From Spirochaetia bacterium (GTDB taxonomy: Bacteria; Spirochaetota; Spirochaetia; CADAEX01): DNA of 60,570 bases. Shown here piece after piece: positions 1-60,570 of this stretch. Position 1 is the stretch's first letter, and each line of letters opens with the position of its first letter. The stretch is from positions 1 to 60,570 of the forward strand of contig JAVEZE010000002.1 in the NCBI GenBank assembly GCA_034003145.1, written 5' to 3'. Below the pieces are notes generated by a model. That model did not search any database. It worked only from the letters and a program-made list of their open reading frames with translations, and was not told where the DNA came from. A program made the position numbers and the translations under genes.

Positions 1-1017
1 GCAGGCTGTCTGCTCCATGTGTGGAACCACAGCCTTTTTAAGTCATTGCTCTTTTTCGGGGCAGGCTCAGTGCTGCACAGAACCGGGACCAGAGAGATTG
101 ACAGGCTTGGCGGACTTTCAAAAGAGATGCCGTTGACAGCTTTTACTTTTTTGATAGGCGCAGCCGCAATCAGCGGGCTGCCTCCCCTAAACGGCTTTAT
201 CAGCGAATTTTTTATTTATCTCGGTTTTTTCAGATCTGCCGGATCGACTGAAAAACTGCTTTCCCTTTCTCTGCTTGCTGTTCCAGTCCTTGCCATGATA
301 GGCGCTCTGGCAGTTTCGTGTTTTGTTAAAGTCTATGGAGCGGTTTTTTCAGGCGCTCCCAGAACTGATGCTGCTGAAAACAGGATTGAGTCTCCCCCTA
401 CAATGGTTATTCCCATGGTTATTTTAAGTGTTTTTTGCCTTGTCATAGGGGTTTTTCCTGTACTTTCAGCACCTTTTCTTGAAAGAGCGATTGATGTCTG
501 GCAGGGTTTTAGCTATATGCCGGCTGCTATAACAGCAGTTTCACTTACCGCTTTGGTACCATTTGGCTGGCTCAGCGGAATAATGAGCGCTGTAATATTA
601 CTGTTTACTTTACTTTTTGTAATATTTTCAAGATATAAACGTAAAATGGAGCGAATTGAGGGAACCTGGGATTGCGGTTACGCGCAGCCGGATAAGCGGA
701 TGCAATATACTGCCGGATCCTTTGCCCGCTCTCTTACCGGGCTTTTCAGCTGGGTTTTAAAACCTCATGAAAACTTACCCCGGATAGCTGAAAGCTTTCC
801 CGCCGGCAGCTGCCTTGAAAGTCATGTAAGCGACCCGGTCCTTGACCAGGTATTGATTCCGGATTTCAATTTCCTGAGAAACAGGGCCCGATGGTTTTTC
901 CGTTTTCAGCAGGGGCAGACTCAATCTTATGTACTGTATCTGGTTGTTGCTTTGTGTGTTTTATTAGCCTCCATGATACCGTTTAAACAGTTGTTTATTG
1001 ATCTTTTTACAAAATAA
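1..1017 (+). CDS. HyfB/HycC-like (NuoL/Mrp antiporter-like) membrane subunit, 5' end off-window (partial)
   Basis: The frame is open from base 1. HSLFKSLLFFGAGSVLH and ISGLPPLNGFISEF resemble NuoL/HyfB motifs. The C-terminal W-CGY...MQYTAGSF extension is typical of hydrogenase-4 component B. Confidence 0.8.
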   Translation, partial: AGCLLHVWNHSLFKSLLFFGAGSVLHRTGTREIDRLGGLSKEMPLTAFTFLIGAAAISGLPPLNGFISEFFIYLGFFRSAGSTEKLLSLSLLAVPVLAMIGALAVSCFVKVYGAVFSGAPRTDAAENRIESPPTMVIPMVILSVFCLVIGVFPVLSAPFLERAIDVWQGFSYMPAAITAVSLTALVPFGWLSGIMSAVILLFTLLFVIFSRYKRKMERIEGTWDCGYAQPDKRMQYTAGSFARSLTGLFSWVLKPHENLPRIAESFPAGSCLESHVSDPVLDQVLIPDFNFLRNRARWFFRFQQGQTQSYVLYLVVALCVLLASMIPFKQLFIDLFTK

Positions 1018-1137
1018 TATCTTTCCATCTTCGGTAACAGCAAATCCGAAGGGAATCTGAAGGGAAGACAGGAGAAAAATCCTTTTATAAGGTGATTATC
1101 ACAGCGTTGCTGTTTTTTGGTATTTTGGGAGTTGTAC

Positions 1138-2046
1138 ATGGTTATAATAATTCATCTGCTGTTTTTATTGCTCTTTCCCCCTCTTCTTATAGGGGTTATC
1201 AACAAGACAAAAGCCCTTTTCGCGGGGCGGCGGGGAGCTCCGTTTCTGCAGCGGTACTTCGATATTTTCAAGCTTTTGAAAAAAGGGATGGTAATCAGTT
1301 CTGCCGCAACCTGGGTATTCCGCGCAGGGCCGGTAATAAGTCTTGTTACAGCTGCCGCGGCAGGCCTTTTTTTACCTATTGGAAAAATTCCTCCCCTGAT
1401 ATCGTTTCCTGGCGATTTTATTCTTTTCGCATATATGTTTGCCCTTTCCCGGTTTTTTACCACATCAGCCGCGCTTGATACCGGCTCAGCTTTTGAGGGG
1501 ATGGGTTCAGCCCGCGAGGTTACCTTTGCAGTGCTAATCGAACCAGCTTTGTTTTTTGTATTTCTGGTCCTTGCCCGTCTTTCCGGCTCATTTTCCCTGG
1601 AAGGAATGCTCTCATTGAGTGTAAAAAATATCTCTGCCATCGGAAATGCAGCTCCGCTTCTTTTGACTTCTGTCGGGCTTTTTATAGTTCTTTTAGCAGA
1701 AAACTGCCGGATACCGGTAGATGATCCCAATACCCATCTTGAGCTTACAATGATCCATGAAGTAATGGTGCTGGATCACAGCGGGCCGCTTCTTGGGCTT
1801 ATTGAGTATGGTTCTGCGGTAAAACTTTTTGTCACAGGGTCTTTATTGCTTAATCTCATACTTCCACTTCAGCTCCTTCCTGTCTGGACAGCAGCCCTTG
1901 TGCTGGCCGGGGGACTTCTTCTTTTGTCTTTTGTTATCGGGATGATAGAATCCATTATGGCAAGGCTCCGTATGCCCCGGGTTCCTGCCCTGCTTATCGC
2001 GTCGATCCTCCTGTGCGGATCTGCTTTTATAATGCTTGTGAGGTAA
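1138..2046 (+). CDS. HyfC/HycD-like (NuoH-like) membrane subunit
   Basis: Polytopic membrane ORF. The N-terminus LLIGVINKTKALFAGRRGAPFLQRY resembles HycD/NuoH. ATG at 1138 has GGGAG about 7 nt upstream (the track ORF starts at 1117). Confidence 0.8.
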   Translation: MVIIIHLLFLLLFPPLLIGVINKTKALFAGRRGAPFLQRYFDIFKLLKKGMVISSAATWVFRAGPVISLVTAAAAGLFLPIGKIPPLISFPGDFILFAYMFALSRFFTTSAALDTGSAFEGMGSAREVTFAVLIEPALFFVFLVLARLSGSFSLEGMLSLSVKNISAIGNAAPLLLTSVGLFIVLLAENCRIPVDDPNTHLELTMIHEVMVLDHSGPLLGLIEYGSAVKLFVTGSLLLNLILPLQLLPVWTAALVLAGGLLLLSFVIGMIESIMARLRMPRVPALLIASILLCGSAFIMLVR

Positions 2047-2049
2047 TAA

Positions 2050-2694
2050 ATGAATGATATTCTTAATGCATTGTTTGTAATTGTGCTTATTTTAAATCTT
2101 TTCGCCCTGGGAAGCAGCCGTATCCATTCTGTTATCAAAATTATAGCGGCCCAGGGAATACTTCTGGGGCTTTTTCCTCTTTTGGTGCATCCGGTAATAA
2201 CACTTCCTGAGATTGTTTCTTCATTGTCCGCTGTTTCACTGAAGGGTTTTATTATTCCTGCAATGATGATCAAGGCGATGCGGGATGTGAAGATTAAAAA
2301 AGAAGTGGAACCCCTTCTTGGCCTTTTGCTGTCAACAATTCTCGGAGCTCTTGTAACAGGAGCAGCGTTTCTGGTTTTCGCAAACACAGCTCCATCTGCA
2401 AACAATGGAGTTTCGCTGCTTATACCCACTTCAATATCCACGATTATCGCAGGTTTTATTATGCTTACCACCAGGGTAAAGGCTCTCTCTCAGGTTCTGG
2501 GATATTTGCTTCTGGAAAACGGTATTTATATTTTCAGTATGCTGCTTCTTGATGCTATTCCTCTGGTTGTTGAAACAGGAATGCTTCTTGACCTTTTTGT
2601 CAGTATTTTTATCATCTCAATTATTACCAACCACATCAACCAGGCGTTTTCATCACTTGATACCCGCAAACTTGCGGTGCTCAGGGAGGAGTAA
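2050..2694 (+). CDS. HyfE-like small membrane subunit
   Basis: 214-aa all-hydrophobic ORF at the HyfE position between the NuoH-like and antiporter-like genes, tightly packed (4-nt gaps). Confidence 0.6.
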   Translation: MNDILNALFVIVLILNLFALGSSRIHSVIKIIAAQGILLGLFPLLVHPVITLPEIVSSLSAVSLKGFIIPAMMIKAMRDVKIKKEVEPLLGLLLSTILGALVTGAAFLVFANTAPSANNGVSLLIPTSISTIIAGFIMLTTRVKALSQVLGYLLLENGIYIFSMLLLDAIPLVVETGMLLDLFVSIFIISIITNHINQAFSSLDTRKLAVLREE

Positions 2695-2697
2695 GAA

Positions 2698-4131
2698 ATG
2701 GCAGTGATACTTATTGTTTTTCCAATTGCTGCGGCACTGATTGCCCTGATTTATCCATGGAATGGCAGCCGTCCGGTTTTATTACCCCTGTCCGGAGTCC
2801 TCCATTCTGTAATTACTGTAATAGTTCTCCTTCGCCCTGAATATAGAAATTATAGTTCATGGTTTGTTCTTGATCCTCCGGCCGCGATAATTCTGCTGAC
2901 AGTCTCGATTCTGTATCTTCTCTCCTCTTTTTATGCGGTCGGATATCTCCGCTACCGGCCTGACCGGTCAAACCGGGTTTTTACCGCAAGTTTTTCAGCT
3001 TTCCTGGGACTGATCAGCATGGCTATCTGGTCTCATAATCTTGGACTCATGTGGGTAGCGATTGAAGGGACAGTTCTGGTAACTGCTCCGCTTATTTACT
3101 TTAACCACTCTCCCCGAAGTATTGAAGCGACATGGAAGTATCTGCTGGTTGGTTCAGTAGGTATCGCCATGGCTCTTCTGGGTACTTTATTTCTTGCATA
3201 CTCTCTTGTCCAGGGAGGTAAAGAACCTTCCCTTGATTTGATAACTCTATCTTCCAATGCGGCTTTTATGTCTCCACTGTGGCTTCGATCCGCGTTTATT
3301 CTTTTTCTGGTAGGATACGGAACAAAAATGGGGCTGGCTCCAATGCATACCTGGAAACCTGATGCCTATGGAGAGGCACCTGGAGTTGTAGGGGCGATTT
3401 TTTCCGGAGGAGTTACCAGCGGCGCTTTTCTGGCCCTTTTGAGGATCTATCAGATTACAAACGCGGCAGGGCAGGGTGCTTTTACCTCAAGGCTGATGAT
3501 TTTTATTGGACTTTTTTCCATGGCAACAGCAGGAATTTTCATGATAAACCAGCGGGACTTCAAAAGGATGCTTGCTTACTCCAGTGTCGAGCACATGGGA
3601 ATAATAACGCTTGGGGTGGGAATCGGTGGAATTGCCCTGTGGGGGGCGCTTCTGCATGTAATTATGAATGCCATGACAAAAGGGGTTCTTTTCCTCTCGG
3701 CAGCCAATATCCACCGTGCTTTTAAATATAAAAGCACAGACCTTGTACAGGGTGCTTTCAGCCGTATCCCTTTATCAGCCGGCCTTTTCCTTGCCGGGTT
3801 TTTTGCCATAACCGGTGCTCCCCCATTTGGCCCTTTTGTCAGTGAATTCACAATTTTAAACGGCGCATTTTTATCCGGCCGCTTCCTGAGCGGCTCCCTC
3901 TATCTGATTTTTCTGTTGGCTGTTTTTATTGGAATGGGTATTACTGTTTTAAAGGTAGTACAGGGAAAGCCGCCGGAGGATGCTGATAACAGTGATTTTA
4001 ACGAAAGCATATTGACAACCCTTCCTGTTATCCTGTTTCTGGTAATTGTTGTTTTTCTGGGTGTTTATCTCCCTCCATTTTTGCGTGATATGCTGAGTCA
4101 GGCAGTTGAATTTTTGGGGAATGCGATATGA
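2698..4131 (+). CDS. HyfF-like (NuoN/NuoM antiporter-like) membrane subunit
   Basis: 477-aa polytopic ORF. GYGTKMGLAPMHTWKPDAYGEAP and SSVEHMGII are characteristic of NuoM/N/HyfF proton-pumping subunits. It overlaps the next gene by 4 nt. Confidence 0.8.
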   Translation: MAVILIVFPIAAALIALIYPWNGSRPVLLPLSGVLHSVITVIVLLRPEYRNYSSWFVLDPPAAIILLTVSILYLLSSFYAVGYLRYRPDRSNRVFTASFSAFLGLISMAIWSHNLGLMWVAIEGTVLVTAPLIYFNHSPRSIEATWKYLLVGSVGIAMALLGTLFLAYSLVQGGKEPSLDLITLSSNAAFMSPLWLRSAFILFLVGYGTKMGLAPMHTWKPDAYGEAPGVVGAIFSGGVTSGAFLALLRIYQITNAAGQGAFTSRLMIFIGLFSMATAGIFMINQRDFKRMLAYSSVEHMGIITLGVGIGGIALWGALLHVIMNAMTKGVLFLSAANIHRAFKYKSTDLVQGAFSRIPLSAGLFLAGFFAITGAPPFGPFVSEFTILNGAFLSGRFLSGSLYLIFLLAVFIGMGITVLKVVQGKPPEDADNSDFNESILTTLPVILFLVIVVFLGVYLPPFLRDMLSQAVEFLGNAI

Positions 4132-5639
4132 AAAAAATTATCAATGGCAACTCGATACCACTCTCTTCCATCCCTTTAATGGAATTTGATGAATTTTCCA
4201 GCTCCATAATAAAGGAAACTGCTTCCGGCAAACGGATAAGCTCTTATTTTGGAGTTCAGGCCGGCAAAAAAGGGCAGACTGATCTATTTGTCATTCTTTC
4301 TGATGATAAACAGAATCAATTGACTGCAGCAAAGTCTGTTATCAATGGGACTTCATTCCCTTCCATTACTCCAAAATGTCCCCAGGCCCATCTTTTTGAG
4401 AGAGAGATTTCAGAACAGTTCGGCCTGAAAGCACAAGGCCACCCATGGTTTAAACCTGTCTGTTTTACTTCTTCCTGGACAGGTGTGGATGCATGGGGCC
4501 GTTCTGATGATGATTTAATACTGCCTGCGGTCGGGGATTTTTACCGTGTAGAAGGGGAGCAGGTTCATGAGGTTGCGGTAGGCCCGGTGCATGCCGGTGT
4601 TATTGAACCCGGGCATTTCAGGTTTCAGTGTTATGGAGAAGAGGTTTATCATCTTGAAATTGCGCTGGGCTTCCAGCACAGGGGAGTGGAAAAAGCACTC
4701 ATTGGGGGGCCAAACTCAAGAACACTCCATTATATGGAGACACTGGCAGGAGATACCACTGTAGGGCACACAACCAGTTACTGCCAGATAGCGGAGGCGC
4801 TGTCACAGACCCAAATATCACCCCGCGCCCAGGCGCTAAGAGGCATTGCACTTGAACTTGAGAGGCTTGCCAACCATATCGGCGATCTTGGAGCGCTTTC
4901 CGGGGATGTAGGGTATCTGCCGACTGCCAGTTTTTGCGGGCGGATAAGAGGCGAACTGCTTAATATGACTGCTGTTTTATGCGGCAGCCGCTTTGGCCGC
5001 GGAATGGTCCGCCCCGGCGGGACTGGTTTTGACGCGGAACCTGATAGGGTTGCGGATCTCCTTAAGCGGCTTGCCATAAACGAAAAAGAGGCGCGGGATG
5101 CCATTAACCTGCTCTGGGAAAACCAGTCAGTCCTTGCCCGTTTTGAGGATACCGGAGCTCTTTCCATGGAAAAAGCAGTAGAGCTGGGGATAGTCGGCCC
5201 TCCCGCGCGGGCTGCAGGGCTTAGCCGTGATATCAGATCTACCCATCCTTCAGGTATATTCAAGTTTGCCCAGATTCCGGTATCAACATGTGATTCGGGA
5301 GATGTTTTTGCCCGCGCTTATGTAAGGTGGATGGAAATCGGGCACTCATTTTCCTTTATCCGCAATCAGCTTGATTCCCTTCCTTCAGGCCCTGTCCTGA
5401 CTCAGCCCGGGCAGTTGGCTCCGGAGAGTCTTGCGGTATCGCTTAATGAAGGATGGCGGGGTGAAATATGCCATGTGGGAATTACTGATGATAAAGGTTT
5501 GTTTGTAAGGTACAAGGTAACTGATCCTTCCTTTCATAACTGGATTGCCCTTGCCCAGGTACTGAGAAATCAGGAAATATCTGATTTCCCCCTTTGCAAC
5601 AAGAGCTTTAACCTGTCCTATTGCGGACATGATCTGTAA
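4128..5639 (+). CDS. NuoC-NuoD / HycE-like 'large subunit' lacking the NiFe cysteine ligands
   Basis: VGPVHAGVIEPGHFRF and LGFQHRGVEK are group-4 hydrogenase/NuoD signatures. The N-terminal CxxC position reads ETLAGDTTVGH (4737-4769). The C-terminus reads DFPLCNKSFNLSYCGHDL instead of DPCxxCxxR/H. Confidence 0.85.
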   Translation: MKKIINGNSIPLSSIPLMEFDEFSSSIIKETASGKRISSYFGVQAGKKGQTDLFVILSDDKQNQLTAAKSVINGTSFPSITPKCPQAHLFEREISEQFGLKAQGHPWFKPVCFTSSWTGVDAWGRSDDDLILPAVGDFYRVEGEQVHEVAVGPVHAGVIEPGHFRFQCYGEEVYHLEIALGFQHRGVEKALIGGPNSRTLHYMETLAGDTTVGHTTSYCQIAEALSQTQISPRAQALRGIALELERLANHIGDLGALSGDVGYLPTASFCGRIRGELLNMTAVLCGSRFGRGMVRPGGTGFDAEPDRVADLLKRLAINEKEARDAINLLWENQSVLARFEDTGALSMEKAVELGIVGPPARAAGLSRDIRSTHPSGIFKFAQIPVSTCDSGDVFARAYVRWMEIGHSFSFIRNQLDSLPSGPVLTQPGQLAPESLAVSLNEGWRGEICHVGITDDKGLFVRYKVTDPSFHNWIALAQVLRNQEISDFPLCNKSFNLSYCGHDL

Positions 5640-5654
5640 ATTGAGGAAAGAAAA

Positions 5655-6428
5655 ATGTACAAGGAAATATTGACCCGGATAAAACAGGGACACAAAACCA
5701 TAAAATTCCCTAAGGGAAATCCTCCTGCTCTGCCTGACAGGCTGAGGGGGCTTCCCCATATATCTTCAGATAAGTGCAGCCCAATGTGCAGAGTCTGCTC
5801 AGATGCCTGCGGCGTAAATGCCATAGACCTTCAGACAAAAACAATTGATATGGGAAAATGTCTTTTTTGTACAGACTGTATTGAAGCCTGCCCTGCCGGC
5901 GCTATTGAGCTGACCTGTGATTACCGCCTTTCTGTCAGAAACAGGGAAGATTTACTTGTCAGGATGGATGAAAATGAAATTAAACTGGCAGCGGAAATGG
6001 GAAGGGAAATGAAAAAACTTTTCAGCCGTTCATTTAAATTGCGTGTGGTCAGCGCCGGAGGGTGTAACGCATGTGAGGCTGACGTAAATGTATTGACCAC
6101 AATCGGGTGGGACCTGGGGCGTTTCGGGATCAATTATGTTGCATCCCCAAGACATGCTGATGGTATTCTGGTTACAGGCCCTGTAACAAAAAATATGGAA
6201 CTTGCCCTGAAGAAAACCTATGATGCTGTCCCTGATCCCAAAGTAGTCATTGCTGTCGGGGCCTGCGCAATAGCGGGCGGCCCTTATGCAGGGCATCTTG
6301 AGGTTTTAGGCGGCGCTGATGCCATGATTCCTGTAGATCTTTATATCCCGGGATGCCCCCCTCACCCCCTTACTATTCTTGATGGTCTTCTGCGGCTTAT
6401 TGGAAAAATTAAAACAGACAGTCGCTGA
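5655..6428 (+). CDS. Fusion of a 2x[4Fe-4S] ferredoxin (HyfH/NuoI-like) with a NuoB/HycG-like small subunit
   Basis: N-terminal half has CSPMCRVCSDAC and CLFCTDCIEACP. C-terminal half has GGCNACE...GACAIAGGPY...IPGCPPHP, i.e. NuoB/HycG-type [4Fe-4S] ligands. Confidence 0.8.
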   Translation: MYKEILTRIKQGHKTIKFPKGNPPALPDRLRGLPHISSDKCSPMCRVCSDACGVNAIDLQTKTIDMGKCLFCTDCIEACPAGAIELTCDYRLSVRNREDLLVRMDENEIKLAAEMGREMKKLFSRSFKLRVVSAGGCNACEADVNVLTTIGWDLGRFGINYVASPRHADGILVTGPVTKNMELALKKTYDAVPDPKVVIAVGACAIAGGPYAGHLEVLGGADAMIPVDLYIPGCPPHPLTILDGLLRLIGKIKTDSR

Positions 6429-6453
6429 TAAAAATATCAATCTTTTCACAGCC

Positions 6454-6490
6454 GGACGTAAAAAGGCTCCCAAGGAGCCTCTTTACGTCC
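6454..6490. other. 17-bp stem hairpin (one mismatch) just downstream of the hyf-like operon
   Basis: GGACGTAAAAAGGCTCC-caa-GGAGCCTCTTTACGTCC. No T-run follows. The right arm belongs to the duplicated tRNA-Arg 3' end. Confidence 0.6.
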
Positions 6491-6501
6491 AAGAGGATTC
6501 G
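6482..6501. repeat. 20-nt perfect direct repeat of the tRNA-Arg(TCT) 3' end (partner copy 6660-6679)
   Basis: TTTACGTCCAAGAGGATTCG occurs at both positions. The second copy covers the acceptor 3' strand and half the T-arm of the minus-strand tRNA. Confidence 0.85.
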
Positions 6502-6622
6502 CCTTCGTTCCGGCAACATCCTGCTGCCGGACTCAGGCCGCCTCAGTCGCTGACGCCGACCTCCTGTCGGCTTTTCCTCCCGCCGGTCGGCGCTCCTTTG
6601 GTTCGAATCCTTTCTGTTAGAC

Positions 6623-6662
6623 AAAAAAAAGAGACCGCCCTGTGGGCAATCTCTTTTTTTTT
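6623..6662. terminator. Bidirectional rho-independent terminator
   Basis: A8 - AGAGACCGCCC tgt GGGCAATCTCT - T9. It can serve both the plus-strand operon and the minus-strand tRNA pair. Confidence 0.7.
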
Positions 6663-6735
6663 ACGTCCAAGAGGATTCGAACCTCTGACCCTCGCCTTAG
6701 AAGGGCGATGCTCTATCCAGCTGAGCTATGGACGC
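6662..6735 (-). tRNA. tRNA-Arg (anticodon TCT)
   Basis: Hand-folded cloverleaf from the reverse complement GCGTCCATAGCTCAGCTGGATAGAGCA TCGCC CTTCTAA GGCGA ... GGTTCGAATCC ... TGGACGTA. No CCA is encoded. Confidence 0.85.
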
Positions 6736-6740
6736 GCGAG

Positions 6741-6813
6741 TCGGGATAGAAGGACTCGAACCTTCGATCTCCTGCTCCCAAAGCAGGCGCCTTAGCCACT
6801 AGGCTACATCCCG
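6741..6813 (-). tRNA. tRNA-Pro (anticodon TGG)
   Basis: Reverse complement CGGGATGTAGCCTAGTGGCTAAGGCG CCTGC TTTGGGA GCAGG ... GGTTCGAGTCC ... TATCCCGA folds as a 73-nt cloverleaf. Confidence 0.85.
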
Positions 6814-6871
6814 AAAATCTGCTGAATTATACTGCTATCACTTTACATGGTCAAGATATGGATGGTATTTT

Positions 6872-7516
6872 TTGAATATGAAGCAGACTGAGCTTGTATA
6901 TCTGGCAAATGAAATATTCACTCTTCTTGATTCAAATTATCCTGATAAAATAGAGTTTCTCCATTACCGAAGCAGCTTCGAGCTATTAATTTCTGTTATA
7001 CTTTCAGCTCAAACTACAGACCGCCAGGTAATGGAGGTTGCTCCTGTACTTTTCAGCAAATATCCCGGGCCAAAAGAGCTGTCTGAGGGAAACCTTGATG
7101 ATATAATGGAGATAATCAGGTCTACAGGTTTTTACCAGGTTAAAGCGAAAAATATCAAAAACACTGCCTTAATGCTGGTTAAGGATTTCAATGGAGAGGT
7201 GCCTGATACAATGGAAAAACTTGTATTGCTTCCCGGGGTCGGGCGGAAAAGCGCCAATGTTATTATGGGAGGGGTATTTGGAAAACCTGCAGTAATTGTT
7301 GATACGCACTTTGCCCGTGTCGTAAAAAGAATTGGCCTTACAGAACAAAAAGAGCCTGAAAAAATAGAAAAAGAGATTGCCTTGATTATTGAAAATAAAA
7401 AACAGTACCGGTTTTCCATGACAGTTAATCTCCATGGTAGGAGAACATGCCATGCCCGCAAGCCATTGTGCCCAAGCTGTTTTTTAAGCCATCTGTGCAA
7501 AAGTGCTTTTAAATAA
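6872..7516 (+). CDS. nth: Endonuclease III (DNA glycosylase/AP lyase)
   Basis: LISVILSAQTTDRQV, helix-hairpin-helix LPGVGRKSANVI, and the C-terminal [4Fe-4S] motif CHARKPLCPSCFLSHLC. Confidence 0.9.
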   Translation: MNMKQTELVYLANEIFTLLDSNYPDKIEFLHYRSSFELLISVILSAQTTDRQVMEVAPVLFSKYPGPKELSEGNLDDIMEIIRSTGFYQVKAKNIKNTALMLVKDFNGEVPDTMEKLVLLPGVGRKSANVIMGGVFGKPAVIVDTHFARVVKRIGLTEQKEPEKIEKEIALIIENKKQYRFSMTVNLHGRRTCHARKPLCPSCFLSHLCKSAFK

Positions 7517-7564
7517 GATGAAATTTTAAAACCTTAAGTTTTTAAATCAGACTGATTTCCCCGG

Positions 7565-8008
7565 TTATTCTGAAAGTATTTTTTCCCATACATCATCAGT
7601 CATTCCTGACTCAGAAAGGTGTTTGTTAACAAATTCTGATAAGTTTTTAAGCCTCAATGCTGTATCAATTGATATTGTATGTTCAATCTCGCATGCTGTA
7701 CTGTCTGATTCTGCTTTTGATAGCCTCAGGACAGATTGAAGAAAATCATTGATTATATCGTGTTTTTTTCGTACAGTCGATGCAATCTTTTTCCCTTTAT
7801 CTGTGAGGGAAATAAATGAATTTTTTTCATAGTTGATAAGGCTGCGCTCTCTCAGGTTTTTCAGGGCAGAGGTTACAGAAGACATTTGCACATTCAGCAG
7901 GGCTGCAATATCTTTTACCCGTGCTACCCTGTTTTTTGATTCAAGAATGAGTATGGCTTCGAGGTAGTCTTCAAGACTGGTTGATAGTTTTGTTTGATTG
8001 CTATCCAT
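7565..8008 (-). CDS. DtxR/MntR-family metal-dependent transcriptional repressor
   Basis: LEDYLEAILILESKNRVARVKDIAALLNVQMSSVTSALKNL is a typical DtxR-type winged-helix N-terminus. ATG at 8008 is preferred over 8026. Confidence 0.7.
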   Translation of the reverse strand: MDSNQTKLSTSLEDYLEAILILESKNRVARVKDIAALLNVQMSSVTSALKNLRERSLINYEKNSFISLTDKGKKIASTVRKKHDIINDFLQSVLRLSKAESDSTACEIEHTISIDTALRLKNLSEFVNKHLSESGMTDDVWEKILSE

Positions 8009-8208
8009 GATAATATAAAAATACATCAGTCAGGGTATATTTGCAACAAGGAAAAAAACACAGGGGAAAAAAGATCCCACTATCCATGTTGTCTTAAAAA
8101 AATGGCTGCAACTATTTTTTTTCAGATTTATTTTATATAATTATTGTACTATAGATAGTATAATTTAAAATGTTTTTGCTAAAAGTATATTAAAAAGAAG
8201 GTGAAAAA

Positions 8209-9891
8209 TTGAATTCAAGGGAAAATCATGACTTTGAAAGTTTTGATGAACTAAAATCTTTCTACATTAACAATTTGCCTCTTAATATTGAAAATATTAA
8301 TGATAAATTTGAACTGGTACTGCTCTCCGGGATAGATAAGAAAAAAGCCTCAGAGTTGAGGGCTGATATTCACAAGCTGGCAGGTTCAGCAGGCAGTTTC
8401 GGCTTCGAAGCCATAAGCGCATTACTAAAGAAGGTTGATCAATACTTTGCCGGATATATTGAGAATGAGACAGCTGATAATATTTTTGATATTGATTATG
8501 TAAAAAAGGCAATTAAAGAAGTGCAGGTTTTACTTACAGGAGTCAATAACCCCTCTGCGGTCAGAAATAACTATTCAGTTACAGCTCTGCCTGTAACACA
8601 TGGAAGGATGTTTGAAAAAATTCCTGCCTCCTGGGATAAAAAACTTGTTATCTGCAATCCTGAAAATCAGAAATACCTGGAAGAACTTAAAGGGAAACTC
8701 GCCTATTTCGGATATCAGGTTGAATATTTTACAGACAAAGATAAAGCAGTTGAATATCTTGAAAATGAGACAATTTACCTCGCTCTGATTGATATTGACT
8801 GTCTTCAAAAAAATCCTGCATCAGGGACAAGGCTTGTTAATATGAAAGAAAAACGGGGATGTACAAAATTTATTTATACATCAGCCCATAACGATTTTTT
8901 AACACGCCTTTTCGCGCTCAAAAGCGGGGGTGATGCTTTTTTCGAAAGCCCGATAAATATCATAAAACTGGTTGATAAAATCGAGTTTTTTGCAGACAGC
9001 AGAAGGATAAAGCCGGATCATGTCCTGATTATTGATGATGATATGGATACCCTTTCCTATTATGCGCATCTTTTTCAAAAGTACGGAATGATAACATCTG
9101 TAACTTCTGACCCCTATTCAGCTTTTGACCTTATTATTGAAGCCTCTCCGGACCTTGTTTTTATTGACATGCTTATGCCAGGGTGCAACGGCATTGAGCT
9201 TGCCTCTGTCATCAGGCAGCATGAAGAATTTGTTTCAACTCCCATTATCCTTTATTCAGCATTTGACAAACCTTCTACAATTGATAGCAATGTTCCATTT
9301 TCAGGTGATGAATTTATAAATAAATCTGTAAATGATGAAATACTTGTGAACATTGTCGCAAACAGGATATACAGATCAAAAAGCTTAAGGCATTTTATGG
9401 AAAGGGATTCGCTGACAGGGCTGCTTAATCATACAAACCTGAATGACAACTTCTACAGAGAGCTTCTGCGCTCAAACCGAATGAATCTTCCGTTAAGCTA
9501 CGCAATGATAGATCTTGATAATTTTAAATCTGTAAATGATAAGTACGGACATCTTGTCGGCGACACTATACTTAAAAGCCTTGCCTATATGCTGATTGAA
9601 AGACTCAGAACCACTGATATCATAGGACGTTACGGCGGGGAGGAGTTTGTGGTTATTTTAAATAATACCTCGCCTGTAAACGCTAAAAAAGTCATGGATG
9701 GAATAAGAGTCAATTTCAGCAATATTTCTCACCACGCGAAAGGAGAGGAGTTTCATGTGACTTTCAGCTGCGGCATAGCAGGCTATCCTGATCTTTCCCT
9801 TGCTGAAACAATCTCTGAAGCAGCAGACAAAGCACTTTATGCGGCAAAAAAACAGGGAAAAAACAGGGTTATTATATATGGTGATGAATAA
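8209..9891 (+). CDS. HPt - (degenerate REC) - REC - GGDEF diguanylate cyclase response regulator
   Basis: HPt motif HKLAGSAGSFGF. The second receiver has VLIIDDD...VFIDMLMPG. The GGDEF domain has RYGGEEF and an upstream DNFKSVND motif. TTG start with a GAAGGTG RBS. Confidence 0.8.
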   Translation: MNSRENHDFESFDELKSFYINNLPLNIENINDKFELVLLSGIDKKKASELRADIHKLAGSAGSFGFEAISALLKKVDQYFAGYIENETADNIFDIDYVKKAIKEVQVLLTGVNNPSAVRNNYSVTALPVTHGRMFEKIPASWDKKLVICNPENQKYLEELKGKLAYFGYQVEYFTDKDKAVEYLENETIYLALIDIDCLQKNPASGTRLVNMKEKRGCTKFIYTSAHNDFLTRLFALKSGGDAFFESPINIIKLVDKIEFFADSRRIKPDHVLIIDDDMDTLSYYAHLFQKYGMITSVTSDPYSAFDLIIEASPDLVFIDMLMPGCNGIELASVIRQHEEFVSTPIILYSAFDKPSTIDSNVPFSGDEFINKSVNDEILVNIVANRIYRSKSLRHFMERDSLTGLLNHTNLNDNFYRELLRSNRMNLPLSYAMIDLDNFKSVNDKYGHLVGDTILKSLAYMLIERLRTTDIIGRYGGEEFVVILNNTSPVNAKKVMDGIRVNFSNISHHAKGEEFHVTFSCGIAGYPDLSLAETISEAADKALYAAKKQGKNRVIIYGDE

Positions 9892-11596
9892 AACTCTATT
9901 TGCGTCTGTTATAATAATTTTAAATATTTATTTGGTATCCTGTGAAAACACTGATGGGGTTTTTTACGGAAAACTTAAAACTAACGGTGAACATGAGGAA
10001 ACAGCCCTGCGTTTAGAAAAAAACAGTGATGATAAATCAGATTATTATAAATTCAAAAAGCCATACAGATTGGAAAACAGGAGCCATCCTGTTTTCTTAA
10101 AAGCTGAAATACCGGAAATCACGGGAACTCATTTTTTTACTATGCATTTGGCAGAAGCTCCTCCCCGCAGTATTGAATTTACTTCGGATGAACCTTCGAA
10201 AGCTCTTCTTTTTTTTACTGTAAAGGAATCCTTATCTATTGAGGGTTTTTCAATTACACAATCTTCCGAAGTGACAGGGCCGGAGAAAAGCCTGGCAGAA
10301 GGTACCAAAGATATTTCCCCTCTCCTTAAAGTATGGATAATAAGCAGTACTGAGTATTTTGAAGGATATAAAAAAGAAAAGGGAATCTTATATCAGAGTG
10401 AGAATTTCCGAAGAACAGCGGATGCGAAGAATGAAATTTTTGCTTTTAATGTAAAAAACAGCTTCAGTGACAAAAATCCTGACAAAATTACAATCAGTCT
10501 TGAAAACAGGGCTTTATCCCGTCATGATGATAATAAAGTGCTGCTTGATTTTTACTCAAAAGATAATAACAAAAGTGTAAAAATATTTCCTGTTAAAGAT
10601 ATTATTAACATAACTTCGGCTGACCTTGATGCGATATTCCATGTTGTGCCGGATAAGATAAGATTTTCAGTTTCTCCCTTAATTGAAAGATCAGTGCCTG
10701 AAGTAAATGCAGTTTCAGTTTTCCGCTTTTCAGGCGGCAAATCTCATCCCCTCCATACAGCAATAGAAGCAGATTTTAATTCCATGCTTGATTACGGCAT
10801 GGAAAACTGGAGAAATGAAAACTATGAAATATTTTCCTGGTCAGTTTTTCCTGAATTCCTGCTGATTGATACAATTGATTACAGGTTCCAGAATGCGATG
10901 TTTAAAAGGCTTGCCTTTTTCGTGGAAAAACCAGGGACAGCAGGGACTCTTCTTACAGACAGTGAAATGGAAAAACTTCATGGATGGAATGCACACGATT
11001 ACAGAGCAGAGGATTTGAGCGATTTTTTTAATCTGGCTGAAAAAACCGGTTTTATCCTGTCTGACGAAGAAGAACTGCTTAAATTATTGCTGCTTGAAAA
11101 CAATGCAATAAGGAAAACAACAGGCACTGAATTTCAGCCTGCAGGGGGCGGTATACTTTCCATATCTCGTGAGTCAAGCTCCTTTCTGCGTAAAGTGTTT
11201 ATCTCTCATGAGGGATATCATGGAGTCTTTTTTTCTTCAAAAGAATTCAGGGAAAAATGCGAATCAATATGGGACCAGGCTTCTGACGAGGTGAAAACTT
11301 TCTGGAAAATATTTCTTGCCCATAAATACTATGATATTACCAACAAGTACCTTGTTGTAAATGAATTCATGGCTTACAACCTGCAGCAGACACCGGAGAA
11401 GGGCAAGGAATATTTTTTTGAGTATATAATTCCCGCCCTTCTGGATAATTATCCTTCGCGGAAAGAGCTGCTTGAGAATATCAAAGAAAATTACAGGGAG
11501 GAATTTTTTGAAATAAGCGGTAAACTTGCCGATGCCCTGTATGAGACAACAGCTCTTCCTCCGGGCAATCTTCTGTTTATTGAAACCAGCCCCTGA
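9878..11596 (+). CDS. Hypothetical lipoprotein with an HEXXH motif
   Basis: MVMNKTLFASVIIILNIYLVSC has a lipobox (LVSC). HEGYH lies at 11207-11221. ATG 9878 overlaps the GGDEF gene stop (9889-9891). The upstream part of track ORF 9800 lies in another frame inside the GGDEF gene. Confidence 0.65.
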   Translation: MVMNKTLFASVIIILNIYLVSCENTDGVFYGKLKTNGEHEETALRLEKNSDDKSDYYKFKKPYRLENRSHPVFLKAEIPEITGTHFFTMHLAEAPPRSIEFTSDEPSKALLFFTVKESLSIEGFSITQSSEVTGPEKSLAEGTKDISPLLKVWIISSTEYFEGYKKEKGILYQSENFRRTADAKNEIFAFNVKNSFSDKNPDKITISLENRALSRHDDNKVLLDFYSKDNNKSVKIFPVKDIINITSADLDAIFHVVPDKIRFSVSPLIERSVPEVNAVSVFRFSGGKSHPLHTAIEADFNSMLDYGMENWRNENYEIFSWSVFPEFLLIDTIDYRFQNAMFKRLAFFVEKPGTAGTLLTDSEMEKLHGWNAHDYRAEDLSDFFNLAEKTGFILSDEEELLKLLLLENNAIRKTTGTEFQPAGGGILSISRESSSFLRKVFISHEGYHGVFFSSKEFREKCESIWDQASDEVKTFWKIFLAHKYYDITNKYLVVNEFMAYNLQQTPEKGKEYFFEYIIPALLDNYPSRKELLENIKENYREEFFEISGKLADALYETTALPPGNLLFIETSP

Positions 11597-11658
11597 TTCT
11601 GATCACTCTTACTGGGGCTGATCAGTTTTCGCCGCACTGCTTCACTTCTAAAAGCCTT

Positions 11659-13026
11659 TTATTTGTTCTCAACCTCTGAAATTGCCTCTTCTATTGCGTT
11701 GAGCGCGAAATCCATCTCTTCTTTTGTAATTACAAGAGAGGGTGTAAGTGTAAGAATATTGCCCATTGTAAGCTTGAAGCTTACCCCTTTTGACAGGGCT
11801 CTATACATAACCTCTTCCGCCTCTTCTGCCGCTATTTCCCGTGTTTCCCTGTTTTTCACAAGTTCTATCCCGATAAAAAGCCCTATCCCGCGTACCGCGC
11901 CTATCAAAGGATGCCTCTCCATCATCTCATTTGCTTTTTTCAGGGAATACTTTCCAAGAGTTCTTGAATGCTCAACAAGGTTGTTTTTTTCAATATAGTT
12001 GATTGCAGCAAGCCCTGCCGCAGCTCCTAGAGTGCTTTTTTCATGTGTAAAGTGTCCGAGCGCGATATGGCCTGCCACATCAAGCTTTTCATCCGCTATT
12101 GTCGCGGCGATCGGGAATACTCCCCCTCCGAGCCCTTTTCCTATAACAAGGATATCAGGCGTAACATCAAAATTCTGGCATGTAAACCACTTCCCTGTCC
12201 TTCCAAGCGCGTGCGGTATTTCATCAAAAATAAGGAGAGCACCGTATTTGTCGCAGGCTTTTCTTACAATCTGCCAGTATTCTTTTGAAGGAACATAGGG
12301 CGTGCTTCTCATGGGCTCTGAAATAACAGCTGCGATATCACCCTCTTTTTCAAGAATATACTCAATATATTTTGCCCAGAGTATTTCCCATTCTTCAGGT
12401 TTACCGATATCCATAAACCGTCTGTGAATATCAGGGGGTGGGACATGCTCTGTTCCGCTTAATAAAGGGCCTATCCCTTTCCTGAAAACCGCCTCCCCTC
12501 CGATAGATATTGCATCAAGTGTTGCGCCGTGAAAGGAATCCCACATTGAGATTGTCTTATACCTGCCTGTCGCAATACGCGCAAGCTTAATCGCTATTGA
12601 GATTGCCTCTGCCCCGCCGGGGGCAAAAAGCATTTTATTGAGATTCCCCGGGGTAAGGGAAGCAATTTTTTTTGCGAATTCGATCACAATTTTGTTTGTA
12701 TAGCGCCGTGTACAGAAGGAAAGCTCATCAAGCTGTTTTTTTACAGCATCAACAACATCCTTATTCCCGAATCCTGCCTGATGCACATTGTTTCCGTGAA
12801 AATCAAGATATTTTCTCCCTTCATAATCCTCAATCCAGGCCCCTTTAGCTGATTTAAGCACATTAAGACATGGGGAGGAAAGTGATTGCTTCAAAAAATA
12901 CCTGCTGTCTTCCTCAAGTATTTCCGCGGTCTCTTTTCCGATATTCTCATCCTGCCATTTTTTTCTTTTTTCAGAGATATTTATGTCTCCTTCCAGCTTA
13001 AGCTGGCTGCTCATCTTTTCTGACAT
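11659..13026 (-). CDS. Class-III (omega-type) pyridoxal-phosphate aminotransferase
   Basis: 455 aa. LLIFDEIPHALGRTGKWF and ILVIGKGLGGG (PLP-lysine region) are typical of the acetylornithine/GABA/taurine-pyruvate aminotransferase family. Confidence 0.8.
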   Translation of the reverse strand: MSEKMSSQLKLEGDINISEKRKKWQDENIGKETAEILEEDSRYFLKQSLSSPCLNVLKSAKGAWIEDYEGRKYLDFHGNNVHQAGFGNKDVVDAVKKQLDELSFCTRRYTNKIVIEFAKKIASLTPGNLNKMLFAPGGAEAISIAIKLARIATGRYKTISMWDSFHGATLDAISIGGEAVFRKGIGPLLSGTEHVPPPDIHRRFMDIGKPEEWEILWAKYIEYILEKEGDIAAVISEPMRSTPYVPSKEYWQIVRKACDKYGALLIFDEIPHALGRTGKWFTCQNFDVTPDILVIGKGLGGGVFPIAATIADEKLDVAGHIALGHFTHEKSTLGAAAGLAAINYIEKNNLVEHSRTLGKYSLKKANEMMERHPLIGAVRGIGLFIGIELVKNRETREIAAEEAEEVMYRALSKGVSFKLTMGNILTLTPSLVITKEEMDFALNAIEEAISEVENK

Positions 13027-13217
13027 GGGCCCCCCTTGTTTAATAATTTGTAAAATATAGCTGATATAATGAATTCTGTCAATAAATGTATATACAAATA
13101 GACGCTGTTTCGGCAGATATTAGGCAAAATCATGAATTAGCAATGAGTCTATTATTGATTATTATATAAAAACCTTTAAGAATAATAAAAACTTATAGTA
13201 AATATCATAAAATTTGA

Positions 13218-13246
13218 TTGACAAATCAAAAAACTGATCTGATAAT
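13218..13246 (+). promoter_or_regulatory. Sigma70-type promoter TTGACA-N17-GATAAT upstream of TAXI gene 1
   Basis: TTGACA at 13218-13223, a 17-nt spacer, GATAAT at 13241-13246, about 70 nt upstream of the ATG. Confidence 0.6.
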
Positions 13247-13315
13247 TGTATTAGTGATTTTATTTCTTGCAGTTCTCACTGCAGAATTGATAATTACAAA
13301 TTAAGGAGGAGTTTT

Positions 13316-14302
13316 ATGAAAAAGTTTTTTTTAGCGGTTTTGGTATTAATTGCAGCGCCTTGCCTGGTATTTTCAGGAGGGGCAGGTGAAGGACAGTATT
13401 CTGCAGTTATGGGAAGCTCAAGTCTTGGCGGTACATGGTATCCTACAGCGGCAAGAATGGCAGGAGCTGCAATGGAACACGGCGGTGTAGTTGTTACAGT
13501 CCAGTCATCCGGAGGCGGAACAGAAAACGTAAGACTCATGAGACAGAACCAGTATCAGATGGGACTTGTAGAACCCAATATAGCCAATTATGCATTTAAA
13601 GGCATCAAGCTTTTCAAGGAAGACGGAGCATATGATAATCTTACATTTGTTACAAACCTGTATCCAAACGCAGCATGCGCAGTAGTACACAAGAACGGGC
13701 CGATAAAAACAATGTATGACTATAACATGGCGCTTAATGGCGGGAAAAAATACGGATTTGCTCCTGGAAGCCCGGGATCAGGCGATGATTACTGCTGGGA
13801 AGAGATATTTGCTTCTTTCGAGATACCTAAAGAGAACATGATCTGGAAACCGCTTTCCCACACAGAACGAGTAATGGCATTCAAGGACAAAGTTCTTGAA
13901 GGAATAGGCTATACAACAGCACAGCCTTCAGGCAGTATTTTAGAAGCATCTGCGCTGACTCCTATCAGAATTCTTGAGATTTCCGGTAAAGACAGGGAAA
14001 AAGTAATGAAGGATAGTCCATGGTATATACCTGCTGTTATTCCTGCCGGTACATATAATGGCCAGGATGAAGAAGTACAGACTATTTCAATCGGCGGATT
14101 TGTCATGGCTAACAAGGATGTTCCTGAAGACTTTATTTACAGATATCTTTCCGGTGTATACGGCAAAGGGCTTAAAGATGTTCAGAGTGTTGCCGCAGCT
14201 ACCAAAGACATAACACTTGAAAATGCCCCTTTAGGCGCAGGCGACATTACTTTTCATCCAGGTGCCATAAAATTCTACAAGGAAAAAGGGGTTATTAAAT
14301 AA
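13316..14302 (+). CDS. TAXI-family TRAP-type solute-binding protein (paralog 1)
   Basis: Signal peptide, then SSSLGGTWYPTAARMAG...GGGTENVRLM and a C-terminal FHPGAIKFYKEKG, typical of TAXI ('immunogenic protein') receptors. RBS AAGGAGG. Confidence 0.75.
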   Translation: MKKFFLAVLVLIAAPCLVFSGGAGEGQYSAVMGSSSLGGTWYPTAARMAGAAMEHGGVVVTVQSSGGGTENVRLMRQNQYQMGLVEPNIANYAFKGIKLFKEDGAYDNLTFVTNLYPNAACAVVHKNGPIKTMYDYNMALNGGKKYGFAPGSPGSGDDYCWEEIFASFEIPKENMIWKPLSHTERVMAFKDKVLEGIGYTTAQPSGSILEASALTPIRILEISGKDREKVMKDSPWYIPAVIPAGTYNGQDEEVQTISIGGFVMANKDVPEDFIYRYLSGVYGKGLKDVQSVAAATKDITLENAPLGAGDITFHPGAIKFYKEKGVIK

Positions 14303-14322
14303 TAAAGATGGAAATCTTTTTA

Positions 14323-14356
14323 GCGGGGTATTTTTATCAATATCCCGCGCTTTTTT
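14323..14356 (+). terminator. Rho-independent terminator after TAXI gene 1
   Basis: GCGGGGTAT-tttttatca-ATATCCCGC (9 bp including one G-U) followed by GCTTTTTT. Confidence 0.65.
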
Positions 14357-14458
14357 AGCATATTAGTGATTATCAAATTAAAATAAGTAATACTCCCCCA
14401 TATGGAATCCTTAAATAGTGTATTTAAAATTAGAACTCAATTAGAACTCAAAAAACAG

Positions 14459-14487
14459 TTGACAAAAGATTGAATCAGAGTGATAAT
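14459..14487 (+). promoter_or_regulatory. Sigma70-type promoter TTGACA-N17-GATAAT upstream of TAXI gene 2
   Basis: TTGACA at 14459-14464, a 17-nt spacer, GATAAT at 14482-14487. Confidence 0.6.
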
Positions 14488-14538
14488 TTTCCTAACAGTA
14501 AATTAACTAAATATTAACACTAATAAAAGGAGAAATGT

Positions 14539-15537
14539 ATGAAGAGATTTTTGATTTTTCTACTGATAGCCTTAACGTTTACCAGTTTTGCTTTTGCAGC
14601 TGGACAGGGTGAAGACGGTGGAAAAAAATTCAACGCAATCAATGGAAGCTCAAGCCTTGGCGGATCATGGTATCCGATGGCTAGTAGACTTGCCGGTGTA
14701 GCTATGAAATATAGCGATATAGTAATAACTGTACAGGCTTCAGGCGGTGGAACAGAAAACATAAGACTTATGAGACAGGGCCAGTATAACATGGGGCACT
14801 GCGAACCAAACGTAGCAAACTATGCTTATCAGGGAATCAAGGATTTTGCAAAAGAAGGAAAATTTGATAACCTTAGATTCATGTTCAGCCTTTATCCTCT
14901 TCCCATGACAGCTGTTGTTCATAAAGATGGACCTATCTATAGTCTTGGCGATTTTGACAAATCAAAATCAGGCAAAAGCTATGGCTTTTCACCTGGAAGC
15001 CCAGGATCCGGCGATGAAACCAGCTGGCTTGAAGTTTTCGAAGCATATGGCGTTAAAAGAGAAGACATGAACTGGAAACCGCTTTCACACAGTGAAAGAG
15101 TAATGGCTTTCAAAGATAGAATTCTTGAATGCGTAGCTTTCGAAACAGCTCAGCCTGCAGGAGCTATAATTGAGCTTTCTGCTCAGAACCCGATCAGAAT
15201 TATTGAAATCAAGGGCGCTGAAAGAGAAAGAATTCTAAAAGAACTTCCTTTCTATGGCACATATACACTTCCTGCTGGAATGTACAATGGCCAGGATAAA
15301 GCTGTAGAGACTATATTCCTCGGCGGATTTGCTCTTGCTAACCCTGAAGTTCCTGAAGATTTTGTTTACAAATATCTTTCAGCAGTATATGGACCTGGTC
15401 TTGCTGAAGTACAGAGCGTTTTCCCTGCTGCTAAAGAAATGACACTTGCAAAAGCAATGGACGGAAACGAAAATGGCGCAATCCCATTTCATCCAGGCGC
15501 TATAAAGTTCTACAAAGAAAAAGGGATGCTTAAATAA
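14539..15537 (+). CDS. TAXI-family TRAP-type solute-binding protein (paralog 2)
   Basis: Collinear with the upstream paralog (SSSLGGSWYPMASRLAG...GGGTENIRLM...FHPGAIKFYKEKG), with a signal peptide. RBS AAGGAG. Confidence 0.75.
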   Translation: MKRFLIFLLIALTFTSFAFAAGQGEDGGKKFNAINGSSSLGGSWYPMASRLAGVAMKYSDIVITVQASGGGTENIRLMRQGQYNMGHCEPNVANYAYQGIKDFAKEGKFDNLRFMFSLYPLPMTAVVHKDGPIYSLGDFDKSKSGKSYGFSPGSPGSGDETSWLEVFEAYGVKREDMNWKPLSHSERVMAFKDRILECVAFETAQPAGAIIELSAQNPIRIIEIKGAERERILKELPFYGTYTLPAGMYNGQDKAVETIFLGGFALANPEVPEDFVYKYLSAVYGPGLAEVQSVFPAAKEMTLAKAMDGNENGAIPFHPGAIKFYKEKGMLK

Positions 15538-15561
15538 TTTATTATTTAATTAAAAATGCAG

Positions 15562-15591
15562 AGGTCATACCGAAAGGTATGGCCTTTTTTT
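15562..15591 (+). terminator. Rho-independent terminator after TAXI gene 2
   Basis: AGGTCATACC-gaaa-GGTATGGCCT followed by T7. Confidence 0.75.
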
Positions 15592-15757
15592 CTGTTTGCC
15601 CAGCGAAGCTGGGACATATACCATGGATGGCGCATAAATATTTTTAAATATCCTGATAAAACCAATTGATTTGGAAATATTTAATTTTTTAAAAATAGAA
15701 TTGCTTAAGAATTTTGTATTGTATAATTTAAAGTTATTAAATATAGTATTTAAAGTT

Positions 15758-16678
15758 ATGAACCTATATCATTTAAAGACATTTTTTTTTACAGCTAAAT
15801 ACAGAAGCTTCACAAAAGCTGCTGATGTTCTTTGTATTACACAGCCGGCTGTAACAAGACAGATCCAGGAGCTGCAGTCTACACACAACCTTGTTCTGTT
15901 TAACAGGATAGGCAAAAAAATACTTTTAACAGATGCTGGCGAGGCTTTGTACTCCCTGGCTGAAAAAATATTTGAGCTTGAAACCCAGGTGGAAGAAAGT
16001 ATCAGGGATTTCCAGCAGCAGAAAAGCGGGAAAATAAGTATTGTAACTGCTGAAACCTTCGGAGGATTTTATCTTCCAAAAATTATTATAAAATTTAACC
16101 GCAGGTATCCTGATATATATGTTTCTGTTATGACGCTTAATGATTTTTTTGTTGTTGATTATATTTCAAAGCTTACCTATGATTTCGGATTTTTATCAAA
16201 AGAGATGTCTCATCCCAAAATTATTGTAAAAGAGCTGTTTGAGGAAGATATTGTCATGATAATCAATCCTGAACATCCTCTTGCGGGGAAAACCATTATT
16301 GAGCCTCATGAGCTTAACAATATTCCAATGATAATGCCGGAACCTGACAGCGGTACACGCAATATACTTAATCAATTTAAAAAAAGACATGACCTTAAAT
16401 TCAATGTTGTGTGTGAATTTTCAAACAATGATTCGATAAAAACCCTTGTACAGGAAGGGATGGGTGTTTCACTTATCTCAAGAAACGTTGTAAAGAATGA
16501 TATTAAAAGGGGAGAACTTGCATCACTTAACATAAATGATACAGATTTGAAAAGAAAGTACTATATCGCGTATCATAAGGAAAAATACTTTACAAAAACA
16601 ATTGCTGAATTTATCGCGATTACCTATCAATGGTCTGATGAATATATGAAACAATACAGCCAGGACCCAATTTTATAA
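15758..16678 (+). CDS. LysR-family transcriptional regulator
   Basis: MNLYHLKTFFFTAKYRSFTKAADVLCITQPAVTRQIQELQ is a canonical LysR HTH, followed by a substrate-binding domain. ATG 15758 is preferred over the track start 15671. Confidence 0.85.
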   Translation: MNLYHLKTFFFTAKYRSFTKAADVLCITQPAVTRQIQELQSTHNLVLFNRIGKKILLTDAGEALYSLAEKIFELETQVEESIRDFQQQKSGKISIVTAETFGGFYLPKIIIKFNRRYPDIYVSVMTLNDFFVVDYISKLTYDFGFLSKEMSHPKIIVKELFEEDIVMIINPEHPLAGKTIIEPHELNNIPMIMPEPDSGTRNILNQFKKRHDLKFNVVCEFSNNDSIKTLVQEGMGVSLISRNVVKNDIKRGELASLNINDTDLKRKYYIAYHKEKYFTKTIAEFIAITYQWSDEYMKQYSQDPIL

Positions 16679-16758
16679 ATCATCTGCGATGATTATGCTT
16701 TATTATATAACTTAGAAATGTCATAACAATATATGATGATAAAAATAATAAAAACTTA

Positions 16759-16787
16759 TTGACAAACATGTTTTAAATCAAGATAAT
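16759..16787 (+). promoter_or_regulatory. Sigma70-type promoter TTGACA-N17-GATAAT upstream of the saccharopine-dehydrogenase-like gene
   Basis: TTGACA at 16759-16764, a 17-nt spacer, GATAAT at 16782-16787. Confidence 0.6.
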
Positions 16788-16852
16788 GTATTTAAGATTA
16801 TTAATCTTTATGAAAAGTATAATTAAATATTATACACTAAGGAGATGAAAAC

Positions 16853-17071
16853 GTGGCTAAAAAATTATTTGCTCTTGCAGGCGCTGGAAAAATTTGCGGC
16901 TGGGCAGTGAGAACTGTAGTACAAAATTCAGACAAAAATCTTTTTGACAAGATTACAATTGGCGAGTATAACCTTGAAGCGGCAAATGCGCTTAAGGCTG
17001 AACTTAATGATCCAAGAGTTGATGTGGTAAAGATTGATATCAATGATGAAGCTGATGCCATAGCAAAATGA
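16853..17071 (+). CDS. Saccharopine dehydrogenase-family oxidoreductase, N-terminal Rossmann fragment (frame-split)
   Basis: GTG start after AAGGAG. ALAGAGKICG is a GxGxxG dinucleotide-binding motif. The ORF ends at TGA 17069-17071 in the middle of the conserved domain. Confidence 0.6.
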   Translation: MAKKLFALAGAGKICGWAVRTVVQNSDKNLFDKITIGEYNLEAANALKAELNDPRVDVVKIDINDEADAIAK

Positions 17072-18048
17072 AAGGATATGATGTCGTTCTTGACGGATCA
17101 ACAATAAAATTAAACGGTGTTTCGACAAAGATTATCGCGGAGGCAGGATGCAGCGGGCTTAATCTTAACGGATTTGGTGAAGAATATAAATACAGCGATA
17201 TTTTTAAAAAGAACGGAAAGATCCATATCCCTGGTTTTGGTATGACACCAGGGCTTACCGATTCAATGGTAAGGGCAGGAGCTGAAAAACTTGATAAAGT
17301 TGATACTGTAAGGGTAAGCCACTGCGCTTTCAGACCTATAGCTTATTCGCCTGCGATTTTTGAAACAACTTCATACGAATATGATCCAAACCTTCCAGGC
17401 AGGGTTGTATATGAAGATGGCGAACTTAAGCAGGTTCCCCCGTTTGCAAGGGAAAGACTTATTCCTACACCTCTTCCCTACGGAACTAATCCTCAGTATA
17501 TAATCCCCCACTCAGAGGTTCATACTGCAACAAAATATCTTAAAAAAATCGGAAAGCCGCCGCGGCTTGTAGAAGTAAGGGGAACCTGGCCCCAGAAAAA
17601 CATGAGACTTATCAAAGCTCTTTATGAATGGGGCATTATGAAAAATGAAAAATTCACCTATAACGGTACTGATATGAAAATAATGGATGTTATAGGCGCT
17701 TATCTGCAGCAGAAGGAAGAAGGCAGAGTTACAGACCTTTACGGATACTGCCTTTACATCCAGATGCTTGGAGAGAAAAACGGTAAAAAAATGGAACAGG
17801 TTCTTTACCACACACACCCGAAGTCAGACGGTTCTGTCAAAGGGTGGGAAGGACTTACCGCTTATATCAGAAATGTAGGCTCCCCGATGGGTGTGGCAGC
17901 TCTGCTTATAGCCCAGGGTAAATCATCAGGAACAGGCTGTGTAATACCTGAAGAAGCATTTGATCCGGCTGATGTTTTTGCTGCGCTTGAACCTATTGGA
18001 ATCAAGGTTCATCAGACTGAAAGGGAAATTGCTGATTATAATTATTGA
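17068..18048 (+). CDS. Saccharopine dehydrogenase-family oxidoreductase, remainder (-1 frame relative to the N-terminal fragment)
   Basis: MKGYDVVLDGS continues the family pattern (...alaallkgaDvVin...) exactly where the upstream ORF stops. There is an ATGA overlap. Confidence 0.65.
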   Translation: MKGYDVVLDGSTIKLNGVSTKIIAEAGCSGLNLNGFGEEYKYSDIFKKNGKIHIPGFGMTPGLTDSMVRAGAEKLDKVDTVRVSHCAFRPIAYSPAIFETTSYEYDPNLPGRVVYEDGELKQVPPFARERLIPTPLPYGTNPQYIIPHSEVHTATKYLKKIGKPPRLVEVRGTWPQKNMRLIKALYEWGIMKNEKFTYNGTDMKIMDVIGAYLQQKEEGRVTDLYGYCLYIQMLGEKNGKKMEQVLYHTHPKSDGSVKGWEGLTAYIRNVGSPMGVAALLIAQGKSSGTGCVIPEEAFDPADVFAALEPIGIKVHQTEREIADYNY

Positions 18049-18071
18049 TTTTAATAAATTAACTTTTATTG

Positions 18072-18110
18072 ACCCGGAAAACAGGATACTGTAATCCGGG
18101 TTGTTTTTTT
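18072..18110 (+). terminator. Rho-independent terminator between convergent genes
   Basis: ACCCGGA-(16-nt loop)-TCCGGGT followed by TGTTTTTTT. Confidence 0.6.
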
Positions 18111-18124
18111 AAACCCCTCTGCAG

Positions 18125-19570
18125 CTACATTACGGGGGAAAGTATTCTTATTGCAGAGTTTCTGAATTTCCTGAATATCCCTGTTTTTTGCAGATAAGCT
18201 CTCGTAACTGTTTCTGAAAATTCAAGATCTTTGTAAAAAGAGGCAATCATCTCACCTGCAATTTCTGAATCATAGATAAGAGCATTTATTTCATAGTTTA
18301 TGTGGAAACTTCTCATATCAAGGTTGCAGCTTCCAATTGAGACTATTGTACCGTCAATAATAACAATTTTTGAATGCATAAACCCTTTTTTATACAGGAA
18401 GATATTGACTCCCGCGTTTAGAAGAGGCTCAAAATAGGTATGCGCTGCCCAAAATGGGATTAATTTGTCAGGAATACCAGTCATAAGTATATTCACACTT
18501 ATACCGCTTAATGCCGCAGTCTGAAGCGCTGTCATTATGCTTTGATCCGGGATAAAATATGGAGTCTGGATATAAATTTCCTTGTTTGCGTTGGAAATCA
18601 TTGTGAAATACATCTGATGTATTGAATCCCATTTGGAATCTGCTCCGCTTGTAGCTACCTGGACAGGCATTTCTGTGGCTGTAATTGAATTTTCAGGAAA
18701 ATACTTCCTGTCTGTAAGAAGCTCATCAGAGCTGTTATACCAGTCTACGAGAAATACTGTCTGAAAAAGACTAACACTTTCACCTACAAGCCGGATCTGG
18801 GTGTCTTTCCAGCTTTCAAAGCGCCTGCCTCCTGATATGTATTCATATCCAACATTCATTCCGCCTGTATATGCGATTTCTCCATCAATAACTGCAATTT
18901 TTCTGTGATTACAATAGTTTAGCTTGATGATGGCAAACGGCGCCGCAAGATCAAGGTAATACTTGTAATGGATCCCTGCCTTCCTGAGTTCTCTTTTATA
19001 CTTGTAGGAGATTCTTCCAAAAGAGCCTACACCGTCAAAAAGAAGCCTTATTTCAACCCCTTCGTCCGCTTTTTCCAGTAGAATATCCTTAATTTCTTCT
19101 CCAAGACGGTCTGATGTCCAGATAAAAAACTCAAGATGTATTGAGGATCTTGCTTTTTTAAGATCTTTTATTAGATCCCTGAAAAAATATTCGCCTGTAT
19201 GGTAGATGCTGCAGCTGTTTTTCAACGTCAGAATTGAGCTGTTTGAATTCATAAGCAGATTCATCAGTTTGTTTTTATCGCTTTCACTTTCATCTGAAAG
19301 TGTCCTTTTTTTTAAAAAATGCATCTGGTTTTTGAGGATTGGTTCAAGATTTTTGCTGAAAATTGTATCAGGATTCTGTTTTGTGAGTCTTGTTTTTTTC
19401 CAGTTAATGCCGAACATGACAAACACAAAAAGCCCAACAACAGGGAAAAAAATTATAAACATTATCCATGAAATAGAAACTTCGGGAGGCCTGTTGTCCA
19501 GAATTATAATAAATACTGCAATAATTGCGTTTATCCAGAATATATAATTTAAAATCTGCGCTGGATTCAT
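18125..19570 (-). CDS. cls: Cardiolipin synthase
   Basis: Two N-terminal TM helices and two PLD HKD motifs (HRKIAVIDGEIAYTGGMN and HSKIVIIDGTIVSIGSCN). Confidence 0.9.
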   Translation of the reverse strand: MNPAQILNYIFWINAIIAVFIIILDNRPPEVSISWIMFIIFFPVVGLFVFVMFGINWKKTRLTKQNPDTIFSKNLEPILKNQMHFLKKRTLSDESESDKNKLMNLLMNSNSSILTLKNSCSIYHTGEYFFRDLIKDLKKARSSIHLEFFIWTSDRLGEEIKDILLEKADEGVEIRLLFDGVGSFGRISYKYKRELRKAGIHYKYYLDLAAPFAIIKLNYCNHRKIAVIDGEIAYTGGMNVGYEYISGGRRFESWKDTQIRLVGESVSLFQTVFLVDWYNSSDELLTDRKYFPENSITATEMPVQVATSGADSKWDSIHQMYFTMISNANKEIYIQTPYFIPDQSIMTALQTAALSGISVNILMTGIPDKLIPFWAAHTYFEPLLNAGVNIFLYKKGFMHSKIVIIDGTIVSIGSCNLDMRSFHINYEINALIYDSEIAGEMIASFYKDLEFSETVTRAYLQKTGIFRKFRNSAIRILSPVM

Positions 19571-19738
19571 CTACTTACCTCAGGATAAACAAAATATACT
19601 ATAAAACGTTAAGTATTCAAGCAGATTTTTATTGATTCAATATTTACAAAAAAATGAAAAACTGGTAATTTTAACAGCCTGTAAGCAGGAATTAATGAAT
19701 ACTAATTATTATTTAATATAAAGGCAGGAATTATTCAA

Positions 19739-19927
19739 ATGGCTCGAAGATGTGATATATGCGGAAAAGGTGTTCAAACCGGAAATAATGTCAGCCATGC
19801 TCATAATAAAACAAGAAGAGTGTGGAGACCGAACTTGAGAAAAATCAGGGGATATGTGGAAGGCAAACTCAGATCAGTTAAAATCTGCACAACCTGTCTT
19901 AAAAGCGGCAAAGTAACAAAAATCTGA
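19739..19927 (+). CDS. rpmB: 50S ribosomal protein L28
   Basis: [33 protein letters not shown] is the canonical L28 N-terminus. Confidence 0.9.
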
Positions 19928-19960
19928 CATATTTTGCCAGTATCTGATTATATAAGTTGT

Positions 19961-20740
19961 TCAAAAGTTAATTTTCAAACCATCCCAGGCAGGTCTCACA
20001 TGCGGCGGGAGCTCTTTTTCAAGAGCTTCATGATCAAGGTTGTGGCACATGTGAGTAAGGTAAGCTTTTCTGCATCCTGTTTTATCTATCATTTCAAGCG
20101 CTTCATTTACTGAAAAATGGGTTGGATGGGGCTTGTATCTCAAAGCACCGATTATAAGTATTTCAATTCCTTCAAGTATCTTAAACGATTCAGGCGGGAT
20201 ATAGCTGCAGTCAGTAAGATATGCGAGTTTTCCAATCCTGTATCCTGAAATATCATTTTCCCCATGTTTAATTTTTACTTCCCTTATTATGGTTTCATTT
20301 TCATGATTGGTATTGCTGCCGGGAACAGTCACCTCATTTTCATTTATTTCAGTGAATATCAGTTTAGGCTTTCCGCCGCCGCTTCCTGCACTATCATTTA
20401 TATAGCTGAAGCGTTTTTTTACATCTGTTATTGTTTTTTTATTTCCGTAGACCGGTATGTGTTTGTACCTTGATAGGGGGCGGAGGTCGTCAATACCATG
20501 AATGTGATCTGCGTGGGAATGAGTAAGGAAAACACAATCCACGTTATTTATCCCTTCCCTTAAAGCCTGAATTCTGAATTCAGTCGCTGTATCTATCAGT
20601 ATTGAGGACTCGCCTGATTCAATCCATACAGATGCCCTTGTCCTTTTGTTTTTTTGGTTGTCTGATTTGCATACATCGCAGGTGCACCCTATAACCGGAA
20701 TGCCGTGCGATGTTCCTGTCCCCAGAAATGTTAAGCGCAT
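19961..20740 (-). CDS. MBL-fold metallo-hydrolase (PhnP-like)
   Basis: MRLTFLGTGTSHGIPV...CxxC...FLTHSHADHIHG. ATG 20740 is preferred over 20767. Confidence 0.75.
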   Translation of the reverse strand: MRLTFLGTGTSHGIPVIGCTCDVCKSDNQKNKRTRASVWIESGESSILIDTATEFRIQALREGINNVDCVFLTHSHADHIHGIDDLRPLSRYKHIPVYGNKKTITDVKKRFSYINDSAGSGGGKPKLIFTEINENEVTVPGSNTNHENETIIREVKIKHGENDISGYRIGKLAYLTDCSYIPPESFKILEGIEILIIGALRYKPHPTHFSVNEALEMIDKTGCRKAYLTHMCHNLDHEALEKELPPHVRPAWDGLKINF

Positions 20741-20788
20741 AACAAGTTTATAACATGTTAATAACACTTATGCATTAAATATAAGCAG

Positions 20789-22345
20789 TCAATTGGGCAT
20801 AAATTTTCTGTAACTTTCTGTATGCGCAGAATAAATATTTTTCCAGAATAATTTTCCTTTTTTCACTGCTCCTGATTTTTCAAGATTATCAAGCCCTTCC
20901 ATTATTTCATCCGGCTGCCAGCCTTCGAGGCTGCAGTAACTGTCTGAAAAACTTTGCCACATCTTTCTGATCCCTTCTGATCCAAACCCTGTTAATATTT
21001 GGGCAACCTCTTTTCCTGTGAGTTTTCTGTTATTGGCTTTGATAAGTTTTATTATTTCAGCCGCCCCTGCAGGGCTGTCAGCCTCTGTGCCGGAGCAGAT
21101 ATCACACCCGCTGCAGTACGGGATCTCATCAGAAAAAAAGGAGAGAAGTTTCTCTCTCCTGCAGATTGATCTGTTTTCCGCGTAATCAATCATCTGGTTC
21201 AGTCTTGAAAGCTGGAATTTTTTTATTTTACTGTAAGATGTGGATACCCCTGCATCTGCTTTAACCGTGGGATTATTTCCGGTCTGTGCAGATTTATTGT
21301 ATAAAAGAACTGCTTTGGACAGCTCCCCGTCCCTGCCTGCCCTTCCTGATTCCTGAAGATATGCCTCAACTGAACCCGGAGGCCCCCTGTGGATAACTGT
21401 TCTGATGTCAGGCTTGTCTATCCCGAGACCGTAGGCGCAGGTTGCGGCCAGAATACCGCTTCCGGATGAAAAAAACCATTTTTCCACTTTCTCTTTTTCA
21501 CTTTTCTCAAGTCCGGCGTGGTAGAAGAAAATCTCATCGCTGCCGAGGGATGAGCGCAGCATTCTTGCTGTAAGTTCTGTATCTGTCCTGCTTCTGCAGA
21601 ATATGAGAAGCGGTTTTTCTCCCTTTTGTGCCAGGAGCGCAGTCTCCCTGTCTATGCATATTGTCGGATACACACTGTAGAAAATGTTGCTCCTGTCAGG
21701 GCTGCCCGCGATAATATTTACCTGGCTTTCACCAAAGAGATATTTTCTGATTTTATCAAAAATTGCAGATGTAGCTGTCGCTGTAAACGCAGTTACGCAG
21801 TCAGGCTTTATAATATCAATTATCTCTCCTGTTTTCAAAAGAGCTTCCCTGAATGTCTCTCCCCATTCCGGAATTGTATGCGCTTCATCCACAACAATAT
21901 GGCTTATAACAGGATTATTGCTTTTATCAGGCTTGAAATATGAAACAGCAGCAGATATAAGGCTTTCAGGATTTGTGAGTAAAATTCTGCATTTCCCTGA
22001 TATTACATCTTCAATTGATCTCATTTTTTCTTCGCGGCTTAGCGATCCGGTTAGGACAGATACATCGATTCCTGCTTTTTTCAGCCTTCTTTCCTGATCC
22101 TTTACCAGACTCAGAAGGGGAGATAAAACCATGGTTGTTTTTTCAAGAATCAAAGAAGGCAGCATATAGCAGAGCGATTTTCCATATCCGGTCGGAAGAA
22201 TTACTATCTGTCCCGGCAGCGCTTCCCCTGTTTTTTCAGCAGCAGAAAGTATATTGGAGATTACAAGGCGCTGGTAGGGATAAAGATAATTAATTCCAAA
22301 GAAATCATGGGCAAGTTCGTTGAGCTGGTCTTTAACTGAATCCAT
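20789..22345 (-). CDS. recQ: RecQ-family ATP-dependent DNA helicase
   Basis: YPYQ, Walker A PTGYGKS, DEAH box VVDEAHTIPEWG, ESGRAGRDG, and the zinc-finger region CRR...CSGCDIC. The start is uncertain (22345 or 22372). Confidence 0.8.
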   Translation of the reverse strand: MDSVKDQLNELAHDFFGINYLYPYQRLVISNILSAAEKTGEALPGQIVILPTGYGKSLCYMLPSLILEKTTMVLSPLLSLVKDQERRLKKAGIDVSVLTGSLSREEKMRSIEDVISGKCRILLTNPESLISAAVSYFKPDKSNNPVISHIVVDEAHTIPEWGETFREALLKTGEIIDIIKPDCVTAFTATATSAIFDKIRKYLFGESQVNIIAGSPDRSNIFYSVYPTICIDRETALLAQKGEKPLLIFCRSRTDTELTARMLRSSLGSDEIFFYHAGLEKSEKEKVEKWFFSSGSGILAATCAYGLGIDKPDIRTVIHRGPPGSVEAYLQESGRAGRDGELSKAVLLYNKSAQTGNNPTVKADAGVSTSYSKIKKFQLSRLNQMIDYAENRSICRREKLLSFFSDEIPYCSGCDICSGTEADSPAGAAEIIKLIKANNRKLTGKEVAQILTGFGSEGIRKMWQSFSDSYCSLEGWQPDEIMEGLDNLEKSGAVKKGKLFWKNIYSAHTESYRKFMPN

Positions 22346-22484
22346 ATTTATAATAACATGTAATTCAGTCAAAACAATTCATAGACGCTGTTAAATTATC
22401 TGTAAATCAGGTTCCGGTATTGATATGATTTTTAATAATAAATAAATTTATCAGCGCTAAATAAAAATCACAGGAATTTTAATT

Positions 22485-23336
22485 TTGAAAGATAATTTAC
22501 TGGAAATTTTTAGAAATCTTTTTATGATAACAGCAGGTTGCGTAATCGCAGCTATTGCACTGAACGGGATCCTTGTCCCCCATCAGTTTGTCAGCGGGGG
22601 AATAGTAGGCATATCCATTATTCTTCATTATGTTTTTCCCTCTATACCAGTCTCTATTTTCAATTTTATACTTAATATTCCCATTTTTGCCGCAGGGTGG
22701 ATTTTTGTAAGGAGGCGGTTTTTTCTATACAGTATCGCCGGCATTCTAAGCTTTACAATTGCGCTGCAGTTTATTCATATTACAATACCGGTTCATGACA
22801 AGATACTTGCCGCGATCCTTGCCGGAATAATATCCGGGATAGGCGGAGGGATGATCCTTAAAACAAAAGGATCAGGCGGAGGCCTTGATATTCTTTCTGT
22901 TATTTTGCTGAAAAAATTTTCATTCAGGGTAGGATCTACAATTCTCAGCTTTAACTCTATAGTCCTTGTAATGGCGGGAGTGATGTTTTCCATAGATTCA
23001 GCCCTTTATACCCTGGTTTATATTTTTGTCACATCAAAGATGACAGAGGTTGTCCTTACTGGGCTTACCCAGAGAAAGGTTGTTTTTATCCTTTCAGACA
23101 AATGGAGGGATATAAGCGGTAAAATCAGGAAAGACCTTTCAAAAGGGATTACTGTTTTAAGCGGTTCGCGGGCAGCCTCGGGGAAAGAGGCCCATCTTCT
23201 TTTTACTGTCGCAACAGTAAGGGAGTCTGTCAGGATAAAAGAGATAGTAAAAGAAAAAGATAAAAAAGCGCTTATTGTTATCCAGGAAACTGTAGATGTT
23301 GCGGGACGGAGGATGGACAGCAGGCCTGATTGGTAA
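22485..23336 (+). CDS. YitT-family membrane protein (DUF2179 C-terminal domain)
   Basis: Five or six TM segments with GGG(M)ILKTKGSGGGLDIL, then a soluble C-terminal domain. TTG start is uncertain. Confidence 0.65.
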   Translation: MKDNLLEIFRNLFMITAGCVIAAIALNGILVPHQFVSGGIVGISIILHYVFPSIPVSIFNFILNIPIFAAGWIFVRRRFFLYSIAGILSFTIALQFIHITIPVHDKILAAILAGIISGIGGGMILKTKGSGGGLDILSVILLKKFSFRVGSTILSFNSIVLVMAGVMFSIDSALYTLVYIFVTSKMTEVVLTGLTQRKVVFILSDKWRDISGKIRKDLSKGITVLSGSRAASGKEAHLLFTVATVRESVRIKEIVKEKDKKALIVIQETVDVAGRRMDSRPDW

Positions 23337-23477
23337 AGGCCAGGAGGATAAAAGAGGGGGAAACAGAGGCAGGCCTTGCTGCGCAGGGGTTGATAGCGTG
23401 ATATGAGCTTCAGGTTTGAGTGCCAAGTTTGAGAAACAGGGTTAAACGCATGGGCTGCTTACCGCTAAATTCAATCT

Positions 23478-24170
23478 TCAGGTTTGAGTTCCGATAAAAA
23501 GGCTGATTCTTTTTACTGCTCCATAAAGCTTGTTACTGGTTTTTTTAAGGTATGGTATTTCCGCCTCAAGCTCCATAATATCGAAAAACTGATCTGATGA
23601 ACCGGAATATTCTCCTTCATCTTCCCATTCCTTTTCCTGAATCAGCTTTTCAATTTTTACCGCAAGAGGGTTAGCCTCTTTTGCCGCATCCGAAAGAAGC
23701 TGCTTGACCGAGGCAAGGAAAACAATCTCTTTTTCACCGCAGCAGGAAGAGGCAGTGTTTTTTTCAATAATATCAAGAGATAACTTCGCATACTCACCCG
23801 CAGCCCTGATTACTGAAACCTCTTTTTTAAGTATTTGAAAATCCGTATCTGTACTGTACCCTGAGTAAAAATAAAGCGAGTTTTCTCTGTTTATTTCCTT
23901 TATAATTTCAAGTATTTCTTTATCAGTTGTTTTCTTTTTGGCAAGTGATTCCATATCCTTAATAGCATTTGCCCTGATAGACGGGGTAAATATATCTTCT
24001 GCGCTGAGAGGTATTGAATCAGGGCCCATGCCAACTTGGGGTATTAAATGGGAACAAGACATTACAAACAGGCAGCAAATAATTAAGACATGATAAATCC
24101 TGTATGCTGATGTGAAATGATTTTTATCAGTTTTCCATGAAAAATGAGTCAAACCTGATCCCTTCTCCAT
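23478..24170 (-). CDS. Hypothetical protein, possible lipoprotein
   Basis: LIICCLFVMSC is a lipobox-like segment. I recognise no family. The N-terminus overlaps the upstream gene by 44 nt, so the true start is unclear. Confidence 0.4.
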   Translation of the reverse strand: MEKGSGLTHFSWKTDKNHFTSAYRIYHVLIICCLFVMSCSHLIPQVGMGPDSIPLSAEDIFTPSIRANAIKDMESLAKKKTTDKEILEIIKEINRENSLYFYSGYSTDTDFQILKKEVSVIRAAGEYAKLSLDIIEKNTASSCCGEKEIVFLASVKQLLSDAAKEANPLAVKIEKLIQEKEWEDEGEYSGSSDQFFDIMELEAEIPYLKKTSNKLYGAVKRISLFIGTQT

Positions 24171-25206
24171 TTTTAATTTTATTCCTGACTGTTTTTCCTG
24201 TGATCAGCTCTGCAAAATCAGGAGAAAGGCCGGGTGTGAGGTTTTTTTCACTTCGAAGCGGGGCAAAATCCATCTCTTTAAGCTTCTCTCCCGGCATTAT
24301 TGTACGCAGCGCCATAAGAGAACGGTTTGTCCTTCCGTAATTATCCTTCTCTGAAGAGGCCAGCTTTTTAACCCCGTCGCCTGTTACTGCCCTGACCTTC
24401 TCCTTGCCGAACCTCCTCTGCAGTTCTGCCAGAAGAACTTTCCTGTCCGGCCGGATTTTGCAGGATTTTTGATACTGCCTTATCTCGCCACTCATTTTTT
24501 TAAAATCATGCGGATTCAATGAAGTTGCGTCATCAAGTCCTCCTCCGCTTTTATCCAGTGTAATGTGCTTTTCAAGCGTTACCGCGCCGAGGGCCATCGA
24601 GACAAGGGGAACAAGAAGCGGGTCTGCCGAGTGGTCTGAGACTCCTGTTTTAAAACCGAAAACAGCAGAAAGTGTTTTAATTAAAGCAAGGTTATAATCC
24701 TCTTCCGGCGCAGGGTAGGAAGTTACGCAGTGGAGAAATGTAATATCTCTCCCTGTTATGGCAACAGCCTTTTCTATGTCAGAGAGCATCGATACTCCGC
24801 CTGATATAATCAGCGGCAGTTTATATCCAGTCACCTCCTCAAGCAGGGGGTAATGATTAAGCTCAGGGGAAGCTATCTTTAACATTGAAACTCCGATATT
24901 TTTAAGCAGTCTCGCGCTTTTTATGCCGAAAGGTGTTGCCAGGAATTTAATACCGCATTTTTCTGTTTCCTGCTTCAATTTGAGAAAAAATTCCTCATCT
25001 CTTTCAAGCTCTTTGAATTTTTCGTAAAGACCGGTATTTCCTCCCGGCAGTTTTACCCTGCCGCATAAAGGATGGAGTATCTCATCAGCAAAAACAACCT
25101 GGAATTTAACGCAATCAGCCCCGGATTCGGCTGCCTTTTCTATCAGCGTGAACCCTTTTTCAAGTGACCCGCTGTGTGATGTCCCTGCTTCAGCAATAAT
25201 AAACAT
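24127..25206 (-). CDS. NeuB-family N-acylneuraminate (sialic/pseudaminic/legionaminic acid) synthase-like protein
   Basis: MFIIAEAGTSHSGSLEKGFTLIEKAAESGADCVKFQ is the NeuB signature N-terminus. The C-terminal SAF-like domain ends in GEGIRF. Confidence 0.75.
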   Translation of the reverse strand: MFIIAEAGTSHSGSLEKGFTLIEKAAESGADCVKFQVVFADEILHPLCGRVKLPGGNTGLYEKFKELERDEEFFLKLKQETEKCGIKFLATPFGIKSARLLKNIGVSMLKIASPELNHYPLLEEVTGYKLPLIISGGVSMLSDIEKAVAITGRDITFLHCVTSYPAPEEDYNLALIKTLSAVFGFKTGVSDHSADPLLVPLVSMALGAVTLEKHITLDKSGGGLDDATSLNPHDFKKMSGEIRQYQKSCKIRPDRKVLLAELQRRFGKEKVRAVTGDGVKKLASSEKDNYGRTNRSLMALRTIMPGEKLKEMDFAPLRSEKNLTPGLSPDFAELITGKTVRNKIKNGEGIRFDSFFMEN

Positions 25207-25319
25207 GTTTTCCGCCTATTAATTGTTTACGGTATATTAAATCTACGTTATATTATACAATAACAAAAAATAACTCGACAAGAACAGCTTGTTGTTATAA
25301 TATTTATTGAGAGGTAATT

Positions 25320-25538
25320 ATGCAGTATTTAACATGCGATGTGTGTAAAAAAATGATAACTGATCCTGTCAGGGGGAAAAATTATGTTACCCTTAAAAAC
25401 AGACATATCTGCAGAAAATGCAATCTTGCCATAGCAAGAGAGATGCAGGATAAAGCGGAAGCACAGAATACTCCTTATGACTTCCTTGAAAAAAAAGATG
25501 AATACTGCGCCGCAGTTGAGAAAAAGTGCTCAAAATAA
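25320..25538 (+). CDS. Small hypothetical protein with a CxxC...CxxC zinc-ribbon-like motif
   Basis: CDVCKK...CRKC. GAGAGG RBS 6 nt upstream of the ATG. 72 aa. Confidence 0.45.
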   Translation: MQYLTCDVCKKMITDPVRGKNYVTLKNRHICRKCNLAIAREMQDKAEAQNTPYDFLEKKDEYCAAVEKKCSK

Positions 25539-25542
25539 GGAA

Positions 25543-26082
25543 ATGATTCTTCTCCATATATGCTGCGCCCCCTGCGGCTCGGCTTCCGTTGAAAGGTTAC
25601 TTCGCGAAAACCGTGAGGTAACCCTTTTTTTTTCAAACTCCAATATCTTTCCCAAGGAAGAATACCTTAAAAGGTTAAAATACGCGGAAAAACTTGCATC
25701 ACATTTCAATGTTCCACTGATAAAGGATGACTATGAGCATGATAGATGGCTTATCTTTATCGCAGGGCTTGAGGATGAGCCGGAAAAAGGGAGCCGGTGC
25801 AGAAAATGCTTTTATTTTAATCTTGAAAATACTGCCCGGAAGGCGGCCGGACTTGGAATAAAAGAGTTTACAACAACTCTTACCATAAGCCCTCACAAGG
25901 ATTCAGGACTGATATTTGAGGCAGGCGGCACTTTTGAGGGTTTCAGGGAATATGATTTTAAGAAGAAAGACGGGTTCAGACGCAGTATCGAGCTTTCAAA
26001 AGAGCTTGATCTTTACAGGCAGGATTACTGCGGATGCGAGTTCAGCCTGGCAGACAGGCCGGCAAACAGGAGTAAAGGTTAA
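25543..26082 (+). CDS. queH: Epoxyqueuosine reductase QueH (DUF208)
   Basis: LLHICCAPCGS, GSRCRKCF and DYCGCEFS are DUF208/QueH cysteine motifs. ATG 25543 with an AAGGA RBS is preferred over the track start 25477. Confidence 0.8.
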   Translation: MILLHICCAPCGSASVERLLRENREVTLFFSNSNIFPKEEYLKRLKYAEKLASHFNVPLIKDDYEHDRWLIFIAGLEDEPEKGSRCRKCFYFNLENTARKAAGLGIKEFTTTLTISPHKDSGLIFEAGGTFEGFREYDFKKKDGFRRSIELSKELDLYRQDYCGCEFSLADRPANRSKG

Positions 26083-26124
26083 AGGGTTATCCCTGTCCAT
26101 CCTGGGTCACACCGGATAACAAAA

Positions 26125-26859
26125 TCAGATGAGGTTCGGCATTGTTTCAAGTCCCTGGATAATGTAGAGAGGGATTGTATCAATTTCCACCTCTATCTCA
26201 AGTATTGTCCTGTCAAGTTTTTTATAATACTCAACAAGCGGTTTTGTCTGTTTTTTATAAATTTCCAGTTTTCTCTCTATTTCAACTTCTGAATCATCTG
26301 TCCTTCCTCTCCTGTCGCCGCCTGAGTTTAACTTTATCCTCTCTTTTATTATATCAGGATGTCCGTCAAGCATAATCACAAGCCTTACATCCACTATTTT
26401 GCTTAACTCTTTTGCTTGACCGGTATGACGGGGAAGGCCGTTCAGTATTATGACATCTTCGGGTGCGTCAGCTGATGTATCTGTTCCAGGGATCTTCTCC
26501 CTGATAAAAGAGGTGAGAAGTTTTTCCGCGATAGAAAAATCCTCATCCTTTAAAAGTGTATTGTTTTCAAGTACATTGTTTATGGTTTCAAGCTCTTTTC
26601 CTGTTAGCAGCACCTGGCTGCCGCCTTCCGTCCCGGCTGATTTCCCTGAAGTGGAAAGAGAAGCAGGGGAAGCGGGAATAGAGTGATCGCCGGATGAAGT
26701 TTTTCCCGGCAGGGAAGATACTCTTCTCAGCTCTTCTCCGAAGTCAAAGTGGTGGTATGATTTCCACCAGAGGCCTCTGGTTTCAAGCTGCTGCCCCAGC
26801 GGCGTTTTCCCTGTTCCAGTCGGCCCCAAAAGGAGGATAGCCTTATAAATCTTGTCCAT
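26125..26859 (-). CDS. Adenylate-kinase-like P-loop nucleotide kinase with a Ser/Pro/Thr-rich insertion
   Basis: P-loop [14 protein letters not shown]-like GGDRRGRTDD, and Adk-like IYKKQTKPLVEYYKK. A low-complexity insert of about 45 aa follows the P-loop region. Confidence 0.55.
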   Translation of the reverse strand: MDKIYKAILLLGPTGTGKTPLGQQLETRGLWWKSYHHFDFGEELRRVSSLPGKTSSGDHSIPASPASLSTSGKSAGTEGGSQVLLTGKELETINNVLENNTLLKDEDFSIAEKLLTSFIREKIPGTDTSADAPEDVIILNGLPRHTGQAKELSKIVDVRLVIMLDGHPDIIKERIKLNSGGDRRGRTDDSEVEIERKLEIYKKQTKPLVEYYKKLDRTILEIEVEIDTIPLYIIQGLETMPNLI

Positions 26860-26870
26860 TGTAGTTCCTC

Positions 26871-27659
26871 TTATAAAAGGTAAATATCTGTTCTCCTGTC
26901 CTTAAACACGGAGCAAAGCGGTGTTGCTGATTTATCATCTGCGAGGGCCGGGTTTATATCTACAGCGAAAAACCCTTCTTCAAAATCTCCTGCCTGAACC
27001 ATTATTCTCCCGTCAGGATCAGTTATCTGGCTGCAGCCGGAGAATGAGAGGCTTTTCTCCCCATTTACCTCTGTACCGAATCTGTTTGCAAGGATCCAGA
27101 ATATTTTGTTTTCCATGCTCCTGGAGCGCGTTGTAACCTGGGCCTTGCCTGTAAGGACAAGGCATGAGGGGTGGCATATCACCTGCGCTCCCTGGAGCGC
27201 CAGGGTACGGGCAGCTTCCGGAAAAAAATGGTCAAAACATACCAGAAGGCCTATTTTTACCCCGTTTACCGTGAAAACTGGAAACCCCAGATCGCCGGGT
27301 GTAAAAAAAAGTTTTTCCTCGTGAAAAAGATGATTTTTCCTGTATGTTTTTATCTCTCCTGCCGGAGTAAACATAAGAGCGCTGTTATAAACCGCGGTGC
27401 CTGATTTTTCTGCAAATCCGGTAACAATTGTCATGTTTTTTTTAATTGCAAGCTCTGCAAGTATTTCTGTTGATCTTCCAGGAACAGTCTCGGATAGGTT
27501 AAGTACTTCCTGTTTATCATTAAAAACATAACCGGTAAGTGCAAGCTCCGGTAAAACAGCAAGATCTGTATCGCTTTTTGAAAGAGTATCTGTAATTTTT
27601 TTAAGATTTTGCTCCGGTTTTCCGAAAATAGGGGCAAACTGATAGAATCCTGCTCTCAT
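26871..27659 (-). CDS. Carbon-nitrogen hydrolase (nitrilase superfamily) protein
   Basis: Glu-Lys-Cys triad contexts: LAVLPELALTGY, YRKNHLF and LLVCFDHFFPE. Confidence 0.8.
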   Translation of the reverse strand: MRAGFYQFAPIFGKPEQNLKKITDTLSKSDTDLAVLPELALTGYVFNDKQEVLNLSETVPGRSTEILAELAIKKNMTIVTGFAEKSGTAVYNSALMFTPAGEIKTYRKNHLFHEEKLFFTPGDLGFPVFTVNGVKIGLLVCFDHFFPEAARTLALQGAQVICHPSCLVLTGKAQVTTRSRSMENKIFWILANRFGTEVNGEKSLSFSGCSQITDPDGRIMVQAGDFEEGFFAVDINPALADDKSATPLCSVFKDRRTDIYLL

Positions 27660-27828
27660 GTCTGGCTCCTTGATAGATTTTGATAGATACTATAGATAGA
27701 TGATAGCTTAAAAGTCAATTGTCTGCCATATTTGACGGAAAAACAGCATCCAAAAAATTGCATATTTTTTCAGTTTTTTATATTATTAATAGTATACTTG
27801 ATAGGTATTCTATTTTCCCGGAGGATTA

Positions 27829-28932
27829 TTGATGAGGAAAATAATTATAATCAGCTTTATTCTGTTGTTTGTCGCAGGCGGGTTGTTTGCGGTGGAAGTG
27901 ACTGCGACTGCTCCTACAATTTCTGGTTTTGGTGGGTATGATTTTTCTTTTGTACAGGATGAATTGGACGCTAACTTAATACCTCTTGCTGTAGATGCTG
28001 TAGATCAGTTTGATAAAATGAATGATCTTGCAAGAGGTTTCTCAAACGCAAACTCATACGCAGCAGATGCCGCGACTACAAGAGGGCTGATGGGATACAA
28101 ATTCCTCTCCATCGCTGTCGGTACAATGGCAGGAGTGCAGATGCCGAGCAACAGCGTGGATGCTTTAAATGATACTGTCGCAAACATAGAAAATGAAGGC
28201 GATATATATTTCGGCGCAGGTTTCCAGGCCTTAACTGTAAGTGTAGGCATTAATGCAGGATTTCTCATGGACGGGCTTTACCTTACAGGAAAGATAGGAA
28301 AATTTTCTACAGAGACTGATGAAATAAACTATGACTCATTTGTGTTCGGACTTCTTGCCAATTACCAGCTGGTAGACCCTTTTTCACTTGGAATAATCAA
28401 ATGGAGAGGTCTGCAGGTGGGAAGCGGTATAATATATTACAAGACTGTTGCTGAAATGACGCTTGAAGTTGAGCCGGTTTCAGAAGCTGTTGATCCAGAT
28501 GCTGGAGGCCCTCAGCCCTCTATAAATTTATATCTTGATCCTACAATTGTCGCAGAGATAACTTCTTCCGGATTCAAGATACCGGTAGACCTTATAACAG
28601 GGATAAGGCTGTTCTGGATAGCAAACCTCTCATTCGGCCTCGGCTTTGACATGAACTTTGCAGGAAATTCTGAAATAGCGCTTAAAGCTGACGGAACAAC
28701 ATATTTTGATGAGGCAGATATTGCAGCTATTCCAGGCGCAACTCAAACACCCGGTTCTGTAAAAGTTAAAGGCGGCACCAAAGGGGACGGGGCAGATTTC
28801 TTCCGCTTAAGAGCTATGGCAGGGATAGGCTTCGGACTCGGCCCGCTAAAGTTAGATATACCGTTTACTTATTACTTTGACGGAACAGGGCTTGGAACAA
28901 ATATAGGCATCACAGGGGCGTTGACCCTTTAA
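27829..28932 (+). CDS. Secreted beta-barrel-like hypothetical protein (tandem paralog 1)
   Basis: Signal peptide MRKIIIISFILLFVAGGLFA/VEV, alternating hydrophobic beta-strand pattern, and C-terminus GITGALTL. Confidence 0.65.
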   Translation: MMRKIIIISFILLFVAGGLFAVEVTATAPTISGFGGYDFSFVQDELDANLIPLAVDAVDQFDKMNDLARGFSNANSYAADAATTRGLMGYKFLSIAVGTMAGVQMPSNSVDALNDTVANIENEGDIYFGAGFQALTVSVGINAGFLMDGLYLTGKIGKFSTETDEINYDSFVFGLLANYQLVDPFSLGIIKWRGLQVGSGIIYYKTVAEMTLEVEPVSEAVDPDAGGPQPSINLYLDPTIVAEITSSGFKIPVDLITGIRLFWIANLSFGLGFDMNFAGNSEIALKADGTTYFDEADIAAIPGATQTPGSVKVKGGTKGDGADFFRLRAMAGIGFGLGPLKLDIPFTYYFDGTGLGTNIGITGALTL

Positions 28933-28974
28933 TATCTATTATATGGAAAAAGTTTTACATTATAAAAAGGCATC

Positions 28975-29010
28975 AGGGTATTATCCATTGCGGGTAATAC
29001 CCTTTTTCTT
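28975..29010 (+). terminator. Rho-independent terminator between the two paralogs
   Basis: AGGGTATTA-(11-nt loop)-TAATACCCT followed by TTTTTCTTT. Confidence 0.65.
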
Positions 29011-29049
29011 TGTATATCCCGGAGTTATTTCATTCCTGCAGGAAAAACA

Positions 29050-30171
29050 ATGAGAAAAATAATTATTCTTGCTTTTATTCTGATGCTTATTGCAGGCAGC
29101 CTCCCTGCGGTTGAGGTAACTGCTGAATTCCCGGGCATTATGTATAATGGGACTCTTCTGCCGAAACCTTCATTCGGAGATCCGCGCGATGCTGCTCTGC
29201 AGGAAGCAATTAGCGGTACAGAAGAGGCGCTTCGAAAATTTGATAGTATGAATAATCTTGCCAGGGGCTTTTCTAACGCAAACTCATATGCCTCAGATGC
29301 TGCTACAACAAGAGGGCTTATGGGATACAAATTCCTCACAATAGCAGTCGGTACCATGGCTTCCCTCCAGATGCCGGGCAGATTCGTAAATACTTTTAAC
29401 GATAGTCTTTCATCCATAGCTAAAGAGGGAGATCTTTATTTCGGCGCAGGTTTCCATGCTCTTACTTTAAGTGTAGGAGTTAACGCCGGTTTTCTTGCTG
29501 ACGGACTTTACCTTACCGGAAAGATAGGAAAATTCTCCTCTGACATAGAAGATCTAAAGTATGATTCCTTTGTTTTTGGTTTGCTTGCCAGCTATCAGCT
29601 TGTTGACCCTTTTTCAATCGGGATTCTAAAATGGAGAGGGCTGCAGGCAGGAAGCGGAATTGTATATTATGAATCAGTTTCCATAACAACCTTTGAAGTT
29701 GAGTCTGTTTCTGCCCCTGTTGAATTTGACCCTGATGGGGCAGGGCCGTCAGGTCTTATTGAGACAACCCTTTACCTTGACCCTACAGTTACAGCAAAAA
29801 TAAAATCTTCCGGATTCAAGATCCCTTTTGAACTGATAACAGGGATAAGGGTTTTCTGGATAGCAAACCTATCGTTCGGCCTTGGCGTTGATATGAACTT
29901 TGCAGGGAAATCTGAAATCGCGCTTAAAGCAGACGGTGAAACCTCTTTGGGTGAGGAGCTCTCCGCAATTGAAGGGGTAACTGTTACCCCCGGCAATATT
30001 AATGTCAAAAGCAGCACTAAAAGCAACGGAGCAGATTTCCTCCGCTTCAGGGCAATGGCTGGCATAGGTTTTGGGCTGGGCCCTTTAAAGATCGATATAC
30101 CGGTTTCATATTACTTTGACGGGAGCGGGTTTGGGACAAACCTCGGTATAACAGGGGCGCTAACCCTTTAA
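29050..30171 (+). CDS. Secreted beta-barrel-like hypothetical protein (tandem paralog 2)
   Basis: Collinear with 27829-28932 (LARGFSNANSYA.DAATTRGLMGYKF, LYLTGKIGKFS, WIANLSFGLG, GITGALTL), with its own signal peptide. Confidence 0.65.
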   Translation: MRKIIILAFILMLIAGSLPAVEVTAEFPGIMYNGTLLPKPSFGDPRDAALQEAISGTEEALRKFDSMNNLARGFSNANSYASDAATTRGLMGYKFLTIAVGTMASLQMPGRFVNTFNDSLSSIAKEGDLYFGAGFHALTLSVGVNAGFLADGLYLTGKIGKFSSDIEDLKYDSFVFGLLASYQLVDPFSIGILKWRGLQAGSGIVYYESVSITTFEVESVSAPVEFDPDGAGPSGLIETTLYLDPTVTAKIKSSGFKIPFELITGIRVFWIANLSFGLGVDMNFAGKSEIALKADGETSLGEELSAIEGVTVTPGNINVKSSTKSNGADFLRFRAMAGIGFGLGPLKIDIPVSYYFDGSGFGTNLGITGALTL

Positions 30172-30229
30172 TTCCTTTATAATGTGATATAATATAATAA
30201 TCACATACCTGTTTTAAGGATGAAAAAAA

Positions 30230-31339
30230 ATGGTTGAGAATAAAATATCATCTGAAAAACTCACCGAGAGGCTCTACCCGAGGGTTGAAGATGAAAGAGG
30301 TTTTTACTTCCGCGATATCACAGCAATAATCCACTCATACCCGTTCAGACGGTTAAAACACAAGACCCAGGTTTTTTTCTCTCCCAAAAACGATCATATA
30401 TGTACCCGTATCGAGCATGTGATGCATGTGGCTACAATATCAGTTACAATCTGCAAAGCGCTGTCGCTTGAAAGCGATCTTGCCTGGGCTATCAGCCTTG
30501 CCCATGATCTTGGCCACACCCCGTTCGGCCATACAGGAGAGCATATAATCTCATCCCTCCTTGCAGAGCGCGGCGGATTCAAGCATGAGGGATACTCTCT
30601 TCGCGTAGTTGACCATCTTATAAATTACGGGAAAGGGCTTAACCTTACCTACGCGGTAAGAGACGGAATTATAAACCACTGCGGCGAGGTTTTTGAGCAG
30701 AGCTATCGCCCAGATTTTACAGTCAAGGATTTATCATCACTTGAAGGCCGGTCTGCATATCCTTCCACCTGGGAAGGGGTTGCGGTAAGGGCTTCTGACA
30801 GGATCGCGTATCTCGGCCGTGATCTTGAGGATGCCCTGCAGCTCAAGATACTTGAAAAAAATCAGATCCCGGCAGTTGTAACAAAGACGCTTGGCTCAAG
30901 CAACAGCGACATGATTGATACCCTTGTAAAGGATGTTATCCGCTATGCAGAAAAAAACGGGGAAATAGGCTTTTCAGATCCTGTTTATGACGCGATGATT
31001 GTGCTGAAAGATTTTAATTATAAAAATATCTACAACAGCAGCGTGCTTGAGGATTTTCACAAATTCATAGAGAGGGTCCTTAAAACGCTCTGGGAATATC
31101 TTTCTTCAATATTTTATAAATACGGATATGAATATGAAAAATATAAAGCTGAAAAAACCATGCTTGCATCCCGTTTCAGCGACTTTCTTTCCAAGATGGA
31201 GGATTTCTATAAAAATATAGAGAAAACAGATAAAAATGTTGTGCTTGATTACATCGCGGGGATGACAGACGCATACGCCCTTGACTGCATATCAGAACTC
31301 TACCTTCCCGGAAAGTTTTTCTATAATTTTTACTCCTGA
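30230..31339 (+). CDS. dGTP triphosphohydrolase-like HD-domain protein
   Basis: RIEHVMHVATIS...LAHDLGHTPFGHTGE and the C-terminal YIAGMTDAYAL are typical of the Dgt family. Confidence 0.8.
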   Translation: MVENKISSEKLTERLYPRVEDERGFYFRDITAIIHSYPFRRLKHKTQVFFSPKNDHICTRIEHVMHVATISVTICKALSLESDLAWAISLAHDLGHTPFGHTGEHIISSLLAERGGFKHEGYSLRVVDHLINYGKGLNLTYAVRDGIINHCGEVFEQSYRPDFTVKDLSSLEGRSAYPSTWEGVAVRASDRIAYLGRDLEDALQLKILEKNQIPAVVTKTLGSSNSDMIDTLVKDVIRYAEKNGEIGFSDPVYDAMIVLKDFNYKNIYNSSVLEDFHKFIERVLKTLWEYLSSIFYKYGYEYEKYKAEKTMLASRFSDFLSKMEDFYKNIEKTDKNVVLDYIAGMTDAYALDCISELYLPGKFFYNFYS

Positions 31340-31435
31340 GAAAGCAGAGACGCCTTAACCTGATTTAATCCTTTTAACAGCAAGTGGTCCGCTCCCAGCC
31401 GATACATTTTCCATACTAAGGAACCGGATGTGCTA

Positions 31436-32512
31436 TCAGGCAGATTTGCTTTTTTTCATCAGAAAATGCGTTACATTCCAGATTTCACCTTTATCATAAC
31501 CGAATACAACAGCGGATGAGAGGAAAAACAGCCTCCATCTGTTCCACCAGCGTATTGCCTCATCCCCGTAAGTGCTTTCAAGTACCGGCATAATCTGGTT
31601 TTTGTTTTTATCCATCAGGCAAAGCCATGCAAGAAGTGTTTTTGCATAGTGGGTGCCGTTTATTTTCCATGTTTTTTCTACTGTCAGATGATCCGGGAAA
31701 CAGGATGGAAGTTCTGCCGAAGGCATCATTCCCCCCGCGAAAAAGTTTCTTGCCATCCAGTCTTTGTCATTATCAGCATCAAAAAAATAAGGTGCTCCTT
31801 CGACTGTAAATACATGCATAAAAAACCTGCCATCCTCTTTAAGCCATCTGCTGATTCTTGCAAACAGTTCGTCCCAGTTTCTCATGTGCTCAAACATTTC
31901 AATGGAGATGATCCTGTCATACTTTTCAGGGTGATCTGATTTATCTGTTTTATCCTGCGCTTCAAAACTGTTCATATCAGCTGTTATTACATTGATATTA
32001 TCCAGTTTCATTTCAGCAGCCTGTCTGTCAATCCATTTCTTTTGTGTCGCGGAATGTGATACAGCAGTAATGTCACACTGCGGAAAGCGCCCTGCCAGGT
32101 AAAGGGAAAGGGAACCCCAGCCGCATCCAAGGTCAAGGATTCTCATTCCGTTTTCAACACCGGCCCGCTCTGCTGTCAGGGCAAGCATATCAGTCTCAGC
32201 CCGGTCAAGGTTTTCCCGTTTTTTGTATGATGCGCTTTCATCATTCCAGAGGCAGCAGCTGTATTTCATGCAGCTTCCAAGCACATGGGTGAAAAAATCA
32301 GTTGGGACTTCGTAATGCTGTTTTTTCGTATCATCAGTTTTCAACGCGACCGGCTGCTTTTTTAGCAATTCAGCAAAATCAGCCAGTTCTTCTCTTTTTT
32401 TATCAGCAGTTTTATTTTTCTCTGGAATTGCCTGCCTCAAATTTATAGCAAGTGCCTGTTTCATGATAAAATCAGGAATTATTCCGCTGTCAATTATACT
32501 GTCATACCACAT
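31436..32512 (-). CDS. cfa: Cyclopropane-fatty-acyl-phospholipid synthase-like SAM methyltransferase
   Basis: KQHYEVPTDFF...YSCCLW, SAM motif ILDLGCGWGSLSLYLA, and IEMFEHM. Confidence 0.8.
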   Translation of the reverse strand: MWYDSIIDSGIIPDFIMKQALAINLRQAIPEKNKTADKKREELADFAELLKKQPVALKTDDTKKQHYEVPTDFFTHVLGSCMKYSCCLWNDESASYKKRENLDRAETDMLALTAERAGVENGMRILDLGCGWGSLSLYLAGRFPQCDITAVSHSATQKKWIDRQAAEMKLDNINVITADMNSFEAQDKTDKSDHPEKYDRIISIEMFEHMRNWDELFARISRWLKEDGRFFMHVFTVEGAPYFFDADNDKDWMARNFFAGGMMPSAELPSCFPDHLTVEKTWKINGTHYAKTLLAWLCLMDKNKNQIMPVLESTYGDEAIRWWNRWRLFFLSSAVVFGYDKGEIWNVTHFLMKKSKSA

Positions 32513-32611
32513 TTTATAAATCTCCCTGTTTTTTTATTTGATAAATATTTCAAAGATTATTAAATTGTTTCTATATATAATAATAAACATAATGAAAAAC
32601 AAGAAGGAATC

Positions 32612-33043
32612 ATGAAAAATAAAAATTTTGCAATACTGGGAATATTATCATTTATCTTAATTGAAATTTCAAGCGCATCCCAGCTTGCAGGTTACGAACC
32701 TTTTTCAGGAAATATTTATCTTGCCGGGACAGACAAAGGTGTGTTGTTATTTCAACATAAAAATTCGCTGGAGACTGACGGCAGCAGAACTGTACTAAGG
32801 CATGTTTATTCACACCCTGACGGGCGCTCTGCGACAACAGAAGAAGTTGTTGTTCTTAAGATGGAAATTGCCAATTTTTTTATCAGGCTTTTTGTAGATC
32901 CTGTTGATCTTGTGTATGATTTGAATACAAAACGTCTTATTGAAATACATGGCAAAAGCCTTCTGCAGAGAGAAGCGGATGGAAAAATTGAAAACCCTGT
33001 TGTAGATATTTATTACAATTACGGAGTCTTAAAAGATGAATAG
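32612..33043 (+). CDS. Hypothetical secreted protein
   Basis: Signal peptide MKNKNFAILGILSFILIEISSA. GAAGGA RBS. No recognisable family. Confidence 0.45.
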   Translation: MKNKNFAILGILSFILIEISSASQLAGYEPFSGNIYLAGTDKGVLLFQHKNSLETDGSRTVLRHVYSHPDGRSATTEEVVVLKMEIANFFIRLFVDPVDLVYDLNTKRLIEIHGKSLLQREADGKIENPVVDIYYNYGVLKDE

Positions 33044-33314
33044 TTTAATTGAGCTGATTAAAGATAATTCCTGGCTGATCCTGTTTGTCGCCTGGGGAAT
33101 GCCGCTTGGGTATTTCCGGAGTAAATTCCGGAAAATAGTGTATAAAACAGACAGCTGGCTGATAAACATAAAACCTTATTTTGTAAAGGAAACAAAAGCC
33201 TTGTTTATCACCCTGTATCCGGACGATCAGGAATATTTAAAGATAAGGAATTTTTACAGGATTTATCTCCTTGTCTACCTTGTGCTGTTCCTCTTCTGGT
33301 ATTTTCTCACTTAA
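33036..33314 (+). CDS. Hypothetical small membrane protein
   Basis: Two predicted TM segments. The start overlaps the upstream stop by 8 nt. Confidence 0.4.
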   Translation: MNSLIELIKDNSWLILFVAWGMPLGYFRSKFRKIVYKTDSWLINIKPYFVKETKALFITLYPDDQEYLKIRNFYRIYLLVYLVLFLFWYFLT

Positions 33315-33478
33315 GAAAATAAATCAGGGCAGAATCCTTTTTTACCGATGCTCTTGAGTATTAAAGTGGTTAATTATAATATCTATGTGCCGGAAATATT
33401 TAGATTGTAAAAAATTTTATTACGATGGAAATTCCTGGATAGTTTTGGTATATCTCATAAGTATTTATCTGATTTTTC

Positions 33479-34330
33479 ATGTGGAGGGGAGTTTTGAAAT
33501 TTGTATCAGGGATTAAATGCTGCAATCAGAAGGAGCGGGGGTACTGGTTTATATTCAGTAAAAATAAAATGCTTTACCAAAAGAACGGGGATACGATAAC
33601 AGTACCGCAGCTTTTATCTCCTGCGGAATTGGGATTAAAAACAACGCCTCCCATATATCTGGGGCAGGCTGACGGGGTAAGCTGCTTTACCGCGGAGCTG
33701 ATTTGCGCAGATAATAATATTGCAGAGTGCTGCACCTCTCCTGAACCTTCTGATTTTAAAAATCTCCGCGAGCTATATCCTTTGCTTGGGGATGAAATAT
33801 TCGCTCTGGCAGGAAGGGCGCTTCAGATTGATAACTGGAGTAACAGCTGGCAGTTCTGCCCCACCTGCGGCTCACCGCTTGAAAACTCTACTGTGGAAAG
33901 GGCAAAAATCTGCACCAGCTGCTCAATCCCGTATTATCCTGTTATATCGCCAGCGATAATTGTCGCGGTTACAAAAGGGGATAAAATCCTTCTTGCAAGA
34001 AATCTCAGAAACAAGGGTTTTAAACGGTTCAGTATCCTTGCGGGGTTTGTAGAGCCTGGTGAGTCACTTGAAGAAACAGTAGCGCGGGAAGTGGAGGAAG
34101 AGGTAAGCATAAAAGTAAAGAATATTAAATACTTTGGAAGCCAGAGCTGGCCCTTTCCCCATTCCCTTATGCTCGGTTTTACTGCGGAACACGAATCAGG
34201 CGAGATAAAAGTTGACGGAGTCGAAATAGGGGAGGCTGCCTGGTTCAGCGCAGATAATCTTCCTGAAATACCTCCCTATGGAAGCATCAGCAGGGTGCTT
34301 ATTGATGATTTTGTGAAAAATAATTCCTGA
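33479..34330 (+). CDS. nudC: NADH pyrophosphatase NudC (Nudix)
   Basis: Zinc ribbon CPTCGS...CTSC, Nudix box GFVEPGESLEETVAREVEEEVSI, and the NudC signature SQSWPFPHSLM. Confidence 0.85.
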   Translation: MWRGVLKFVSGIKCCNQKERGYWFIFSKNKMLYQKNGDTITVPQLLSPAELGLKTTPPIYLGQADGVSCFTAELICADNNIAECCTSPEPSDFKNLRELYPLLGDEIFALAGRALQIDNWSNSWQFCPTCGSPLENSTVERAKICTSCSIPYYPVISPAIIVAVTKGDKILLARNLRNKGFKRFSILAGFVEPGESLEETVAREVEEEVSIKVKNIKYFGSQSWPFPHSLMLGFTAEHESGEIKVDGVEIGEAAWFSADNLPEIPPYGSISRVLIDDFVKNNS

Positions 34331-34439
34331 CCTCCGGTACTGAAGCGGCAGAGCAGCGGCAGGGCAATAGCGGAATGACAGCGAAGCTGCCACGTTGCGG
34401 CTTTGGGGCATTATAAGCGTAAGGGAGGAGGGTTTAGCT

Positions 34440-35780
34440 GTGAAAGAAGATGATATTACTGATAATGGCATGAAATATCTTTTTTACCCCTGGAAAAAGC
34501 AGAAATCCGCTTCCCCTCCTGTGATTGAAAGGGCTGAAGGGAGCTGTTTCTGGGACACTGCAGGGAAAAAATATTTTGACATGTCTTCCCAGCTTGTCAA
34601 CATGAACCTTGGCCACGGAAACAGGGAGATAATAGATGCGATAAAAACCCAGGCAGAAAAGCTCCCCTTTATGGCACCCCAATATCCCCTTGATGTAAGG
34701 TCTAATCTTGCAAAAATAATAATAGACGAGATAGCACCTGATAACATGGGTAAGGTTTTTTTCACACTTGGCGGCAGCGACGCAAATGAGCATGCCTTAA
34801 GAATCGCAAGAGCCTATACCGGCAGGCACAAGGTATTAAGCAGGTACAGATCCTACCACGGCGCGACAGCAGGCTCTGCCAATTTAAGCGGAGAGCCCAG
34901 AAGGTTCCCGTCTGAACCCGGTATGTCAGGGTTTATAAAATTCTTTGACCCGTATCTTTACCGTGAAACTATTGATTTTCCTTGTGATAAAGATGCATCA
35001 GCGTACTACCTTTCAAAGCTTGAAGAGCAGATCCTCTATGAGGGGCCTGATCAGATCGCGGCAATTTTTATTGAAACAATTACAGGCACTAACGGTGTAA
35101 TAATCCCCCCTGAAGGATATCTTGAGAGACTTCGCGAAATCTGCACAAAATACAGTATTCTTCTCGTCTGCGACGAGGTAATGACAGGGTGGGGAAGGAC
35201 AGGTGAGTGGTTTGCCTTCATGCACTGGAAGATAAAGCCGGACATCATCACCTTTGCTAAAGGTATCACCTGCGGTTACGTCCCTCTCGGCGGCGTTATT
35301 GTAAGCAGGGAAATAAGCTCCCATTTTGATGACAATGATTTTGTAAGCGGGCTTACCTACAGTGCCCATCCCCTCGGCTGCGCTGCCGGAATTGCGGCAA
35401 TAGGAGCCTACAGAAAGTACAATATATTTGAAAATGTAAGAAAAATGGAAAAAGTTATGATCCGGGAACTTTTACTTCTTAAACAGAAGCACAAATGCCT
35501 CGGTGATGTGAGGGTAAAAGGGCTTTTCGGCATGATTGAGCTTGTAAAGGATAAAAAAACAAAAGAGCCGCTTGTCCCTTATAACGCTGATCCGCAGAGT
35601 GACCCCCATGGTGTAATGGGAAAAATAACTGCTCGGCTGTTTTCTGAGGGCTTTGCGACATACAGCCACGAGAACATGATAATAGTCTCCCCCCCTCTTA
35701 TCATAACTGAGGAAGAACTTGCAGAGGCATGCGGGATTCTGGATAGAGTGCTGCTGTGGGTTGACAATACATTTGTCTAA
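34440..35780 (+). CDS. Class-III pyridoxal-phosphate aminotransferase (second copy in the window)
   Basis: LLVCDEVMTGWGRTGEWF and IITFAKGITCGY (PLP lysine). GTG 34440 has GGGAGGAGG 8 nt upstream (the track ORF starts at 34395). Confidence 0.8.
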   Translation: MKEDDITDNGMKYLFYPWKKQKSASPPVIERAEGSCFWDTAGKKYFDMSSQLVNMNLGHGNREIIDAIKTQAEKLPFMAPQYPLDVRSNLAKIIIDEIAPDNMGKVFFTLGGSDANEHALRIARAYTGRHKVLSRYRSYHGATAGSANLSGEPRRFPSEPGMSGFIKFFDPYLYRETIDFPCDKDASAYYLSKLEEQILYEGPDQIAAIFIETITGTNGVIIPPEGYLERLREICTKYSILLVCDEVMTGWGRTGEWFAFMHWKIKPDIITFAKGITCGYVPLGGVIVSREISSHFDDNDFVSGLTYSAHPLGCAAGIAAIGAYRKYNIFENVRKMEKVMIRELLLLKQKHKCLGDVRVKGLFGMIELVKDKKTKEPLVPYNADPQSDPHGVMGKITARLFSEGFATYSHENMIIVSPPLIITEEELAEACGILDRVLLWVDNTFV

Positions 35781-36007
35781 AGGTATATCTGGTCTTTGTA
35801 AAGTATAAAAGTATACAATTTAGAGCTGAAACACTATTATGCATATCCAGGGGTTATCCAATTTATGATAAAAAATATTACCAATTATACATTTTGTGAT
35901 TTTAATGATTATTGTATTTGTGTATAATTGTTTTATATATACCGCAAAATATCAGGTATTTAAAAAAACTGAAAAAATAGAATGGTAAACCCTAACAGGA
36001 GGTCCAT

Positions 36008-37558
36008 GTGGGTAACAAGGAAGCAATGCTGCGTTTTAAGGAAATGCAGGCTAAAGCATTTGCCGGAGGCGGCGAGGCAAGAGTCGCGGCACAGTATGAA
36101 AAAGGAAAGAAAACAGCGCGGGAAAGAATAAATCTTCTCGTAGAGGACGGCTCGTTTGTTGAAGATGGAACATATATCACAGGGCGTGTTGATAGTTTCG
36201 GCCTTGATAAACTGAAATTCCCCGGCGACGGTGTTGTAACCGGCAGCGCTAAAATCAATGATAAACAGGTATTTGTGGCATCAGAGGATTTTACAGTTCT
36301 CGGCGGGTCTCTCGGCGAGAAGCATGCTGATAAAATTGCAACTGCACAGCACCTTGCGCTTCAAAACGGCACTCCGTTTATTCAGATAAATGACAGCGGC
36401 GGGGCAAGAATCCAGGAAGGGATTCTTTCTCTTAACGGATATGGAAAAATATTCAAACAGAATACAATCTCATCCGGCGTTATTCCCCAGATTTCAGTTA
36501 TCCTGGGCCCATGTGCAGGAGGCGCTGTTTACTCGCCTGCCATAACAGATTTTGTTTTTATGGTAGACGGCATAAGCAACATGTATATAACAGGGCCGGA
36601 TGTAATAAAGGCAGTAACAGGGGAAGAGATTACCCACGAGGCTCTCGGCGGAGCTTCGGCGCACTGCACAAAAAGCGGTGTTGCCCACTTCAGGTATAAA
36701 ACAGAGGAAGAGTGTCTTGAGGGAGTGCGTAAGCTTCTAAGCTATCTTCCGTCAAACAATATGGAAAAGCCCCCGTATGTGCCATCAAACGATTCAGTTG
36801 ACAGGGACACATCAGCTATTAATGATATTGTACCGGAAGAGCCAAATAAATCTTATGACATGAAAGACTGCATAAACGAAGTTTTTGACGAGGGCAGTTT
36901 TTTTGAAGTTCATGCTGAATTCGCAAAGAGTGTTGTTGTGGGTTTCGCAAGGCTTAACGGCAGAACAGTAGGGGTATTTGGAAACCAGCCCAAGGTTTTT
37001 GCCGCTTCTCTTGATATAGACTCATCAGATAAAGGTGCAAGATTTGTAAGGTTCTGCGATTCATTCAACATTCCTATTATCAATTTTATTGATGTTCCCG
37101 GGTTTCTTCCCGGTGTTTCACAGGAGCATGGCGGAATTATAAGGCACGGGGCGAAAATACTTTACGCGATAGCTGAAGCCACAGTCCCAAAGATCGCGCT
37201 TATCATCAGAAAATCCTACGGCGGGGCGTTTATAGCAATGTCTTCAAAGCATCTCGGGTATGAAAGGGTAATTGCGTTTCCATCAGCTGAAATAGCTGTT
37301 ATGGGAGCTGAAGGCGCTGCCAACATTATTTTCAGGAAAGAGATCAACGCGGCAGACGATCCTGTGGCAAAAAGAACAGAAAAAATTGACGAGTTCAGGG
37401 AGCAGTTCATGAATCCGTTTGTCGCGGCAGGTTACGGGTTTGTTGATGATATCATTGATCCTAAAAACACAAGGATAGAACTTATTAGATCTCTTGAGAT
37501 GCATTCCAGGAAAAGAGAAGAAAGGCCGGCCAAGAAGCACGGCAATATCCCTCTGTAA
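36008..37558 (+). CDS. mmdA: Methylmalonyl-CoA decarboxylase alpha subunit (carboxyltransferase, PccB-like)
   Basis: 516 aa of the PccB/MmdA type (ARERINLLVEDGSF, GGARIQEG, PKIALIIRKSYGGAFIAM). GTG start 6 nt after AGGAGG. Followed by OadG-like, biotin-carrier and beta-subunit genes. Confidence 0.8.
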   Translation: MGNKEAMLRFKEMQAKAFAGGGEARVAAQYEKGKKTARERINLLVEDGSFVEDGTYITGRVDSFGLDKLKFPGDGVVTGSAKINDKQVFVASEDFTVLGGSLGEKHADKIATAQHLALQNGTPFIQINDSGGARIQEGILSLNGYGKIFKQNTISSGVIPQISVILGPCAGGAVYSPAITDFVFMVDGISNMYITGPDVIKAVTGEEITHEALGGASAHCTKSGVAHFRYKTEEECLEGVRKLLSYLPSNNMEKPPYVPSNDSVDRDTSAINDIVPEEPNKSYDMKDCINEVFDEGSFFEVHAEFAKSVVVGFARLNGRTVGVFGNQPKVFAASLDIDSSDKGARFVRFCDSFNIPIINFIDVPGFLPGVSQEHGGIIRHGAKILYAIAEATVPKIALIIRKSYGGAFIAMSSKHLGYERVIAFPSAEIAVMGAEGAANIIFRKEINAADDPVAKRTEKIDEFREQFMNPFVAAGYGFVDDIIDPKNTRIELIRSLEMHSRKREERPAKKHGNIPL

Positions 37559-37576
37559 TAAAGGGGAGAGGTAATA

Positions 37577-37951
37577 ATGAATATAGAATCGTATAGTTAT
37601 ACAGTTTTGGCAAGTATTGTCGGGATGGGGATTGTTTTTGCATTTCTGGCATTTCTTTCCCTTTTAATGGTTGTAATAAATAGAATATTTGACGGGAAAG
37701 ATCAGGGAGTTGCTGTTAAAACCAGTTCTGCAAAAAACAACGCAGCTGCGGGTGCCAAAGCCAATGGTGTATCAACAGGAAATGGAAAAGAGGCAGAGGA
37801 TAATACCTGGATAATAGCTGCTGTTGCCGCATTCCTTGAAGAAGAGGATATGCCTGTAAGTGCTGTGGCATGGCAGCCTGCCGGAGATGAAAAACTTGAT
37901 CCCTGGGTTTCTGCGCCAGGTGGGCACAGACAGGCAGTGAGAGTTTTTTAA
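37577..37951 (+). CDS. OadG-family small membrane subunit of the Na+-translocating decarboxylase
   Basis: Single N-terminal TM (VLASIVGMGIVFAFLAFLSLLMVVI) followed by an Ala-rich linker, in the operon position of MmdD/OadG. Confidence 0.7.
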   Translation: MNIESYSYTVLASIVGMGIVFAFLAFLSLLMVVINRIFDGKDQGVAVKTSSAKNNAAAGAKANGVSTGNGKEAEDNTWIIAAVAAFLEEEDMPVSAVAWQPAGDEKLDPWVSAPGGHRQAVRVF

Positions 37952-38029
37952 TACAGGGCACGATAATTTGAAATTACTTATGGTATTTAAGATTTAAAGC
38001 AAAGTCCACTTGATAAACGGAGAATATAT

Positions 38030-38464
38030 ATGAAAAAAAATTTGAAATTTGAACTGGCTGGAAAAAAATACAGCGTCGATGTAGAGAGGCAGGGTGATTC
38101 TCTTGTAATTGAAAATGAAGGAAAGACTGTCACTGTTAACCTTCTTGAAGGAGAGAAAAAAGCTGCAAGGCCTAAACCAAGACCTGCTGCCGCATCTCCT
38201 GTTGCTGCGGCACCTGCACCTGCGCCTGCTGCAGCATCTGCCTCTGGAAGCGCGGGAGACATAAAAGCTCCTATGACAGGAACAATTAAGGAAATAAAGG
38301 TTTCCAAAGGAGACAAGGTTGAAGCAGATCAGCTTGTTGTAATTATGGAAGCAATGAAAATGGATATTGAGGTTTTTGCACATATATCCGGTACAGTTGC
38401 TGATATTTATCTTGCGCCGGGAAGCAGTGTCAAGGAAAATCAGCCTGTTGTTAAACTGGCTTAA
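38030..38464 (+). CDS. Biotin carboxyl carrier subunit
   Basis: Ala/Pro-rich linker, then a biotinyl domain with the EAMKM biotinylation motif. Confidence 0.85.
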   Translation: MKKNLKFELAGKKYSVDVERQGDSLVIENEGKTVTVNLLEGEKKAARPKPRPAAASPVAAAPAPAPAAASASGSAGDIKAPMTGTIKEIKVSKGDKVEADQLVVIMEAMKMDIEVFAHISGTVADIYLAPGSSVKENQPVVKLA

Positions 38465-38474
38465 GGGGGAATAA

Positions 38475-39590
38475 ATGGGACTTTTACATCTGTTTCAGGA
38501 ATTCCTTGGCAGTACAAGTTTTTCAGCCATAATCTGGAAAGATTATGTGATGATAGGTGTCGGCTGCCTTTTACTTTATCTGGCAATTGCCAAAGGTTAT
38601 GAGCCTCTGCTTCTTATTCCAATTGGGTTTGGAGCAATTCTTGTTAATATTCCACTCGCAGGTATGCTTGATGAGGGGGGACTGCTGAAGTATTTCTACT
38701 TTGGGATTGAAGCTGGAATTTTCCCCCCCCTTATCTTCATGGGAATAGGGGCAATGACAGATTTCGGGCCGCTTCTTTCCAAACCCCAGACATTCCTTCT
38801 TGGAGCTGCTGCACAGTTTGGTATTTTCGGCACACTTCTTGGAGCAAAAGCTCTGGGATTTGATTTTGCGGAATCAGCTTCTATCGCGATTATCGGCGGT
38901 GCAGATGGACCGACTGCGATTTACCTTACATCAAAAATGGCACCCCATCTTCTTGGTCCTATAGCTGTTGCTGCCTATTCATATATGGCTCTTGTCCCTT
39001 TTATCCAGCCTCCAATAATTAAAGCGCTTACTTCCAAAAATGACAGGAAGATTGTGATGTCAGAGGTTAAGGAAGTATCAAAAAAGGTAAAGATACTGTT
39101 TCCCATAATAACATGTATTATATCATCCCTTATTATTCCCGCGGCAACCCCTCTTTTGGGAATGCTTATGGTAGGAAACCTTTTCAGGGAATGCGGTGTT
39201 GTTGACCGGCTTTCAAAAACCGCGCAGAATGAGCTCATAAATATTGTAACAATTTTTCTTGGACTTTCAGTTGGTTCAAAAATGTCAGCTGAATATTTTC
39301 TTACCCCAAAAACACTTATGATTATAGGTCTTGGCCTTGTAGCGTTTTCTGTTGGAACTGCAGCAGGTGTTCTTCTTGGACAGCTTATGAAAGTTCTTTC
39401 CGGCGGCAAGATAAATCCGATGATTGGGGCAGCTGGTGTATCTGCAGTACCGATGGCAGCGAGAGTTGTGCAGAAAGTAGGGCAGCAGGCAAACCCCAAA
39501 AATTTCCTCCTGATGAATGCCATGGGGCCCAATGTTGCAGGCGTTATCGGATCTGCTGTTGCAGCCGGTGTTCTGCTGTCTCTTGCATAA
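38475..39590 (+). CDS. mmdB: Na+-translocating decarboxylase beta subunit (OadB/MmdB/GcdB family)
   Basis: 371-aa polytopic protein with GADGPTAIY and NLFRECGV, conserved in OadB-family pumps. Confidence 0.85.
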
Positions 39591-39624
39591 TCTTCATTTT
39601 TTTCAATATTTTCACTTTTTTCCT

Positions 39625-39653
39625 GCTGCCTTCCCGTTGGGGGGGCAGCTTTT
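39625..39653 (+). terminator. Rho-independent terminator of the decarboxylase operon
   Basis: GCTGCCTTCCC-gtt-GGGGGGGCAGC (two G-U pairs) followed by TTTT. Confidence 0.65.
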
Positions 39654-39825
39654 AAAATTTCAGGATCACTACGGGCAAAACATCCCGGGTTTGCTTTTAT
39701 GGGCTTATTTACAGATATTTTTCGGACTTGACCGAAGTGATCGAAGTTCTGGATAGGGAATTTTTCATACTTCCCGGCTGAAAATTTGATTTTATTACAT
39801 TAATGAGTATATATTATATATAGAT

Positions 39826-40389
39826 ATGGAAATCATAGATATTGCAGAAACATTGATAATTCAGGGGATGTACTCTGATGCCAAAACTGTTCTCAACCGG
39901 CTTCTTGAAGAAGAGCCTGACAACAATGAGGCAGTCTGTCTTATTGGAATCGCGCTTACAGAAAGCGGAGAAAACGACAAGGCAATCAAAGCGCTTGATT
40001 ACTGCCTGAGCAAAAACAGCTATAATGCCGCGGCATGGGAAGCGCTCGGCTGCGCCTGGATGAGAAAGAGTGAGCTCCAAAAAGCAAAAGATTCTCTTGA
40101 ATCGGCAATTAAGCTTGAACCTGAAAACTGGTCTGTAAAAAGAAACATGGGAGTTCTGTATATATTAAAAAGAGATTACAAAAAAGCAAAAGAGCTGCTG
40201 GAATTTGCCAGAGAAAAAAAACCGGAAGATTACAAAACAATATATGCGCTTATTTACGCCTGTGTAAACCTTAAGGAATATGATGAAGCTGAAAATCTTA
40301 TCAGGGAAATACTTTTCCTCGATATTACTGAAGATATAAAAAATGATGTGGAGCAGCTTTTGATACGAATACAGGCGAAAATGATCTAA
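39826..40389 (+). CDS. Tetratricopeptide-repeat protein
   Basis: Several 34-aa TPR-like units (e.g. AAAWEALGCAWMRKSELQKAKDSLESAIKLEPEN). Confidence 0.65.
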   Translation: MEIIDIAETLIIQGMYSDAKTVLNRLLEEEPDNNEAVCLIGIALTESGENDKAIKALDYCLSKNSYNAAAWEALGCAWMRKSELQKAKDSLESAIKLEPENWSVKRNMGVLYILKRDYKKAKELLEFAREKKPEDYKTIYALIYACVNLKEYDEAENLIREILFLDITEDIKNDVEQLLIRIQAKMI

Positions 40390-40433
40390 TAAATTACAAA
40401 ATACTGTATTTAATGAATAATCCTAAAAAAAAA

Positions 40434-40462
40434 TTGATAAATTTGTCAATATGCCTTATAAT
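40434..40462 (+). promoter_or_regulatory. Sigma70-type promoter TTGATA-N17-TATAAT upstream of ackA
   Basis: TTGATA at 40434-40439, a 17-nt spacer, TATAAT at 40457-40462, about 70 nt upstream of the start codon. Confidence 0.6.
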
Positions 40463-40529
40463 AAACGGGTAAAAGTTCTGTTACATTTTAAAAAAACAAA
40501 ATATTTCAGGTATCTTCCGGAGGTGTAAG

Positions 40530-41741
40530 GTGAATATTCTTGTACTAAACAGCGGCAGTTCTTCCATTAAATTTAATCTCTGGAAGATTGAGGCTAAACA
40601 ACTGCTTTGCAAGGGAATTATTGAAAAAATCGGTAAAAAAGACAGTTCCATGACCTACTGCCCCAACGGCGGGAAAATTGTTTTTGAAATAGAGTTATTA
40701 AACCATAAAGATGGAATCCAGTTTGTCCTTGATACAATAACAGACTGCAATAACGGTGTTGTAAAAAGTATTAAAGATATTGATGCGGTTGGACACAGGG
40801 TTGTCCATGGCGGCGAAAGAATAACACAGTCAGAGCTTGTTACCAAAGAGATTGAAAAAATTATTGAAGAGTGCATAATGCTTGCGCCGCTGCATAACCC
40901 GGCTAACCTTGAAGGAATAAGGGCGATTGGCAATGTTCTTCCTGATGTCCCCAATATAGCGGTATTTGATACAGCATTTCACTCTACCATGCCTCCAAAA
41001 GCCTATGTATATCCTTTACCATATGAATTCTATGAAAAGTATAAAATAAGAAAATACGGTTTTCACGGGACTTCGCATAAATATGTCTCACTGCGTGGCG
41101 CGGAAATACTTGGATTAAAGCCAAATAAATTCAATTGCATAACATGTCATCTTGGAAACGGTTCTTCTATCGCAGCGGTAAAGAACGGTTTGTCTGTTGA
41201 CACAACAATGGGGTTTACCCCTCTTGCCGGCCTTCCCATGGGGACAAGAACCGGAAGTATTGACCCTTCCATTATTCTTTATATGATAGAAAATCTGGGT
41301 TATGAACCCAAAGCTGTCAATGACATTTTGAACAAGGAATCTGGTTTCAAGGGTATTTCAGGCATTTCATCAGATTTGCGGGAAGTAAGCAAAGCTGCAA
41401 AAGAAGGGCATGTAAGGGCAATTCTTACATTGAAGATTTTCGCCCATGCTGCCAAAAAATTTATCGCAGGGCTTGCTACTGAAATGGAAGGAAGGGTTGA
41501 TGCCATAATCTTTACAGGAGGGATTGGCGAGAACTCTTCCGAGTCAAGGGAGCTTATCTGTGAAGGTTTGCAGATATTCGGAGCGCAAATCGATCTTGAG
41601 AAAAACACATTTATTAAAGGTGAAGGGTTTATTTCTCAGGATGATTCGGAGATCAGTATATTGGTAATTCCTACAAATGAAGAGCTTATGATAGCACTCG
41701 AGACACAGCGGATTGTTGATGCCAAAAAAAAGGTGAAATAA
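40530..41741 (+). CDS. ackA: Acetate kinase
   Basis: ILVLNSGSSSIKF, VGHRVVHGG, APLHNPANL, YGFHGTSH and IIFTGGIGENS. GTG start after GGAGG. Confidence 0.92.
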   Translation: MNILVLNSGSSSIKFNLWKIEAKQLLCKGIIEKIGKKDSSMTYCPNGGKIVFEIELLNHKDGIQFVLDTITDCNNGVVKSIKDIDAVGHRVVHGGERITQSELVTKEIEKIIEECIMLAPLHNPANLEGIRAIGNVLPDVPNIAVFDTAFHSTMPPKAYVYPLPYEFYEKYKIRKYGFHGTSHKYVSLRGAEILGLKPNKFNCITCHLGNGSSIAAVKNGLSVDTTMGFTPLAGLPMGTRTGSIDPSIILYMIENLGYEPKAVNDILNKESGFKGISGISSDLREVSKAAKEGHVRAILTLKIFAHAAKKFIAGLATEMEGRVDAIIFTGGIGENSSESRELICEGLQIFGAQIDLEKNTFIKGEGFISQDDSEISILVIPTNEELMIALETQRIVDAKKKVK

Positions 41742-41746
41742 TTACT

Positions 41747-42703
41747 TTACGCTAAAAATACCGGGGCATATGAGGTGAAATCAGCAATAGCATCTTCTAT
41801 ACACATCTGTGTTGTATAACCGGATGCTTTGCTGTGGCCTCCTCCTCCGAAATGGGATGCAACTTTGCTCAAGTCAATATCACCGCGAGTCCGGAGGCCT
41901 ACACTGCATTTTCCGTTTTTTTCTTCCCTGAATGAGGCTGCTACCTTGACCCCTTTAATGCCGAGAAAAATCTGATAAAGCATATCCTTGTCTCTGTCAG
42001 TTTCTTTATAAAATTCAAGGTCTGATATTTTCTCATGAAAGACAAGGAGTTTTCCATTGTGGGATATTACAGCTCTTTCAAGCATCATCTTTAAAAAATT
42101 TATTGAGGTTGATTCCCTGTTGCCGTAGATAGTATAAAAAATATCATTTGGGGATGCTCCAAGATCGCACAGCTCTCCTGCTGTTTTAAACGCTTTCCCT
42201 GACTCTGAAGTCAAGTGTCTGAAAAATCCGGTATCTGTGCAAAGCCCCATAAATAAAAGAGCGCTTTCCTCGGTGCTGATTTTATAGTTGTTTTCTTTAA
42301 GAAAATTATAGACAAGATATGTTGCGGAAGGGGCGCTGCTGTCTATAAATGCCGCAGCTTCCGGTACAGGCGGTGTAAGGTGATGGTCAATAATTACCTG
42401 GGGGAATTTCTGCGCATATTCGGCAAAAGGTCCTGTCCTTTCTGCCAGAGCGCAGTCAACAAGGAAAACCGCGGTTTTTCCCTTAATATCTTCCGGTGAA
42501 ACTTTTGCGCTGAAATATTTCTCATAAGGTTTTATTTCTCTCCGCAAAAAAGGTATCTGGCTGTAAAGTGATGTTTTTTTCCCAAGTGACTTTAAAAAGT
42601 TTGATATTACAATCTGGCTGCAGATACTGTCGGCATCAGGATCTTCATGCCCGAATACAAGAAAATTATCAAAAATATTAATAAAATCCATAATGGTTTT
42701 CAT
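41747..42703 (-). CDS. DHH-family phosphoesterase (NrnA-like oligoribonuclease/pAp phosphatase)
   Basis: GHEDPDADSICS, IIDHH, and the DHHA1 motif GGGGH. Confidence 0.8.
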   Translation of the reverse strand: MKTIMDFINIFDNFLVFGHEDPDADSICSQIVISNFLKSLGKKTSLYSQIPFLRREIKPYEKYFSAKVSPEDIKGKTAVFLVDCALAERTGPFAEYAQKFPQVIIDHHLTPPVPEAAAFIDSSAPSATYLVYNFLKENNYKISTEESALLFMGLCTDTGFFRHLTSESGKAFKTAGELCDLGASPNDIFYTIYGNRESTSINFLKMMLERAVISHNGKLLVFHEKISDLEFYKETDRDKDMLYQIFLGIKGVKVAASFREEKNGKCSVGLRTRGDIDLSKVASHFGGGGHSKASGYTTQMCIEDAIADFTSYAPVFLA

Positions 42704-42728
42704 ATTGCTTATTGCTCCGCTTGATTTG

Positions 42729-43892
42729 TCATCTTAGAAGGAGGATCTCTTTCTGCGGAGAGCCTCCTGAAATGATTAATGTGTTATTTTTAATATAACA
42801 ATTAATTTCTGTTCTTGCCCCGAAATCATCAAAGTAAAGTCCAGGTTCTACTGAAAAGCATGACCCTTCACCAAGTTTTCTGTTGTCGGGGAATTCAACT
42901 GAGTCAAGGTTAGCCCCGTATCCATGGAGCTCAAGATCTATGGAATGTCCTGTTCTGTGTTTGATTGCATCAGCGTAACCTGCTTTGACAAGTACTTTTC
43001 TGGCAATGGAATCTGCTTGAATTCCTGATACTGATTCACCCTTGTCAAGCTGCTCTTTGATATAGTCAGTGACTGAGTCTCTTGCATCCCTGACTGAGTT
43101 AAAAACGTTTTCTAAAGCAGCGGGAGTGGATGAAGATGTAAAACCAACCCAGGAGATATCTGCGTACACAGAACCTGGAAGATCAAGTTTTCCCCAGATA
43201 TCAAACTGTACCGGCATATTTTCTTCAACAGCAATATCATTTGTTCCGGTTTCATAGTGGGGATCAGCTGTGTTTTTGCCGAAAGCGGCCAGGGGAAGAT
43301 GCTCTGTCACAATGTTGTTTTCCCTGAACTTTTCAAGAATAAAGGCCAGAACCTCTTTTTCTGTAACAGCAGGTCCATTCCGGAGGCTGGCAGAGATCAT
43401 GTTCCAGGATTCTGAAATTATTCTGTACAGTGCTGCACCTGCATTTTCATGGGTATCTATCTGCCTGCTGTCAAGAACACCGATTGTTTTCTGAACAAGG
43501 GAAGCAGAGCTTACAGTCTTTATACCGCATTCATGGAGCAGGGAAGCAGTACCGCTGTCAAGAAAAGATATCTGTGTAAGGTTGATATCTTCCTGTACTG
43601 CAAAGCTCATCCTGTTAAATCTGCTTAAAATTGTTTTAATCTCATCACGGGATGTATAAATAATTTTTTCACCCGGCAGGTTATCAAGCGCGTCAGGCTC
43701 TACATTGTGTGTAATTTTTAGGTTTTCCCTGCGGGGAAAAATCAAATAAAACCATCCCCTGCTGTTCAGCTTTTTGCTGTCAATGCCGAGAATCAGATCC
43801 GCAAGCAGATCCCTGTGTCTGAAATTAAAAAAAAGCCATCCCGAACAGCTTTCTTCCAGAATGGCATTTTTTATTTTATCCAGGATAATCAT
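42729..43892 (-). CDS. M24-family metallopeptidase (Xaa-Pro aminopeptidase-like)
   Basis: HRTGHSIDLELHG and FSVEPGLY are pita-bread-fold metal-ligand contexts. Confidence 0.75.
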   Translation of the reverse strand: MIILDKIKNAILEESCSGWLFFNFRHRDLLADLILGIDSKKLNSRGWFYLIFPRRENLKITHNVEPDALDNLPGEKIIYTSRDEIKTILSRFNRMSFAVQEDINLTQISFLDSGTASLLHECGIKTVSSASLVQKTIGVLDSRQIDTHENAGAALYRIISESWNMISASLRNGPAVTEKEVLAFILEKFRENNIVTEHLPLAAFGKNTADPHYETGTNDIAVEENMPVQFDIWGKLDLPGSVYADISWVGFTSSSTPAALENVFNSVRDARDSVTDYIKEQLDKGESVSGIQADSIARKVLVKAGYADAIKHRTGHSIDLELHGYGANLDSVEFPDNRKLGEGSCFSVEPGLYFDDFGARTEINCYIKNNTLIISGGSPQKEILLLR

Positions 43893-44305
43893 TAAAAGGA
43901 TAAATCAGGTTTGTCTATATCAAAACTGTCATCATATTTGTTGGGGTCTCTCAGTGTACCCCAAGACAGATCAGATTTCTGTTCCCTTAAATAAAGTCTC
44001 AGGTGGGAAAACCCCTCCTTGTCCCAGTAGATATTCATATAGGGGTATTCAGGCTTTGACCCGTAAAAAACCTCTGCCAGCCATTTGTTGGTAGGCTGCT
44101 GAGGTACCTGAAACCATTTATAGGGGATAAAAACACGGTGAAGATCCATGTTCTGTTTTTCGTAAAGAACCACAAAACCTTTTTGGTGGTGGTATACTTT
44201 GTATACTGTAACAGCTTTAACATAATAGTCTGACTCAGCACCATATGTGCTGTATGTTATTGTCGCAAGAATTACCAATGACAATATGACAACCCATTTT
44301 TTCAA
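43892..44305 (-). CDS. Hypothetical secreted protein
   Basis: Signal peptide MKKWVVILSLVILATITYSTYG. The stop abuts the downstream peptidase start. No recognisable family. Confidence 0.45.
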   Translation of the reverse strand: MKKWVVILSLVILATITYSTYGAESDYYVKAVTVYKVYHHQKGFVVLYEKQNMDLHRVFIPYKWFQVPQQPTNKWLAEVFYGSKPEYPYMNIYWDKEGFSHLRLYLREQKSDLSWGTLRDPNKYDDSFDIDKPDLSF

Positions 44306-44404
44306 CTTAACGCCTCCGGATAGAAGAATAAAAAATATATAACAATTTAATTAAATATTTATTGAATTATATAATCAATAATTGTTGAAATCAAGACAAA
44401 ATAA

Positions 44405-45346
44405 TTATTCAAGTCCTAAAGTGGCAAGCATGACCGCCTTTATTGTATGCTTGCGGTTTTCCGCCTGATTCCAGGCTTCTGAGCTGCTGCCGTCAATTAC
44501 CTCTGCCGTAACTTCATTTCCCTTTACCGCAGGAAGGCAGTGCATAAATATTGTGTCTCCTTTTCCTGTCTTTTCCATGAGAGAACTGTTTACCTGGTAA
44601 GGTTTTAGCAGTTTTATCCTTTCTCCAAGCTTGTCTTCCTCTCCCATTGAGGCCCAGACATCAGTATATATTACATCGGCATCTATTACTGCTTTTTGTA
44701 TATCTGTTGTTATTTCGACTAGAGAGCCTGATTTTTCTGAAAAATTTCTGGCCATTGTTACAATTCTTTCCGAAGGGAGCAGGGAATGGGGGGATGCTAT
44801 TGTAATATCTGTTCCCATAATCGAGCAGCCTATCATAAGTGAATTGGCAACATTGTTTCTGCCGTCACCCGCATATACAACCTTTATCCCTTCAAGTTTG
44901 CTTTTACTTTCTTCAATTGTCATTAAATCGGCAAGTATCTGTGTAGGATGGTAATCATCAGTCAGTCCGTTGTATACTGGAACGCCTGAGTATTCAGCCA
45001 GAGCCTGGGCATTGGAAGTCTTGAATCCCCGGAACTGAATGCAGTCAAACATCCTTCCCAATACTCGTGCAGTATCTTCTATCGATTCCTTTGAGCCAAG
45101 CTGAATATCTGCGCTGGAAAGAAAAACAGGATGTCCTCCCTCTTCGCCGAAAGCTGTTTCAAAAGCGCACCTTGTTCTTGTTGATCTTTTTTCAAAAAGC
45201 AGTGCAAGAGTCAGCCCTTTGAATCTTTCTTTTCTTGAATGTTTTTCTTTTTTCACCTTATGCGAAAGGTCAAGAAGATACCTGATCTCTTCCCTGCTGA
45301 AATCGCAGAGCGTAATCAGCGATCGTCCCCTGAGGTCTCCTGACAT
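44405..45346 (-). CDS. argF: Ornithine carbamoyltransferase
   Basis: STRTRCAFE, HPTQILADL and HCLPA motifs. ATG 45346 is preferred over the upstream TTG at 45394. I cannot tell anabolic from catabolic. Confidence 0.85.
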   Translation of the reverse strand: MSGDLRGRSLITLCDFSREEIRYLLDLSHKVKKEKHSRKERFKGLTLALLFEKRSTRTRCAFETAFGEEGGHPVFLSSADIQLGSKESIEDTARVLGRMFDCIQFRGFKTSNAQALAEYSGVPVYNGLTDDYHPTQILADLMTIEESKSKLEGIKVVYAGDGRNNVANSLMIGCSIMGTDITIASPHSLLPSERIVTMARNFSEKSGSLVEITTDIQKAVIDADVIYTDVWASMGEEDKLGERIKLLKPYQVNSSLMEKTGKGDTIFMHCLPAVKGNEVTAEVIDGSSSEAWNQAENRKHTIKAVMLATLGLE

Positions 45347-45404
45347 AAGCTTAAACCCCCTGTCCTTTAAGTTCAAATTGTGCAAATTGTTCAAATAAAG
45401 TGTT

Positions 45405-46655
45405 TTACGCTGTTTTCTGATCAGTTGTGATTATTTCCGCTTTCTCTTTCCCTTCAATCACATCACGTGTAATAACAACTTTTTTAGTCCCTTCCATGGA
45501 AGGAAGATCATACATTATGTTGAGCATGATTGATTCCACTATTGAGCGGATACCTCTTGCTCCTGTTTTTCTTGATATCGCAAGCTCTGAAACCGCATCA
45601 ATAGCATCATCAGTAAATTCAAGCTCGGTATCATCAAGTTTTAAAAATTCTGTATACTGCCTTATAATGGCATTTTTGGGTTCAGTTATGATTCTTCGGA
45701 GATCTTCCTTTGTGAGGTTTTCAAGCGCGACCTGTATGGGAAGCCTTCCTATAAACTCAGGAATAAGGCCGAATTTTATAAGATCATCAGGATGGAGTTT
45801 CGAATAAAGTTCAGAAAGGTTTTTTTCTTCAACTGGTTTTATATCAGCGCCGAATCCCATCGGATGTTTGGAAACCCTTGCCTCAACTATCTTGTCAAGT
45901 CCGACAAAAGCGCCGCCGCAGATAAAGAGGATATTCTCTGTATTGATCTTAAGCATTTCCTGGTTCGGATGTTTTCTTCCCCCCTGAGGCGGAACAGATG
46001 CAATTGATCCTTCAATTATCTTTAAAAGCGCCTGCTGCACTCCTTCTCCTGATACATCCCGAGTTATGGAAATGTTTTCCCCTTTCTTTGATATCTTGTC
46101 TATTTCATCAATATAGATAATCCCTTTTTCGGCCGCCTCGATACTGTTGTTTGCTGATTGAATAAGTTTGAGGAGAATATTTTCCACATCCTCACCCACA
46201 TATCCAGCCTCAGTCAGGGTTGTAGCGTCAGCTATGGCAAACGGTACATTAAGTTTTTTCGCAAGACTTTTGGCAAGGAGCGTTTTTCCGGTTCCTGTAG
46301 GGCCTATTATCAGGACATTAGATTTTTCAATTTCAACTTCCCTGTCAATTTTGTCAGACCCTGAAATTCTTTTATAATGATTGTAAACTGCTACAGAAAG
46401 TGTTTTTTTTGCGTTTTCCTGCCCTATTACATACATATCAAGGAATTTTTTAATCTCTTCAGGTTTTGATACCTTCTGAGCAGAAATATCTCTGCTGACA
46501 GTTTTGCCGTCTCCCTGGCTTATAATCCTGTTGCAAACCCCTACGCACTCATCGCATATATGGACACCGGGCCCAGAGATAATCTTTTTTGCCATTTCCC
46601 CGGATTTGCCGCAGAAAGAGCATGTTTGATATATTTCTTTTTTGTTTTTTGCCAT
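45405..46655 (-). CDS. clpX: ATP-dependent Clp protease ATP-binding subunit ClpX
   Basis: N-terminal zinc finger CSFCGK...CDEC, Walker A GPTGTGKT, and IIYIDEIDK. Confidence 0.95.
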
Positions 46656-46661
46656 TAAATA

Positions 46662-47258
46662 TTAACTCCTGGTAAGGATGGAATCTATAAGGCCGTATTG
46701 ACGCCCCTCTTCCGCAGACATGTAATAATCCCTTTCAAGATCTTTTGATACTGTTTTGACTGATTTTCCTGTATGTTTCGCAAAATAATCAATTATAAGG
46801 GTTTTAAGGCGGACTATCTCTTTTGCCTGTATATCGATATCCCTTGCCTGTCCCTGTACGCCGCCCCAGGGCTGGTGGATAAGTATCCGGCTGGAAGGGA
46901 GGCACTGCCGTTTTCCAGGTGTGCCGCATGTAAGCAAAAGCGCTGCCATTGAGGCTGCCTGTCCCATACAGATAGTCTGAACATCCGGCCTTATGTGCTG
47001 GATTGTATCATAAACCGCGAGGCCTGCTGTAACTGAGCCTCCAGGAGAGTTGATATAAAGGCTGATTTCCCTTTGAGGATCCTGTGATTCAAGAAAGAGA
47101 AGCTGAGCTACAACAAGGTCTGCTGTAAGATCGTTAATTTCTCCGTCAAGAAAAATTATCCTGTCTTTAAGAAGGCGGGAATAAATATCATAGGATCTTT
47201 CTCCCGCTCCTGTCTGTTCGATGACTATGGGAACTAAACTATTCATTTTTTCATTCAT
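46662..47258 (-). CDS. clpP: ATP-dependent Clp protease proteolytic subunit ClpP
   Basis: [18 protein letters not shown], catalytic-serine context GQAASMAA, and IHQP. Confidence 0.95.
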
Positions 47259-47284
47259 ATTTTATAAACCTGCATTATATAAGA

Positions 47285-48643
47285 TTAATTATTCATCTGG
47301 ATAAAATCAAGGAATTTAACTGTTTCTCCTGTTTTTATCACGCTGCTTTCAACCAGCATATCATAAGTCTTTCTTTCGATAAGAGAATGCTTTAAATAAT
47401 CGCTCATATTATTATCTTCAACGTATTTCTTGAATTCTTCTTCTCCCATTCCGCTTCTGGCTGCCTGTTTTTTCAATTCTTCTTCTATCTCTTCGTCAGA
47501 AGCTTCCAGCTTCTCCTTTTCCATGATTTTACCAACTATGAGCTGCCCTTTAACGCTTTTTAAAGCGGAGGGTCTCCATTCCTCAAGAAGGTCCTCTTTT
47601 GTCTTGTTCTGCATTTTGAGAATCTGAAGGACTTTGGCATCATCTCCGCCAAACTGATACAGAAAATTCTGCCAGGAATTTTCAAGTTCCTGTTCAACAA
47701 GAGTGGAAGGAACTTCAATGGTAGATGATTCAACTATTTTATCTATAATTTTTTGCTGTTTTAATGCTTTGAGCTTTGAGTCAATCATTGCGTTTTGTTT
47801 TTCTTTTATATCTTTCTTTAAATCATCAAGAGTTTTGTATTTTTCACTTATATCCTGCGCAAGCTCATCATCGATGGCAGGAAGCTGTTTTGACTTGATT
47901 CCTGTTACCTTGATTTTGACTTTAACCTTTTTACCGGCCAGTTCCCTGTATTCGAAGTCATCAGCAAATGTTTTTTCTACAGTTTTTTCTTCACCTGCTT
48001 TCATCCCTGTAACATCATCATCAATCTTATAATAGTTATATCCTGTTCCGACTGTGAAAGTGAAATCTTCCCGTGATGTCTCTGCAACAGGATCACCGTT
48101 TTCATCTATTTCGCAGTAGTTGATTGTCGCAACATCATTTTTCTCTACAGCACCCTCTTTTTTTTCTGTTACGACAGCATTTTGTTCCTGATATCTCTCA
48201 AGTTCCCTTTTTTCGTCTTCTTTTGAAATCTTTACTTTAGGAATCTCAATTTCTACCCCTTTATATTCCCCGAGTGTGATTTCAGGATATGTTTCATAGG
48301 TAACCTTGAAAACAAGATCCTTATCAAGATCTACAGTAAAAGAATCCTCGTCAACAAGTCTTGGCGTATAATAAGGAAGCGGTTTTTTTTCAACATCTTT
48401 TAAAACATCTTCAAGGCTTTTTTCAACCAGGTTATAACCTGATTCCATTTTCAGGCTGTCGCTGTATTTTCTCTCAAGAATGGCAGCAGGTACTTTGCCT
48501 TTCCTGAATCCCTTTACCTGTGCTGTTTTAGCGTATTTTCCCAATAGTTCATCATACTCTTTTTTGATTGATTCTTTTTCGATTGTTACGGAAAGTTCTA
48601 CAACTGAATTTTCCAGAGTTTTAATCTCTTTATTCTTGATCAC
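47285..48643 (-). CDS. tig: Trigger factor
   Basis: 452 aa. GFRKGKVPAAILE ribosome-binding motif. Lies upstream of clpP-clpX. GTG start with an AGAGGGA RBS. Confidence 0.9.
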   Translation of the reverse strand: MIKNKEIKTLENSVVELSVTIEKESIKKEYDELLGKYAKTAQVKGFRKGKVPAAILERKYSDSLKMESGYNLVEKSLEDVLKDVEKKPLPYYTPRLVDEDSFTVDLDKDLVFKVTYETYPEITLGEYKGVEIEIPKVKISKEDEKRELERYQEQNAVVTEKKEGAVEKNDVATINYCEIDENGDPVAETSREDFTFTVGTGYNYYKIDDDVTGMKAGEEKTVEKTFADDFEYRELAGKKVKVKIKVTGIKSKQLPAIDDELAQDISEKYKTLDDLKKDIKEKQNAMIDSKLKALKQQKIIDKIVESSTIEVPSTLVEQELENSWQNFLYQFGGDDAKVLQILKMQNKTKEDLLEEWRPSALKSVKGQLIVGKIMEKEKLEASDEEIEEELKKQAARSGMGEEEFKKYVEDNNMSDYLKHSLIERKTYDMLVESSVIKTGETVKFLDFIQMNN

Positions 48644-48807
48644 AATTTCCCTCTTTTCCTAAGTATTATAATGTCGGCGCTTATTACAGGCATATTATGC
48701 TTTGTAAAAAAATCGGCGGCCGTGACGGGAAAACCGAACATCTGATCAGAATCCCCATATTTTGCTGATATATATGAAAAGATATCAAAAGGGCGCTTTT
48801 TTGTATA

Positions 48808-48897
48808 TACCTGTGATGGGAATTGGAATACCTGTGTGAGGCATTGGATTACCTGTGACTGGTGTTGGAATCCTGTGTGAGGCATTGGAGTGCCTGA
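48808..48897. repeat. Four tandem degenerate 21-bp repeats upstream of tig
   Basis: Units TACCTGTGATGGGAATTGGAA / TACCTGTGTGAGGCATTGGAT / TACCTGTGACTGGTGTTGGAA / TCCTGTGTGAGGCATTGGAG, then a partial TGCCTGA. Confidence 0.8.
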
Positions 48898-48946
48898 ACT
48901 TCAGCAGATGAGATAGCGGCAATAAGGCAGAAAGTCAAAAAAACGT

Positions 48947-48997
<51 letters not shown>

Positions 48998-49011
48998 ATA
49001 AAATAAACAAA

Positions 49012-49083
49012 AGCGGGAGACGAGGCTTGAACTCGCGACGTCCACCTTGGCAAGGTGGCGCTCTACCACTGAGCTACTCCCGC
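49012..49083 (-). tRNA. tRNA-Gly (anticodon GCC)
   Basis: Reverse complement GCGGGAGTAGCTCAGTGGTAGAGCG CCACC TTGCCAA GGTGG ... TTCAAGC ... CTCCCGCT folds as a 72-nt cloverleaf. Confidence 0.85.
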
Positions 49084-49110
49084 AGATAAATCATTTCCTT
49101 CCCTGCTTAT

Positions 49111-49192
49111 TGCGAGAGAAGGGACTTGAACCCTTAAACCCGAAGGCACCAGATCCTAAGTCTGGCGTGTCTGCCAATTTCACCACTCTCGC
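49111..49192 (-). tRNA. tRNA-Leu (anticodon TAG)
   Basis: Reverse complement GCGAGAGTGGTGAAATTGGCAGACACG CCAGA CTTAGGA TCTGG, plus a long variable arm and GGGTTCAAGTCCC; 82 nt. Confidence 0.85.
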
Positions 49193-49275
49193 ATTTTATA
49201 ACATGTTAACAGAAAATATGTCAATAGAAAACTGTAGTCTGCGTGACTGCAGAAAATAACAATTTCTGTAAAAAA

Positions 49276-49348
49276 TGAGCCGTGAAGGGATCGAACCTTC
49301 GACCCGCAGATTAAGAGTCTGCTGCTCTACCATCTGAGCTAACGGCCC
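49276..49348 (-). tRNA. tRNA-Lys (anticodon CTT)
   Basis: Reverse complement GGGCCGTTAGCTCAGATGGTAGAGCA GCAGA CTCTTAA TCTGC ... GGTTCGATCC ... ACGGCTCA. Confidence 0.85.
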
Positions 49349-49360
49349 CAATTAAAAACA

Positions 49361-49434
<74 letters not shown>

Positions 49435-49445
49435 CAGAAATAAAG

Positions 49446-49518
49446 GGTGGATGACGGGGCTCGAACCCGCAACAGCTGGAACCACAATCCAGTGCTCTAC
49501 CATTGAACTACATCCACC
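49446..49518 (-). tRNA. tRNA-His (anticodon GTG)
   Basis: Reverse complement G-GTGGATGTAGTTCAATGGTAGAGCA CTGGA TTGTGGT TCCAG ... GGTTCGAGCC ... CATCCACC. The extra 5' G(-1) and C73 discriminator are typical of tRNA-His. Confidence 0.85.
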
Positions 49519-49601
49519 ATCACTTTCGGTATAGTAATATGGAGGATTTATCCTGTTTTGTCAAGAACTACTCTTTTCCATGAACTGCACTTTTCCGGTA
49601 C

Positions 49602-51812
49602 TTAATCTTTTAAGGCAGATACAAAGAGGTAAACGCTTTTCCATTTAACCTCTCTCCCTGCAAGTTTTTTTATTGTTTCACCTTTGATTTTATTGTAAAG
49701 CGCATCCCCTGTTGAAGCGGAAAGGAGACTGCCGTAGCTGCCGGGTTTTTCAATATTAAACCATTTTTCAATATCAGAAATCTGGATAAAGCGGGTTTCA
49801 AACCATGTTTTTTCCCTGCTGCGGATCTCCCTGAATCCGCTGGCAGAAAAAAGATCTCTAATATAATCTTCATTTAATCCAGTAATATTACTGGTTTTTT
49901 CTTTATATACCGCTTCCTCAGCTTTGACAAATTCCTCCATCTCTTTATCATCAAGCAAAGATGTCTCAAGAAACTGTGAAATCCTTGAAGACTTTGATAC
50001 AAGATTTTCCGCAAGAGAAACTCTTCCGCCTGTATCAAGAATTGAGAAAAACCCGTCTGCGAGGATAGCTCTGTCGTTGGAGCGGAGAAATATGTTTTTC
50101 CCTGTAATAATATCAAAAATACCAGGTTCTGCTTCGTTTTCAATATATTCTGCGAGATTGTTTTCTATAAGAACAGGTTTTTCTGTCTCTTCTACAGGCA
50201 GTGGAGATTTTTCAATTATTTCTATGTCTGCGGGGTTTTCGCTGATGAAAAAGACACCCCCTTCCGGAACAAGCCTTAACCCTTCCCATACAAGAAGTCC
50301 CCTGTCCGCCGATGCCACAAGAATCCTGTCATACCTCCTTATTTTTATCTGCGAGTATATTTCTTCCCTGATTGCGGAGAGAATAACGTTTTTGTTATCT
50401 GAAACCCTTTTCAGCCATGCATCCTTTTTTTTGTCTTGCGGTGAAAAAGTCAGGATCTCCTCATCAGAGTCTTCTCTTTCAACCTGCGCCGCAAGCTGCA
50501 CCTCTCTTCTGCGGGAAAGCTCATTTTTAAGTTCCGCCTCAAAACCGATATCGCCGGGTTTATAGAATATCCTCCCTTTAAGCGCTTCAGGAAGATATTG
50601 CTGTGCTACCCAATGGTCCCTGTAGGCGTGGGGGTAAAGATAGTTTTTCCCGTGCCCGAAACTTTCTTTATCTCTGGATGGATCTTTAAGGTTTACAGGG
50701 ACACTGCTTTGTTTATCCTCTCTCACAGCTTCAAGCGCGTCAAAGAAAGAGAGAGCTGTGTTGGATTTTTTGGCACAGGCAAGGTAAAGCGCGGTTTCTG
50801 CCAGGATAAGCTGTCCTTCCGGCATTCCTATCCTCTCGTAAGCCTGCGCCGCGGCATTTACAAAAACAAGAGCGTTTGGATCTGCAAGCCCAATATCCTC
50901 CGCCGCTGAGATTATCATTCTTCTGAGTATGAATCTGGGATCCTCTCCAGCATCTATCATCCTTGCCATCCAGAAAAGAGCGGCATCCGGGTCAGAGCCT
51001 CTTATTGATTTGATAAAAGCGCTGATAGTATCAAAGTGATAATCCCCCTCTTTGTCATAAAGCAGTACCTTTTTCTGTATACTCTCCTCTGCTGTTTCCT
51101 TTGTTACATATATTAAGTGTCCCTCTGGCGGAGGAAACTCTTCCGGTGTTGTCTCAATTGAAAGTTCAAGAGCGTTGAGCATGCTTCTTGCATCCCCGTT
51201 TGCGATATCAGCAAGATGTTCAAGCGATCCTTTTTCAAACTCAATTTTATAATTTCCATAACCTTTTTCTGTGTCAGCTATTGCTTTTTCAGCTGCCCTT
51301 AGCAGATCCTCTTTTGTAAGGGGGAGCAGCTGAAATATCCTGCTCCTGCTTACAAGGGCGGAATTGACTTCATATAATGGATTTTCAGTTGTCGCCCCGA
51401 TAAGGATAAAGGTTCCGTTCTCCACCCATGGCAGGAGCGCGTCCTGCTGGGCCTTGTTCCACCTGTGCACCTCATCTACAAAGAGTATTGTCTTCTGGTT
51501 GTATAACTCAAGCTTCTTTTTGGCTTCAATAATAGCTTCCCGTATTTCTTTTACTCCGGAAAGGACCGCATTAATTGTAATAAAAGCGCTCTTTGTTGTT
51601 TTCGCGATTATCCGCGCCAGTGTTGTTTTTCCTGTTCCCGGAGGGCCGTAGAAGATAAGGGAAGATAACTGGTCTGCCTGTATTGCCCGCCGCAGAAGTC
51701 TCCCTTTTCCCACAAGATGCTCCTGGCCGATGAAATCATCCAGATTCTCCGGGCGCATCCTTGCAGCCAGAGGCAGTGCTGTCGGGTTTGCTGATGCCAT
51801 AAATAAGTCCAT
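49602..51812 (-). CDS. rarA: Replication-associated recombination protein RarA/MgsA fused to a C-terminal extension of about 290 aa (methyltransferase-fold-like)
   Basis: LAARMRPENLDDFIGQEHL, Walker A GPPGTGKTT, VDEVHRWNK and ARMIDAGEDPRFILRR are RarA hallmarks. The start is probably ATG 51812 or 51800, not 51992. Confidence 0.8.
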   Translation of the reverse strand: MDLFMASANPTALPLAARMRPENLDDFIGQEHLVGKGRLLRRAIQADQLSSLIFYGPPGTGKTTLARIIAKTTKSAFITINAVLSGVKEIREAIIEAKKKLELYNQKTILFVDEVHRWNKAQQDALLPWVENGTFILIGATTENPLYEVNSALVSRSRIFQLLPLTKEDLLRAAEKAIADTEKGYGNYKIEFEKGSLEHLADIANGDARSMLNALELSIETTPEEFPPPEGHLIYVTKETAEESIQKKVLLYDKEGDYHFDTISAFIKSIRGSDPDAALFWMARMIDAGEDPRFILRRMIISAAEDIGLADPNALVFVNAAAQAYERIGMPEGQLILAETALYLACAKKSNTALSFFDALEAVREDKQSSVPVNLKDPSRDKESFGHGKNYLYPHAYRDHWVAQQYLPEALKGRIFYKPGDIGFEAELKNELSRRREVQLAAQVEREDSDEEILTFSPQDKKKDAWLKRVSDNKNVILSAIREEIYSQIKIRRYDRILVASADRGLLVWEGLRLVPEGGVFFISENPADIEIIEKSPLPVEETEKPVLIENNLAEYIENEAEPGIFDIITGKNIFLRSNDRAILADGFFSILDTGGRVSLAENLVSKSSRISQFLETSLLDDKEMEEFVKAEEAVYKEKTSNITGLNEDYIRDLFSASGFREIRSREKTWFETRFIQISDIEKWFNIEKPGSYGSLLSASTGDALYNKIKGETIKKLAGREVKWKSVYLFVSALKD

Positions 51813-52248
51813 GAGGAAAGTATAAGCTAAAAAGGGATTTTCTGTAAGATTTATAACTGAAGTGATTAAGGATATTGATATTCCTGATTTCACCTGGCAG
51901 ATTTTTCTGAAACAAAAAAATCTGCAATTTTTAGAAATTTTTTTGAAAAATATTTGGGCAAAAAGGGAGAGAAAATTTTCTGTTTTTAACATTTATTTGA
52001 TAGATCAGGTTTAACAAGTGAAAATATCAGTAAAAAAGCATATTAATCTGAAAAATATCAAATAAAAACTCTTTTATTGTGAATGCAATAACATATAAAT
52101 AGCTTATTTATTTTATATTGCTACGTACGTTGTTATTAAAATATTATTTTACTATTAATGTTACGTGAGTTACAATAAAAGATGCGGGAATCGAAAGAAT
52201 TTTAATCTTTTTTTCTATTTCCGGAAATAACGGCCAATTAGGGGGTTT

Positions 52249-52857
52249 GTGAAAATGAAGACCGAACTTGATGAAGTCAAAAAAGAAACCGCACAGTGTT
52301 CCTGCGGCGAGGATGAAGAATCTTTATATCCAGGGCTTGATGTGGTTATAGACGGGTTTATCGGAGTACCGGGTGCTCTTATACCTGTGCTGCAGTCTGC
52401 TCAAAATATTTTTGAATATCTGCCTGAAAAAGCTTTGAAGCATATCAGCAGGAGAATGAAAATACCATACAGCGAAGTAACAGGGGTTGTTACTTTTTAT
52501 TCATATTTTTCAACTGTTCCCCGCGGAAAACATATTATAAGGGTTTGTCTCGGTACTTCCTGTTATGTAAGAGGCGGAAAAGCAGTTCTTGAGGCAATCC
52601 AGAATAAACTTTCAATTCCGGTAGGCGGAACTACTGTAGACAGGATGTTTTCGCTCGAAGTAGGAAGGTGCTTCGGGGCATGCGGGCTTGCCCCGACAAT
52701 ATCGATTGATGGAAAAGTCTATAAGAGGGTAAAACCGACTAAAGTCGGCGAAATACTGGAACCTTTTTATGCGGAAGCTGAGGCTGAGGTGAACGCGGAA
52801 ACAGGGACAAACATGGAAACAGGGACAACCGCGTATGCGCAAAGTGAGGTGGTATAA
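52249..52857 (+). CDS. NuoE/HydC-like thioredoxin-fold [2Fe-2S] subunit
   Basis: IPVLQSAQ...VCLGTSCYVRGG...GRCFGACGLAP is the NuoE-type cysteine pattern. The C-terminal tail is acidic and Thr-rich. Confidence 0.85.
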   Translation: MKMKTELDEVKKETAQCSCGEDEESLYPGLDVVIDGFIGVPGALIPVLQSAQNIFEYLPEKALKHISRRMKIPYSEVTGVVTFYSYFSTVPRGKHIIRVCLGTSCYVRGGKAVLEAIQNKLSIPVGGTTVDRMFSLEVGRCFGACGLAPTISIDGKVYKRVKPTKVGEILEPFYAEAEAEVNAETGTNMETGTTAYAQSEVV

Positions 52858-55800
52858 ATGAGTAATGAAAAAAAACCCAGAAAAAAAATTACCTCATTGG
52901 AAGATCTTGAAAAAATCAAAAACGATTCGCTGAAAAGAATAGCGGTAAGACTTGAGGACCCGGCTTCCAAAGGACTGCCTGGTGAGACACCTTTTCATAT
53001 TATGTTCTGTTTTGGGACTGCATGTCTTTCATCAGGTGCTGCTTTTGTAAAAAAAGCTTTTGTGGAAAGCCTTGAGAAAAACAAAATTGCAGATAAAGTT
53101 ACACTTGTTGAAACAGGCTGTAACGGATTCTGCGCCGGCGGGCCGATTGTTGTAGTATATCCGGGCGGCTACTTCTATCAGAAGGTAGGGCCTGAAGATA
53201 CTGCTGAAATTGTAGAGAGCCATCTTGTAAAGGGAAAACCAGTAAAAAGACTGATGTTTCAAAATCCTGTTAACGGTGAAGTTATACCAAAATACAAGGA
53301 TATATACTTTTTCGCGCTTCAGAATTTACGGGTGCTTCATAATAAGGGTATTATCTCTGCAACCAATATAGAGGATTATATTGCGCGGGACGGTTATTTC
53401 GGATTTTATAAAGCGCTCAAAAACCTAAAGCCTGAGGGGGTGATTGAAGAGATTATTGCCTCGGGACTGAGGGGAAGAGGAGGGGCAGGATTTGCTACCG
53501 GCCTTAAGTGGAAATTCTGCAGCAAGGCAGTAAGTGATAAAAAATACATTATCTGCAATGCTGATGAAGGGGATCCCGGCGCATTCATGGACAGAAGTAT
53601 CCTTGAGGCAGACCCCCATGCAGTGCTTGAAGGAATGATGATAGGAGCCAGCGCGATAGGCGCTGATACAGGCTACATCTACTGCAGGGCTGAATATCCT
53701 CTTGCTCTTCAAAGGCTTGAGCATGCAATCAACGAATGCCGCGAACTGGGGTTGTTTGGGAAGAATATTCTGGGCACGAACTTTTCATTTGATGTAAAGA
53801 TAGCTCAAGGGTCAGGCGCTTTTGTCTGCGGAGAAGAGACCGCTCTTATGCGGTCTATAGAGGGAAAAAGGGGAGAGCCCCGGCCCAGGCCGCCGTTCCC
53901 TGCTGTTAAAGGACTTTTTGATAAGCCTTCAGTTTTAAATAATGTTGAAACATTCGGCAATATTCCGCTTATTATTTTGAACGGCGCGCAGTGGTTTAAA
54001 AGTATTGGAACTGAAAAGTCTCCAGGGACAAAGATTTTCGCTCTTACCGGTAATGTAAACAATATCGGCCTTGTCGAAGTAAATATGGGAACGCCTCTTG
54101 GAGATATAATCTATGAAATCGGCGGGGGAATCCCAAACGGGAAAAAATTCAAGGCAGCGCAGATAGGAGGCCCATCAGGCGGCTGTATTACAAAGGCGCA
54201 TCTTAATATGCCGGTTGACTATGAGTCAGTAGTTGAACTGGGCGCCATAATGGGCTCAGGCGGCCTTATTGTAATGGATGAAGATACATGCATGGTTGAT
54301 ATGGCAAGATTTTTCCTTGAATTTATCCAGGAAGAATCGTGCGGAAAATGTGTCCCGTGCCGTGTCGGAACCAAAAGAATGCTTGAGATTGTTACCAGAA
54401 TATGCGAAGGAAAGGGAGAGCTTGAAGATATTGAAAGGCTTGTCATACTTGGAAACCAGATCAAGGATACTGCATTATGCGGACTTGGGCAGACAGCCCC
54501 GAATCCGGTTCTCTCGACTATAAGATATTTCCGGGATGAGTATGAGGCCCATATCCTTGAAAAAAGATGCCCTGCCGGCATATGTCCAAGCCTTGTAAGA
54601 GCCCCGTGTCAGAGCGGATGTCCCGCAAAAGTGGATATCCCTTCATTTGTCGCGCTCACAGGTGAAAAAAGATATGCTGAAGCTCTTCAGGTGCACAGAA
54701 ACAGAAATCCCTTTGCAGCAATATGCGCAAGGGTATGTTTTCATACCTGTGAGGAGAAATGCAAGAGAGCTGCTCTTGATGAATCTGTTTCAATCCGGGG
54801 AGTAAAAAGATTTCTTGTTGATCAGGAAGTTATTATTCAAAAACCTGAAAGCAGGGAAAGCGAGCGCAACGCGAAAAGAAAAATAGCAATTATCGGAGCA
54901 GGGCCCGCAGGTCTTTCCTGCGGCTTTTTCCTTGCCCGTCTTGGATACAAACCCAGGGTGTTTGAATCGGAACTGAGGCCTGGTGGGATGCTTGTTCAGA
55001 CTATTCCGTCTTACCGCCTTCCGAGGGAAACTCTTGCCCGCGAGATAAGAATGATAGAACAGCTTGGTGTCGAGATCGAAACAGGAGTATCACTTGGCAA
55101 GGATTTTACGTTGAAGAGCCTTGCCGATGAGGGATATGAGGCAATATTTATGGGGGTCGGAGCTCCGGATTCAATAACACTCGGGCTGCTTGGAGAAGAA
55201 GCAGATAACGTTACTGACGCGATTCCGTTCCTGAAACAGTATAATATAAGGGGTTCAGTCCCGGTTGGAAAGAATGTAATTGTTATCGGCGGCGGTAACG
55301 CCGCAATTGATGCCGCAAGAACCGCGCTGCGCCTCGGTTCTGAAAGTGTCAAGGTTATTTACAGGAGAAGCCAGGGCGAAATGCCGGCTTATGATGAAGA
55401 GATTGAAGAAGCTCTCTCTGAGGGTGTTGTTCTGATGACGCTGACACAGCCGGTTGAGGTTATCAAAAATGAAAAAGGGCTTGCATCAGGCTTGCGGTGC
55501 ATTCCAATGAAACTTGGCGAATATGACAGGACAGGGAGAAGAAGACCGACTGAAAAAGAGGGCGAAACATTTATTCTTGATGCTGACCAGATAATTATCG
55601 CGATTGGGCAGAAACTTAAATCAGAAAAACTGCTTGGAGATACAAAACCGGTTCTAACCAAACAGGGATTTATTCAAACCAACCCTGTTACAGGGCAGAC
55701 AAGCCTTCCGTGGCTTTTTGCCGGAGGCGATAACGCAACCGGCCCTGCCTCTGTGGTAAACGCCATTGCCGGCGGAGAGCGGGCAGCTGTAGGGATTCAT

Positions 55801-56082
55801 GACTATCTTCTCGGAGAAGGTGCCCCGTTCTGGAGAGAGGAACAGATAATAGATATGGAATATGATCCTGATGCTGACCCTGTTCCATATCCGAGGGAAA
55901 AAACCAGATCAATCGCTGTCGAGCGGAGAAGGCATAATTTCGATGAGGTAGAGCTGGCGTGGAATGAAAGTGTCGCGGTAAGGCAGTGCAAAAGATGCTT
56001 AAGGTGCGACTACGGTAAAGTTCAAGGCCCGCTTGTAGAAACAAGCGTACAGGTTGTAAGGGAGGTACCAATAAATGCCTAA
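52858..56082 (+). CDS. Fusion protein: [2Fe-2S] domain + NuoF/HydB-like FMN/NADH flavoprotein + GltD/NfnB-like FAD/NADPH oxidoreductase
   Basis: NuoF part: GLRGRGGAGFATGLKW, CNADEGDPGAFMDR, ESCGKCVPCRVG. GltD part from about 54568: APCQSGCPAKVDIP, NPFAAICARVCFHTCEEKC, IAIIGAGPAGLSCG, VIVIGGGNAAIDAART, and the C-terminal CKRCLRCD. Confidence 0.85.
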   Translation: MSNEKKPRKKITSLEDLEKIKNDSLKRIAVRLEDPASKGLPGETPFHIMFCFGTACLSSGAAFVKKAFVESLEKNKIADKVTLVETGCNGFCAGGPIVVVYPGGYFYQKVGPEDTAEIVESHLVKGKPVKRLMFQNPVNGEVIPKYKDIYFFALQNLRVLHNKGIISATNIEDYIARDGYFGFYKALKNLKPEGVIEEIIASGLRGRGGAGFATGLKWKFCSKAVSDKKYIICNADEGDPGAFMDRSILEADPHAVLEGMMIGASAIGADTGYIYCRAEYPLALQRLEHAINECRELGLFGKNILGTNFSFDVKIAQGSGAFVCGEETALMRSIEGKRGEPRPRPPFPAVKGLFDKPSVLNNVETFGNIPLIILNGAQWFKSIGTEKSPGTKIFALTGNVNNIGLVEVNMGTPLGDIIYEIGGGIPNGKKFKAAQIGGPSGGCITKAHLNMPVDYESVVELGAIMGSGGLIVMDEDTCMVDMARFFLEFIQEESCGKCVPCRVGTKRMLEIVTRICEGKGELEDIERLVILGNQIKDTALCGLGQTAPNPVLSTIRYFRDEYEAHILEKRCPAGICPSLVRAPCQSGCPAKVDIPSFVALTGEKRYAEALQVHRNRNPFAAICARVCFHTCEEKCKRAALDESVSIRGVKRFLVDQEVIIQKPESRESERNAKRKIAIIGAGPAGLSCGFFLARLGYKPRVFESELRPGGMLVQTIPSYRLPRETLAREIRMIEQLGVEIETGVSLGKDFTLKSLADEGYEAIFMGVGAPDSITLGLLGEEADNVTDAIPFLKQYNIRGSVPVGKNVIVIGGGNAAIDAARTALRLGSESVKVIYRRSQGEMPAYDEEIEEALSEGVVLMTLTQPVEVIKNEKGLASGLRCIPMKLGEYDRTGRRRPTEKEGETFILDADQIIIAIGQKLKSEKLLGDTKPVLTKQGFIQTNPVTGQTSLPWLFAGGDNATGPASVVNAIAGGERAAVGIHDYLLGEGAPFWREEQIIDMEYDPDADPVPYPREKTRSIAVERRRHNFDEVELAWNESVAVRQCKRCLRCDYGKVQGPLVETSVQVVREVPINA

Positions 56083-57847
56083 CGCAATGATAAATAATTT
56101 TGAAATCCAGTTTGAGCCTGGTGATACAATACTAAAAGCAGCGCAGGCTGCCGGGATAGAGATACCGACACTCTGTTTTCTTGAAGGCAAAGATCCCCTG
56201 GGAGCCTGCAGGGTATGTGTAGTTGAAATAGACAAGAATAAAGCGCTTGTTGCAGCCTGCGCCACTCCAATAATCGATGGTATGAAAATAATGACCAATA
56301 CCAAGAGGGTGAGGGAAGCGAGGAGGACAGTTGTTGAGCTGCTCTTGAGCGAGCACGAAGGAAACTGTCAGTACTGCGACAGGGCGGAAGACTGCGAATT
56401 GAAAAAACTCGCATATCAGCTTGGAATAAGCGAAATAAGATACGAAGGGGAAAAACCTTTATCATGGACTGATGAATCAACGCCAGCGCTTATCCGCGAT
56501 CAGGCTAAGTGCATTAAATGCAGAAGATGCGTAACAGTATGCAACACTGTACAGGGTGTCGGCGCGCTGTTTCCGCAGGGAAGGGGTTATGCTACAGTTA
56601 TAAGCACAGCGTTTGACTACGGGCTTGATACAGTTGCCTGTGTTCAGTGCGGACAGTGTTCCGCTGTCTGCCCTGTCGGGGCGATTACTGAAAGAAGCCA
56701 TATTGATGAAGTATGGAAAGCGATTGAGGATCCTGAAAAATACGTTGTTGTTCAGACCGCGCCTGCCATCAGGGCTGCTTTGGGCGAATGTTTCGGATAT
56801 GAGCCAGGGACACTTGTCACAGGAAAGATGGTATCCGCTTTAAGGCTTTTGGGGTTTGACCGGGTCTTTGACACAAACTTTGCTGCAGACCTCACCATAA
56901 TGGAAGAAGGGACAGAACTTTTGACAAGACTTAAAACCGCGCTGGTGGATAAAAAACCTGCCTCTTTCCCGATGTTCACTTCCTGCTCTCCAGGCTGGGT
57001 TAAATACGCTGAGTATTTTTATCCCGAATTTTTACCAAACATATCAACATGTAAATCTCCCCAGCAGATGTTCGGAGCTGTTGCCAAAACATATTTTGCG
57101 GAAAAAGCGGGAGTTGATCCTAAGAATATGATTGTTGTTTCTGTTATGCCCTGTACTGCGAAGAAATTTGAGTGTGACAGGCCGGAAATGTCATCAAGCG
57201 GAAGCAAGGATGTAGATTATGTCCTTACCACAAGGGAACTGGGAAGAATGATCCAGTCCGCGGGAATTGACTTTAAATTGCTCCCCGACGGACAGATGGA
57301 CAGCCCGATAGGGATGTCATCCGGGGCTGCTGATATTTTCGCGAATACCGGCGGAGTAATGGAAGCTGCCCTTCGGACAGTATACGAGATTGTCACAGGA
57401 AGGGAAATCCCAATGGAAGGTCTGCATGTTAAACCGGTTGAAGGGCTTGCGGGGATCAAGGAGGCATCTGTAACCTTTACCGATACAGTTTCTGACTGGG
57501 GATTTCTTGAAGGAGTTACAGCCAAAGTCGCAGTTGCCCACGGTCTTGGAAACGCGAGAACACTTCTTGACAGCATCAATGAGGGAAAGAGCCAGTACCA
57601 CTTTGTAGAGATCATGACCTGCCCCGGCGGATGTATAGGGGGCGGCGGCCAGCCGCGTCTTACTACAGATGAAGTGCGTCTGGCAAGGATAAAAGCGGTT
57701 TACAAGGAGGATGAGGGAAAAGAGATAAGAAAATCCCATATGAACCCTGAGATTTTAAGTATTTATAAAGATTATTTAATTAAACCGCTTGGGGAAAAAT
57801 CACACCACCTGCTTCATACCCATTATATTGAAAGAATGAGGGTGTAA
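56075..57847 (+). CDS. [FeFe]-hydrogenase HydA-like catalytic subunit (M3-type Fe-S domains), paralog 1, non-canonical L1 motif
   Basis: N-terminal 2Fe-2S and 4Fe-4S motifs (CIKCRRCVTVC, CVQCGQCSAVCP). H-domain motifs FTSCSPGW (L1 variant), MPCTAKKFE (L2) and EIMTCPGGCIGGGGQP (L3). The ATG overlaps the upstream stop. Confidence 0.85.
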   Translation: MPNAMINNFEIQFEPGDTILKAAQAAGIEIPTLCFLEGKDPLGACRVCVVEIDKNKALVAACATPIIDGMKIMTNTKRVREARRTVVELLLSEHEGNCQYCDRAEDCELKKLAYQLGISEIRYEGEKPLSWTDESTPALIRDQAKCIKCRRCVTVCNTVQGVGALFPQGRGYATVISTAFDYGLDTVACVQCGQCSAVCPVGAITERSHIDEVWKAIEDPEKYVVVQTAPAIRAALGECFGYEPGTLVTGKMVSALRLLGFDRVFDTNFAADLTIMEEGTELLTRLKTALVDKKPASFPMFTSCSPGWVKYAEYFYPEFLPNISTCKSPQQMFGAVAKTYFAEKAGVDPKNMIVVSVMPCTAKKFECDRPEMSSSGSKDVDYVLTTRELGRMIQSAGIDFKLLPDGQMDSPIGMSSGAADIFANTGGVMEAALRTVYEIVTGREIPMEGLHVKPVEGLAGIKEASVTFTDTVSDWGFLEGVTAKVAVAHGLGNARTLLDSINEGKSQYHFVEIMTCPGGCIGGGGQPRLTTDEVRLARIKAVYKEDEGKEIRKSHMNPEILSIYKDYLIKPLGEKSHHLLHTHYIERMRV

Positions 57848-57894
57848 ATAACGCAGTCCAGGTTTTGATTTTTAAATCGGGCTAAAAAAGAGAG

Positions 57895-57934
57895 GCTGTA
57901 TGACAGGCTGCACTGCCATACAGCTGTTTTTTTT
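57895..57934. terminator. Bidirectional rho-independent terminator between the convergent hydrogenase-type clusters
   Basis: A-run, then GCTGTATGACAG-gctgca-CTGCCATACAGC, then TGTTTTTTTT. Confidence 0.7.
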
Positions 57935-58038
57935 GTGCATTGTGCATCCGGCAGGTGAAGATCTCACCCGGGAGCAGGACTTTACTTCAAATCCCGCAGG
58001 AAGAACATTCAGCCGGGCGCTTCCTGCTTCATAATCTG

Positions 58039-59811
58039 CTATACTGTTTTAGCTGTATAGCTTGTGTGAAGAAGATGATGTGAGATTTCGCCAAGAGGCT
58101 TGATCAGAAAACTATCATACAGCGCCTGGATATCAGGGTTTTCATGCGATTTTCTGATCCCCAGATTTATATCTTCCCTGTAAATCGATTCAGCCCTTTT
58201 TTTCCTTATCTCCCATGTAGTCGGAATGGGCTGGCCTCCACCTCCAAGGCAGCCTCCAGGGCATGCCATTACCTCAATAAAGGCATAGGGAGATTTTCCC
58301 TCTTTTATTTGATCAAGCAGTGTTCTGGCGTTTTTAAGCGAGTGGGCAACAGCTACCCGTACAGGATTGCCGTTTATGCTGATCTGGGCTTCCTTTATCC
58401 CTTCCATCCCCCTAACCCCTGTAAAATCAACCTTTTCAAGGACAGTTCCTGTAAGCACTTCGTAGGCGGTCCGAAGGGCGGCTTCCATTACTCCGCCTGT
58501 CGCGCCGAATATTACAGCTGCCCCGGTTGATTTTCCAAGCGGGTTGTCAAAATTCTCTTCTTCAAGCCCTGCAAAATCAATTCCGGTTTCCCTGAACATT
58601 CTTGCAAGCTCCCTTGTTGTAAGAGCATAGTCCACATCGGGAAAGCCTGTCCTGTTTTTCAGTTTTCTTCTTTCCTTCCAGTAGTGGAACGCGGAATTCA
58701 TCTCGGGCCGTTCTGCCTCGTATTTTTTGGCGGTGCAGGGCATTACCGAGATTACCCTTATTTTTTCAGGATCAAGTCCTGCCTGCTCTGCGTACCAGGT
58801 TTTTGCCACTGCTCCGAACATCTGCTGGGGAGACTTGCAGGTAGAGACATTTGCCAGTTGGTCCGGAAAAAAATGCTCGATGAATTTAATCCAGCCAGGT
58901 GAGCAGGATGTTATCATGGGAAGCGTCCCTCCTGATGAAATCCTTTTAATCAGCTCATGCCCCTCTTCCATTATGGTCAGGTCTGCAGTGAACTGCGTAT
59001 CAAAAACCTTGTCAAAACCCAGTTTTCTTATCCCTGCAACCATTTTACCTGTTACAAGAGCTCCGCTCTCCATCCCCATGGCCTCTCCAATTCCAATACG
59101 GATAGCAGGAGCTGTCTGAATAACTGTGTAAATATCAGGATCATATATATCCCGCCAGATGCTGCTGATATCTGACTTTTCAATTATCGCCCCGGTCGGG
59201 CATACCAGTGAACACTGTCCGCAGTTGGTGCAGACAGAATTCCCCAGCCCCCTGTCCATGAAAGTCGTGACACGGCTGTTAAGTCCCCTTCCTGTCACCT
59301 CAATCGCGTTTACAGTCTGTACTTCGCTGCATACGCTGACGCACCTGTTGCATAGGATACACTTGTTAGGATCCCTGATAAGAGCGGATGATGATGTATC
59401 GAGGGGAAGTATTGTTGTTTTTGTCCTGGCATAATGCAATTCTCTCACCCCAAGTTCCCATGCCAGTTTCTGCAGCTCGCAGTTCTGGTTCCTGTCGCAT
59501 TTAAGGCAGTCATCAGGATGGTTTGCGAGGATAAGCTCCATATTTGTTTTTCTTGCTTTTCTTATCCTTTCAGAGCTTGTAATTATCTCCATGTCTGCCC
59601 AGACTGAATATGAGCAGGAGCGGACAAGTTTTTTTGATCCTTTTACTTCAACACAGCAGATCGCGCAGGAAGCGTTGGATGAGACATCTTCCATATAGCA
59701 TAAATGGGGAATATTTATCCCTACCTCTTTGCAGGCGTTGAGAATTGTTGTTCCCTCATTAACCAGATATTTCCTGCCGTCAATAGTTACAGATATTTTG
59801 TTCTTTTTCAT
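58039..59811 (-). CDS. [FeFe]-hydrogenase HydA-like catalytic subunit, paralog 2, same non-canonical L1 motif
   Basis: ITSCSPGW, MPCTAKKYE and EVMACPGGCLGGGGQP, with N-terminal Fe-S domains collinear with paralog 1. ATG 59811 forms an ATGA overlap with the upstream gene stop. Confidence 0.85.
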   Translation of the reverse strand: MKKNKISVTIDGRKYLVNEGTTILNACKEVGINIPHLCYMEDVSSNASCAICCVEVKGSKKLVRSCSYSVWADMEIITSSERIRKARKTNMELILANHPDDCLKCDRNQNCELQKLAWELGVRELHYARTKTTILPLDTSSSALIRDPNKCILCNRCVSVCSEVQTVNAIEVTGRGLNSRVTTFMDRGLGNSVCTNCGQCSLVCPTGAIIEKSDISSIWRDIYDPDIYTVIQTAPAIRIGIGEAMGMESGALVTGKMVAGIRKLGFDKVFDTQFTADLTIMEEGHELIKRISSGGTLPMITSCSPGWIKFIEHFFPDQLANVSTCKSPQQMFGAVAKTWYAEQAGLDPEKIRVISVMPCTAKKYEAERPEMNSAFHYWKERRKLKNRTGFPDVDYALTTRELARMFRETGIDFAGLEEENFDNPLGKSTGAAVIFGATGGVMEAALRTAYEVLTGTVLEKVDFTGVRGMEGIKEAQISINGNPVRVAVAHSLKNARTLLDQIKEGKSPYAFIEVMACPGGCLGGGGQPIPTTWEIRKKRAESIYREDINLGIRKSHENPDIQALYDSFLIKPLGEISHHLLHTSYTAKTV

Positions 59812-60570
59812 CTGAGGCCTCCCCTTTCGGAAAGTTTTATATCGCACCTTAAGCACCTCATCGCCTCACGGCGCGCCTGATCTCCCATGTACCCGAGGTT
59901 GATTTCCTGAAAATTACCTTTTCTTTCTTTTACATTCAGGTGCCTGCTTTCTATTCCTTCAGCCGATATAATCTCCTGCGGGATTTCATTGCTGTACTGG
60001 AATGTCCTGAACAGGGAGGAAAACCTGTTTTTACCTGTAAGGTCAAAATCAATTATGGCGGAAGCTGTTTTCGCAAGTCCCATTGCTTCAGCTGCTGTGG
60101 AAGGGCCGGTTGTTACATCCCCTGCCGCATAGATGCGGGGATTGCCAGTTTTGCAGGTGTATGGATTTACAAATGCGGTACCCTTTTCTGTTGTCAATAT
60201 TTTTTCCTGCTCAAGAAGGGCGGAATCTACTTTCTCTCCAACCGCGATTACGACAATATCACAGGGAAGAACAGAGATATTTCCTGTTTCAACAGGTTTT
60301 CTCCTGCCGGATAAATCAAATTGTCCCCCTTCCATTTTCATGATTTCAATTGCCTCGACACTGCCGTCACTGCTGCCTGTTATTCTTACCGGATTTGTCA
60401 TAAACATGAATTTTATCCCTTCAGCATGCGCTTCATCAATTTCACTTTTATTGGCCGGCATATCCTCTTTTGCCCTTCTGTAGACGACAGTTACATCTGC
60501 CCCTATTCTCCAGAGAGACCGCGCTGTATCAATTGCGACATTTCCTCCTCCGATAATTACAGCTTTTTTA
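59808..60570 (-). CDS. GltD/NfnB-like FAD/NADPH oxidoreductase module, N-terminus off-window (partial)
   Basis: The frame is open to the window edge (KKAVIIGGGNVAIDTARS...IYAAGDVTTGPSTAAEA...CLRCD) and collinear with the C-terminal third of the 52858-56082 fusion protein. Confidence 0.8.
   Translation of the reverse strand, partial: KKAVIIGGGNVAIDTARSLWRIGADVTVVYRRAKEDMPANKSEIDEAHAEGIKFMFMTNPVRITGSSDGSVEAIEIMKMEGGQFDLSGRRKPVETGNISVLPCDIVVIAVGEKVDSALLEQEKILTTEKGTAFVNPYTCKTGNPRIYAAGDVTTGPSTAAEAMGLAKTASAIIDFDLTGKNRFSSLFRTFQYSNEIPQEIISAEGIESRHLNVKERKGNFQEINLGYMGDQARREAMRCLRCDIKLSERGGLR

Follow-up and report, generated by a model that had tools for sequence, protein, structure and literature searches.

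A six-gene Ehr-type operon with a replaced nickel site in a Spirochaetia bacterium

The first 6428 positions of the 60,570-nucleotide stretch of Spirochaetia bacterium DNA analysed here (hereafter the window) carry a hydrogenase-like operon of six genes, all on the + strand, the first being a 3' fragment at the contig edge. The product of the operon is probably an Ehr-type membrane complex, complex-I-like and of six subunits, proposed to be ferredoxin-fed and ion-translocating, and not a conventional [NiFe]-hydrogenase. Ehr complexes are defined by the missing NiFe-binding cysteines (PMC6349859, PMC10284858, PMC10432482), and a large subunit of this type, related to NuoD and to group 4 hydrogenases, is encoded here next to a NuoB-like small subunit with four [4Fe-4S] ligands and, in the same operon, to NuoH-like and Mrp/NuoL-M-N-like antiporter subunits. 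The subunit set homologous to group 4 (Hyc/Hyf), i.e., large, small, HycF-like, NuoH-like, and antiporter-like, is thus complete, with no NADH or formate input module in the operon. Sequence comparison supports the assignment, since every Ehr feature examined is found and the defining [NiFe]-hydrogenase motifs are not. The operon is one ordinary further member of a known, widespread family, of which a clade including spirochaetes was noted before (PMC6349859), and whose function is still described as unknown in papers up to 2026 (PMC10432482, PMC10284858, PMC13194489).

Operon layout and subunits

The initial annotation read the genes as HyfB-, NuoH-, HyfE-, HyfF-, and NuoCD/HycE-like followed by a ferredoxin-NuoB fusion, all tightly coupled, and the open reading frames with their Pfam and NCBIfam matches agree:

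1-1017, +: ehrA/hyfB-like, NuoL-type antiporter-like subunit, 3' part (338 codons), frame open at the contig edge; Pfam Proton_antipo_M, and NCBIfam hydrogenase 4 subunit B over profile positions 340-666 of 669
1117-2046, +: ehrB/hyfC-like, NuoH-type membrane subunit, 309 aa; Pfam NADHdh 1.8e-30, 81% identity to the related locus L001
2050-2694, +: ehrC/hyfE-like, small membrane subunit, 214 aa; NCBIfam PRK11492 hydrogenase 4 membrane subunit (6.4e-20, under the family cut-off)
2698-4131, +: ehrD/hyfF-like, NuoM/N-type antiporter-like subunit, 477 aa; NCBIfam hydrogenase 4 subunit F 2.6e-88
4128-5639, +: ehrL, NuoC-NuoD fusion, HycE-like large subunit without NiFe ligands, 503 aa; Pfam Complex1_30kDa and Complex1_49kDa
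4737-4769, +: L1, replacement of the first Ni-binding motif, E204-T-L-A207-G-D209-T210-T-V-G-H214, aligned to HycE D-R-V-C241-G-I-C244-G-F-A-H
5577-5636, +: L2, replacement of the second Ni-binding motif and C-terminus, ISDFPLC490NKSFNLS497YC499G500H501DL503, by alignment to HycE
5655-6428, +: ehrS, fused HycF/NuoI-type 2x[4Fe-4S] and NuoB-type small subunit; Pfam/NCBIfam Fer4 and Oxidored_q6 (NuoB)
5655-6029, +: N-terminal HycF/HyfH/NuoI-type 2x[4Fe-4S] ferredoxin-like module of ehrS; NCBIfam formate hydrogenlyase Fe-S subunit 2.1e-18, and NuoI
6030-6428, +: C-terminal NuoB/HycG-type [4Fe-4S] module of ehrS; Pfam Oxidored_q6 1.5e-26
6555-6580, +: weak terminator-like hairpin ca. 130 bp past ehrS, a possible operon end; consensus scan only

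Downstream of ehrB the first two junctions measure 3 bp each, the third is an overlap of 4 bp, and the fourth spans 15 bp; the sole wide gap within the operon is the 99 bp of the B-C junction between 1-1017 and 1117-2046. The hairpin is one found against 0.6 expected in the scan, and is not evidence of function. The 1-1017 product is 73% identical to that of the first of two HyfB-like genes of L001; two EhrA genes are present in the closest relatives of the window (L001-L003 and L006), and the window shows one, directly ahead of ehrB.

Like HyfB and HyfF, the antiporter-like subunits have conserved Glu/Lys residues: the TM12 Glu is present in the 1-1017 product, and the EhrD-like protein keeps TM5 Glu, TM7 Lys, and TM12 Glu but has, as does E. 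coli HyfF, another residue in place of TM8 Lys. EhrS keeps all 12 of its Fe-S cysteines. The eight of the ferredoxin type (Cys 41, 45, 48, 52, 69, 72, 75, and 79), with CX3CX2CX3C as the first motif, are each conserved in at least 74 of 76 family members, and C137, C140, C204, and C234, aligned to the cluster cysteines of HycG/HyfI, in at least 72 of 76, so that the four [4Fe-4S] cysteines ascribed earlier to the NuoB-like module are indeed present.

The operon is followed by tRNA-Arg and tRNA-Pro genes on the minus strand (6662-6813) and by nth (6872-7516), with no hyp or formate dehydrogenase genes, as had been remarked; a search of the whole 60.6-kb window detected no homologues of Hyp, HycI, HycH, or FdhF, and none of these or of NuoEFG lies within 10 kb on either side of the 80 related loci. 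NuoE/F-like genes of the window are part of a distant [FeFe]-hydrogenase operon: two [FeFe]-hydrogenases are encoded at 52249-59856, 46 kb away, and it is these that serve the H2 metabolism of the host. By its gene content (acetate kinase, Na+-decarboxylase, and the [FeFe]-hydrogenases) the host looks like a fermenter.

The replaced nickel site

The best PDB sequence match of EhrL is HycE (7z0s_E, 1.6e-44), and its bit scores (HycE 155.8, MbhL 120, Nqo4 106, MbsL 71.5) make HycE the closest solved relative, which is also the best Foldseek match (7z0s_E, TM 0.82) of the AF2 model (pTM 0.85), a model that is poor right at the pocket (pLDDT below 50 at residues 132-162 and 486-503). In phmmer alignments against PDB chains, RVCGICGFAH of HycE falls on ETLAGDTTVGH, and DPCYSCTDR on NLSYCGHDL. 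A MAFFT alignment of EhrL with E. coli HycE, HyfG, and NuoCD and 79 relatives gives identical columns, placing A207, T210, S497, and G500 at HycE C241, C244, C531, and C534. The loss of the NiFe cysteine ligands claimed in the initial annotation therefore holds: all four columns are occupied by other residues in both alignments, the hand alignment was not shifted, the quoted motifs occur as written, and the Ala at 4746-4748 and Thr at 4755-4757 are residues 207 and 210. EhrL matches neither of the group 4 [NiFe]-hydrogenase motifs, CGxCxxxH (L1) and DPCxxCxx[HR] (L2).

Among the 80 family members, the first Cys column of L1 is occupied by Ala in 69, Ser in 9, and Cys in 2, and the second by Thr in 74, Ser in 5, and Ala in 1, while E204, G208, D209, and H214 are invariant. 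In L2, Ser replaces C531 and Gly replaces C534, each in 79 of 80. Two cysteines are conserved off the ligand columns, C490 (75/80) seven residues ahead of the third and C499 (79/80) one residue ahead of the fourth; H501 is found in 70. Across some 80 relatives from at least 10 phyla, the Ni ligands are thus replaced by the near-invariant motifs ETLAGDT[TS][IV]GH and ISDFPLCNKSFNLSYCGHDL-COOH. The final residue of EhrL falls in the column of R537, with which the DPCxxCxxR motif of HycE closes, and no C-terminal extension follows; in HycE this position is presumably the HycI cleavage site. With the 64 C-terminal amino acids as query, 392 cluster representatives were retrieved at E<=1e-10, and in nearly every case the match ends at their own C-terminus, the last 20 residues being near-invariant across phyla. 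Residues of the hydrogenase-type second sphere are kept (Glu160 in IEPGHF, Arg444 in WRGE, and His214), and the beta1-beta2 loop, on which Glu160 lies, is of the hydrogenase type.

Judged from these alignments, the Ni site is swapped for an equally conserved new motif set and has not merely decayed, a point missed by the initial annotation. In the wider family, which includes Hyq and paralogous second operons, C490, C499, H214, and E204 vary, and only G-D-[ST] and NKSF..SY.G.D are universal, a residue set unlike those of classical metal or redox sites.

Distribution and related systems

Counterparts of the operon are found in Spirochaetota, Planctomycetota, Verrucomicrobiota, Acidobacteriota, Myxococcota, Desulfobacterota, Omnitrophota, Riflebacteria, and others, with 52-78% identity of the large subunit across those phyla; the peripheral arm is the best-conserved part of the complex. 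An HTH-PTS-EIIA regulator is encoded upstream of the operon in 50 of the 63 loci that could be judged, and it carries a PTS-EIIA(Ntr)-type domain. Domains of this type take part in the control of K+/ion homeostasis in proteobacteria. In 18 of 80 loci, genes for DabA, SulP(-STAS), or beta-carbonic anhydrase adjoin the operon, a median of 190 bp separating them from an Ehr gene; these loci are mostly from Planctomycetota and not phylogenetically independent. They include co-directional strings such as R-EhrL-EhrS-DabA-DabB-NuoM-like-SulP, and in several planctomycete loci DabA-DabB directly follow ehrS. This adjacency hints at a link to inorganic carbon or pH, though neither the window nor its closest relatives L001 and L002 have a DabA, SulP, or carbonic-anhydrase neighbour.

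The Ehr complex of Geobacter sulfurreducens was reportedly treated by Coppi in 2005 and by Marreiros et al. in 2013. It has the same subunit set (ehrA-1, A-2, B, C, D, L, and S) and, as far as the names tell, the same order as the window (NuoL-like, NuoH-like, HyfE-like, NuoM/N-like, large, small), the comparison with GSU0739-45 being by subunit names and order, not by sequence (PMC7894505). Its large subunit likewise lacks the NiFe cysteines; the complex has no assigned function (PMC7894505, PMC13194489) and has two EhrA genes, as do L001-L003 and L006, the window itself showing one. Proteomics detected all its subunits, from EhrA-1 to L and S, and showed them in greater abundance on formate (PMC7894505).

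The Hyq system of Azorhizobium and Rhizobium (hyqRBCEFGI) has the identical structural gene order B-C-E-F-G-I (PMC3357923). HyqG (504 aa) and EhrL (503 aa) are both NuoC-NuoD fusions, with replacement motifs of the same kind: in Hyq, SGDS stands for CGxC and the C-terminus reads DFPLCNKSFNCSYSGHDL, with Ser at the C499 position, a Cys two residues earlier, and Tyr at the H214 position. Hyq is taken as a sibling clade because its large subunit is ca. 35% identical to that of the window, against 52-78% inside the family of the window. Moreover, rhizobial HyqI (177 aa) is NuoB-only, whereas EhrS has an extra N-terminal 2x[4Fe-4S] domain, and HyqR is an unrelated small HTH protein, the Hyq operon being under NifA/sigma-54 control. 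The Hyq enzyme has not been purified; from genetics and physiology, Azorhizobium Hyq was taken to oxidise and evolve H2 (PMC2650096, PMC3357923). The earlier statement that Ehr complexes have no demonstrated substrate accordingly stands for Ehr in papers to 2026, but has to be qualified by these data on the sibling.

E. coli Hyf and Hyc (HycE, PDB 7z0s) provide the closest solved structure and the closest curated models for every subunit. The gene order of the window matches hyfB-C-(D)-E-F-G-H-I, except that a single fused protein stands for HyfH and HyfI. It retains the hydrogenase-type beta1-beta2 loop with EPGHFR, the PRGD/WRGE Arg, and the CxxC of the small subunit; the NiFe ligands and the C-terminal extension are missing, and no gene for HyfA/HycB, HyfD, HyfJ/HycH, HycI, or FdhF and no hyp gene accompanies the operon. 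Pyrococcus MBH and MBS (Mbx; PDB 6cfw, 6u8y) are ferredoxin-driven, Mrp-related ion-translocating relatives, of weaker similarity (MbhL 120 and MbsL 71.5 versus HycE 156 bits) and with a different, larger Mrp-type membrane set; MBS is a precedent for a group 4 descendant no longer making H2.

Proposed working and alternative readings

As supposed in the initial annotation, the subunit assignments, the Ni-ligand columns, and the intact cluster ligands support an Ehr-like complex without a NiFe site. Its ferredoxin dependence and ion translocation are inferred from homology. A low-potential donor, most likely reduced ferredoxin, would dock on the exposed HycF/NuoI-like 2x[4Fe-4S] domain, for which the equivalent subunits of Ech and Mbh are a precedent. 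Electrons would pass to the NuoB-type [4Fe-4S] cluster, whose ligands are present, and then reach the pocket between the large, small, and NuoH-like subunits, which lacks a NiFe site and is probably lined by a conserved polar set (D209, T210, H214, R444, C490, N491, K492, S493, S497, Y498, C499, H501, and D502) beside the hydrogenase-type Glu160 and beta1-beta2 loop. Reduction and protonation of an acceptor there may drive H+ or Na+ translocation via the NuoH-like and the two antiporter-like subunits, whose charged residues are intact, and the opposite direction of reaction is conceivable as well. Counting against this model of Ehr, the donor is assigned by analogy, the residues universal in the wider family do not resemble a classical metal or redox site, and the AF2 model is poor at the pocket; the small subunit of Hyq, having no ferredoxin-like domain, also counts against it, an elaborate electron input thus not being universal in the wider family.

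The core architecture of NuoB, NuoCD, NuoH, and antiporter-like subunits would also suit a minimal complex-I-type ferredoxin:quinone oxidoreductase (cf. Fpo and photosynthetic NDH-1) reducing menaquinone in the pocket and pumping ions, a role proposed for Hyq (PMC3357923) and fitting the many respiratory hosts, e.g., Planctomycetota and Myxococcota. This is nevertheless unlikely, as the beta1-beta2 loop is of the hydrogenase type and NuoA, NuoJ, and NuoK gave no match in the operon or the 80 loci (phmmer with the E. coli proteins). Both positions that we take to bind the quinone head group are unconserved, Tyr87 (T. thermophilus Nqo4 numbering) being the invariant Gly208 and His38 being Ile159. 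The host is, besides, fermenter-like, and quinones are, as far as is known, usually missing from spirochaetes of this type. A true hydrogenase with an unconventional cysteine-poor active site, coupling H2/H+ to ferredoxin or quinone as claimed for Hyq, is very improbable. Consistent with it, Azorhizobium stops recycling H2 in N2 fixation only when hup and hyq are both mutated, and evolves H2 at <1 uM O2 (PMC2650096, PMC3357923), rhizobial HyqG has the same replacement motifs, and the family keeps the second-sphere Glu160, Arg444, and His214. However, all four Ni ligands are missing in 78-80 of 80 members, no locus of the 80 has hyp or protease genes beside it, there is no C-terminal extension to process, M. 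tuberculosis has an EHR operon without hyp genes (PMC6728331), the Hyq data are solely whole-cell and genetic, and the spirochaete of the window already has two [FeFe]-hydrogenases.

The carbon-related neighbours at 18 of 80 loci and the PTS-EIIA(Ntr)-type domain of the regulator would fit a device for ions, pH, or inorganic carbon, i.e., a cation/proton translocator gated or powered by redox chemistry, in which the Fe-S chain would serve as motor or sensor and which would energise or partner CO2/HCO3- uptake by DabAB, SulP, or carbonic anhydrase; a role in pH homeostasis was suggested for Methylacidiphilum Ehr (PMC6688271). This is distinctly unlikely, given that such loci are a minority, mostly planctomycete and phylogenetically non-independent, that the window, L001, and L002 are not among them, and that it leaves the strict conservation of 12 Fe-S ligands unexplained unless electron flow is the power source. 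Quite improbable, too, is a further step, in which the NiFe pocket would be rebuilt as a catalytic or sensing site (Cys490, Cys499, His501/His214, and Asp209/Asp502, a Cys-Cys-His-Asp set that may resemble the residues binding zinc in beta-carbonic anhydrases and in DabA) and Ehr would be a ferredoxin-powered engine of inorganic-carbon or proton/bicarbonate homeostasis, switched on by the PTS-Ntr-type HTH-EIIA regulator. Were it so, Ehr would be the heterotroph counterpart of the cyanobacterial CO2-hydrating NDH-1MS; with NDH-1MS (CupA/CupS) and DabAB, where vectorial hydration of CO2 is linked to a complex-I-like engine or a NuoL-like subunit, there is a functional analogy only, and the window differs in its missing neighbours. 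A decaying, non-functional hydrogenase relic, as Ehr was treated, under relaxed selection, in a 2026 Geobacter paper (PMC13194489), is hardly credible, and is already contradicted by the data on selection and conservation: all open reading frames are intact, dN/dS against L001 is 0.08-0.16 for all six genes, and the large subunit and its C-terminus are conserved across phyla as given above, the Geobacter subunits moreover all being detected as proteins (PMC7894505).

Ehr is among the most widespread complex-I relatives without an assigned reaction, and the window, not itself surprising, adds one more member. The Ni-site replacement by an equally constrained motif set offers a mutable handle on the Ehr question, and the comparison adds others: the conserved peripheral arm, the usual upstream HTH-PTS-EIIA regulator, and the approximately one-fifth of loci adjoining DabAB/SulP/carbonic-anhydrase genes. 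Together they suggest carbon/nitrogen balance, inorganic carbon, and pH as conditions, as well as tractable hosts. Hosts of Ehr span Geobacter, Nitrospira, ammonia-oxidising archaea, M. tuberculosis, planctomycetes, and spirochaetes.

Organization, distribution and neighbourhood of the operon

The first 6428 nucleotides of the window carry six ORFs, all in the same direction and assigned on the basis of Pfam and NCBIfam matches:

1-1017, 338 codons in a frame that runs off the contig edge: HyfB/NuoL-like antiporter subunit
1117-2046, 309 aa: NuoH/HyfC-like subunit
2050-2694, 214 aa: HyfE-like subunit
2698-4131, 477 aa: HyfF/NuoM-N-like subunit
4128-5639, 503 aa: NuoC plus NuoD/HycE-like large subunit (EhrL)
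5655-6428, 257 aa: fusion of a HycF/NuoI-type ferredoxin domain and a NuoB domain (EhrS, the small subunit)

The first two genes are separated by 99 bp, and the junctions after the NuoH-like gene are of 3, 3, -4 and 15 bp; on the 3' side lie tRNA-Arg and tRNA-Pro genes (minus strand) and then nth. Since the window is one whole contig of 60,570 bp, the operon lacks its 5' part. In the closest relatives (loci L001, L002, L003, and L006) two HyfB/EhrA-like genes precede the NuoH-like gene (2848-7010 in L001). The fragment in the window is orthologous to the first of the L001 pair (73% identity versus 42% to the second). It directly abuts the NuoH-like gene, so that a second copy seems to be lacking here.

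More than 8000 database proteins match EhrL at E<=1e-10, the best 120 being 64-78% identical and coming from several phyla. The 80 loci compared here, taken from GTDB species genomes, include Spirochaetota, Planctomycetota (several orders), Verrucomicrobiota, Kiritimatiellae, Lentisphaerae, Acidobacteriota, Myxococcota, Desulfobacterota (Smithella, Desulfobacteraceae), Binatia, Omnitrophota, Riflebacteria, Hydrogenedentes, and Fraserbacteria. In the hyf/hyq letters the gene order (R)-B-(B)-C-E-F-G-HI is conserved, R standing for an upstream regulator; in some Planctomycetales G-HI is separated from a divergent B-C-E-F block. No homologues of HypA-F, HycI, HycH, FdhF, NuoE/F/G or NuoA/J/K were found within 10 kb on either side of the 80 loci. 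The absence of FdhF and NuoE/F/G leaves the formate dehydrogenase (FDH) proposed in the FDH-Ehr hypothesis (PMC6349859) unsupported as a general partner of Ehr.

The regulator is a protein of ca. 230 aa with HTH_17 and PTS_EIIA_2 domains (2187-2879 in L001), encoded in 50 of the 63 loci with a judgeable upstream region and in 47 of them directly 5' of ehrA or ehrL. It remains with ehrL-ehrS in the split planctomycete arrangements, and at least 90% of 45 members have the phospho-acceptor His of EIIA (AIPH), which suggests control of the operon by a PTS(Ntr)-like phosphorelay. If arranged as in the relatives, the corresponding gene of the window would fall before the contig start.

Genes related to inorganic carbon occur in 18 of the 80 loci, which are mostly planctomycete and not independent. 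They adjoin ehrL/ehrS or ehrA, the median gap to the closest Ehr gene being 190 bp. DabA with a NuoL-like DabB is encoded in seven loci, a SulP-STAS transporter in 12, and a beta-carbonic anhydrase in three, one of them of Myxococcota. L073 (1701-12921) and L053 contain a single co-directional string R-EhrL-EhrS-DabA-DabB-NuoM-like-SulP, which in L075 extends only as far as the NuoM-like gene; the further loci are L064, L065, L041, L046; L036, L048, L021, L003; L042, L054, and L067. Neighbours coding for DabA, SulP or carbonic anhydrase are found neither in the window nor in L001 and L002.

Catalytic and coupling subunits

Among all PDB chains the best phmmer match of EhrL is E. coli HycE (7z0s_E, 1.6e-44, 155.8 bits), followed by MbhL (120 bits), Nqo4 of T. 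thermophilus (106 bits), and MbsL (71.5 bits), closeness here meaning only the ranking of bit scores against PDB chains. In this alignment ETLAGDTTVGH lies under RVCGICGFAH of HycE, and NLSYCGHDL under DPCYSCTDR. EhrL was also aligned with 79 relatives and the hycE, hyfG, and nuoCD products of E. coli K-12; the ligand columns C241, C244, C531, and C534 of HycE are occupied by A207, T210, S497, and G500 in the window protein. Both comparisons thus confirm the loss of the NiFe cysteine ligands reported in the initial annotation, which had also placed the Ala and Thr codons at exactly the right nucleotides. Over the 80 family members the four columns contain Ala (69), Ser (9) or Cys (2); Thr (74), Ser (5) or Ala (1); Ser (79); and Gly (79). 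EhrL ends in the column of R537, the final residue of the HycE DPCxxCxxR motif, with no extension past it; we take this position to be the HycI processing site.

As judged from the alignment, the former Ni site is replaced, not just lost, the residues around it being nearly invariant in the 80-member family. E204, G208, D209, and H214 are present in all 80 proteins, and the final 20 residues, ISDFPLCNKSFNLSYCGHDL, include C490 (75/80), C499 (79/80), and H501 (70/80). EhrL retains the hydrogenase-type second-sphere residues Glu160 (in IEPGHFRF) and Arg444 (in WRGE), where E. coli NuoCD differs in the loop and carries a Lys, respectively. Both quinone ligands of complex I are absent, Tyr87 and His38 of Nqo4 being aligned with Gly208 and Ile159. 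A query comprising the 64 C-terminal residues matched 392 cluster representatives (50% identity level; E<=1e-10) in 1.84 billion proteins, in nearly all of which the match runs to the protein's own C-terminus. The AF2 model of EhrL (pTM 0.85) is most similar to HycE (TM 0.82) and next to E. coli NuoCD; at precisely the two pocket elements, the beta1-beta2 loop and the C-terminal motif, its confidence is under 50, too low for a spatial inference.

In the wider family, comprising rhizobial HyqG, Variovorax proteins, and the second paralogous operons of L015 and L040, only G-D-[ST] and NKSF..SY.G.D are universal, while C490, C499, H214, and E204 vary. Paralogous Ehr-type operons lie in tandem in L015 (12294-20970), L040 (12522-20020), and L085, a Variovorax plasmid (3968-11252 and 14664 onwards). 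The large subunits of these operons are 37-42% identical to that of the window, and in the second copy the pocket residues deviate, e.g., L015 has no Cys at 490/499.

EhrS alone encodes a three-cluster Fe-S chain, with eight ferredoxin-type Cys and four NuoB/HycG-type Cys, the latter shared by 72 or more of the 76 relatives. Its first ferredoxin-type motif (residues 41-52, window 5775-5810) reads CX3CX2CX3C, with one residue more than the canonical CX2CX2CX3C of HycF/HyfH/NuoI, and this insertion is conserved family-wide. The antiporter-like subunits retain the Glu of TM5, Lys of TM7, and Glu of TM12, the HyfB-like ones additionally the Lys of TM8, which is exactly the pattern of E. coli HyfB/HyfF. 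The nearest relative, L001 (Spirochaetia MAG OY759746.1), has a large subunit of 78% identity and is syntenic downstream; against it, each of the six genes has a dN/dS within 0.08-0.16. Together with the conservation, these values indicate purifying selection and rule out a pseudogene or relic.

Relation to known systems and possible working

The name Ehr, used here with the definition of Marreiros et al. 2013 as given in citing papers, comes from the Geobacter cluster GSU0739-45 (EhrA-1 to EhrL and EhrS), for which proteomics revealed every subunit, in larger amounts on formate (PMC7894505); in a 2026 paper the Geobacter complex was still assumed to be non-functional (PMC13194489). Ehr complexes, their function given as unknown, have been described in Margulisbacteria and Melainabacteria, with a clade taking in spirochaetes (PMC6349859), in Nitrospira (PMC10284858), ammonia-oxidising archaea (PMC10432482), Methylacidiphilum (PMC6688271), and M. 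tuberculosis (PMC6728331). The alphaproteobacterial hyqRBCEFGI was regarded as a reversible 'endo-hydrogenase' on the basis of mutant physiology (PMC2650096, PMC3357923), and Degli Esposti grouped ehr and hyq as group-4 subtypes without NiFe ligands (PMC4758237). The structural gene order of hyq is that of the window, HyqG has 504 aa, and the replacement motifs are shared. However, rhizobial HyqG (plasmid hyq operon) is only ca. 35% identical to EhrL, HyqI lacks the ferredoxin domain of EhrS, and HyqR proved unrelated to the HTH-EIIA regulator; the operon is therefore a member of Ehr and only a sibling of Hyq, outside Hyq itself. The initial reading of an Ehr-like complex without a NiFe site is thus supported, and the operon is very probably of this type and not a NiFe hydrogenase. 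As one more member of a known, functionally unsolved kind it holds no surprise for a specialist; its worth lies in the family-level clues from the comparison of relatives.

EhrL combines a hydrogenase fold with a polar pocket that was rebuilt; the coupling subunits have stayed intact, and the operon is under strong selection. We lean slightly towards a complex with ferredoxin input and ion translocation. Reduced ferredoxin would donate electrons at the exposed HycF-like domain, by analogy with Ech and Mbh; an acceptor would be reduced or protonated in the EhrL pocket, and this reaction would drive H+ or Na+ translocation, or run in reverse. The host appears to be a fermenter: besides two [FeFe]-hydrogenase operons it has acetate kinase and a Na+-translocating decarboxylase. 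This makes plausible both a ferredoxin pool and a need for an additional ion pump. A ferredoxin:quinone reductase is unlikely, since the Tyr/His ligands are missing and the host is fermentative. A device for ion, pH or inorganic-carbon homeostasis, for which only the neighbourhoods in relatives speak, is quite unlikely, and an unconventional hydrogenase very unlikely; H2 chemistry is already covered in the host by the two [FeFe]-hydrogenase operons. A relic, contradicted by the dN/dS values, is hardly conceivable.

Remaining genes of the window

Other features of the window are as follows:

7565-9891, just past nth: DtxR-family metal-dependent repressor (minus strand) and Hpt-REC-GGDEF diguanylate cyclase
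9800-11596 (598 aa), 23478-24170 (230 aa), 27829-28932 (367 aa), 29050-30171 (373 aa): ORFs with no Pfam match at E<=1e-5
36008-37558: carboxyltransferase of the Na+-translocating decarboxylase
38475-39590: OAD_beta Na+-pumping subunit of the decarboxylase
49012-49517, minus strand: five tRNA genes (Gly-GCC, Leu-TAG, Lys-CTT, Arg-TCG, His-GTG)
52249-52857: NuoE-like 2Fe-2S protein, first [FeFe]-hydrogenase operon
52858-56082: 1074-aa protein in which a NuoF-like FMN/4Fe-4S module is fused with a GltD/NfnB-like pyridine-nucleotide-disulphide oxidoreductase, same operon
56075-57847 (plus strand, in the first operon) and 58039-59856 (minus strand): [FeFe]-hydrogenase genes

The decarboxylase genes are followed by that for acetate kinase (regions 36008-39590 and 40530-41741), and together they suggest a fermenting host whose energetics are based on sodium. 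The hydrogenase genes occupy the region 52249-59856 (and 59808-60461); the first operon seems to encode a hydrogenase that is electron-bifurcating or linked to NAD(P)H, its fused flavoprotein being unusual. The DtxR and Hpt-REC-GGDEF genes are also found 3' of the L001 operon.

What the first reader, a model, noticed from the sequence alone, without database searches (positions are those of the whole stretch)
52249..57847. Hybrid [FeFe]-hydrogenase-type operon: NuoE-like, a NuoF-like flavoprotein fused to a GltD/NfnB-like NADPH module, and HydA
**Seen in sequence**
- The three genes are coupled. The 1074-aa middle protein is one continuous ORF combining:
  - a thioredoxin-like [2Fe-2S] domain;
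  - a complete NuoF/HydB core (FMN/NADH motifs GLRGRGGAGFATGLKW, CNADEGDPGAFMDR, ESCGKCVPCRVG);
  - from about 54568, a complete GltD/NfnB-type unit (two Cys clusters, FAD motif IAIIGAGPAGLSCG, NADPH motif VIVIGGGNAAIDAART).

**Established knowledge**
- HydABC-type electron-bifurcating hydrogenases use NuoE/NuoF-like subunits with NAD(H) and ferredoxin.
- NfnAB and the Sporomusa-type Stn transhydrogenase use a GltD-like NADPH module.
- Glutamate-synthase-linked [FeFe] hydrogenases are a recognised but, as far as I know, functionally unresolved class.

**Inference**
- This arrangement puts an NADH site, an NADPH site, ferredoxin-type clusters and an H-cluster domain in one complex.
- It could couple H2 (or only electrons, if the H-domain is non-catalytic) to both pyridine nucleotide pools.
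- I cannot say from memory that this exact three-gene architecture has been characterised.
Basis: partly seen in the sequence, partly recalled or inferred. Interest (0 to 1): 0.72.

Follow-up and report, generated by a model that had tools for sequence, protein, structure and literature searches.

The report
FeFe hydrogenase with fused NADPH module
An uncultured spirochaete carries two back-to-back three-gene operons for an iron-only hydrogenase whose NADH-binding subunit has swapped its usual ferredoxin-docking tail for an NADPH-binding flavoprotein module; this design is widespread but biochemically untested, and it probably links hydrogen gas to both NADH and NADPH.

Summary
Three translationally coupled genes at 52249-57847 encode a NuoE/HydC-like protein, an uninterrupted 1074-aa NuoF/HydB::GltD fusion, and a HydA with intact H-cluster motifs.

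- The GltD module does not simply add to HydB. It replaces the C-terminal 2x[4Fe-4S] ferredoxin-like domain (clusters B3/B4), which in HydABC/Bfu enzymes carries low-potential electrons to ferredoxin.
- The GltD module is the circularly permuted, Lys-ligated type seen in Stn/NfnABC.
- A second, anciently diverged copy of the operon lies convergently at 58039 to the window end.

The fusion is not an artefact. All cofactor ligands and all three "bifurcating-type" HydB signatures are invariant in 121 homologues. The same trio recurs in at least six named lineages. Elsewhere the fused NuoE/NuoF::GltD core pairs with formate dehydrogenase, MetVF or a GltB-like protein.

No solved structure or biochemical study was found. 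One 2018 genome paper noted the architecture.

Best reading (inferred): a Bfu-type hydrogenase in which NADP(H) takes ferredoxin's place, 2 H2 + NAD+ + NADP+ <-> NADH + NADPH + 2 H+.

Verdict: a new variant of a known kind, with a clearly testable mechanism.

The parts
52249..52857 (+). hydC/nuoE-like gene (BfuC): thioredoxin-like [2Fe-2S] subunit. The likely true start is the ATG at 52255.
   Evidence: PF01257 at residues 41-171, E 8e-45. Best PDB hit is T. kivui HydC 8a6t_C, E 2e-40. RBS AGGGGG at 52240-52245.
52858..56082 (+). hydB::gltD fusion gene (1074 aa): N-terminal [2Fe-2S] domain, NuoF FMN/NADH core with the B1 [4Fe-4S] cluster and the B2/Zn site, then a GltD-type 2x[4Fe-4S] + FAD + NADPH module.
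   Evidence: The ORF is continuous and all cofactor ligands are invariant in 121 homologues.
52993..53217 (+). N-terminal thioredoxin-like [2Fe-2S] domain of the fusion (B5 cluster; Cys51, 56, 88, 92).
   Evidence: PF01257 at 46-120. Cys51 is invariant and Cys56, 88 and 92 are Cys in 120 of 121 members.
53359..54585 (+). NuoF/HydB core: FMN loop, NADH site, B1 cluster (Cys495, 498, 501, 541) and B2/Zn site (Cys478, Cys516, His565, Cys571, Cys576). It carries the three 'bifurcating-type' signatures PGAFMDR, GAFVCGEE and GGPSG.
   Evidence: TIGR01959 at 168-566. 806 bits to A. mobile NiFe-HydB 7t2r_B. Signatures invariant, judged by the criteria of PMC7311640. B2 ligand identities from PMC9304861.
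54598..56010 (+). GltD/NfnB-type module that replaces the B3/B4 ferredoxin-like domain. Distal cluster: Cys584, 635, 1047, 1050. FAD-proximal cluster: Cys588, 627, 631 plus Lys650. FAD motif at 678, NADPH motif at 810 with YRR835-837. The CxxC segment (1020-1051) is circularly permuted to the C-terminus.
   Evidence: alignments to 9bov_A, 8oh5_C, 9n5u_A, 4ylf_B. Ligand mapping from PMC11829005. Conservation.
56075..57847 (+). hydA: [FeFe]-hydrogenase catalytic subunit (BfuA) with an N-terminal 2Fe-2S / 4Fe-4S chain and the H-domain (residues 222-587; L1 TSCSPGW, L2 MPCTAKKFE, L3 EIMTCPGGCIGGGGQP).
57895..57924 (.). 12-bp-stem hairpin flanked by an A-run and a T-run. It is probably a bidirectional intrinsic terminator shared by the two convergent operons.
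58039..59811 (-). hydA2: paralogous HydA (590 aa from the ATG at 59811; the ORF extends to a GTG at 59856). Same H-cluster motifs. Its ATG overlaps the stop of the upstream gene (ATGA).
   Evidence: 865 bits to FeFe_hydrog_A6.
59808..60570 (-). 3' part (253 codons) of a second hydB::gltD fusion gene, cut off by the window end. In the relative L001 the full operon is NuoE-like (178 aa), fusion (1054 aa), HydA (590 aa).
   Evidence: The fragment is 89% identical to residues 802-1054 of the L001 paralogue.

Best explanation
This is a HydABC/Bfu-type cytoplasmic [FeFe] hydrogenase in which the ferredoxin arm has been exchanged for an NADP(H) arm.

Shown by sequence: HydA carries the H-cluster. The HydC-like subunit carries the [2Fe-2S] cluster that is mobile in solved Bfu enzymes. 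The HydB part keeps FMN, the NADH site, B1, the B2/Zn site, the N-terminal [2Fe-2S] and all 'bifurcating-type' signatures. Directly after the last B2/Zn ligand (Cys576), the usual 2x[4Fe-4S] ferredoxin-like domain (B3/B4) is replaced by a Stn/NfnA-type GltD module: two [4Fe-4S] clusters (one Lys-ligated), FAD and an NADPH site.

Inferred: the two GltD clusters take the place of B3/B4, so the low-potential branch of the flavin/cluster bifurcation site ends at FAD/NADP+ instead of ferredoxin. The enzyme would reversibly catalyse 2 H2 + NAD+ + NADP+ <-> NADH + NADPH + 2 H+. In a fermenting spirochaete it would run mainly towards H2, with the stronger reductant NADPH (about -380 mV in vivo) pulling the oxidation of NADH (about -280 mV). 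The average of about -330 mV equals the H+/H2 couple at roughly 100-150 Pa H2 (my own Nernst estimate).

The broad claim, that the complex links H2 to both pyridine nucleotides, is much safer than the specific 1:1 coupled stoichiometry without ferredoxin.
For: 1. Architecture and coupling.
2. HydB homology runs through the B2/Zn ligands and then switches to GltD. No CxxCxxCxxxC ferredoxin motifs remain. The unfused BfuB genes picked up in the fetched loci have a ~135-aa tail after B1, nearly all (48 of 52 scored) with two such motifs; the fused proteins have a 390-577-aa GltD tail.
3. In Bfu enzymes B3/B4 are the path to ferredoxin, which binds beside them, and the C1 cluster swings between FMN and B3/B4 (PMC12018979; PMC9304861).
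4. All cofactor ligands are invariant or nearly so in 121 homologues. This includes His565 and Lys650 (the equivalent of Lys170, which ligates the FAD-proximal cluster in NfnA/StnC) and YRR (NADPH 2'-phosphate site, from established knowledge)..
5. All three of Losey's bifurcating-versus-non-bifurcating signatures are of the bifurcating type and invariant.
6. Only 8 residues separate the last B2/Zn ligand from the first ligand of the distal GltD cluster, so that cluster must sit where the B3/B4 domain normally emerges.
7. In Stn the homologous GltD flavin is a plain, non-bifurcating NADPH entry point.
8. The potentials fit: NAD -280 mV and NADP -380 mV in vivo, H2 -414 mV standard (Table 1 of PMC9304861). 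At about 100 Pa, H2 lies between the two nucleotides.
9. The trio is conserved in several named lineages (Spirochaetales, Chitinivibrionales, Prolixibacteraceae, Armatimonadota, Omnitrophota, Ignavibacteriales, Planctomycetota). In one Planctomycetota MAG it is flanked by HydS-like sensor kinases, as expected for a real H2-metabolising enzyme.
Against: - No biochemical or structural data exist for any member.
- The AF2 model is confident within domains but not between them (pTM 0.62; junction pLDDT 64-67).
- Class III relatives (B1 domain + GltD + HydA, with no FMN domain and no HydC detected) show that the GltD clusters can be wired to B1 directly. If that holds here, GltD hangs on the mid-potential node and not on the gated low-potential arm.
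- A stand-alone GltD-like protein (CAC0764) exchanges electrons directly with ferredoxin, so ferredoxin might still dock on the GltD clusters.
- The operon-2 paralogue has His instead of Lys650 and lacks one Cys of the N-terminal [2Fe-2S], so the two enzymes may not work identically.
- The source of catabolic NADPH in this organism is unknown.
- No hydE/F/G genes lie in the window.
Confidence: 0.42

Rival explanations
1. The hydrogenase is still ferredoxin-dependent and has a built-in NADP(H) branch. The two GltD [4Fe-4S] clusters act as B3/B4 equivalents and also dock ferredoxin, as in NfnB and CAC0764. The low-potential arm then serves ferredoxin and/or NADP(H), so the complex combines HydABC with a ferredoxin:NADP+ reductase or Nfn-like function (four substrates).
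For: GltD-like modules do exchange electrons with ferredoxin through these clusters: CAC0764 is a strictly NADP(H)-specific FNOR, and NfnB's clusters lead to ferredoxin (from established knowledge). The bifurcating-type signatures are conserved. Cys623, invariant here, is shared with NfnB but not with NfnA/StnC.
Against: The module is of the Stn/NfnA type (Lys ligand, permuted topology), and in Stn/NfnABC that type is an internal NADPH entry point rather than a ferredoxin site. The experimentally observed ferredoxin site in a Bfu enzyme lies between the BfuC C-terminal domain and the BfuB ferredoxin-like domain, which is missing here.
Confidence: 0.25
2. A simple, uncoupled dual-cofactor hydrogenase. 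H2 equilibrates with NAD(H) at FMN and with NADP(H) at FAD through one common Fe-S network, with no energetic coupling between the two nucleotides.
For: Class III relatives, made of only the B1 domain + GltD + HydA, imply a direct B1-to-GltD wire with no gating subunit. They are read in the literature as NADPH-dependent hydrogenases. Cys516 is conserved, as in the NiFe enzyme where B2 is a real [2Fe-2S] cluster. That could bridge B1 to the GltD clusters.
Against: An ungated network would also act as an uncoupled NADPH:NAD+ transhydrogenase and dissipate the NADPH/NADH disequilibrium. The HydC-like subunit, the N-terminal [2Fe-2S] and all bifurcating-type signatures are retained and invariant. 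Known non-bifurcating NADH hydrogenases have lost them.
Confidence: 0.2
3. An H2-dependent Nfn-like transhydrogenase. NADP(H) is the mid-potential partner and H+/H2 plays ferredoxin's role: H2 + NADH + 2 NADP+ <-> 2 NADPH + NAD+ + H+.
For: The standard potentials of H2 and ferredoxin are similar (Table 1 of PMC9304861). The GltD module is the one used by Stn/NfnABC, where NADPH is the mid-potential substrate.
Against: In every solved Bfu enzyme the BfuA path (here HydA) delivers the mid-potential substrate to B1/FMN. GltD sits on BfuB after the B2 site, not in BfuA. At the low H2 pressures typical of anoxic habitats, H2 is a weaker reductant than NADPH.
Confidence: 0.08
4. An artefact or a dead gene: a mis-assembled or frameshifted junction, or a non-catalytic (sensory) H-domain.
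For: None beyond the unusual L1 motif TSCSPGW.
Against: The ORF is continuous. At least 120 homologous clusters share the same junction with almost no gaps. The paralogous second copy has the same architecture. TSCSPGW is the commonest L1 form in ordinary HydABC loci and in the solved chain 7q4v_A. HydA has no PAS or kinase domains.
Confidence: 0.01

Closest known systems
[quoted passage not shown]
   Same: Same three-subunit layout and gene order. HydA aligns full-length (615 bits to 8a6t_A). HydC aligns. The HydB core, with FMN/NADH site, B1, B2/Zn ligands, N-terminal [2Fe-2S] and the bifurcating-type signatures, is conserved.
   Different: The C-terminal 2x[4Fe-4S] ferredoxin-like domain (B3/B4) of HydB, which is the route to ferredoxin, is absent. 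A ~490-residue GltD FAD/NADPH module takes its place.
Stn / NfnABC (Nfn-Bfu) transhydrogenases (S. ovata 8oh5, C. saccharolyticus 9bov, T. sibiricus 9n5u)
   Same: Best structural relatives of the GltD part (352, 332 and 318 bits). They share the circular permutation (the CxxC segment follows the Rossmann domains), the same Lys ligand on the FAD-proximal cluster, and the combination with a BfuBC core.
   Different: There the GltD module is inserted in the NuoG-like BfuA subunit, which has no H-cluster, and BfuB keeps B3/B4 and reduces ferredoxin. Here GltD is on BfuB, B3/B4 are gone, and BfuA is a real HydA.
Trimeric hydrogenase of Vallitalea guaymasensis L81 with an 'enlarged beta-subunit' (genome annotation only; PMC6163223)
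   Same: [quoted passage not shown]
   Different: It was only noted in a genome paper, with no biochemistry, structure or family analysis. I did not compare the sequences directly.
GltD-linked [FeFe] hydrogenases (my Class III; HydDB group A2 by my recollection; called 'NADPH-dependent FeFe hydrogenase' for Schnuerera ultunensis in bioRxiv 10.1101/2021.07.06.451242)
   Same: A HydA gene is preceded by a gene for a Lys-type GltD module that is joined to the B1-cluster domain of NuoF.
   Different: Class III lacks the FMN/NADH domain and the N-terminal [2Fe-2S], and no NuoE-like gene was detected in those loci, so it has one nucleotide site rather than two.
NfnAB/NfnSL and the stand-alone FNOR CAC0764
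   Same: Same GltD/NfnB fold, two [4Fe-4S] clusters, FAD, and NADPH specificity.
   Different: NfnB has Glu rather than Lys at the cluster ligand, an unpermuted N-terminus and an NfnA partner. Neither enzyme is attached to a NuoF core or a hydrogenase.
Non-bifurcating NADH-dependent [FeFe] hydrogenases (S. wolfei Hyd1ABC, S. aciditrophicus HydAB)
   Same: NuoE/NuoF-type diaphorase plus HydA, and also without the B3/B4 domain.
   Different: Those enzymes carry the non-bifurcating signatures (T/S and K/S/A, Tyr, no GGPSG) and have no GltD module. The window protein has the bifurcating signatures.

Membership tests
HydABC / FeFe-Bfu electron-bifurcating hydrogenase | HydA with H-cluster motifs L1-L3 and an N-terminal Fe-S chain | tested here: met
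   TSCSPGW / MPCTAKKFE / EIMTCPGGCIGGGGQP. NCBIfam FeFe_hydrog_A6 879 bits against a cutoff of 765. Full-length alignment to 8a6t_A and 7q4v_A.
HydABC / FeFe-Bfu electron-bifurcating hydrogenase | BfuC (NuoE-like) subunit with a [2Fe-2S] cluster | tested here: met
   PF01257, E 8e-45. Hit to 8a6t_C, E 2e-40.
HydABC / FeFe-Bfu electron-bifurcating hydrogenase | BfuB core with FMN/NADH site, B1, B2/Zn ligands, and bifurcating-type signatures (A232/M234, F367, GGPSG in T. maritima numbering) | tested here: met
   PGAFMDR, GAFVCGEE and GGPSG are present and invariant in 121 homologues. Cys478, His565, Cys571 and Cys576 are invariant, and Cys516 is Cys in 114 of 121.
HydABC / FeFe-Bfu electron-bifurcating hydrogenase | BfuB C-terminal ferredoxin-like domain with two [4Fe-4S] clusters (B3/B4; IPR017896 is part of the published Bfu definition) | tested here: not met
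   No Fer4-type Pfam hit in the fusion other than Fer4_20 of GltD. Alignment to HydB ends at the B2 ligands. Of the 52 unfused BfuB tails scored, 48 carry two CxxCxxCxxxC motifs.
HydABC / FeFe-Bfu electron-bifurcating hydrogenase | Ferredoxin- and NAD-dependent bifurcating/confurcating activity | not testable with these tools
   Needs enzyme assays.
Stn / NfnABC (Nfn-Bfu) transhydrogenase | GltD module with a Lys-ligated FAD-proximal [4Fe-4S] cluster and a permuted CxxC segment | tested here: met
   Lys650 aligns with Lys170 of 9bov_A and 8oh5_C and is invariant. Colinear alignment runs to ...RCLxC at the module's C-terminal end. The operon-2 paralogue has His instead.
Stn / NfnABC (Nfn-Bfu) transhydrogenase | GltD inserted in a NuoG/FdhF-like BfuA that lacks an H-cluster, and BfuB retaining B3/B4 | tested here: not met
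   Here GltD is C-terminal on BfuB, and BfuA is a HydA with an H-domain.
NfnAB / NfnSL | NfnB with a Glu-ligated cluster and an unpermuted N-terminus, plus an NfnA (FAD, [2Fe-2S]) partner gene | tested here: not met
   Lys instead of Glu, and a permuted topology. No NfnA-like gene lies in the operons. A true NfnAB pair is seen in L016 for comparison.
Glutamate synthase GltBD | Adjacent GltB large subunit (Glu_synthase / GATase domains) | tested here: not met
   No other ORF above 800 aa, and no Glu_synthase hit, near the operons in the window or in L001. GltB-like partners do occur with the fused core in L015 and L018.
Non-bifurcating NADH-dependent [FeFe] hydrogenase (S. wolfei type) | T/S and K/S/A at T. 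maritima HydB positions 232/234, Tyr at 367, no GGPSG | tested here: not met
   The window protein has A/M, Phe and GGPSG.
GltD-linked [FeFe] hydrogenase (Class III; HydDB A2 by recollection) | HydA gene immediately preceded by a GltD-type gene | tested here: met
   True here, but the GltD gene additionally encodes a complete NuoF core and is preceded by a NuoE-like gene. HydDB itself could not be run.

The most novel reading that the evidence does not exclude
The NuoE + NuoF::GltD pair defines an unrecognised, ferredoxin-independent branch of the Bfu family in which NADP(H) replaces ferredoxin as the low-potential partner. Electron bifurcation or confurcation then takes place between the two pyridine-nucleotide pools. 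This core is used modularly with HydA, formate dehydrogenase, MetVF methylene-THF reductase and a GltB-like enzyme, in many bacterial phyla and in a Promethearchaeota (Loki) MAG. The published Bfu census probably missed it, because that census required a ferredoxin-type 4Fe-4S domain in BfuB.
Probability: 0.3. Interest if true: 0.8.

Novelty: new variant of a known kind. Interest (0 to 1): 0.6.

Why it matters
All characterised HydABC/Bfu enzymes use ferredoxin as the low-potential partner. The field currently treats the cofactor set of the BfuBC core as invariant (PMC9304861).

This family is a natural domain swap: the ferredoxin arm is removed and an NADPH/FAD module sits in its place, while every signature of a bifurcating core is kept. 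If NADP(H) really substitutes for ferredoxin, three things follow:
- Fermenters would have a way to dump NADH and NADPH as H2 without any ferredoxin.
- Predicted H2 thresholds and redox budgets for spirochaetes, Planctomycetota, Omnitrophota and other groups in anoxic habitats would change. Such genes are currently annotated simply as 'NuoF' and counted as ordinary group A3 or A2 hydrogenases.
- The field would gain a clean experimental system for asking what the low-potential branch of the still poorly understood Bfu bifurcation site requires.

If instead the enzyme proves to be uncoupled or still ferredoxin-dependent, it remains a new and common hydrogenase subtype that needs its own functional label.

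Tried and rejected
1. "This is Stn." Rejected: the PDB-sequence searches show that Stn/NfnABC carry GltD in the 1170-aa NuoG-like subunit, and here HydA is a true hydrogenase.
2. Dead or sensory H-domain because of TSCSPGW. Rejected: this is the majority L1 form in ordinary HydABC loci and in 7q4v_A. A full-text search for 'TSCSP' returned only irrelevant papers.
3. Assembly artefact at the junction. Rejected.
4. Glutamate-synthase coupling in this organism. No gltB lies nearby.
5. Literature searches for a characterised NuoF-GltD hydrogenase found only the V. guaymasensis remark. The Bfu census, the Losey HydB study and the Schuchmann review do not mention it. Only open-access text was searchable.
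6. Single origin of the fusion. A neighbour-joining tree of BfuB cores (no bootstrap) did not resolve the fused proteins as one clade. They are absent from the large canonical HydB clade of mostly Clostridia/Bacillota MAGs and are interleaved with BfuBs of non-hydrogenase Bfu loci. Left open.
7. The AF2 model was meant to test the wiring, but coordinates are not exposed and pTM is only 0.62, so it gave no distances. I therefore did not run fold search, because the sequence search had already shown that no PDB chain covers both halves.
8. hydE/F/G were sought in the window and not found among the 20 larger ORFs scanned. The whole genome could not be scanned.
9. The 5' membrane complex is not a ferredoxin-oxidising [NiFe] hydrogenase. 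Its large subunit has no CxxC motifs, so it cannot support a 'division of labour' argument.


Full report
**1. Observation**

The three ORFs exist exactly as described: 52249-52857 (+, 202 aa), 52858-56082 (+, 1074 aa, uninterrupted) and 56075-57847 (+, 590 aa). The first stop abuts the second ATG, and genes 2 and 3 overlap by 8 nt. A Shine-Dalgarno AGGGGG at 52240-52245 favours the ATG at 52255 over the GTG at 52249 as the first start.

Pfam and NCBIfam confirm the domains:
- Gene 1 is a NuoE/HydC-type thioredoxin-like [2Fe-2S] protein.
- Gene 2 has an N-terminal [2Fe-2S] domain (46-120), a complete NuoF core (Complex1_51K, SLBB, NADH_4Fe-4S; TIGR01959 at residues 168-566) and a GltD unit (Fer4_20 at 576-657, Pyr_redox_2 at 675-973).
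- Gene 3 is a HydA that scores 879 bits against NCBIfam 'FeFe_hydrog_A6' (cutoff 765).

The fusion is not an artefact. At least 120 protein clusters at 63-91% identity share the full-length architecture, and the junction aligns almost without gaps (251 residues in 252 columns across 21 diverse members).

**2.

(a) A second, paralogous operon. On the minus strand, 58039-59856 encodes another HydA. Its likely start is the ATG at 59811, which forms an ATGA overlap with the stop of the upstream gene. That upstream gene is the 3' end of another NuoF::GltD gene and runs off the window. A 91%-identical relative on a 3.9-Mb contig (L001; it carries the Treponema family TP_0437) shows the complete second operon: NuoE-like 178 aa, fusion 1054 aa, HydA 590 aa. 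The paralogues are old. By tblastn, the NuoF core is 57% identical, GltD 34% and the H-domain 55%. By blastp over the full length, the two fusions are 42% identical. A 12-bp hairpin with an A-run and a T-run at 57895-57924 looks like a shared bidirectional terminator.

(b) The GltD module replaces part of HydB. Alignment to the solved HydB chains (7t2r_B, 7q4v_B, 8a6t_B, 8oh5_B) runs through ...EYEAHIxxKxCPAGxC, which holds the last ligands of the B2/Zn site. HydB then continues with the CxGCGxCxxxCP ferredoxin-like domain. The window protein instead continues with the GltD signature APCQSGCPAKVDIPSF. Across the fetched loci, unfused BfuBs have a ~135-aa tail after B1, and 48 of the 52 scored carry two CxxCxxCxxxC motifs. 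The fused proteins have a 390-577-aa tail with FAD and NADPH motifs.

(c) The GltD module is of the Stn/NfnA type. Its best PDB relatives are the GltD inserts of C. saccharolyticus NfnA (9bov_A, 352 bits), T. sibiricus NfnA (9n5u_A) and S. ovata StnC (8oh5_C), ahead of NfnB (4ylf_B). As in those proteins, the segment RRxNFxEV...RCLxC lies after the Rossmann domains (residues 1020-1051). In NfnB and GltD it is N-terminal. The short alignments to the N-termini of 4ylf_B and 5jca_L are individually weak (i-E 2-6) but consistent at motif level. PMC11829005 gives the ligands of the FAD-proximal cluster as Cys108, Cys147, Cys151 and Lys170. In the alignment these map onto Cys588, Cys627, Cys631 and Lys650.

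**3. Family-level conservation**

In 121 homologues the following are invariant or nearly so:
- N-terminal [2Fe-2S] cysteines 51, 56, 88, 92.
- B1 cysteines 495, 498, 501 (102 of 121) and 541.
- B2/Zn ligands Cys478, Cys516 (114 of 121), His565, Cys571, Cys576.
- GltD cysteines 584, 588, 623, 627, 631, 635, 1047, 1050.
- Lys650, the FMN loop, NADEGDPGAF, the FAD motif, and the NADPH motif with YRR.

Losey et al. (PMC7311640) list three signatures that separate bifurcating from non-bifurcating HydB: A/E232 with M234, F367, and GGPSG. All three are of the bifurcating type and invariant here (PGAFMDR, GAFVCGEE, GGPSG), and the operon-2 paralogue has them too. That paralogue differs in having His for Lys650 and only three Cys in the N-terminal [2Fe-2S] motif.

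**4. Is HydA catalytic?**

L2 and L3 are canonical. The L1 motif is TSCSPGW rather than TSCCPxW. From memory, the second Cys of TSCCP is a [4Fe-4S]H ligand in CpI, so I checked this. TSCSPGW is the commonest form among HydA genes of ordinary HydABC loci (25 of 37). It also occurs in the solved HydA1 chain 7q4v_A, which by my recollection is the A. woodii enzyme of the two-enzyme set mentioned in PMC11829005. It is therefore no sign of a dead domain. HydA has no sensory domains.

**5. Distribution and context**

An exhaustive phmmer search against 1.84 billion 50%-identity representatives found about 13 full-length fused representatives among the best 150, plus about a dozen ~610-660-aa proteins that match only residues ~450-1050.

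Combined with tblastn context, it gives five classes:
- Class I: NuoE + fusion + HydA with an H-domain. Found in the window (both operons) and in MAGs labelled Chitinivibrionales, Prolixibacteraceae, Armatimonadota, Omnitrophota, Ignavibacteriales and deltaproteobacteria, among others. Also found in a Planctomycetota MAG and in two further unnamed metagenome contigs. In the Planctomycetota MAG, HydS-like sensor kinases flank the operon.
- Class II: the same fused BfuB with other partners, verified by Pfam. These are a molybdopterin formate-dehydrogenase-type BfuA (L012, and likely L007 and L016, with the ORF split probably at a selenocysteine codon); MetV + MetF methylene-THF reductase (L008, and likely L010 and L014); and a small [2Fe-2S] protein plus a Glu_synthase-like protein (Promethearchaeota Loki_b31 L015, there followed by at least one glutamate dehydrogenase and probably a second; also Aminicenantes L018).
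- Class III: a ~610-aa protein made of only the B1-cluster domain of NuoF plus a Lys-type GltD, followed by HydA (Schnuerera, Collinsella, Lachnospiraceae and others). This is the type that one preprint calls 'NADPH-dependent FeFe hydrogenase' for S. ultunensis.
- Class IV: canonical HydABC.
- Class V: Stn/NfnABC.

A neighbour-joining tree of BfuB cores (no support values) does not resolve a single origin of the fusion.

**6. Literature**

Stn (PMC7483475, PMC10482914) and NfnABC (PMC11829005, PMC12018979) place GltD in BfuA. The Bfu census (PMC9304861) defined BfuB by domains that include the ferredoxin-type 4Fe-4S domain IPR017896, and it stresses the absolute conservation of the BfuBC cofactors. 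It does not mention this fusion and probably excluded it by construction; I could not test IPR017896 directly. The only description found is in the Vallitalea guaymasensis genome paper (PMC6163223), which noted an enlarged beta-subunit with a GltD domain and suggested a second NAD(P)H site, without experiments. No PDB chain combines NuoF and GltD. Public annotation of the closest relative reads 'NuoF' and 'iron hydrogenase small subunit'.

**7. Mechanism**

Shown by sequence: one complex holds an H-cluster, a bifurcating-type FMN/NADH core together with the HydC [2Fe-2S] subunit (mobile in solved homologues), and an NADPH/FAD module whose first cluster ligand follows the last B2/Zn ligand by only 8 residues.

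Established for homologues: in Bfu enzymes the third substrate enters through BfuA to B1 and FMN, NAD+ is the high-potential acceptor, and low-potential electrons leave via C1 to B3/B4 and ferredoxin. The Stn-type GltD flavin is a non-bifurcating NADPH port.

Inference: the GltD clusters stand in for B3/B4, so NADP(H) replaces ferredoxin, giving 2 H2 + NAD+ + NADP+ <-> NADH + NADPH + 2 H+. The in-vivo potentials quoted in PMC9304861 are NAD about -280 mV and NADP about -380 mV, with H2 at -414 mV standard. My own Nernst estimate puts H+/H2 at about -325 mV at 100 Pa, which lies between the two nucleotides, as the bifurcation logic requires. The NADH/NADPH average of -330 mV corresponds to about 150 Pa H2.

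Caveats:
- Class III shows that the GltD clusters can be wired straight to B1 without gating.
- CAC0764 shows that GltD-like clusters can talk to ferredoxin.
- The AF2 model (mean pLDDT 83.7, pTM 0.62) gave no usable inter-domain geometry.

I therefore give the specific model 0.42. The rivals are a ferredoxin-retaining four-substrate enzyme (0.25), an uncoupled dual-cofactor hydrogenase (0.20) and an H2-dependent Nfn (0.08).

**8. Verdict**

The system is not a member of the HydABC/Bfu family as published, because the B3/B4 criterion fails. It is not Stn (GltD sits in the wrong subunit, and an H-cluster is present). It is not NfnAB, GltBD or the non-bifurcating NADH hydrogenases. It is a new variant of a known kind. 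It is common, ancient (two diverged paralogues lie side by side), modular (at least four partner types), noticed once in passing in the literature, and uncharacterised. Interest 0.6: a specialist would not be astonished by another modular rearrangement. Even so, a widespread bifurcating-type core without a ferredoxin arm contradicts the stated invariance of the BfuBC core, and it yields a simple, decisive experiment.

Noticed in passing
window 58039-60570 (minus strand): A second, anciently diverged copy of the operon (hydA2 plus the 3' end of a second nuoF::gltD fusion) lies convergent to the first and is cut off by the window end. In the relative L001 it is complete. Its fusion has His in place of the Lys cluster ligand and only three Cys in the N-terminal [2Fe-2S] motif.
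   Followed up: yes
window 19-6428 (+): A gene cluster for a membrane complex resembling a group-4 [NiFe] hydrogenase or Mrp system: two Proton_antipo_M proteins, a polytopic protein at 1117-2046 that looks HycD/NuoH-like by eye, a fused NuoC/NuoD-like protein at 4128-5639, and a protein at 5655-6428 whose Cys motifs look like a NuoI/NuoB fusion (by eye, not scanned). The NuoD-like subunit has no CxxC motif at all, so it lacks the [NiFe] ligands. This looks like an Ehr/Mbx-type 'hydrogenase-related' complex of unknown substrate.
   Followed up: partly
window 57895-57924: A strong 12-bp-stem hairpin with an A-run upstream and a T-run downstream lies between the two convergent operons. It is probably a bidirectional intrinsic terminator.
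   Followed up: partly
L012 11771-14476; L008 11840-13557; L015 11788-15486; L018 2046-3883: In other organisms the same NuoE + NuoF::GltD core sits next to partners other than HydA: a formate-dehydrogenase-type molybdopterin protein (ORF split, probably at a selenocysteine codon), MetV+MetF methylene-THF reductase, or a small [2Fe-2S] protein plus a Glu_synthase-like protein. In the Loki_b31 archaeal MAG this is followed by a confirmed glutamate dehydrogenase and a second GDH-like ORF.
   Followed up: partly
L020, L022, L025, L027, L029, L031 (about 10000-13500 in each): These loci encode a ~610-aa protein made of only the B1-cluster helical domain of NuoF fused to a Lys-type GltD, followed by HydA (Schnuerera, Collinsella, Cryptobacterium, Lachnospiraceae). 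It looks like a truncated relative of the window fusion and a likely plain NADPH-linked hydrogenase.
   Followed up: partly
L084 1827-3398 and 10855-15048: In a Planctomycetota MAG the fused-type hydrogenase operon is flanked by HydS-like proteins (Fe_hyd_lg_C + FeS + histidine-kinase domains), response regulators and a PHP protein. This suggests H2-sensing control of the operon.
   Followed up: no
window 56075-57847 and the HydA genes of L003-L082: The H-cluster L1 motif reads TSCSPGW (Ser at the second 'Cys' position) in most HydABC-type HydA genes sampled (38 of 54 ORFs with H-cluster motifs) and in PDB chain 7q4v_A. By my recollection that position is a [4Fe-4S]H ligand in CpI, so the ligation in these enzymes deserves a look.
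   Followed up: partly
window 49602-51992 (-): A RarA/MgsA-type AAA+ protein (Pfam hits at residues 79-494) carries a ~300-residue C-terminal extension with no Pfam hit at E<=1e-5. The relative's gene call is 736 aa, so the listed 796-aa ORF probably starts too early.
   Followed up: no
window 36008-41741 (+): A carboxyltransferase (36008-37558) and an OAD_beta Na+-pumping decarboxylase subunit (38475-39590) are followed by acetate kinase (40530-41741). This is the signature of a fermentative anaerobe with a decarboxylation-driven sodium pump.
   Followed up: no
L016 14873-17130: A canonical NfnA/NfnB pair lies directly downstream of a fused NuoF::GltD + Fdh-type cluster in a Dehalococcoidia MAG. 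The fused core and a classical Nfn therefore coexist in one locus.
   Followed up: no
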